Source of the DNA: Candidatus Velthaea sp.
Lineage (GTDB): Bacteria > Vulcanimicrobiota > Vulcanimicrobiia > Vulcanimicrobiales > Vulcanimicrobiaceae
Direction: 5' to 3'
Assembly: GCA_050012475.1 (NCBI GenBank)
Contig: JBEKHC010000065.1
Span: forward strand, 1 to 30,230
Length of the DNA: 30,230 nucleotides
Below the pieces are notes generated by a model. It searched no databases, had not been told where the DNA came from, and saw only the letters and a program-made list of their open reading frames with translations. A program made the position numbers and the translations under genes. Shown one piece after another: positions 1 through 30,230 of this stretch (positions are counted from its first letter, which is position 1; each line of letters begins with the position of its first letter).

Positions 1-54
1 GATGTTCTCAATTTCGAAGAGCGAGCCGCGGCTGCGAAACGTGCTAGCGCGTGA
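1..54 (+). CDS. 3' end of a putative antitoxin (partial, cut by window edge)
   Basis: Open frame DVLNFEERAAAAKRASA* whose TGA (52-54) overlaps the GTG start of the downstream toxin (GTGA coupling), as is typical of type II TA pairs. Identity inferred from position only. Confidence 0.4.
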   Translation, partial: DVLNFEERAAAAKRASA

Positions 55-401
55 AGCTCTCTCCAGGCCAAATCGTTTTAATGAATTTGCGCGATGCTTT
101 GCCGAACGAGCCTGGCAAGCGCAACAGACCATGCGTAGTCGTTGAAAACCCGAAGGTCTTCGGCGACTATGCGAACGTTATTGTCGTGCCGCTGACGCAT
201 GATCGTGCGGCGTCGTTCTCTCTAGTAATGACGACAATCGATCCGACACCCGAAAATGGTTGTGACGCGCGCTGTTATGCTGTCTCCGCACATGTCACGT
301 CTAGTTCGCGCTCGCGTATTGTCAGTGCGACCGAATCACGAATCACGTCGGAGCAGCTCGGCACCATCAGAGCACAAATCGCGCTTTGCATCGCCGCTTG
401 A
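51..401 (+). CDS. PemK/MazF-family endoribonuclease toxin
   Basis: 116 aa; pattern G-x-I-V...E-x-G-K-x-x-R-P-C-V-V-V...V-I-V-V-P-L-T plus a C-terminal helix (ITSEQLGTIRAQI), characteristic of PemK/MazF. Confidence 0.8.
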   Translation: MKLSPGQIVLMNLRDALPNEPGKRNRPCVVVENPKVFGDYANVIVVPLTHDRAASFSLVMTTIDPTPENGCDARCYAVSAHVTSSSRSRIVSATESRITSEQLGTIRAQIALCIAA

Positions 402-430
402 TAAGATTTTTTTGGGAGCGCGCCGAGGTA

Positions 431-464
431 CCCGCACAACCGCTGCGACCAGCGGCTGCGCGAG
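431..464 (-). terminator. 15-bp RNA hairpin just downstream of the PQQ dehydrogenase stop (terminator or stabiliser)
   Basis: Minus strand CTCGCGCAGCCGCTG-gtcg-CAGCGGTTGTGCGGG pairs fully, with 3 G-U pairs; lies between convergent genes. No U-tract directly after it. Confidence 0.5.
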
Positions 465-477
465 CCCTCCCAACCCG

Positions 478-2559
478 CTATTTCGCGAGTTTGAAAATCG
501 CGATCGCGTCGCCGAGCGGATAGGTCATCTGGAAGTTCCCGCCGGCCGCCACCGCCACGTACTGTACGCCGTTGACCTCATAGGTGACGGGCGGCGCGTT
601 GACGCCCGCGCCGAGATTGTAGTGCCACAGCGTCTTGCCCGTTGCGGCGTCGACGGCGTTGAAGTTGCCGTCAGCCTCGCCGAAAAAGACGAGATTGCTG
701 GCCGTCGCGAGCGCGCCGCCCATGAGCGGCTGCGCCGTCATCTTCGTCCAGGCCACTTTTCCGGTCTCGGTGTCGATCGCCACGAAGCGCCCGTCTTGAA
801 CGCCGTGCGGTGCGACGTTGGTGAAGGCGCTGCCCAGCCGCAAGGCGCCGGGAGTGTTGGTCGCCGGCTGCGTGGTGAACGTCATGAGCTGATCCATCCC
901 GAGCACGTACACGTAGTGCGTCTTGGGCGAATACGCCGGCGGCGACCATTCGCTTCCGCCGTTGGCGCCGGGGAGCATGTCGACGCCTTTTTTCGTCGGC
1001 TGGCTGAACGCATTCTTCGTAAACGCGACGTACGGATCCGATTTGCGGATGAGTTTGCCCGTGGTGCGATCGACGATGTAGTACCAGCCGACTTTGCCGG
1101 CCTCGCCCGCTGCGGGAACGGTCTTGCCGTCGACGTGCACGTCGAAGAACAAGACCGGGCTCACCGCGTCGTAATCCCAAACGTCGTGCTTGACTTCTTG
1201 ATACGCCCAGCGCAGTTTGCCGGTGTCGAGGTCGAGTCCGACGATCGAGTCGGTGTAGAGATTGTCGCCCTGGCGATTGGTGCCGTCGAGATCGGGATTC
1301 GGATTGCCGGTGCTGAACGCCACGAGGTTGGTTGCCGGGTCGATCGCCGGCGTCGTCCAGACCATCCCGCCGCCGCTCTTGGCTGAGTCGCCCGAGAACG
1401 ACGCCGGATCGGTCGCCGACCAGCGCCAGACTTCCTTGCCCGTCATCGCGTCGTACGACGCGACGAAACCCGCGATCGCCCATTCACCGCCGGCACTGCC
1501 GACGATCACGCGATGCTTGTAGACCTGCGGCGCCAGCGTCTCGGAGTACCCGACGCTCGGATCGGCGACCGTCGTTTGGAAGACCGGTTTGCCGGTCTTG
1601 GCGTCGAGCGCGACGAGCTTGTCGTCGAGCGTCACGAAATACACGTTGCCGTACGCGACGGCGACGCCGCGGTTCACCGGACCGCAGCAAATTTTGAACG
1701 GGCCCAAGTTGAAGGTCGTTTCCCAGATGCGCGCGCCGGTGGCGGCGTTGAGTGCCAGCACCTTCATCTTGCTGTTGACCACCGGCGTGGTCGCATACAT
1801 CACGCCGTCGACGACGACGGGCGTGGTTTCGAAACTCGCCGTGAAGCCGGTCTGAACGATGGCGACCGGGGTGAGCGTTCCGACATTGTCGGCAGTGATC
1901 TGATCGAGCGCCGAGTAGCGATGATTCGAATAGTTCTTGCCGCCGAGCAGCCAGTTCTTGGCATCGCCGTCGGCGCCGGCCAACATCTCGTCGCTGATGT
2001 TGACGTTCGCACCCGCCGGCAGCGGACCAAACGTTTGCGTGGTCGGCGGCGCGGCACGGACGATTTCATCCGCCTGACCGCTCGCCGCCGTAGCGTTTTC
2101 GTTCATCGCCATACCGGAAAGCTTGATCCCCGCGGCGGACGCGACGGACAGCGCCGTCGAGCCCGAAGCGTATCCGTTCTTGCTCATCAGATAGGCCGTG
2201 ACGTCGAGATAGCTTTGCTCGCTCAGGCTTCCCGGCGCGTTTTGCGGCATCTGCTTGTGAATGAAGTCGTAGAGTTGGCCCGCGGTCGGGTAGTTGGCGT
2301 CGATCGATTTCTTGAACGCCGTACCGGTAAGCGCCGGACCGGCGCCGCCGCTGAGGTTTTGCGCGTGGCATGCCGAGCAATTTGCTGCGTATACGGAACC
2401 GCCGCGAGCCGCTTGCGCGATGGTGTAGCCGCCGGACGTTGCGGCAGACGATGTCGCGCTGCCGACAGCGAGGGCAAGGACAAGCGGCGACGCGACGATA
2501 CTGCCGAGGAAAGCCCGTCGGAGAGCCCGACGCGCGCTGCCATCAGCTTGTCTGAACAT
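478..2559 (-). CDS. PQQ-dependent alcohol-type dehydrogenase with N-terminal c-type cytochrome domain
   Basis: GAAGGAG RBS; signal peptide; CSACH heme motif and distal Met (KQMP); PQQ propeller motifs (RYSALDQIT, FETTPVVVDG, vicinal CC in ICCGPVNRG, GGEW, GNPNP, HDVWDYD, PGANGGSEW, YVAVAAGG). Confidence 0.9.
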   Translation of the reverse strand: MFRQADGSARRALRRAFLGSIVASPLVLALAVGSATSSAATSGGYTIAQAARGGSVYAANCSACHAQNLSGGAGPALTGTAFKKSIDANYPTAGQLYDFIHKQMPQNAPGSLSEQSYLDVTAYLMSKNGYASGSTALSVASAAGIKLSGMAMNENATAASGQADEIVRAAPPTTQTFGPLPAGANVNISDEMLAGADGDAKNWLLGGKNYSNHRYSALDQITADNVGTLTPVAIVQTGFTASFETTPVVVDGVMYATTPVVNSKMKVLALNAATGARIWETTFNLGPFKICCGPVNRGVAVAYGNVYFVTLDDKLVALDAKTGKPVFQTTVADPSVGYSETLAPQVYKHRVIVGSAGGEWAIAGFVASYDAMTGKEVWRWSATDPASFSGDSAKSGGGMVWTTPAIDPATNLVAFSTGNPNPDLDGTNRQGDNLYTDSIVGLDLDTGKLRWAYQEVKHDVWDYDAVSPVLFFDVHVDGKTVPAAGEAGKVGWYYIVDRTTGKLIRKSDPYVAFTKNAFSQPTKKGVDMLPGANGGSEWSPPAYSPKTHYVYVLGMDQLMTFTTQPATNTPGALRLGSAFTNVAPHGVQDGRFVAIDTETGKVAWTKMTAQPLMGGALATASNLVFFGEADGNFNAVDAATGKTLWHYNLGAGVNAPPVTYEVNGVQYVAVAAGGNFQMTYPLGDAIAIFKLAK

Positions 2560-2578
2560 GCGTGCTCCTTCAATTGAG

Positions 2579-2603
2579 GTAGCACCGTACCACGTAGTGC
2601 TAC
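2579..2603 (-). promoter_or_regulatory. Palindromic operator candidate overlapping an extended -10 of the PQQ dehydrogenase gene
   Basis: GTAGCAC-N11-GTGCTAC perfect inverted repeat; the minus strand within it reads TGgTACGGT; about 20 nt upstream of the ATG. Confidence 0.45.
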
Positions 2604-2679
2604 GCGCTATCCTATTCCCACTGCCGAGCGCGGTAAAGCGCGGGCGCGGCGAAGAGCTGCCGAAGCCATTGCTAGGAGA

Positions 2680-3591
2680 TTAGGGGTGCTGCGCGGCCGT
2701 TGCGCGGCCGAAGCTGGGGATGATGCGCCGGAATCGGCGCGCCACCGCGTTCGCTGCGCGATCCGGCGGCACGTAGTCGGACCAGGGCGTCTTTTTCAAG
2801 AACTCCCAGTACAGGAAGGCCAGCGGATGCCGGCAGCGGGCAAACCACGGTTTGAGCGCGGTAAAGTGAACGATCCGCGCCGCCCGCAACAGGCTGCTTG
2901 ACGCGTCTTCGACCGCTTCGCTCTCGACGTGTGAATTCTGGAAATTCCAAATAACGTTCAAGCTCAGCACGTCCCCGGCCAGCACGTAATTGAGCGCGCA
3001 CTGCGCCCAATATTTCAACCGTTCGGGATGCGCGCGGCAAAACGCCAACGCCTTTTTGGTCACCTGCTCCTCGCGCCAGCGATCGAGGTCGATGAGCATC
3101 ACGCCGGAGTTGTAGTACGTTAGGCCGCCGGTGAGGACCACGCGCCGCCGGCGCTCTTGTCCTTCGTCCGGCGTCGCGTCGGCGACCGCTGCCACGATGT
3201 TGTCGTCGAGATCGATCTGCCACAGCGGCAGCACGTCGCCTGCGATGACGATATCGGCGTCGAAATAGAGCACGCGCTGCAAGTCGCGCGGGAGCACGTC
3301 GTCGATCAGCAGCCGAAAGTACGCGGCGTGCGGGATATGCTCCGACACGTGCAGATCGCGGACCAGATTCGGATCGATCTCGATCAGCCGGATTTGGCAG
3401 TTGGGATGGCTTTCGAGTTGATCGAGGCGCTCGGCATAACGAAAGCCGGCCGGCACCAACACGAACACGCGAAAATCATGGTCCGGATTGTTCGAAACCA
3501 TCGACTCGACGAGGACGTGCGCATGCTGCGCGTAGCCGTCATCGCATGCCGTGACAATACTGATGGTCTCGCGGCATCCCGCAACAAACAC
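2680..3591 (-). CDS. Glycosyltransferase family 8 protein
   Basis: IVTACDDGY, AYFRLLIDDVLP, VLYFDADIV (DxD), YYNSGVMLIDL, IVHF..KPW motifs. Start codon uncertain. Confidence 0.85.
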   Translation of the reverse strand: MFVAGCRETISIVTACDDGYAQHAHVLVESMVSNNPDHDFRVFVLVPAGFRYAERLDQLESHPNCQIRLIEIDPNLVRDLHVSEHIPHAAYFRLLIDDVLPRDLQRVLYFDADIVIAGDVLPLWQIDLDDNIVAAVADATPDEGQERRRRVVLTGGLTYYNSGVMLIDLDRWREEQVTKKALAFCRAHPERLKYWAQCALNYVLAGDVLSLNVIWNFQNSHVESEAVEDASSSLLRAARIVHFTALKPWFARCRHPLAFLYWEFLKKTPWSDYVPPDRAANAVARRFRRIIPSFGRATAAQHP

Positions 3592-3676
3592 TCTTCAAAC
3601 CCTCTTGAACGTATCCTCGGCAGCCCCAGCGACCAACCTTAGCCGAACGCCGCGACCGCGTCCAAATTCCGGGGCG

Positions 3677-5134
3677 TTAGGACCCCGTCGGATCCGCTTC
3701 GGCTCGCAAGCGAAAGACCGGGATCGCATAGCCCACGACGATCGTGACGGCGGCGTTCGCGCCGAGCGCAACGATACCGACGTTGATGCCGCCGATCACG
3801 CTCGTCTTCGCGGCGGCGAACGCAGCCAGCGTGGCGATGCCGGTGATGATGCCCGCGCCGACGCCCGCGGCACTCGGGCGGACCCGTGCGAACGATAAGG
3901 CCACACCCGGAAATAGCTGCGTGATGCCGTTGTAGGCGATGAGCAGGAGGCCGACCAAGGTCGTCTTTGCCAGCGCCCAAAAGGCGAACGCCAAGCACGC
4001 TACGGCAAGCACCAGCAGACGCGTCGCGCGCGTCTGGGCCGCGGGCGTCTTGGCCAGCCCGAACGTGTCGCCCAGGACATTTTTCGACACGATGCTCGCA
4101 GCGGCGAGAATCTGCACCGACGCCGGAACCAAGCCGGCCAAACATCCGGCGGCGGCGATCCCGCCCAGAACCCAGGGCGAATAGTAGCGCTGCACGACGA
4201 GCATGAACGATTGATCGGCGGCCGGGCCCTTGAGGCCGGGCAGCACGAGCAGTGCGGTGAAACCCGCGAAATACACCAGCAGCAGCATCAGCTGATACAA
4301 GGGCAACGCGATCGCGTTGCGCCGCAGCGTGTCTTCGTTTTTCGCGCTGTAGACGGCCGCCAGCGATTGCGGCCACATGTAGAACCCCAGCGCCGTGAGC
4401 GCGACGGTCGAAACGAACCAGGTGACGCCGTTGGCCGACGCGTCGCCCGTCAGCGTCATCCAGTGCGGCTGCCGAGCCAGGACCGCGTCGATCGCGCCCG
4501 CGGGTGAGCCGAAGAAGCGGATCGGCAGCACGATGCCCGCAAAGATGACGCCGGCGAGCACCATGGCATCTTTGATCGTGCTTGCCCAGGCCGCGCCGCG
4601 CAAGCCCGTGCCGAAGACGAAGACCACGATGAGCGCGAACGCGACGCCCACCGCGACGAGCGAGTTAATCGCGCCGTAGCCGGCGATCGAGAGCAGCACT
4701 TGCACGCCCGTCAATTGCAGCGTTGCGTACGGGATGAGAAAAACGAACCCCACGAGCGCGACGAGTGCTCCCAGCCACGGACTGCGGTACTGATGCACGA
4801 ACAAGTCCGGCCCGGTGAGAAAGTTATTGCGTTGCGCGAGCCGCCAGATCGGCGGCAGCAAGAAGTACGATAAAATATACGCCAGCGTGCCGTAGCACAA
4901 GATATAAAACGCCGGCGCCCCTTTGCCGTACGCCCAGCCGGCCGCACCCAGAAAGGTGAAGCTGGTATAGATTTCGCCGGCCAGCAGCAGCCACAAAAAC
5001 AGCGCGCCGAACGAGCGGCCGCCGACGATGTATTGCTCGGGGTCCATCGCGATGCGCCGCACCCCGAAGGCGCCGAGGCCAAGAGTTGCCGCCAACACCG
5101 CGGCGATGACGCCGATCGCAATCGCCGCGTTCAT
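3677..5134 (-). CDS. Sodium:solute symporter family permease (YhjB-like)
   Basis: 485 aa, many hydrophobic helices; YIVGGRSFG, GEIYTSFTFLGAAGWAY and GLRGAAW motifs. Confidence 0.9.
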   Translation of the reverse strand: MNAAIAIGVIAAVLAATLGLGAFGVRRIAMDPEQYIVGGRSFGALFLWLLLAGEIYTSFTFLGAAGWAYGKGAPAFYILCYGTLAYILSYFLLPPIWRLAQRNNFLTGPDLFVHQYRSPWLGALVALVGFVFLIPYATLQLTGVQVLLSIAGYGAINSLVAVGVAFALIVVFVFGTGLRGAAWASTIKDAMVLAGVIFAGIVLPIRFFGSPAGAIDAVLARQPHWMTLTGDASANGVTWFVSTVALTALGFYMWPQSLAAVYSAKNEDTLRRNAIALPLYQLMLLLVYFAGFTALLVLPGLKGPAADQSFMLVVQRYYSPWVLGGIAAAGCLAGLVPASVQILAAASIVSKNVLGDTFGLAKTPAAQTRATRLLVLAVACLAFAFWALAKTTLVGLLLIAYNGITQLFPGVALSFARVRPSAAGVGAGIITGIATLAAFAAAKTSVIGGINVGIVALGANAAVTIVVGYAIPVFRLRAEADPTGS

Positions 5135-5325
5135 GTGCGGTGCTCGCTGCGGTAGACGGCCAGCAGAAACGCCGGCGTCAGCACGATCCAGATCACGATG
5201 TACGCCAGCAAGAACGGCAGGCCGAAGATCCGGGGCTCGACCCGGTTCGCCAGCGGAATGCCCAACGTCAGCGCGAGCACCGGCACGAGCGCTAACCCAA
5301 CCGCAAGCGGAGTCGTCTGCTTCAC
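5131..5325 (-). CDS. Small two-TM accessory protein of the symporter (DUF3311/YhjC-like)
   Basis: 64 aa; NRVEPRIFGLPFLLAY..W motif; ATGA overlap with the symporter. Confidence 0.8.
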   Translation of the reverse strand: MKQTTPLAVGLALVPVLALTLGIPLANRVEPRIFGLPFLLAYIVIWIVLTPAFLLAVYRSEHRT

Positions 5326-5390
5326 CTTGCGGCCTTACCCCGGGAGCGGCCCCGTCATGTCTGCCAATCGGCGCAAAACGCCGCCGGAAC

Positions 5391-7166
5391 TCAGAGCGAG
5401 GCGTGCGGGCGCAAGAGCGCGGGCCGGGCCGCTACGGCGTGCGAGCCGCCGCGCAGCACGACGCGGGCGTGGCTGCCGCCGCCGGGCCGTTCACACACCG
5501 TGAAATCGATCGCCGTCGTCGCGATGACGAACGTGCCGCGGCCGCACTCGGCATAGGGATCGGGCGGACGCCGGACGATGTGGTAGCTGCGCCCGCCGTG
5601 ATCCAAGACGTGCAGGACGCTGTGGGCACCGCGGTGATCGATGACCACGACGACGTCCTGGGCGTGTCCGGCATGCCGCACGACGTTGCCGATCAGCTCG
5701 CTGAAAATCAGTTCGGCTGCGGCAAGATCGTCGGCGCGAACGGCTTGCGCTGCGAGCGAGGCGACGAACTCGCCGCGCGCAACTGCCGCAGCGGTGGCGT
5801 CGCGAACGTCGAACTGCCAGCGCCGGCAGTGTTCGGCGGCTTCATCGCCGTCGGTGCGCGCGACGAGCACGGCAACGTCATCGAACGAACCGGCGGGAAT
5901 GGCGCGCCGCCGGATGGCGTCGGCGGGATCCGGCGCCGCTGTCGTGACCACCCACGCGGCGGCTTCGTGCAGAGCGGCGATCCCCGCGATCACGTCGTGT
6001 CCGGCTTCGATCATGCCGTCGGTGTAGAGCACGAGCGTATCGCCCTGCGCGATCTCGGCGACGCTGGCATGACCGTGAAACCCTTCGCGCAGACCGATCA
6101 GCAGCGAATGCGGATCGTTCAATTCTCGCACGGTCCCGTCGGCCGCCACGGCCAGCGGCGGCGGATGGCCGGCCGATGCATAGGTGATGGTGCGCTCGAC
6201 CAAATCCAGGAGCCCGACCCAAGCGGAGACGTAGACGCCGGGATACTCGAGGTACAGCGCACGATCGGCGGCGTCGAGAATGAGCATCGGATCGGGGTGC
6301 AGCTGCGCGATGCCGCGCATAACCTGACGAACCACGCCGACGACGACCGCGGATTCCAGCCCACTGCCCGAAACGTCACCGATCGAAAGCAAAATGCGCC
6401 CGTCGATGAGGTGCACCGCGTCGTACCAATCACCGCCGACTTGCGCTTCGGCCAGCCCCGGTTCGTAGAGCGCATCGAACGTACAGCCCGGCACCGCCGG
6501 CAGCGTTGCCGGCAGGACCGCGCGTTGGAATGCGGTCGAACACTCGCGTTCGCGCTGGGCCTCGAGCTCGGCGGCACGCTGGCGCGCCCCGGCATGCATC
6601 AGACGCAGCCGCTCGGCCCCGGTGCGCTCGGTAATGTCGGCGAGCACGGCCAGGGTGAAGCCGGCTCCGCCGCTTTGCACCGGGCTGAGCGCGATCTCGA
6701 GCGGCACTTCGGTACCGTCTTTGCGGCATCCGCACAGATCGCGGCCGACGCCCATCGGCCGCACGATCGAGGTGCTGCCCAAAGCGTTGCGCAGGTCGCC
6801 ATGCCGCCGTGCGAAGCGTTTGGGAATGAGCATTTCGACAGGTCGGCCCAGCAGCTCGTCGCGCCGGTAACCAAAGAGCTTTTCCGTCTGCGCGTTGACG
6901 AGCGTGATACAGCCGCGCCCGTCGGCGAGGATTATCGCCGTCGGCGCGGACTCGACGATCGCTCGGAACAGCTCGCCGGGAACGGCAGCGCGCGTTGCAT
7001 GCTCGACGGAGCGCAGCCCGGACATCAGTTCGTCCAGCCCGCACAGCGAAGCGACGACGCTCTGTACGTTTCCCGGCGTCGGTTCGGTTTCTCCCTGGAC
7101 GAATGACTCCAGACCGGTCATCGCTTCGGCCAAGCCGGCACGCAACGTCTGCAGCGGACTCTTCAT
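5391..7166 (-). CDS. Pseudo-DHp + PAS + SpoIIE/PP2C phosphatase + RsbW-type HATPase protein (paralog 1)
   Basis: AAGGAG RBS before ATG 7166; PAS (VNAQTEKLFGY...RKDGTEVP); PP2C motifs GGDWYD, GDVSGSG, SAGHPPP, LYTDG, DDVAVL; N-box SELIGNVVRHA. Confidence 0.85.
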   Translation of the reverse strand: MKSPLQTLRAGLAEAMTGLESFVQGETEPTPGNVQSVVASLCGLDELMSGLRSVEHATRAAVPGELFRAIVESAPTAIILADGRGCITLVNAQTEKLFGYRRDELLGRPVEMLIPKRFARRHGDLRNALGSTSIVRPMGVGRDLCGCRKDGTEVPLEIALSPVQSGGAGFTLAVLADITERTGAERLRLMHAGARQRAAELEAQRERECSTAFQRAVLPATLPAVPGCTFDALYEPGLAEAQVGGDWYDAVHLIDGRILLSIGDVSGSGLESAVVVGVVRQVMRGIAQLHPDPMLILDAADRALYLEYPGVYVSAWVGLLDLVERTITYASAGHPPPLAVAADGTVRELNDPHSLLIGLREGFHGHASVAEIAQGDTLVLYTDGMIEAGHDVIAGIAALHEAAAWVVTTAAPDPADAIRRRAIPAGSFDDVAVLVARTDGDEAAEHCRRWQFDVRDATAAAVARGEFVASLAAQAVRADDLAAAELIFSELIGNVVRHAGHAQDVVVVIDHRGAHSVLHVLDHGGRSYHIVRRPPDPYAECGRGTFVIATTAIDFTVCERPGGGSHARVVLRGGSHAVAARPALLRPHASL

Positions 7167-7247
7167 GCGCTCCTTTTGGGAATCGACCTTTCGCGTCACG
7201 AGCAGCCGGTGCCCTGGTCGGATGATAAACCAGAGGTTAAAGCCGCG

Positions 7248-9032
7248 TTAGACCATCGCTCGCGCCCGGAGCGGGCCGGGACGGACGCTGCCGCTGCGCA
7301 GCACGACGCGGGCGTGACTGCCGCCGTCGGAGCGTTCGGAGACCGTGAAGTCGATGCTCAACGCCGCGATCAAAAAGAGCCCGCGGCCGTTTTCGGCCAG
7401 CGGATCGGGCGGCAGCCGGCTGATGTGGTAGAAGCCGCTGCCGCGATCGAGCACGTGGAGTACGCTGTACGGTCCGCCGTGATCGATGATGACTTCGATC
7501 ATCTCGGCGTGGGCGGCGTGCCGCACGACGTTGCCGATCAGTTCACTGAAGATGAGCTCGGCGTTGCCGTGATCGTCGGCGCCGAATCCGCGCTGCTCGA
7601 GCGATGCGACGAAGGCCTCGCGCACGGTGCGGGCCGCGTGCGGGTCGAGAACGTCGAATTGCCAGCGTTCGATGAGGCGTTCGGCTTCGGCGCAATCGGT
7701 GCGCACGACCAGCAGTGCGACGTCGTCGAGCGCACCGTCGGGTATCACTTGGTGGCGAATGGCGTTGGCGGGGTGCGGGCTGGGGGCGGGGGCGAATGCG
7801 GCCGCAGCTTCCGCCAGCGCTTGGCTGCCGGCGATCACATCGCGACCGGCTTCGGTGACGCCGTCGGTGTACAGTACGAGCGCGTCGCCTTGCGCGAGCG
7901 GAATGCTGGTGGGTTGCCCGCGATGGTTTTCCCGCAGCCCGATCAGCAGCGTGGAAGCGTCGTGGAGTTCGCGCACGCTGCCCGTGCTGGAGACCAGCAG
8001 CGGGGGCGGGTGACCGGCCGACGCATAGGTGATTTTGCGCATGACCAGATCGATGAGCCCCACCCAGGCCGAAACGTAGACGCCCGGATATTCCAGACAC
8101 AGCGCGCGGTCGGCGGCGTCGAGGATGAGCATCGGGTCGGCGTGCAACTGCGAGATGCCGCGCATGACTTGACGTGCCACGCCGACGACGACGGCGGCCT
8201 CGAGCCCGCTGCCGGCGACATCGCCGATTGAGACCAGGATCCGTCCGTCGGTGAGATGCACCGCGTCGTACCAATCGCCGCCCACCTGCGCCTCGCCGAG
8301 GCCCGGTTCGTAGACGGCGTCGAACGCGCAGCCGCGAACGCGCGGCAGGCCGACGGGCAGAACCGCCCGCTGAAACGTCGTCGACCATTTGCGCTCGCGT
8401 TCGGCCTCGAGTTCCGCCGCGCGCTGCTGCTCCCCGGCGTGCAGCAGGCGCAGCTCTTCGGCGAGTTTGCGGGCCGTGATGTCGCTGATTGCCGCCAGCG
8501 TGAAGGTTACGGCGCCGGTTCGGACCGGATTGAGGCCGATCTCGACGGGCACTTCCGTGCCGTCCTTGCGCCGGGCGTACAGATCGCGCCCGGCGCCCAT
8601 CGGCCGCGCGATCGGCGCGCCGCTGAAGCTCGCGCGCAGGCCGGCATGGCCGCGGCGAAAGCGCTCGGGCACCAGCATGTCGATCGATCGGCCGAGCAGT
8701 TCATCACGCCGGTAGCCGAACAGCTTTTCGGTTTGCGCGTTGACCAGCGTGATACGGCCGCGCTCGTCGACGACGACGATCGCACTGGGCGCCGCCTCGA
8801 CCACGAGATTGAAGATATTCTCGCTTTCCGTCTCGAGCGGCGGCTGCGCCGATCCGAGTTTGAGCAGCAGTGCGTCCAACCCGGCAAGCGAGGCGAGCAC
8901 CTCGCGCAAGCTTTGCTTGTCGGGCTCGCGTTCGCGGGCGATGACCGCTTTGAGGTCGCCGATCGCGGCGGCGATGTCGCCGCGCAGCTCCGCAAGCGTT
9001 TGCTCCAAGGCGCTCACCTCTGGGGCGTTCAC
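7248..9032 (-). CDS. Pseudo-DHp + PAS + SpoIIE/PP2C phosphatase + RsbW-type HATPase protein (paralog 2)
   Basis: Same motifs as paralog 1; intact DRGSG and ENGRGLFLI G-boxes. Confidence 0.87.
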   Translation of the reverse strand: MNAPEVSALEQTLAELRGDIAAAIGDLKAVIAREREPDKQSLREVLASLAGLDALLLKLGSAQPPLETESENIFNLVVEAAPSAIVVVDERGRITLVNAQTEKLFGYRRDELLGRSIDMLVPERFRRGHAGLRASFSGAPIARPMGAGRDLYARRKDGTEVPVEIGLNPVRTGAVTFTLAAISDITARKLAEELRLLHAGEQQRAAELEAERERKWSTTFQRAVLPVGLPRVRGCAFDAVYEPGLGEAQVGGDWYDAVHLTDGRILVSIGDVAGSGLEAAVVVGVARQVMRGISQLHADPMLILDAADRALCLEYPGVYVSAWVGLIDLVMRKITYASAGHPPPLLVSSTGSVRELHDASTLLIGLRENHRGQPTSIPLAQGDALVLYTDGVTEAGRDVIAGSQALAEAAAAFAPAPSPHPANAIRHQVIPDGALDDVALLVVRTDCAEAERLIERWQFDVLDPHAARTVREAFVASLEQRGFGADDHGNAELIFSELIGNVVRHAAHAEMIEVIIDHGGPYSVLHVLDRGSGFYHISRLPPDPLAENGRGLFLIAALSIDFTVSERSDGGSHARVVLRSGSVRPGPLRARAMV

Positions 9033-9045
9033 CGTTCGCGGGAAA

Positions 9046-11811
9046 CTACCTCATCGCGAGCGCGCGCAACAGCGCCGGCCGCATGCGTTCGGAGCGTTCT
9101 CCGCCGCGCAGCACGACACGCGCGTGGCTGCCGCCGTCGGGCCGTTCGGAAACGGTGAAGTCGACCGAGAGGGCCGCGATCAAGAACAGCCCGCGTCCGC
9201 TTTCGGCGTACGGATCGGGCGGCAGCCGGCTGATGTGATGGAAACCGCCGCCGCGGTCCATCACGTGCAGGACGCTGTAGAGGCCGCCGTGGTCGACGGC
9301 CACTTCGACTTCATCGCCTTGCGCGTGGCGCACGACGTTGCCGATGAGTTCGCTGAAGACCAGCTCGGCGTTCGCGCAGTGGTCGGCGTCGAAACCGCGC
9401 CCCTCGAGCGATTCGATGAAGTGCGTGCGCGCGTCGCTGGCGGCCCGGCCGTCGCGAACGTCGAATCGCCAGCGCTCGATGTAGCGTTCGGCTTCACGAT
9501 AGTCGGTCCGCACCACGAGCAGGGCGACGTCGTCGGCTGCGCCGTCGGGGATGACCTTGCGCCGAATCGCGTTGGCGGGATGGCGCGTCGGTTTCGTGAC
9601 TAGGGACGCCGCCGCTTCGCGCAGCGCGCGGCTGCCTTCGATCATGTCGCGGCCGGCTTCGGTCAGGCCGTCCGTGTAGAGCACCAGCGTGTCGCCGCGC
9701 GCGATCGAAACGGTGCTGGCTTGACCGCGGTGCCCTTCGCGCAAGCCGATCAGGAGCGATGTCGCATCCGGCAGCTCGCGCACGTCGCCTTCGCGCGAGA
9801 CCAGCAGCGGCGGCGGATGTCCGGCTGAGGCATAGGTGATCGTGCGCGTGACCAGATCGATCAGCCCGACCCACGCGGACACGTAAACCCCCGGATACTC
9901 CAAACACAGCGCGCGGTCTGCGGCGTCGAGGATGAGCATCGGATTGGCGTGCAGCTGGGAGATTCCGCGCATGATCTGGCGGGCGACGCCCACGACGACG
10001 GCGGCCTCGAGTCCGCTGCCGGCCACGTCGCCGATCGAAACGAGGATCCGCCCGTCCATGAGTAAGACCGCGTCGTACCAATCGCCGCCGACTTGCGCGT
10101 CGCCCAGACCCGGCTCGTAGACGGCGTCGAACGTGCAGCCGGCGACCTTGGGCAGCGCGAGCGGCAGCACCGCGCGCTGAAACGTCGTCGACCAGCGCCG
10201 CTCGTGTTCGTATAACCGCTCGCGTTCTTCGTTGCGGGCCGATTCTTTTTCATCGTGCAGTTGTTCGGCGAGGCTGCGCATTTGGGTGACGTCCCAATTG
10301 ATGCAAACCATGCGGATCGGCCGCTCGACGTTGTTGCGCACGGTCGTCGCCTGCGCGCGGATTGCGTGGACCTCGCCGTTGGGCCAAACGATGCGGAACT
10401 CGGTGTCGAAGTGCTCGCGGCCGGCGAGCGCCGTGTAGAGCAGCTGCATGACCCGTGCCCGGTCCTCGGGATGGAGCGCCCCTTTCCAGGTTCCGAAGGC
10501 CGGCCGAGCCGCTTGCGGGTCGAGCCCGTAGAGCGCGAACACGTGCGCGTCCCAGGTCATGGTTTCGGCGTTGACGTCCCATTCCCAAATGCCGACCTTG
10601 CCGGCTTGCGTGGCGAGCGCGACGCGCTCGATGAGCCGCTCGCGTTCGCGCTCGTTTTCTTTTTGCTCGGTGATGTCCTGAAAGATGCCGACGAGCGCGG
10701 TCACGACGTCATCGGCATCGCGTTCGCCGCGGCCCGAACAGCGCACGTCGCGAAACGTGCCGTCGGAACGCAGGACACGCGTTTCGTACGTAAACGGTTC
10801 GCCGTTCAGCGTCGCGTGGTGAACGATCGCCGCGACGTCGACGCCTTGCGGATCGAACAGCGACAACGAGCTTTCCAGCGTCGGAACGAAACTCGGCGGC
10901 AATCCGAAAATCCGGTAGACCTCCGCCGACCACACGATATCCCGGGTCGCAAGATCGAAACGCCAATGTCCGTAGCGCGCGATCTCTTCGGCCATCGTCA
11001 TCAGCCGATTCGCGCTCAGCAGCGCTGTTTCGGCGGCGCGCTGCTGGTCCGCGGCTGCGCGGCGTTCGGTGATGTCGGTGATCGATGCGACGACGACGGG
11101 CCCGTGCGGCGTCTGGGTTGCATTGAACGTTACTTCGGCGGGAAACGCGCTGCCGTCACGGCGCTGCCCGGTCAACTCTTCGCGCGCGCAAAAATCGGAC
11201 AAAGCCGCACTGTGCTCGAGCGCCGGCAGCGCATTTCGATAGGCCGGCAGATCGATTCCTTGACCGGTCAACAATCGCTCGAGCGGCAAGCCTGAGATCG
11301 TTCCGGGACGGTAACCGAAGATGCGTTCGGCTTGCGGGTTGGCCAACGTGATGACGCCCGATTCATCGATGATGAGCATGCCGTTGGGCGCCGCGTCGAC
11401 GATGACGCGGCGTTGCTCTTCGGCGAGCGAACGGTCCGTGACGTCGCGCGTGATCTTGGCGAATCCGATGAACGTACCGTCCTCATCGTGCAATGCCTCG
11501 ATGACGGCGCTTGCCCAGAAACGCTCGCCGTTCTTGCGGACGCGCCAGCCTTCGCCTTCGTAGGTGCCGGCGGCACGGGCGGCGGCAAGAATCCGGTTCG
11601 GCTCGCCGCGGGCGACGTCGTCGGCGGAAAAAAAACGGGAGAAGTGCTGCCCGACGATCTCGCCGGCCTCGTAGCCCTTGATGCGCTGCGCGGCGCGGTT
11701 CCAACTTGCGACGGTGCCGTCGACATCGAGCATATAGATGGCGACGTCAACGATGCCCTCAACGAGCAAGCGATACGAAATATCGCTCGTCAACCGCGGA
11801 GCGAAGCTCAC
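9046..11811 (-). CDS. Multi-PAS (about 4) + SpoIIE/PP2C phosphatase + RsbW-type HATPase protein (paralog 3)
   Basis: GAGGAAG before GTG; four PAS/PAC repeats (SWNRAAQRIKGY, ANPQAERIFGY, WSAEVYRIFG, WDAHVFALYG); PP2C and HATPase motifs DRGGG, ESGRGLFLI. Confidence 0.87.
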   Translation of the reverse strand: MSFAPRLTSDISYRLLVEGIVDVAIYMLDVDGTVASWNRAAQRIKGYEAGEIVGQHFSRFFSADDVARGEPNRILAAARAAGTYEGEGWRVRKNGERFWASAVIEALHDEDGTFIGFAKITRDVTDRSLAEEQRRVIVDAAPNGMLIIDESGVITLANPQAERIFGYRPGTISGLPLERLLTGQGIDLPAYRNALPALEHSAALSDFCAREELTGQRRDGSAFPAEVTFNATQTPHGPVVVASITDITERRAAADQQRAAETALLSANRLMTMAEEIARYGHWRFDLATRDIVWSAEVYRIFGLPPSFVPTLESSLSLFDPQGVDVAAIVHHATLNGEPFTYETRVLRSDGTFRDVRCSGRGERDADDVVTALVGIFQDITEQKENERERERLIERVALATQAGKVGIWEWDVNAETMTWDAHVFALYGLDPQAARPAFGTWKGALHPEDRARVMQLLYTALAGREHFDTEFRIVWPNGEVHAIRAQATTVRNNVERPIRMVCINWDVTQMRSLAEQLHDEKESARNEERERLYEHERRWSTTFQRAVLPLALPKVAGCTFDAVYEPGLGDAQVGGDWYDAVLLMDGRILVSIGDVAGSGLEAAVVVGVARQIMRGISQLHANPMLILDAADRALCLEYPGVYVSAWVGLIDLVTRTITYASAGHPPPLLVSREGDVRELPDATSLLIGLREGHRGQASTVSIARGDTLVLYTDGLTEAGRDMIEGSRALREAAASLVTKPTRHPANAIRRKVIPDGAADDVALLVVRTDYREAERYIERWRFDVRDGRAASDARTHFIESLEGRGFDADHCANAELVFSELIGNVVRHAQGDEVEVAVDHGGLYSVLHVMDRGGGFHHISRLPPDPYAESGRGLFLIAALSVDFTVSERPDGGSHARVVLRGGERSERMRPALLRALAMR

Positions 11812-12116
11812 CTTCCTCGCCCCTCGAACGCAACACGTGCCCTAGTTGCTTGTCGTACGGTACGGCCCACAGGTCCCCCGATTCCGGCTGATCCAATCAG
11901 AATGGCCCGTCGGCAGCAATGTGGCAACCCACTTGCAGCGGATTCACGGTTAAGATTCTCCGAAACGTGCATGTGCGGTACACCTTTCGGGCGCCATGCA
12001 CGCGGACGCCTCTTGTAGCGAACTCCGGTCCGAAGCCGACACGCAGCGCCGGCTTGCACAGGGGATTGACCTCGCCGACCGCAAAGAAATTTACTTTCGC
12101 ATGCCTCGGAGGCGCT

Positions 12117-13070
12117 ATGCTCCCGTTAGGTTTTTTGCCCGATACACGATTTCCCGAAGCACGGATTGAGCCGCTGGACAAGCGCTTCACGCCCAAAATC
12201 GGCAACACCGGGATCGAACGCATCGCGACCGGTTTTCGCTGGGCCGAAGGACCGGTTTATTTTCGCGACGGCGGTTACTTCGTCTTTAGCGATATTCCCA
12301 ATAACCGCATGATGCGCTGGCTCGAAGAAGACGGCCATCTCAGCGTCTTTCGTTCGCACTCGAATTACGCCAACGGGAACACCCGCGACCGCGAGGGCCG
12401 GCTGGTCAGCTGCGAACACGGCGCGCGCCGCGTCACCCGCACCGAACTCGACGGAACGATCACCGTGTTGGCGGACCGCTTCGGCGGCAAGCCATTCAAC
12501 GCGCCCAACGACGTCGTCGTGGCTTCCGACGGCGCCGTGTGGTTCACCGATCCGGGCTACGGCAGCCTCAACGACCACGAGGGCAACAAGGGCGAACTCG
12601 AAATTCCCGTCGCCGTGTATCGCCTCGATCCCGTCAGCGGCAAGGCCGTGGTCGTGGCCGACGATTTCGTGCGGCCCAACGGATTGGCGTTTTCACCCGA
12701 TGAGAAACAGCTCTACATCGTCGACAGCGGCATCACGCACGGTGGACCGGCGCACATCCGCGTTTTCGACGTTCATGGGCAGACGCTGCGCAACGGCAAA
12801 GTGTTCGCCGAAGACTTCGCGCCCGGACTCACCGACGGCATTCGCCTCGATCTCGAAGGCAATGTTTGGGCCAGCATGGGCTGGGGCGATCCTGCGGAGG
12901 ACGGCGTGCGCTGCTACGCGCCGGGCGGCGATCTCATCGGCAAGATCCACTTGCCCGAAACCGTCGCCAATCTGTGCTTCGGCGGCGCCAAACGCAACCG
13001 GCTCTTCATCGCCGCGAGCACCTCGATCTACACCGTCTACGTCGACGCAAAAGGCGCCCAGGTTCCGTAA
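12117..13070 (+). CDS. SMP-30/gluconolactonase/LRE family protein
   Basis: GGAGG RBS before ATG 12117; WAEGPVY, FSDIPNN, NAPNDVVV, WFTDPGYG, PNGLAFSPDE, TDG, NLCFGG motifs. Confidence 0.9.
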   Translation: MLPLGFLPDTRFPEARIEPLDKRFTPKIGNTGIERIATGFRWAEGPVYFRDGGYFVFSDIPNNRMMRWLEEDGHLSVFRSHSNYANGNTRDREGRLVSCEHGARRVTRTELDGTITVLADRFGGKPFNAPNDVVVASDGAVWFTDPGYGSLNDHEGNKGELEIPVAVYRLDPVSGKAVVVADDFVRPNGLAFSPDEKQLYIVDSGITHGGPAHIRVFDVHGQTLRNGKVFAEDFAPGLTDGIRLDLEGNVWASMGWGDPAEDGVRCYAPGGDLIGKIHLPETVANLCFGGAKRNRLFIAASTSIYTVYVDAKGAQVP

Positions 13071-13075
13071 ATCCG

Positions 13076-13414
13076 TCAGCCGCCGGCGCGTTTGACGCGC
13101 CGGCCGCGTTCGAGAAAATAGGCGACGACCGTGTCGCGATGATCGCCCTGTAATTCGAGCACACCGTTTTTCGTCGTTCCGCCGGTGCCGCACATTCGGC
13201 GCAGTTCTTTTCCCAATGCGTCGATCTCGCCGGCGGCGAGGCCGTGCACGAGCGTTACCGCGCTGGCGCGGCGTTTCTCGCGCAGCACGCGGACGATGCC
13301 GTCGTCGGGCAGTGCTTTGGCCGCCGGCCCGGGCACCGGCTTGCGTTTGGGCGGCTTGGGCAACGGCAGCGATCCGTCCGTCGAGTAGACCAAACGCCGG
13401 TCATCGTCGGGCAT
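13076..13414 (-). CDS. yciH: Translation initiation factor SUI1-family protein (YciH-like)
   Basis: RLVYSTD...DGIVRV...VTLVHGL...CGTGGTTKNGVLELQGDHRD...VKRAGG; start placed at MPDDD (13414). Confidence 0.85.
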   Translation of the reverse strand: MPDDDRRLVYSTDGSLPLPKPPKRKPVPGPAAKALPDDGIVRVLREKRRASAVTLVHGLAAGEIDALGKELRRMCGTGGTTKNGVLELQGDHRDTVVAYFLERGRRVKRAGG

Positions 13415-13427
13415 CGAATGCGTTCCG

Positions 13428-14180
13428 TCAGCCGATCGGACCGAGGGTTTCGCGAAAAAATCCGACCGCGTCGGCGTACGCGCGGTCGGTCTCGCTCGGA
13501 TTCCAGCGCAAGCCTTCGTCACGCATGAAGGCGTGCTCGCCGTCGTACATCGCGATCGTGTAGTCGGTGCCGCTCTTGGCAAACGCCGTTTGAATCGCGG
13601 TGATTGCATCGAGCGGGATGTGCGGATCTTTCGCGCCGAACGCGAGCGCGATGCGGCCGGCGATCGCGCCGTTTTCGACGTGCACGAGCGTGTCGGCATC
13701 GGTGCTGCCGCCCAGCGTGCTCGTGTGCAGACCGGTCGGATAGAACGCAACGGCGGCTTTGACGTCGGGCTGCAGCGCGGTTCGCACGGCGAGATGGCCG
13801 CCGATGCAGAAGCCCGTCACACCCAGCGCCGCCGAGCGCACGCGCGGATAGCCGGCGAGAAATTCGAGCGACGTGCGGGCGTCGGCATCAAAATGCGCGG
13901 CGAGCGTCGCCTGGGATGCGCGAAATGCGTGTTCGCGATCAGCGAACGGTATCACGGTGCCCGGCGCTTCGGTCCGATGATAGAACTCCGGCGCGACGAC
14001 GACGAATCCGTAGCTCGCAAACCGCATCGCGGCGCGGACCGTCGGTTCGGTCAAGGCAAAAATATCGGCGTACAGCAAGATGCCGGGGAAATGGCCGCCG
14101 GCCGTCGCCGGTTCCGCGACGAGCACGCGCATCGGCGTGTATTGGGCCGGGACGTCGACCGAGGAGGTCTTGACGATCAT
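13428..14180 (-). CDS. Dienelactone hydrolase family protein
   Basis: DIFAL, GFCIGGH nucleophile elbow, DPHIP, EHAFMRDEG; start placed at MIVK (14180). Confidence 0.9.
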   Translation of the reverse strand: MIVKTSSVDVPAQYTPMRVLVAEPATAGGHFPGILLYADIFALTEPTVRAAMRFASYGFVVVAPEFYHRTEAPGTVIPFADREHAFRASQATLAAHFDADARTSLEFLAGYPRVRSAALGVTGFCIGGHLAVRTALQPDVKAAVAFYPTGLHTSTLGGSTDADTLVHVENGAIAGRIALAFGAKDPHIPLDAITAIQTAFAKSGTDYTIAMYDGEHAFMRDEGLRWNPSETDRAYADAVGFFRETLGPIG

Positions 14181-14218
14181 CCGGCGCGTTTCGCGCGCAG
14201 CGTCGGCGCCGCCCGTCG

Positions 14219-14689
14219 TCAGAGGCGGATGGTTCGCGCGACCTCGGGGTCGGCTTGCAGTTCGGCCACCTCGGCTGGGCTGGGCAGCTGAGGCCGGTCG
14301 CGTTCGGAGCGCACCAAGCATAAAAAGCCCATCGGTTCGTCGTCCGCGGCGCGAAACTGGTGCCAGGTCATGGGCGGGACCCGGAACAGGTCGTAGGGGC
14401 CGAAGGGCGAGACGCGCGTGCCTACGACCGCGATTCCGCTGCCGCGCAGGATCATCACCGCGTGGACGTGCTCGTGCCGTTCGAGGGTCGTGTGCCCGCC
14501 GGCCGCGACCTCGAAGTAGCGCCACTGGCACCCCATCTCCGGCTCGTCGAAGAGCACTTGCCGGGTCACGTCTTTGAACGGCGCGCTTCCCTCGGCCTTA
14601 TAGGCGAGCACGTCGACTTCGGACCAGCGATAGCCCTGGGCGGCGTCGGAAAACGAACGGGGAACGGCGAGATCGGGGGCGGTTTTCAT
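14219..14689 (-). CDS. Cupin, probable methylthio-xylulose-5-phosphate methylsulfurylase
   Basis: YK.EGSAPFK.VTRQVLF...RYFE..GGHTTLERHEHVH...WHQF...GFLC; ATGA-coupled to the RLP. Resembles the R. rubrum MTA-isoprenoid shunt cupin from memory. Confidence 0.8.
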   Translation of the reverse strand: MKTAPDLAVPRSFSDAAQGYRWSEVDVLAYKAEGSAPFKDVTRQVLFDEPEMGCQWRYFEVAAGGHTTLERHEHVHAVMILRGSGIAVVGTRVSPFGPYDLFRVPPMTWHQFRAADDEPMGFLCLVRSERDRPQLPSPAEVAELQADPEVARTIRL

Positions 14690-15777
14690 GTCTGGGCCAC
14701 TTTCGCCACGAATTCGCGACTCCGTTCCAAGAGGGCGTTCCCCGCCGAGAGCAACCCGCCGCCGATGAGCAGCATGACCTCGCGGCCGTAGAAGGCGACC
14801 ATCTCCTCGACCCGATCGATGGTCATCCCGCCGGCGGGGACGGGGAAGGCCGGCCGCAGGCCGTCCCACGGCCCGCGCGCTGCGGCGGCGATGTCGCGGC
14901 ACTCCTGTTGGCTGTAGGAGAAGCGGCCGCCGTAATTCGGATAGATCACCGCATCGGCGCCGAGCAGCCGGAAGAAGCGGCCGAAGAGCCATGCCGGCGA
15001 GATCCTCGTGGCGCCGCCGAACGCCGGATGAGCCAGGAACAGCAGGTCGGGATAGCCTTCGACGAGTTCGTGAAAGGTCGCGGCACCGATGACCAGCGGC
15101 GCGACCAGCACGATCTTGATGCCCAAGTCGCACGCGGTGCGCGCCCGCTCGTGCAGCGCGCGCGGCGGACCGACGAGGCTGGGTGCGTACAGCACCTCGC
15201 GGCCGGTGATCTGGGCGGCTTCACGAATGGCGCGGCGGCAGGCGGCGGCACGTTCGGCGAACGGTGCGGCGACTTGATCGGCGATGCCGTGATCGTCCTT
15301 GATGACGTCGATCTCGGCCAGCGCGAACGTCCGGCACAGCGCGGCCAGCGTTTCGATCGACGAGCCTTGCGGCTTGAGCGCGGTGCTCGTCAACGGCCGG
15401 TCGACGACACCGAGCAGCGCCCGCAATCCCGCGATCCCGCCGCGCGGACCGCCGAATTCCGCGACGAGTTCGGGCGGAAATACGACGTCCTCTAGCCGCA
15501 CGTCCTCTTGCAGCGAACAGTTTCCGAACAGCATGCTGATGAGCTGTGCGACATCACCGCCGACGGTCTCCGTGGCCAGTCCCAGGACGACGCGGAAGCG
15601 GCCGTCACCGTCCGGCTCGATCGACTCCACCCGGCCGACGATCTCATCGCGAATGCGCTGCTCGCGCACGGCATCGAGCGGCATCTCGATGCTCTGCTCG
15701 ACGGCCAGCGCCTCCGCGCGGCGCGCGATATCGGCTGCGGGAGAAGCGATGCTATAGGTAACGCGCAGGCGGCTCAT
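14686..15777 (-). CDS. RuBisCO-like protein (form IV RLP), probable methylthioribulose-1-phosphate isomerase (DeepYkr type)
   Basis: AVEQSIE, LFGNCSL, FGGPRGGI.GLR, TALKPQG, DVIKDDHG (KDDH rather than KDDE), LAHPAFGG, PVPAGG, GGG motifs. Confidence 0.9.
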   Translation of the reverse strand: MSRLRVTYSIASPAADIARRAEALAVEQSIEMPLDAVREQRIRDEIVGRVESIEPDGDGRFRVVLGLATETVGGDVAQLISMLFGNCSLQEDVRLEDVVFPPELVAEFGGPRGGIAGLRALLGVVDRPLTSTALKPQGSSIETLAALCRTFALAEIDVIKDDHGIADQVAAPFAERAAACRRAIREAAQITGREVLYAPSLVGPPRALHERARTACDLGIKIVLVAPLVIGAATFHELVEGYPDLLFLAHPAFGGATRISPAWLFGRFFRLLGADAVIYPNYGGRFSYSQQECRDIAAAARGPWDGLRPAFPVPAGGMTIDRVEEMVAFYGREVMLLIGGGLLSAGNALLERSREFVAKVAQT

Positions 15778-15955
15778 GCGTGGCGGCTCATGCCTATACA
15801 AGCACGGCACCCGTTTGCCGAATCCCTTTCTTCACTGCGCGCGGGCCCAGCAGGCGAAGCAATGCTCGCGGCGCATCTACCGCCGCAATGCGCATGAAAT
15901 CTTTGAAGGTCACGACGGCGGGCCCGGTGCTGGCCGCGAAATAATCCGGCAGCGC

Positions 15956-16177
15956 GTGGATGGCAGCGGCGGTCCGGATTCCTGGCATCCGTTGTGGTAC
16001 GGCGTCGGCGCGGTGCTCGGCGTGATGATGGGCGTGGCCGTCGGCGGATCGTTCGTCAAGGAACGCGGCCGGCGCGTGCTGCCGGCGGTCATCGTTTCGA
16101 CGATCGTCGTCGCGGCGGTCGTCGGTTGGGCGCTCAATTTCGTGATGTACGCGTTTTACGCGAGCGCCTTTCACTAA
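15956..16177 (+). CDS. Small two-TM hypothetical membrane protein
   Basis: Two hydrophobic segments separated by a basic loop (KERGRR); start (GTG 15956) uncertain. Confidence 0.45.
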   Translation: MDGSGGPDSWHPLWYGVGAVLGVMMGVAVGGSFVKERGRRVLPAVIVSTIVVAAVVGWALNFVMYAFYASAFH

Positions 16178-16224
16178 AACCGGCCGGTTGGGAAGAGCTC
16201 CACTCGCGCCGAACCCCAGTCCCT

Positions 16225-16473
16225 ATGGAGAGCGGAGAGAAGCGCGTCTCCTGGTCGGAGTATCTCGCGCTCGAAGGAATGCCGGACGACGATCGCCGGC
16301 TCGACTACTCGTTCGGTGTTGTCGTTGCCCAAGGGGCACCGTCCCAAGACCATGAGACGATCGTTGCATCGCGTGATGCCGGCGAACTCGTCGACTACGG
16401 CGCCGAGAGCCGGCGAACGGGCGGCGCTAACGGCGCCTTTCAATCCAAGAAAGGATCGCACGCGGATAGATGA
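16225..16473 (+). pseudogene. Truncated Uma2-family endonuclease (N-terminus only)
   Basis: VSWSEYLALE...RLDY..G.VVAQ.APS..HETI matches the Uma2 N-terminus; similarity ends near 16370 and no PD-(D/E)xK core follows. Confidence 0.55.
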
Positions 16474-16579
16474 GGACGGTGCCGTCGGGCAGCTTGAGCG
16501 CCGGCAGCTTTTCTGTTAATTGTGTCGCTCATCGTTCAGCGGTCCCAGTCATCGTTCGCGCTGAAGACGAAACGTGCAT
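16427..16579 (-). pseudogene. Remnant of a glutaredoxin/GST N-terminal-domain gene
   Basis: AGGAGG RBS, then MHVSSSARTMTGTAER*ATQLTEKLPALKLPDGTVLIYPRAILSWIERRR*; the second half resembles the thioredoxin-fold VP.L..DG..L..S.AI..WL motif; in-frame TGA at 16529-16531. Confidence 0.35.
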
Positions 16580-16604
16580 GATGGCCTCCTGGGTGTCAGG
16601 CATA

Positions 16605-17351
16605 TCACGGATGCAGGTTGAGCGACGCGAGCCCGGAGCTTGGATCGAATGGGACGGAATTGTGCTCGTGCGTTATTTTCCAGTCGCCGGCGAATTTTTC
16701 GTAATTGCTCGTCACGCGCCACCACATGTCGATCGTCGCGCCGGCGGTGGTGGCTCCTCGCACGTGATGGAGCGCATGGCTGAAGGCGATGGCTTTTTGA
16801 GCGCGGAGCGACAACTCCCGAACGTCGGCTCGCTTCGCGATCGCGACCCGGCCCGCAAACTGAAGTGAATTGACGATGTCGAAAACCACGGCGTCGTCCG
16901 AGAAGTGCTGGCTCGCCGAGGCGGCGTCTTTCGCGCGCGTGGCGCGAATCCGATCGTTCACGATCGATCGCAGATCGTTCTCGGCGGTGTCGCTCGGCAA
17001 AGACTTCTCGTCGACGAGCCCGACGACGTGCTCCTGCGGATCCTCGATGAGCGCGACGCGAACGCCGCCGTCCGGGGCTTGCGCGGGCGACCGCATGACC
17101 TTGCCGCCGAGGCGCACGACGTCGTGCACCGATTTTTCGAGATCGGCAACGCAAACAAAGAAGGTCACGTAACTGTGCAGATCGTCACGAACATCGCCGC
17201 CGACGCCGATCGGGATGCCGGGGCTTGCGTCATCAGCAAACGCGATGCGATACTGCATGTCGCCCAGTGCGTGCGGGCTGGGCGGATCGAATCGCCACGA
17301 AAATGCATCGCGATAAAACGCTTGCAACGCGCCGGCGTCGCCGCCGATGAC
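16605..17351 (-). pseudogene. VOC/glyoxalase + SnoaL-like (NTF2) fusion, 5'-truncated
   Basis: VIGGDAGALQAFY..AFSW, TFFVCVADL, LGG.V, EDPQEHVVGL, then DAVVFD...WKITHEHNSVPFD. Native start and VVHFE-type motif are missing. Confidence 0.7.
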
Positions 17352-17737
17352 CGCGGGGCGCGGCACTGCGGGACGCCGTTGTGGAGCTGGGGCGCTGGGG
17401 AGCACCCTTGCTCGAGTACGCGCCGTCGACAGATGCCTTTCGCATGAGCTGGATCTCGCTTGGGGTCGAGTCGTTTCTGCGTGATTCGCAGCCGGGCGGG
17501 CCGCGCACAGCGATTCAATTACGCATCGGCACCGAATTGGCCGTGGTCGAAACGGCGGGCGGCGCAGTGCGCTTCCGAAGCGGCGTCGATGCGATGCCGG
17601 ACGCGGTCCTCGAAGGGCCCGTTCACTTGGTATCGTCGGTACTTTTTGGGAGCAGAGCGCTGCGGACGGCGCAACGGCAGGGTCTCAAATTTCGCGGCAG
17701 CCATCAAGCCCTGCAGCGTCTGGTTCCGCGCACCTGA
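17351..17737 (+). pseudogene. C-terminal part of an HxlR-family regulator with SCP2-like tail (HTH missing)
   Basis: Frame reads PRGAALRDAVVELGRWGAPL...DAFR..W...PDAVLEG, i.e. the end of an HxlR wHTH; an in-frame TGA lies immediately upstream. Confidence 0.65.
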
Positions 17738-17790
17738 AGTCCAAAAGCAAAGTACGTCTCCGGACGACAGCGGGCAATGCGGCCCTGGGC

Positions 17791-19002
17791 TTAGCTCGCG
17801 GGCCCGCGGTTTGGCTCGCGGGCCATCAGCTTGGCGACGTCGCGCGCGATGGCGAACTCTTCGCGCGCGCGCACGACCGTGACGCGCACCGCCGATTGCG
17901 GTGCGGAGATCACGCGGTCGGCGTCGCTGCCGTCAGACGGCGCGTCAAGGGCGACGCCGAGAAAAGCAAGCTGCGCGCACACGCGGTCGCGTACGTAGGC
18001 GGAATTCTCGCCGACCCCGCCGGTAAAGGCGAGCGCATCGATCCCGCCGGTTGCCGCGGCCATCGACGCCACGGCCGCGCTGACGCGGCGCACGTACATC
18101 TCGAGCGCTAATTGCGCCGGCTCGGAGCCGTCCTTTGCTGCCGCGATGACGTCGCGCACGTCCTCGGAGCGCTGCGAAACGCCTTTGAGTCCCGAGTCGT
18201 GATTGAGAATCGCGTACAGTTGGTCGGCCGTGTACGCCTTCGTCGTGAGCAAGTGCAGCACCAAACCCGGATCGACGCTGCCCGAACGGGTGCCCATCAT
18301 GACGCCCTCGAGCGGCGTGAAGCCCATGGTGGTGTCGACGCTTTTCCCACCGGCGACCGCGGTGAGCGAACAGCCGTTGCCCAAATGCGTGGTCACCAAC
18401 CGCAATTGCGCCGGATCGCGCCCCAGCAGTTCCGCCGTGCGGCGCGCGCAATAGCGATGGCTGATGCCGTGAAAACCGTAACGTCGAATGCCGCGCGATG
18501 CGAACCACTCGTACGGCAACGCGTATGCCGCCGCTGCGGCGGACAGCGTAGTGTGAAACGCGGTGTCGAAGTCGACCGCTTGCGGTACGGCAGGAAACTC
18601 GGCGCTGACCGCATCGATGCCGGCCAGCGCTGCGCGGTTGTGCAGCGGCGCGAGTTCGGCCGCCGATTCGATGAGCGCGCGGACCCGCGCGTCGACGATC
18701 GTGCAGCGCGACTCGGTCAGTCCGTGCACGATGCGGTGACCGACGAAATCGGGTGCGATCCCGAACGTTTCGGCCGCCGAGTGCAGCAAGGCGGCGGCGG
18801 CGGCGCCGTGGTCGTCGACGTCGACGTCACTGGACCCGCTGCCCGCGGCCGTCTTCCATTGCAGCTTGGACGGCGTCCGCGCGGCGGTCCAGCGAACATC
18901 GCCCGACCAATCGGGGTCGGGCGAAAATTCAGCTCCGTTTTGGCCCTCGAAGTACGCGGCTTTGAAGCTGCTGGAGCCGGCGTTGAGGACGAAAACGTTC
19001 AC
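17791..19002 (-). CDS. ackA: Acetate/propionate kinase
   Basis: VLNAGSSS.K, GHRIVHG, APLHN, FDTAFH, RRYGFHGISH, HLGNGCS, TMGFTPLEG..MGTRSG, FTGGVGEN, EE motifs. Confidence 0.93.
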   Translation of the reverse strand: MNVFVLNAGSSSFKAAYFEGQNGAEFSPDPDWSGDVRWTAARTPSKLQWKTAAGSGSSDVDVDDHGAAAAALLHSAAETFGIAPDFVGHRIVHGLTESRCTIVDARVRALIESAAELAPLHNRAALAGIDAVSAEFPAVPQAVDFDTAFHTTLSAAAAAYALPYEWFASRGIRRYGFHGISHRYCARRTAELLGRDPAQLRLVTTHLGNGCSLTAVAGGKSVDTTMGFTPLEGVMMGTRSGSVDPGLVLHLLTTKAYTADQLYAILNHDSGLKGVSQRSEDVRDVIAAAKDGSEPAQLALEMYVRRVSAAVASMAAATGGIDALAFTGGVGENSAYVRDRVCAQLAFLGVALDAPSDGSDADRVISAPQSAVRVTVVRAREEFAIARDVAKLMAREPNRGPAS

Positions 19003-19006
19003 CTGG

Positions 19007-19522
19007 TTAGATCGAGGATTCCATGTTCCGCCGGGTCTCGGCCTTGGTTTCTTCGACCGCCACAAAGTCGGCTTCGATCGAATCGGCGATCATCGCGAGC
19101 AAATTGCGAGCGGTGTTTTGGGCGATCTTGTGTCCGACCACGGCATCGAATGCGGCGCCGACCGCGCCCAGCGGCGGTTCGTACGTGCCGCTGAGAACCA
19201 AGTAGAAGCTATTGTAATCGTCGGAGCTTTCGATCGCCAAATCGCCGCTGAACGTGGGATACGGTCCGGTGCGTTCGGGCGCCCACGTCACCGCGTAGTG
19301 CGGCATGATGTCACCCGGTTTATGGCGCGGTACGAGAGTGGCGATCGCCGTCCGTTCGAGCCGCATCGGCGCTTTCGATCCGGGAACCGGAACTTCAGCG
19401 CGCAAGCTCAACCGCGCGACCTCGCCATCGCTGTTGCCGCGCGCTTTGAAATAGCGGGCAAGATGGCGTGCGGCTTGATTGACGCTGCAGTGCACGAGCG
19501 TTCGTTCGGTGAGGATACTCAT
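19007..19522 (-). CDS. Hypothetical protein (W.P...P.F.G.L...G.Y.PP.G..G..FD...G..IA family), paralog A
   Basis: GGAG RBS before ATG 19522; ends 4 nt upstream of ackA; clear paralog at 24479-24946. Confidence 0.75.
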   Translation of the reverse strand: MSILTERTLVHCSVNQAARHLARYFKARGNSDGEVARLSLRAEVPVPGSKAPMRLERTAIATLVPRHKPGDIMPHYAVTWAPERTGPYPTFSGDLAIESSDDYNSFYLVLSGTYEPPLGAVGAAFDAVVGHKIAQNTARNLLAMIADSIEADFVAVEETKAETRRNMESSI

Positions 19523-19550
19523 GGATTTCTCCGTGGAAAGGCGGGCGCGA

Positions 19551-19630
19551 GCATTACGGCTTCGTCGGACTGGTTGCGAGCGGCCTGCGGACGGCGCATG
19601 CAACCCGAGCAACGACGAAGGCGCCAATGC
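19551..19630. other. Long interrupted intergenic hairpin
   Basis: Nested pairs GCATT/AATGC, CTTCGTCG/CGACGAAG, GGTTGC/GCAACC. Confidence 0.4.
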
Positions 19631-19665
19631 GAGGTGTTCGGCGAACGAACTCCGGCGAACTCCTT

Positions 19666-20394
19666 TTAGGCCACCGGCGCGATTGCGGGCAGCGTGACCG
19701 GCAAACCGTGGTCGCAGACGGTGCAGGTCGCGAACGGGGCGGTCGGACCCGGCAGGCGGATCGTGAAGAGCGCGCCGCCCGAGCCGCTCTCGGCGACGGC
19801 GATCGTGCCGCCGTGCGCGTGGACAAGGCTTTGACACACGGCCAAACCCAGGCCCTTCCCCGCAACCGACGCGCCGGCGGAGCCGCGCACGCCCCGCTCG
19901 AAAATCAAGCCGCGCTCGGCGGCCGGAATACCCGGCCCGCTGTCACTGATCTCAACGGCCAGAACTCCGGGCTCGCGGTGGCAATAGAGGGTCACCGTCC
20001 CCCCGCGCCCGGTATAGTTTATCGCGTTGAGCAACATGTTGGTGATGACTTGGCCGACCTGCACGGGATCGCAGGTGAAGACGGCACATTCGGGATGGGT
20101 GAGCGCGCATTGATCGACGTGCAGGCGAATTCCCGCATTGTGCGCCGTTGCTTCCAGGGCCAGCGCTTCGCGCGCGACGAGCGCGCACATGTCGACCAAT
20201 TCGAGCTTCGGGGCGGCCGCAGCAATGTCGGCGACCGGACGCAAGTCGTCGATGAGCACGTTGAGCTTGTGCAGCGCGTTCAGTACCGCTTCCAACCGTT
20301 GGGTCGTCGGCGCCAGCTTGCCGTCGATGAAGGCTTCGATGTTGGCCACCGAGATGGTCAGCTGATTGCGCATCTCGTGGATCGTCGAGCGCAT
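19666..20394 (-). CDS. Histidine kinase (DHp + HATPase) lacking an N-terminal sensor or TM region, Cys-rich
   Basis: H-box HEMRNQL at residue 6; N-box NMLLNAINY, G1 DSGPGI, F-box IFER, G2 GKGLGL; TGATG overlap with the response regulator. Confidence 0.88.
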   Translation of the reverse strand: MRSTIHEMRNQLTISVANIEAFIDGKLAPTTQRLEAVLNALHKLNVLIDDLRPVADIAAAAPKLELVDMCALVAREALALEATAHNAGIRLHVDQCALTHPECAVFTCDPVQVGQVITNMLLNAINYTGRGGTVTLYCHREPGVLAVEISDSGPGIPAAERGLIFERGVRGSAGASVAGKGLGLAVCQSLVHAHGGTIAVAESGSGGALFTIRLPGPTAPFATCTVCDHGLPVTLPAIAPVA

Positions 20395-21098
20395 CAGCCT
20401 TCCACGAACTTATAGCCTACGCCGAAGACGGTTACGATGTGCTTGGGGTGGGTGGGGTCGGATTCGAGTTTCTGGCGCACGTTGGCGATGTGCCGGTCGA
20501 GCGTCCGGTCGTAGATGTCGAGCTGATCGTCGGTCACGGCGTCGAGCAGCTGCGCCCGGGTAAAGGTACGGCCGGCATGGTCGATGAGCGTGCGCAGGAT
20601 GCGAAACTCGGTCGGGGTGACGTTGACCGGCCGCCCGGCTCGCCGGACTTCGTGGCCGACGCGATCGAACTCGATCTCGCCGAAGCGCTGTACGCCCGAA
20701 GCGGCCGAACGGCGACCGTTCGTCCGGCGCAGCACGGTTTTCACGCGCGCAACGACTTCGCGCGGGCTGAACGGCTTGCCGATGTAGTCGTCCGCGCCGA
20801 GCTCCAAGCCGACGACCCGGTCGATCTCGTCGACGCGCGACGTCACCATGATCACCGGCATGTCGGACTCGTCGCGGATCGCCCGGAAAACTTCGACCCC
20901 CGACATGGTGGGCAGCGAGAGATCGAGCAGGACCAGATCGGGCCGCTCGCGCTGCACGACGCGCAGCGCCTCATCGCCGTCGTGGGCGACGTGGACGTTA
21001 AAACCCTCGTCGCGCAGGTAGGTGCGCAAGATGTCGACGATTGCCGGTTCATCGTCGACGATCAGCACGCTCGACGGCGCTCGCGCCCCGTATACCAT
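20394..21098 (-). CDS. OmpR/PhoB-family response regulator
   Basis: LIVDDE, LLDL.LP, GLELGADDYIGKPF, TPTEFRIL, RTLDRHI.N.R.KL, TVFGVGYKF. Start uncertain by a few codons. Confidence 0.92.
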   Translation of the reverse strand: MVYGARAPSSVLIVDDEPAIVDILRTYLRDEGFNVHVAHDGDEALRVVQRERPDLVLLDLSLPTMSGVEVFRAIRDESDMPVIMVTSRVDEIDRVVGLELGADDYIGKPFSPREVVARVKTVLRRTNGRRSAASGVQRFGEIEFDRVGHEVRRAGRPVNVTPTEFRILRTLIDHAGRTFTRAQLLDAVTDDQLDIYDRTLDRHIANVRQKLESDPTHPKHIVTVFGVGYKFVEG

Positions 21099-21157
21099 GA
21101 ACGGTAGGTTCGACCTCGAAAGGAAGCCCCCCGCCGAAGGTGCGCCTAACTCACATG

Positions 21158-21907
21158 TTACGCGTGCTTCGCCGGGTCGCGAAACGCGAACCAAAATATG
21201 GTGCCGACGACCGCGAACGCGAACGCCAAGAGTCCCAGCATCGCCGTCCCGCTCAAGGCGAGACCGCCGGCACCGCAACGTTCGGCAACCGCGCTGAGCC
21301 AAGCGCGCGCGCTGGTGAGGGGATCGTTGCTCGCTGCGATGCTCGAGCGCGCGAAACCGATCAATTCGTCGACGGTCCAATCGTTGCCGTAGACGATGCG
21401 CGCGACTCGTCCGTCGGGTCCGAGGATGACGGCGGCTTCGGTGTGGATGATGACGCCCGGCGCCGTCGTCGACGTCGCGATGCCGAAGCGTTGGGCCAGC
21501 TCGTCGATCGACGCCGCCGAACCGGTCGCAAGCGTCCACCGTTTGGGATCCTGGCCGAACGCCCGGCCGTACCGCGCAAGGACGCGCGGCGTGTCGAAAT
21601 CGGGATCGAGCGTAAGGATGACGAGACGGATCGGAGCCGTGCCGATCGCACGTTGCGCTCGTGCGAATTTTGCGGACACCAGCGGACACATCCGCGCGTC
21701 GCCGCAGCGCGTGTAGATAAACGAAACGGCGACGGCTTTGCCGCGCAGTTCATCGAGCGAGAAGCTGCGGCCGTCCTGAGCGACGAGCGGAATCGCGGGA
21801 ACGGCGTCGCCCGGCTGCAGCAGCGGGATGAACCGCTGCGCAGCCCCTGCGCTGCCCGTCGCAATCGCGATGAGTGCGGCGAACAGCGCGAGGAGGCGAA
21901 CTACCAA
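21158..21907 (-). CDS. SCO/SenC-family copper chaperone
   Basis: QDGR.FSL, FIYTRCGDARMCP, TLDPDFDTP..L..Y, IIHT (His ligand); probable TTG start overlapping the cbaA stop. Confidence 0.85.
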   Translation of the reverse strand: MVVRLLALFAALIAIATGSAGAAQRFIPLLQPGDAVPAIPLVAQDGRSFSLDELRGKAVAVSFIYTRCGDARMCPLVSAKFARAQRAIGTAPIRLVILTLDPDFDTPRVLARYGRAFGQDPKRWTLATGSAASIDELAQRFGIATSTTAPGVIIHTEAAVILGPDGRVARIVYGNDWTVDELIGFARSSIAASNDPLTSARAWLSAVAERCGAGGLALSGTAMLGLLAFAFAVVGTIFWFAFRDPAKHA

Positions 21908-23577
21908 GTGCGCATGCCCGGTGCGAGGTAAGCGTGCAGCGAGAGTTGCTGCACGATCGGGCCGGCGTACGAGATCAGGGCCGCGACGATGGCAATGACT
22001 CCCCATTGCCCGATTTTATCGAGCGCCGCCGGTGTCGGACCGGCATTTTCGTCGACGGGTGCGAACGTGAATGTGGCCGGATCCGGATCCTTGACGTTCT
22101 TGAGGAACGTTCCCGTCGCGACGATGACGAACATGAGCACGCCCAGTGCGATGATGGTGCCGCCGATCGCCGCCCAGACCATGAAGGGATGCCATTGCGC
22201 GACCGCTGCCGCGCCGGCGTACGAGACGTCCGACGTCCGGCGCGGGGCGCCGAGCAGACCGGCCCAGTGCATAGCGACCGACATGACGGCCATGCCACCG
22301 AACCAAAGGTAGATCGATGCCAACGCCAGCTGCGGTGCGAAGAGCTTGCGCTTCGAGAGCGCCGGGATGAGCCGGTACGCCGCGCCGACGAAGGTCAGGG
22401 CGACCGGGCCGCCGACGGTGATGTGGAAGTGGCCGACGATCCACATCGTGTTGTGCACGAGAACGTCCATCGAATACGAGTTGTTGACGACGCCGCCGAA
22501 CCCGCCGAAGATGAACAGCAGCATGCCGCAGCCCGGGCCCGCGAAGGCCGGATCCTTCCACGGCAGCCAGCGCACGATGTTCAGGAAGCCGGTCTTCCCG
22601 GCCTTGCGTGCCGCGATCTCGAACGAGGCGAAAATCGCGAATGCCGTCAGGAACGACGGGATGACAACGCCGTAGGTGATGACGGTATGCATGAACTTCC
22701 AGCCGGACGAGATCCCGGGATCGAGATACTGGTGGTGCAGACCGACCGGGGTCGAAAGCAGCAGCAGCATGACGAACGCGACGCGCGTTAGCGAATCGCT
22801 GAAGATCGTGCCTTTATAGGTGGTCGGAACGAAGGCGTACCAGATCGTGTATGCGCCCATGATCCAGAAGTACACCAGCGGATGGCCGAAGTACCACAGC
22901 AGCATCCGGGTCAGCGTAACGTCGACGCCGGGCGTGATGCCCAGCGACCACGGGATGAGGATAAGCATCTCGGCCACGACGCCGAGCGTTGCGATCACCC
23001 ACATGACCATCGTCGTGGTGGCCATGAACGCCGGCAGTGGGATCCGAAGCGTGGGGTTCTGTTTCTTGAACCACATCACGTTCATTACCATGTCGGCGGC
23101 GATGAACCAGGTTCCGGCGATCAAGAACGTCGCTCCGAAGTAAAACAGCGGGCTCGCCTTGAGCGGCGCGTAGAACGTGTAAAGGACGCTGGCGCTCCCG
23201 TCCAAGATGGCGATCGTCGCCATCACGGTCCCCAGCAACATCACGTAATAGCCGATCCAGTTGATCGTCGTGGAGCGGACCCGGGGGATCGTCGAGTACG
23301 TGCAATACGTGAACAGTCCGGTGATGAAGAAGGTCGTGAAGACCAGCGCCATAAGCACGCCGTGTGCGGTGAGCATCCGATAGTAATCGAACCACGGCGG
23401 CATCACGATGAAGTTGGCGCGCGAAAAGCCCTGGAGCATGCCAAAAAGCGCGCCCAGGCCTAAGACGAGCGTGGCGGTATATACGTGGGCCAGGACGAGC
23501 TTATCGCCGTTTGCTTTTGATTGCTCGATTGTCAGCCCAGCTGGGGCACCCGCGCCCCGCGCGTGTGTCGTCGTCAT
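21901..23577 (-). CDS. cbaA: ba3-type (B-family) heme-copper oxidase subunit I
   Basis: LTAHGVLM, LYTFYAPL, WYFGHPLVYFW (His-Tyr crosslink), GLHHQ, HNTMWIVGHFH, GAPRR motifs. Confidence 0.93.
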   Translation of the reverse strand: MTTTHARGAGAPAGLTIEQSKANGDKLVLAHVYTATLVLGLGALFGMLQGFSRANFIVMPPWFDYYRMLTAHGVLMALVFTTFFITGLFTYCTYSTIPRVRSTTINWIGYYVMLLGTVMATIAILDGSASVLYTFYAPLKASPLFYFGATFLIAGTWFIAADMVMNVMWFKKQNPTLRIPLPAFMATTTMVMWVIATLGVVAEMLILIPWSLGITPGVDVTLTRMLLWYFGHPLVYFWIMGAYTIWYAFVPTTYKGTIFSDSLTRVAFVMLLLLSTPVGLHHQYLDPGISSGWKFMHTVITYGVVIPSFLTAFAIFASFEIAARKAGKTGFLNIVRWLPWKDPAFAGPGCGMLLFIFGGFGGVVNNSYSMDVLVHNTMWIVGHFHITVGGPVALTFVGAAYRLIPALSKRKLFAPQLALASIYLWFGGMAVMSVAMHWAGLLGAPRRTSDVSYAGAAAVAQWHPFMVWAAIGGTIIALGVLMFVIVATGTFLKNVKDPDPATFTFAPVDENAGPTPAALDKIGQWGVIAIVAALISYAGPIVQQLSLHAYLAPGMRTW

Positions 23578-24041
23578 TGCACCTCGACCTTGCTCGCCAT
23601 GAGCTGGTGTCCGGCACCGCAGTACTCGTTACAGATGAGCAAAAACGTGCCGGGCTTGTTGAACGTGTGCGACACCGAGCTGACCCAGCCCGGCGTGACC
23701 ATCGTGTTGACGCCGGTCTCCGGGATGCTGAAGCCGTGTTCGACGTCGCTGCTCGTAACGTAAAACGTTACCTTCGAGCCAACCGGGACCGTGATCGTAG
23801 CGGGGCTGAACGAAAAAATTTGGGCAACGTAATATGCTTCGTAGTTGCCGTCGGTGACTTTGCGCAGACCGGGATGGTCGAACGGCGGTGTCTGCGCGAC
23901 CTTCGTCGGATCGATCGTCTGCACGCGGCTCGGCGGGACGAAGCCGTCGACCACAGCTCCTGTCGCGATGACCGCGATGAAGAAGGCCAGCATTGCGAGA
24001 CCGGCCGTGAGCCAGAGGCGTTCGTATTTGTGAATGTGCAT
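23574..24041 (-). CDS. cbaB: ba3-type oxidase subunit II (CuA)
   Basis: MHIHKYERLW start, a single TM, DVEHGF and CNEYCGAGHQLM CuA motif; ATGA overlap with cbaA. Confidence 0.93.
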   Translation of the reverse strand: MHIHKYERLWLTAGLAMLAFFIAVIATGAVVDGFVPPSRVQTIDPTKVAQTPPFDHPGLRKVTDGNYEAYYVAQIFSFSPATITVPVGSKVTFYVTSSDVEHGFSIPETGVNTMVTPGWVSSVSHTFNKPGTFLLICNEYCGAGHQLMASKVEVQ

Positions 24042-24053
24042 TGCTTACCAGCC

Positions 24054-24170
24054 CTACCAGCGCGCTCGCAGCAGGAAGTACATGAGAATCCAACCGACGA
24101 GTATAAACCCGCCGATGGAAAACACAAAACCCAGCGTCGCCGGTAACGGTGCGTCCTCAATCGGTTTCAT
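24054..24170 (-). CDS. cbaD: ba3-type oxidase subunit IIa (38 aa; not in the ORF track)
   Basis: MKPIEDAPLPATLGFVFSIGGFILVGWILMYFLLRARW*, a single TM ending W..x.Y....R like Thermus subunit IIa; directly upstream of cbaB. Confidence 0.8.
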   Translation of the reverse strand: MKPIEDAPLPATLGFVFSIGGFILVGWILMYFLLRARW

Positions 24171-24176
24171 AAAGCA

Positions 24177-24185
24177 ATATTAGCA
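24177..24185 (-). promoter_or_regulatory. Extended -10 promoter candidate for a leaderless cba transcript
   Basis: Minus strand TGc-TAATAT-tgcttt-ATG; no SD sequence. Confidence 0.5.
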
Positions 24186-24202
24186 GAGGTTGACGCGCCG
24201 CG

Positions 24203-24231
24203 GGTGAAGGTCGCTTCTTTTCACCTTCACC
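24203..24231. promoter_or_regulatory. Inverted-repeat operator candidate upstream of the cba operon
   Basis: GGTGAAGGT-N11-ACCTTCACC, perfect 9-bp arms. Confidence 0.45.
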
Positions 24232-24478
24232 ATTCTTTCATAACTTTTAGGATCGCCGAACACCGAAAAAACCTTGAGGGGACAAGCCTCGCGCGCGATG
24301 AGGTCGCGCGGCAGCCGGGTTGCTCGGGTACAAACCTGACAAACACTTAACCCCGAATGCATTCAATCGTACCTAAATCGGGGGAGCTGCGGGCCGCGCA
24401 TAAGTACTTTTGACCCTAAACATGCTAGCGTGCGGTCTGATGCCTCAACATCTTGCTGCCGTTCGCCGGCCGTGACGC

Positions 24479-24946
24479 TTACGGCACGAGCCGGATTGCG
24501 TAGTCGCTTTCGATCGACGACTTGAACTCGGCCAGCAGCGCGGCGATGGTGGCAGTCGCGATGCGAAAGCCGATCAAACGATCGAAGAGCATCCCGGCGA
24601 TCCCGCCCGGGGGCGTGTAGGCGCCCAGAATCGTAAGCCGGCAGCTCGATTCGGTTTCGGGCGAGGCGACGAGCGTGCCCTCGAAGCTCGGCAGCGATGT
24701 TCCCTCGCCCAGCGGTTCCCAGCCGATCGCAAGCGCTTGCGTAGCGCTGCCGCCCGTGTAGCGAAGGTGCACGACGACGCGTTTCTCCAGCGTCAGGCCG
24801 TCGATGAAGAATTTCGGCAGCGGGAAGCGCAGCGCCAATGCGGCGCCGCCCGTTTGCGGATGGTGCTCGAGAAAATACGTGCTCATGAACGCCAACGCAA
24901 AAGAGCTCGGCGCCTTCACGGGCACGGTTTGGGTCAGCCGTCGCAC
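24479..24946 (-). CDS. Hypothetical protein, paralog B of 19007-19522
   Basis: WEP...LPSFEGTL...GAYTPPGGIAGMLFDRLIGFRIA; start (GTG 24946) inferred from paralog length. Confidence 0.7.
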   Translation of the reverse strand: MRRLTQTVPVKAPSSFALAFMSTYFLEHHPQTGGAALALRFPLPKFFIDGLTLEKRVVVHLRYTGGSATQALAIGWEPLGEGTSLPSFEGTLVASPETESSCRLTILGAYTPPGGIAGMLFDRLIGFRIATATIAALLAEFKSSIESDYAIRLVP

Positions 24947-25016
24947 CCAGGGGCTATTGCCGACGCCGAACGCCGTTTCCGCCTTTGCAGCCGCGCCGGT
25001 GCGGCGGCCGCCTCCG

Positions 25017-26237
25017 TCAGCGGCGGTCGCTGCGCAGCGACTTGAGTGAGAAAAGACCGAGGGCGAGCGCGGCATATCCGGCGCTTGAGACGAGCATCGC
25101 CGTGCGCGTCCCGAGGCGATCGCCGATGATGCCGCCGGCGAGCGAACCGGGCAGCATCCCGATGATCACGAGCAGCCGGATCACGCCGAAGACGCGCCCG
25201 ACCATGGCCTCGGGGATGATCCGCATGCGCCACGCGATCAGCGAACTCATGGCATAGATGCCGCAGGCGCTCGCGGTCGTCATCGCGGCGACCGCGACCG
25301 GGAGCGAACGGGTCCAGATCGTCGGCGACCAGCTCAGTGAATCGAGAATGAACGCCGCGGTCAGTGCTTTTCCGAACGGCCAGTGGGTGCGTCCACTGAC
25401 GATCGAGCCGAGCACGGTGCCGATCGAGATCGCTCCGAAGGCGAGTCCGACGAGTTGATCGCTGGCGCCGAACTCGCGCTTCAGATATGGGATGATGTTG
25501 ACGAAGCCCATGATGGCGAACGCGTTCATGCACATCTGGGCGAACGTCAGGGTCCGCAGCGCGGCATCGCGGGTCACGAATTGCCAGCCGGCGCGAATGT
25601 CGGCGCCGAGTTCGGCGAGCTCGGGCAGACCGCTGGGCCGTATGGGGCCGAAATCCTTGACCGAAGCGATCGAGATCTGCGAGGTCAGGTAGGTGAAGGC
25701 GTTGAGCACGAGCGCGGGCAGCGGCCCGACCAAGTTGAAGATCGCGCCGCCCACTGGCGGAGCGATCAGGTTGACGCCTTGCTCGGTGGCCACCAGCGCC
25801 GCGACGGCGGCCTTGGCGCCGTCTTTGCCCAACAGGTACGGGATGCTCGACGATTGACAGCCTAAGAAGATCGCGCCGCAGACGGCCAGCGCGACGACGC
25901 CCGTGTAGAGCAGGGGCAGGCTGAGGACGTGCGCCGCGTAGGCAGCCGCGAACAACAGCATGATAGCCAAGCGGATGCCGTCGCAAACCAACATCAGCGT
26001 GCGGCGTGCCAGCCGGTCGGCGAGCGAGCCGCCGAGCAGGCTGAAGAGCGCGAACGGCGCGATCTCCAGCGCGAAGGTCACGCCGAGCGAAACCGCCGAC
26101 CCCGTCAGCCGGAAAACCAGCAGCGGAATCGCGATCGTGCGCAGCCCGTCGCCGAGATAACTGAAGGCCTGACCGAGATAAAATCGCTTGAACGCGGCCG
26201 AACGAAAAACGCTGCCGCGTCGTGAAATGGTCGCCAT
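25017..26237 (-). CDS. MFS transporter (DHA3/EntS-like exporter)
   Basis: 406 aa, about 12 hydrophobic segments; motif A GSLADRLARR; IP..MVGRVFG. Confidence 0.9.
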   Translation of the reverse strand: MATISRRGSVFRSAAFKRFYLGQAFSYLGDGLRTIAIPLLVFRLTGSAVSLGVTFALEIAPFALFSLLGGSLADRLARRTLMLVCDGIRLAIMLLFAAAYAAHVLSLPLLYTGVVALAVCGAIFLGCQSSSIPYLLGKDGAKAAVAALVATEQGVNLIAPPVGGAIFNLVGPLPALVLNAFTYLTSQISIASVKDFGPIRPSGLPELAELGADIRAGWQFVTRDAALRTLTFAQMCMNAFAIMGFVNIIPYLKREFGASDQLVGLAFGAISIGTVLGSIVSGRTHWPFGKALTAAFILDSLSWSPTIWTRSLPVAVAAMTTASACGIYAMSSLIAWRMRIIPEAMVGRVFGVIRLLVIIGMLPGSLAGGIIGDRLGTRTAMLVSSAGYAALALGLFSLKSLRSDRR

Positions 26238-26461
26238 CGTTGCCCCATCGTGTTGGTTGCGATTGGATTGCGCTGTGCGGTGCGCGGCAGCGATTGCGAC
26301 TTAAAGCATAGTTTTTTCGGATTACGCGAATGGCGGGTGCGGTTCCTTGACGGTGCGGCCTCTGTCCGCGAGCCGCCCTGCGGAGGGCCTGCCGCGGGGC
26401 CCACGAACTAACAGACGCGCTGGATGACCCCGTTTGCTCCGCGTGTGAATCCGCGCGACGT

Positions 26462-26537
26462 TCCCGAATAGCTCAGTTGGTAGAGCAGCTGACTGTTAAT
26501 CAGCGGGTCCCTGGTTCGAGTCCAGGTTCGGGAGCCA
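26462..26537 (+). tRNA. tRNA-Asn (GTT)
   Basis: Acceptor TCCCGAA/TTCGGGA, D arm AGCTCAGTTGGTAGAGC, anticodon arm GCTGA-CT GTT AA-TCAGC, T arm CCTGG-TTCGAGT-CCAGG, encoded CCA; 76 nt. Confidence 0.97.
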
Positions 26538-26548
26538 CCTTTGCATCG

Positions 26549-26574
26549 AGGCTGCGCGGCAACGCAGCCTTTTT
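26549..26574 (+). terminator. Rho-independent terminator of tRNA-Asn
   Basis: AGGCTGCG-cggcaa-CGCAGCCT followed by TTTT. Confidence 0.75.
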
Positions 26575-26638
26575 GCATGCAGCGGAATTTGCGCGGGTCG
26601 TCCCGCATGACAGTCCTCACCGAAAGGGAGGCGGGTCC

Positions 26639-27388
26639 TTGGCCGACATTCCGAGCGCAACGTCGAAATCGGTCGTGCGCAAGCGCGCGCGCCCCGCTCA
26701 CAGCGAGCACCACTCGTCTGCCGGCGACACGGTGCGCGACGTGATCATCGGGATGTCGGACGGCTTGACGGTTCCGTTCGCCTTGGCGGCCGGCATCAGC
26801 GGTGCGATCGCTGCTTCGCATATCGTGGTGACGGCCGGCATCGCCGAGTTGGCCGCGGGCGGCATCTCGATGGGGTTGGGCGGGTATCTGGCGGCGCGCT
26901 CGGATGTCGAGCACTACGAGAGCGAGCAGCGCCGTGAGTACGAAGAAACCGAAGAGGTGCCCGAGGAAGAGCGGCGCGAGATCGAAACGATCTTTGCATC
27001 GTACGGGATCGTCGGCGAACCGCTGGCGCAGCTCGTCCACACCGTCACCTCGGACCGCAAGCGCTGGGTCGATTTCATGATGCGCTTCGAGTTAGGGCTG
27101 GAGAAGCCCGATCCGCGCAAAGCGCCGCTCAGCGCGGCGCGCATCGGCGGTTCCTACGTGCTGGGCGGCCTCATCCCGTTGCTGCCCTATATGGTCTTGC
27201 CCAACACGCAGGTGGGACTGCTCTGGTCGGCGATCGTCACCTTCATCGCGCTGGTCGTTTTCGGCGCCGTCAAAGGCCGCTTTACCGGCGTCTCGGTGCT
27301 GACTTCCGCCGTTCAGACATCGCTGATCGGCGCGATCGCGGCGGGAGTGGCCTTCTTTCTCGCGCGGCTGGTCAACGGCAGCTCATGA
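26639..27388 (+). CDS. VIT1/CCC1-family Fe2+/Mn2+ transporter
   Basis: VRDVIIGMSDGLTVPFALAAG, AELAAGGISMGLGGYL, Glu-rich cytosolic domain, MMRFELG; GGAGG RBS before TTG 26639. Confidence 0.88.
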   Translation: MADIPSATSKSVVRKRARPAHSEHHSSAGDTVRDVIIGMSDGLTVPFALAAGISGAIAASHIVVTAGIAELAAGGISMGLGGYLAARSDVEHYESEQRREYEETEEVPEEERREIETIFASYGIVGEPLAQLVHTVTSDRKRWVDFMMRFELGLEKPDPRKAPLSAARIGGSYVLGGLIPLLPYMVLPNTQVGLLWSAIVTFIALVVFGAVKGRFTGVSVLTSAVQTSLIGAIAAGVAFFLARLVNGSS

Positions 27389-28159
27389 TGCAGCCGGCTC
27401 GGCCGCAGTGCTCGGGCCGCTCAGACAGGCGATGATGGCTTCGATCACGCGCTTGGTCTCGTCGGGATCGCGGACTTGGATGCACACCGCGCCGGTCTCG
27501 CGGGCCGGATAATCGTTGCCGCCCGGAAATAACGCGTCGCCGATATAAATCATCGCTTCGATCGGGATGCCCAGCGTGTCGCGCAGTTTGCGGATGCCGT
27601 AGGCTTTGTCGATGCCCGGCAGCGTGATGTCGATCGACGTCGATCCGCCCAAGCGTACGGAGAAATCCGGCAACGTCTTGTCGAGCAGGGCCTTGATCGC
27701 CTTGCGCTTGGCAAAGTCGGGATCCCAGGTTTTCTTTGCCTCCAGCGGTGCGCGCTGGCCCAAGGCCGAGTAGGTGATTTGGCTTTCGCGGTCTTCGATC
27801 GCTTCGCCCCAGGTCGTTTTGGCCTGAAAGCCCGATGCCGCCACGGCGGCGCTGAGCGCGCTCACGATCCGGCGTTTTTGCTCGTCGCTCAAATCCTGAG
27901 CGTACAGTTTTTTCCAACCGCCGTCGTAGGTGTAGAAGCGCGTGCCGCACGTCGGCAGCAGCGATAAATTCTGCAGCGCGTCGTCCGGCGGCAGATGCGC
28001 CACGAGCTGTTGCTCGAATTGCGGCAAATCGCCGCCGGAGATGACGGCGACTTTGACGATCCGCAGGAGTGCCGTGAGCAGCGCTGCCATCTCGGCATCG
28101 ATTGCGGACTTGCTCTCCGCGAGTGTTCCGTCCAGGTCGAAAACGATGAGTTGCTTCAC
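27383..28159 (-). CDS. HAD-IIB hydrolase, eukaryotic-type phosphomannomutase-like
   Basis: FDLDGTLAESK, VISGG, EDRESQIT, GGSTSIDI, DKAY, GDALFPGGNDYP; GTG start at 28159. Confidence 0.88.
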   Translation of the reverse strand: MKQLIVFDLDGTLAESKSAIDAEMAALLTALLRIVKVAVISGGDLPQFEQQLVAHLPPDDALQNLSLLPTCGTRFYTYDGGWKKLYAQDLSDEQKRRIVSALSAAVAASGFQAKTTWGEAIEDRESQITYSALGQRAPLEAKKTWDPDFAKRKAIKALLDKTLPDFSVRLGGSTSIDITLPGIDKAYGIRKLRDTLGIPIEAMIYIGDALFPGGNDYPARETGAVCIQVRDPDETKRVIEAIIACLSGPSTAAEPAAS

Positions 28160-28213
28160 GGGTAATGGTTTCCGCGGCAACGGTGAGAATTCTGCTTTGG
28201 CGAAGCTGACGCG

Positions 28214-29092
28214 ATGAAGTCCATCGATCTTGCTCGCCTGTTGGTCGAACCGGGCAGGAAGATCCACCTGCCGGATATCGATTCCGGCGCAACCGACGGC
28301 TTCGCGAACAAGGACGAAGCGAAAACGACCCTGTGTTCCGACATCGAGCGGCTGTCCAGGCTGCAGGACGTCTTCTACGCCAACGCCCGGCACGCGCTGC
28401 TGATCGTTTTTCAAGGTATGGACGCGGCCGGCAAGGACGGAGCGATCAAGCATGTGATGTCGGGCGTCAATCCGCAAGGCGTCGACGTCAGCAGCTTCAA
28501 GACCCCGTCGAACGAAGAGCTCGCGCACGATTATCTTTGGCGTACGGCCAAGGTGCTGCCCGCGCGCGGGCGGATCGGGATCTTCAACCGTTCGTACTAC
28601 GAAGAACTCGCCGTGGTGCGCATTCATCCGGCGCTGCTCGAACGCGAGCAGCTTCCGCGCGCGAGCGGCTCGCACGTGTGGAAGGAGCGGTTCGAAGACA
28701 TCCTGGCCTTCGAGCGCCATCTTTCGCGCAATGGGACCGTGATTCTGAAATTCTTCCTGCACATCGGCAAAGAGGAGCAGCGCAAACGGCTGCTCGCGCG
28801 CATTGACCGGCCGGAGAAGAACTGGAAGATGTCGCTCGCCGACATCCGCGAACGCACGTTTTGGGATGCCTATCAGCGCGCGTATTCGGAGCTGCTCGCG
28901 CACACCAGCAGCGAGTTTGCGCCCTGGTACGTCATCCCATCGGACCATAAGTGGTTCACGCGCGCGGCGGTCGCCAACATCATCGTTGCGCGCCTCGAAG
29001 CGCTCGGCCTCACGTATCCGGAGGTGAGCGACGAGCGGCGAGCGCAGCTCTTGGCCGAACGTGCCAAGCTCGCCGACGGCCCGGACCCTTAG
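28214..29092 (+). CDS. ppk2: Polyphosphate kinase 2 family (class III-like)
   Basis: Walker A QGMDAAGKDG, NPQG, HDYLWR, Walker B FNRSYYE, KNWK, APWYVIPSDHKW. Confidence 0.93.
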   Translation: MKSIDLARLLVEPGRKIHLPDIDSGATDGFANKDEAKTTLCSDIERLSRLQDVFYANARHALLIVFQGMDAAGKDGAIKHVMSGVNPQGVDVSSFKTPSNEELAHDYLWRTAKVLPARGRIGIFNRSYYEELAVVRIHPALLEREQLPRASGSHVWKERFEDILAFERHLSRNGTVILKFFLHIGKEEQRKRLLARIDRPEKNWKMSLADIRERTFWDAYQRAYSELLAHTSSEFAPWYVIPSDHKWFTRAAVANIIVARLEALGLTYPEVSDERRAQLLAERAKLADGPDP

Positions 29093-29177
29093 CTAAGGCG
29101 GCTTGGGCGAAGCCTAAACGCGACGGATCGACGAAGTCGATCCCCGAGGATTCGTCGAGCGAAGCCGAGACGAATCC
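29087..29177. repeat. REP-like cluster of GAA-loop hairpins between convergent ppk2 and adh
   Basis: CCTTAGCTAAGG palindrome; TTGGGC-GAA-GCCTAA; GGATCGAC-GAA-GTCGATCC; GGATTCGTC-gagcGAAgccga-GACGAATCC. Confidence 0.55.
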
Positions 29178-29179
29178 AT

Positions 29180-30176
29180 CTACCTCATCGTGACCACGGC
29201 GGCGCCGTCGACGGCATCGTTCTTTACCGCGCGCAGTGCCGCGTTCACGTCCGCCAGCGCAAAGACGGTGGCCTGCGGTTTGAGTCCGATTTCCACCGCG
29301 AGCGCCAGAAAATCGCGCGCGTCGGCGCGCGTCATGTTGGCGACGCTGCGAATCTCGCGCTCGCCCCACAACAGCGTGTCGTAATCGAATTCCGGCATCC
29401 GGTCGAGGTGGATCGCATTGATCGCCACGACGCCCCCTTTGCGCAACGCGCCCAGGGCGGCGACGACGACGTCGCCCGACGGCGCGAAGGTGATCGCGCG
29501 GTCAAGCGGCTGCGCGGGGCGCTCGGTCTCGGCGGCGACTTCGTCGGCACCGAGCTGTTCGGCGAAGGCGCGATGTTTCGCGCCCCGCGTCGCGACGAAG
29601 ACCGCGCAGCCCCAGTGTTTGAGGATCGGCAGCGCCAGATGTGCCGACGCGCCGAACCCGTACAACCCGACACGTTCGCCGCGCGTTACGCCGGCAACGC
29701 GCAAAGCGCGAAAGCCGATGATGCCCGCGCACAGCAGCGGGGCGGCGTGCAGATCGTCGAGCCGGTCGCTGAGCGGATAAGCGAAATCGGCCCGCGCGAT
29801 GACCGCTCGGGCATAACCGCCGTCGACGTCGTAGCCGGTGAAGACCGGCGCGTCGCAGAGATTCTCGCGGCCCTCCCGGCAGAACCGGCACGTCCCGTCG
29901 ACGCCGCCCAGCCACGAAACCAAGGGTCAAGGAAACGTCCGGGGCGGCCGCCGCCACGGTGCCGACGATTTGATGTCCGGGCACGATCGTGGGGTGACGC
30001 GGCGGCAATTCGCCCTCGACGATGTGCAGATCGGTGCGGCAAACACCGCAGGCGTGAATCTCGACGAAGATTTCGCCCGCCTGCAGTGGGCGCAGGCTGC
30101 GGTCTTCCAGCGTCAGGCGATCGGCGGCAATCGGTCCCGGCTCGCGCAAGACGGCGGCGGTGTGAGGCGCGCTCAT
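29180..30176 (-). pseudogene. Zinc-dependent alcohol dehydrogenase, frameshifted at about 29921
   Basis: 5' frame has CGVCRTDLH and PGHQIVG; 3' frame has VSWLG..DGTCRFC..GRENLC, GGYA, PLLCAG, GLYGFGASA. The expected GxRVG segment is missing at the frame switch. Confidence 0.85.
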
Positions 30177-30230
30177 TCGGGCGTGCTTTGGCAGGCGCGA
30201 AGCGCGTTCAGTCCAAGCGAGTACCGTCGT

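Follow-up and report, generated by a model that had tools for sequence, protein, structure and literature searches.

His-less hairpins on two PAS–SpoIIE proteins of a peat bacterium belong to an Eremiobacterota DHp family and appear to descend from a hybrid kinase

The window analysed in this study is the whole 30,230-nt stretch of contig JBEKHC010000065.1 (GCA_050012475.1) from a peat bacterium; all features below are given in its coordinates and lie on the minus strand. Three paralogous genes encode SpoIIE–HATPase_c_2 proteins, namely paralog 1 (5391..7166, 591 aa, with an alternative GTG start at 7199), paralog 2 (7248..9032, with an uncertain start at 9008, 9017 or 9032) and the multi-PAS paralog 3 (9046..11811). 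Paralogs 1 and 2 carry a PAS domain (6609..6968 and 8454..8813) preceded by a His-less DHp-like hairpin (7005..7166 and 8847..9008), which paralog 3 lacks. The host genome yielded 33 SpoIIE matches and a DHp-derived N-terminus was seen on these two copies only; a SpoIIE match was present in 232/301 family genomes. Misassembly of the fusions was ruled out, as the hairpin/PAS junctions were spanned by contigs of run X3 (paralog 1) and run X5 (paralog 2), with P0244 99 % identical. RNA contigs of X19 overlapped the region and gave no demonstration of transcription.

Further along the window lies a soluble, BaeS-like DHp–CA histidine kinase without a separate sensor domain (19666..20394; hereafter the window kinase), which has a His-bearing hairpin of the same family (20233..20394; H6, N10 and D24) and a CA stretch with conserved C70, C96, C103 and C138 (19981..20187), a candidate redox or metal site. 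Its start overlaps by one base the stop of the gene for an OmpR-family response regulator (20394..21107); among the latter's paralogues in the genome the C14 regulator scores highest (272 bits, the runner-up 171). Recurrent neighbours of the hairpin family are found on both sides, with acetate kinase and an unnamed 169-aa protein at 17791..19516 and SCO1 and oxidase subunits I and II at 21158..24041. The oxidase had been labelled ba3-type in an earlier note on this DNA; Pfam here gives COX1/COX2.

That note had aligned the N-termini of the two paralogs with that of the window kinase, and its ungapped identities were exact on recount (16/54 for 7166-7005 and 14/51 for 9008-8856), as was the replacement of His6 by Gln in paralog 1 and Ala in paralog 2. 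Local scores against the kinase (74 and 59) were each equalled by 0/5000 shuffles. When the genome's 73,031 stop-to-stop frames were scored with a profile of 102 family rows, from which both paralog N-termini were left out, the two came 4th and 5th, with E values of 2.7e-6 and 3e-5, the best canonical HisKA in the genome reaching 0.0044; a generic coiled coil was ruled out by this ranking. A direct match was not obtained: neither N-terminus reached Pfam HisKA (PF00512) at E≤0.1, the level at which 40/44 family rows scanned were matched. AlphaFold models place helices at residues 5-23 and 31-52 in paralog 2 (block pLDDT 58-68) and at 2-23 and 31-51 in the window kinase, and the family profile and model helices give the paralog N-termini the two-helix HisKA-type fold. 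They belong, in diverged form, to an Eremiobacterota family of DHp hairpins and are His-less homologues of the window kinase's own DHp near a low-oxygen gene cluster, much as had been proposed. The phospho-acceptor His and H+4 Thr/Asn of an active DHp are missing from paralog 1 (H6Q and N10A, with D24Q) and from paralog 2 (H6A and N10G, with E20K, D24A and G25R).

The PAS domains share sequence similarity with heme-PAS sensors, their top matches including FixL and DosP (E 3e-13 to 4e-13). A His that in paralog 2 aligns with the heme His of FixL/DosP, and that paralog 1 keeps, is invariant in all 10 sequences in which the SpoIIE–hairpin fusion was found; in FixL and DosP this residue ligates the heme. 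Heme binding by the PAS domain of paralog 2 is putative, and the two paralogs are probable oxygen-sensing regulators. The PAS–SpoIIE–HATPase_c_2 body resembles an RsbU/RsbP-type phosphatase fused to an RsbW-type kinase of partner switching, from which the host's two copies differ in their DHp-derived N-terminus.

Within the genome, both N-termini matched best, ahead of the window kinase, to the His-bearing hairpin that opens a hybrid kinase on contig C14; the His-less hairpins are 35-37 % identical to it. The PAS domain of paralog 2 shares 78 % identity with that of this hybrid, the one of paralog 1 shares 55 %, and PAS dS values were similar between paralogs and hybrid (0.74-1.17) and between the paralogs (0.61-0.89). 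Quick trees clustered 10/10 SpoIIE hairpins with 12 hybrid hairpins apart from 19 others with a support of 100, although the hybrid and SpoIIE group received only 88 in a 107-row tree, and a topology that joins the SpoIIE hairpins to the window kinase was not rejected by an AU test on 54 columns (p 0.30). Derivation of the SpoIIE hairpins from the hairpin–PAS cassette of a hybrid kinase, rather than from the window kinase, is well supported. In this reading the cassette was copied from a hairpin–PAS–HisKA–CA–REC hybrid kinase onto a SpoIIE–Ser/Thr-kinase backbone, presumably of the paralog 3 type, and a tandem duplication took place. A His-less hairpin has also arisen independently on a hybrid (L126), adjoining a His-bearing hairpin–PAS-only gene.

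The SpoIIE-fused hairpins have decayed. Among His-type rows, gathered with a profile that favours His, H6 was found in 96/96 rows that have a residue at this position, N10 in 97/97 and D24 in 96/97, compared to 2/10, 2/10 and 1/10 of SpoIIE-fused rows, and His6 and Asn10 occurred together in 0/10 SpoIIE fusions. Where PAS identity exceeded 85 %, the hairpins of 23 hybrid pairs were 88-98 % identical, those of 8 SpoIIE pairs 44-73 %. Between paralogs 1 and 2, dN/dS was about 0.8 for the hairpin (52 codons), 0.37 for the PAS domain and 0.24 for SpoIIE. Drift was fastest in the loop and surface, with a 2-residue deletion in P0248, and surface residues fixed in the family are being lost; judged by drift against matched hybrids, the His-less hairpins had no conserved partner-facing surface. 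L5, R9, A15, L19 and L41 remain invariant, with a retained hydrophobic core. As the SpoIIE proteins have no REC donor in cis, both the chemistry and the docking surface would have been free to decay; decay is incomplete in two paralog-1 orthologues that retain His6, and some constraint may remain, since 10/10 fusions hold the hairpin in frame. The His-less hairpins are best read as dead dimerization scaffolds or relics, which would at most join two PAS domains as a homodimer, and the SpoIIE proteins as partner-switching phosphatase-kinases that are gated by heme/O2 and act independently of the window kinase.

Pseudokinases such as DivL act via protein contacts. The earlier note had suggested that the His-less hairpins may heterodimerize with the window kinase and lend it a PAS sensor in trans, or sequester it or its regulator, and so couple His–Asp to Ser/Thr signalling. 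Membership of the same DHp family, location on the same contig, the intact core and the tolerance of the AU test all speak for such pairing, and DHp heterodimers are known from RetS–GacS (PMC8498467) and ChrS–HrrS (PMC9491836), the former blocking autophosphorylation through DHp–DHp contact in the way a split kinase would require. However, the His-less hairpins, unlike those of RetS–GacS or DivL, show neither a conserved partner surface nor co-occurrence: the kinase is phylum-wide and highly conserved, whereas three genomes of the same genus having the kinase (88-94 % complete) yielded no fusion, and the loop and surface of the His-less hairpins drift fastest. Descent from the hybrid cassette and loss of family surface residues also count against a sensor in trans, as does the lack of a match to this PAS-kinase family in 28/39 kinase genomes, and four conserved cysteines of its own argue against a kinase in need of a lent sensor. 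The kinase and paralog genes are 10-12 kb apart, and 5' of paralogs 1-3 there is no strong site for the motif that precedes the oxidase gene set. On this evidence, pairing with the window kinase seems very unlikely; a complex prediction of the kinase DHp with the paralog-1 hairpin, run without controls, scored 0.21 (mark 0.32) and was given no weight.

In a word-index search for further fusions, residues 1-62 of paralog 1 returned only themselves among 192 candidates, a blank that means little because orthologues exist, and a profile search of longer proteins showed no fusion to SpoIIE among the 120 best of 172 matches, which is weak evidence as His-less copies score low. In a family-wide search with paralog 2 (4 candidates per genome, 150 of 581 matches listed) only host copies aligned from the N-terminus, and one partial match (L075) was without the hairpin. 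A metagenome DNA scan gave one locus, a split hybrid and no SpoIIE fusion, and in a genome-collection scan the hairpin was seen in 7/78 loci and a PAS–SpoIIE gene in none, among the matches listed.

The His-less hairpins might alternatively act as decoys that mix with the C14 hybrid hairpin or a degenerate-CA protein and dampen a relay. Both candidates occur in the host genome, hybrid hairpins are the closest kin (C14 at 35-37 %), and the L126 arrangement offers a parallel; the same rapid drift and the lack of a conserved surface specific to His-less copies make this highly improbable. Its broader form, in which a portable hairpin serves the low-oxygen response and His-less SpoIIE decoys dimerize with His-bearing hairpins, tying partner switching to the relay, is quite unlikely.

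The parent DHp hairpin family was present in 206/401 Eremiobacterota genomes, as sensor-less kinases, stand-alone proteins of 52-70 aa, N-terminal domains of heme-PAS hybrid kinases and degenerate-CA proteins. H6 was present in 31/31 stand-alone and 2/2 degenerate-CA rows; stand-alone forms are without CA, and no HATPase match was obtained for P0006, P0017 and P0024 of the degenerate-CA subtype. Stand-alone forms required 8 changes on the tree. A separate PAS–HisKA kinase was found in 29/32 stand-alone-hairpin loci and 0/18 full-kinase loci (including one from unpublished G360), the loci being chosen by rank and frame length, 5-20 kb wide and from related genomes that are not independent. Within one genus, a PAS kinase lay beside the hairpin in 6/7 stand-alone and 0/5 full-kinase loci. 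In the full-kinase genome G232 a PAS kinase lies about 9 kb off, beyond its locus; this PAS-kinase family was also detected in 11/39 kinase genomes, with more distant PAS kinases in others. The PAS kinases at stand-alone loci were hybrids or had single-REC genes directly behind them, and an OmpR regulator was found in 27/32 of these loci.

The parent family thus has the gene context of a phosphotransferase (kinase, REC donor and terminal regulator, with REC domains aligned). This suggests that the bare hairpin would serve an unusually minimal, Spo0B/ChpT-like relay, running from heme-PAS kinase to REC, hairpin His and an OmpR-type regulator of a low-oxygen gene set. The His-bearing hairpin would be the third of four stations, whether on the hybrid's N-terminus, stand-alone or with a degenerate CA domain. 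We describe the family as working like Spo0B/ChpT, and do not file it as a member, because the attached degenerate CA is missing from stand-alone forms and occurs only in the degenerate-CA subtype.

With the phosphatase Asn retained, transfer may run in either direction. N10, seen in 97/97 rows, is the HisKA phosphatase residue (PMC3510030), and RedE, which a REC protein supplies with phosphate, dephosphorylates RedF (PMC2755868). The SpoIIE hairpins could then be relics, and the parent hairpin, in a RedE-like way, would be gated by phosphorylation and act on the OmpR regulator as phosphatase or sink rather than as forward carrier. However, a further kinase from the regulator's cognate family is missing from most stand-alone loci, so that there would be no donor, and PhyT, initially taken to be a phosphatase, turned out to be a phosphotransferase (PMC5898713). 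We regard a phosphatase role as unlikely. The combination of cassette origin, a relay in the parents and decayed hairpins on SpoIIE proteins independent of the window kinase is, in our judgement, somewhat more probable than not.

The window kinase may sense redox itself. All four cysteines were present in 34/40 and 84/94 kinases (background 0.3 %), and a C-terminal CxxC in 18/40. In an alignment against HK853 only, C70 aligns with an HK853 cysteine and C103 adjoins another. The kinase begins at its DHp and lacks the membrane sensor and HAMP of a BaeS-type protein, and the NCBIfam BaeS and BaeR cut-offs were missed (108 vs 500 and 229 vs 380 bits). More tentatively, the four CA cysteines would form its own redox/metal site, with no need of a borrowed sensor. 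SrrB of Staphylococcus aureus, a hypoxia-linked kinase with a CA disulfide (PMC8534201), may be comparable in its CA cysteines; the window kinase differs in having four conserved cysteines and, frequently in its family, a C-terminal CxxC, without a membrane or PAS domain.

Relays with pseudo-kinase phosphotransferases include Spo0F–Spo0B–Spo0A of Bacillus and CckA–ChpT–CtrA of Caulobacter (PMC9981736). The proposed relay shares with them a kinase, a REC, a kinase-derived His carrier and a transcriptional regulator, and the degenerate-CA protein L001:8343-8927 matches their anatomy. However, the carrier here is BaeS-like, is often a bare 52-70-aa hairpin without a CA remnant or a hybrid kinase's N-terminus, and has an OmpR-type regulator and low-oxygen genes as neighbours. 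Being without His, the SpoIIE copies in the window are incapable of such a carrier role. Pak–SdrG–PhyT–PhyR of Sphingomonas melonis likewise has a kinase-derived phosphotransferase between a single-domain REC and a regulator, but PhyT is membrane-anchored, with an HRxxN motif and a degenerate ATPase domain (PMC5898713). RedCDEF of Myxococcus xanthus is similar in having a kinase-like protein, RedE, that is unable to autophosphorylate and receives its phosphate from a REC protein, although RedE then works as a phosphatase (PMC2755868). NmpRSTU of Myxococcus likewise joins a heme sensor kinase to additional REC proteins and a regulon for oxygen use, but its sensor is a protoglobin, a second full kinase takes part and the output is of the NtrC type (PMC11841059).

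It is slightly better than an even bet that one portable DHp hairpin runs the low-oxygen response of Eremiobacterota, as a bare phosphocarrier, a hybrid N-terminus or part of a cysteine-sensing kinase. If true, this would be the first oxygen-sensing model for a common peat and soil phylum, with a heme-PAS relay or a four-cysteine kinase as interchangeable inputs. As for the His-less hairpins, they probably arose as a by-product of domain shuffling. Next to the same regulator, one phylum has full-kinase, degenerate-CA, bare, fused and dead versions, which makes kinase-to-phosphotransferase conversion, and the sufficiency of about 55 residues, directly testable. The short hairpin genes score under Pfam's cut-off and are easily overlooked.

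The N-termini of paralogs 1 (5391-7166, minus strand) and 2 (7248-9032, minus strand) had been described in an earlier note as His-less counterparts of the hairpin that opens the window kinase (19666-20394, minus strand), and this observation was confirmed. A recount of the ungapped alignments gave 16/54 identities for paralog 1 and 14/51 for paralog 2, His6 was replaced by Gln in the former and by Ala in the latter, and each alignment score was reached by 0 of 5000 shuffled sequences. The architectures also stood, with PAS, SpoIIE and HATPase_c_2 domains in both paralogs and only DHp and CA in the kinase, which follows an OmpR-type regulator. Shuffling does not exclude generic amphipathic helices, and an independent profile was therefore built from 102 database rows, leaving out both paralog N-termini. 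In this check against a coiled-coil origin the N-termini ranked 4th and 5th among 73,031 genome frames (E 2.7e-6 and 3e-5), above every canonical HisKA of the genome. AlphaFold predicted, with modest confidence, that the paralog 2 hairpin forms two helices with the same boundaries as those of the window kinase. The homology to the kinase DHp is real.

The hairpin family has five members in this genome, namely the window kinase, paralogs 1 and 2, and two on another contig (C14). The latter belong to a second copy of the system (L001:8343-11289, G000), in which a second regulator and a degenerate-CA hairpin protein are divergent from a hairpin-PAS-HisKA-CA hybrid kinase, the gene of which is truncated by the contig end; this copy adjoins phosphoketolase and universal stress protein genes. 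Within the phylum, a search of 401 genomes with a five-row hairpin profile gave matches in 206, the protein matches were assigned by their source names to Eremiobacterota/Vulcanimicrobiota, and the sequencing runs containing the window stretch were soil and peat metagenomes. Some family members are sensor-less kinases and others degenerate-CA proteins; the hairpin is also found as a stand-alone protein, usually of 52-70 aa, or at the N-terminus of PAS hybrid kinases that end in a REC domain. The weakest profile matches were HAMP-bearing membrane-type kinases, and the best NCBIfam matches, BaeS and BaeR, both fell below cut-off. Oxidase subunits, acetate kinase, phosphoketolase and universal stress proteins were recurrent neighbours, from which we infer a low-oxygen gene set. 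Four proteins (P0073, P0091, P0078 and P0097) joined the hairpin to REC, HisKA-REC or winged-helix domains, although some may be frameshift products. Most loci of the system also held an unnamed family of approximately 150-200 aa, often multicopy (window 19007-19516 and 24479-25075; L001:2865-3563); neither window copy had a Pfam match and the first also had no NCBIfam match.

The best match in the genome for both paralog N-termini was the hairpin of the C14 hybrid, the PAS domain of which shared 78 % identity with that of paralog 2 and 55 % with that of paralog 1, at synonymous distances resembling those between the two paralogs. Metagenomes yielded eight more fusion proteins (five paralog-2-like, three paralog-1-like), and contigs of equal size hint that their genes lie in the same tandem order as in the window. 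A 41-row tree placed the 10 fusion and 12 hybrid hairpins on one side of a branch with a support of 100; an AU test did not reject grouping the fusion hairpins with the window kinase (p 0.30), and a 107-row quick tree gave the hybrid and fusion grouping a support of only 88. FixL and DosP were among the top matches of the PAS domains, the His being aligned, and we infer that the fusion PAS domains may bind heme. Variation between strains in runs X1, X3 and X19 was clustered in the linker that joins hairpin and PAS in paralog 1 (window 6963-6997) and included an in-frame deletion of 3 bases. The kinase domain of paralog 1 scored 34.6 bits, compared to 54 in paralog 2, and may be degenerating. 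SpoIIE domains were expanded genome-wide (33 matches).

Among 97 His-type rows, H6 was present in 96/96 covering rows, N10 in 97/97 and D24 in 96/97, whereas the 10 fusions retained H6 in two, N10 in two and D24 in one, and H6 with N10 in none; L5, R9, A15, L19 and L41 were invariant despite these losses. The HisKA phosphatase residue is an Asn at H+4 (PMC3510030). At PAS identities of >85 %, hairpin identity was 88-98 % in 23 hybrid pairs but 44-73 % in 8 fusion pairs, and at 60-70 % it averaged 50 % (126 hybrid pairs) against 37 % (20 fusion pairs), the pairs not being independent of one another. Between paralogs 1 and 2, dN/dS was about 0.8 for the hairpin (52 codons), 0.37 for PAS, 0.24 for SpoIIE and 0.48 for the kinase domain. 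The hairpin surface drifts fast and is therefore unlike one obliged to fit a conserved partner; dimer specificity is reportedly, in work by Ashenberg from 2011, set by the hairpin base. Decay is uneven, because two paralog-1 orthologues retain His6. A shuffled cassette most probably left the His-less hairpins behind as dead scaffolds or as relics; this reading, taken whole with a relay through the parent hairpin, is moderately probable. L126 (4440-5138 and 7857-9956) is a case of independent decay after duplication, in which a hybrid kinase has lost the His of its hairpin and a nearby gene for just a hairpin and a PAS domain keeps it.

The interpretation in the earlier note was supported in part only; its proposal that these hairpins pair with the window kinase and lend it their PAS sensor, or sequester it or its regulator, we consider improbable. 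Co-occurrence was lacking in three genomes of the same genus (88-94 % complete), which carry the kinase but in which a profile including both N-termini found no His-less copy. Across 39 kinase-bearing genomes (completeness 70-99 %), the PAS-HisKA family was without a match at E 1e-25 in 28 and matched in 11, and more distant PAS kinases were present in several of those 28. From 42 upstream regions, the window's own among them, a conserved motif was derived (log-likelihood 232 vs 71 in shuffles). It lay upstream of oxidase subunit II at window 24073-24094, as a candidate regulator box or promoter, and in related loci also ahead of genes for stress proteins and phosphoketolase; no scoring site was found upstream of paralogs 1-3.

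Interest rests on the parent hairpin family rather than on its His-less copies. We compared 57 wide loci, picked by rank and frame length, which differ in width and, where related, are not independent. A separate PAS-HisKA kinase was present in 29/32 stand-alone loci (including one split hybrid, L067) and 0/18 full-kinase loci (including one from unpublished G360), with single-genus counts of 6/7 and 0/5; one full-kinase genome has a PAS kinase 9 kb off. The regulator was present in 27/32 stand-alone loci, and the PAS-HisKA kinase either carried a REC itself, as a hybrid, or was followed by single-REC genes. Stand-alone forms required 8 changes on the tree. In two of the three exceptions such a kinase lay at a distance of 11-14 kb, in one case with two stops; in the third (L063, G291), of the same genus, the window-kinase orthologue was shortened to 90 aa and a second full kinase lay 3.7 kb away without an adjoining regulator. 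At L081, regulator, hairpin and hairpin-less hybrid were consecutive, a split form of the fused P0047. In L067 (1070-1399) and L082 (9845-12120), a hybrid-type hairpin stopped 6 bases ahead of a GTG at which the PAS kinase may start; the break may be a natural split or a frameshift, and the identical hairpin sequence means that these are not independent cases.

The simplest reading, by analogy, is that phosphate would pass from kinase to REC, to the hairpin His and on to the regulator, the same order as in pseudo-kinase-carrier relays (PMC9981736, PMC5898713). Alternatively, the parent hairpin may possibly act as a phosphatase like RedE (PMC2755868). Kinase-derived carriers are already in print, as are DHp heterodimers (PMC8498467, PMC9491836), HisKA proteins that lack an ATPase (PMC5847659) and oxygen relays in which additional RECs take part (PMC11841059). 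Full-text searches, covering few subscription papers, yielded no account of the hairpin family, a bare hairpin carrier or a hairpin ahead of a hybrid kinase; the phylum was absent from the main text of a 2026 preprint on HisKA-like profiles, and passages of review PMC12189002 described no closer system.

Four conserved cysteines in the CA domain of the window kinase (window 19981-20187) occurred together in 34/40 aligned rows and 84/94 further matches, sets that may overlap, and C70 aligned with a cysteine of HK853. A C-terminal CxxC was frequent in the sensor-less kinase family (C224 and C227 in the window kinase). Together, these residues are a candidate redox or metal site. CA cysteines act as a redox switch in SrrB, according to a review (PMC8534201). 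Elsewhere in the window, the product of 14219-15810, beside a cupin-like gene, looks by eye like a RuBisCO-like protein.
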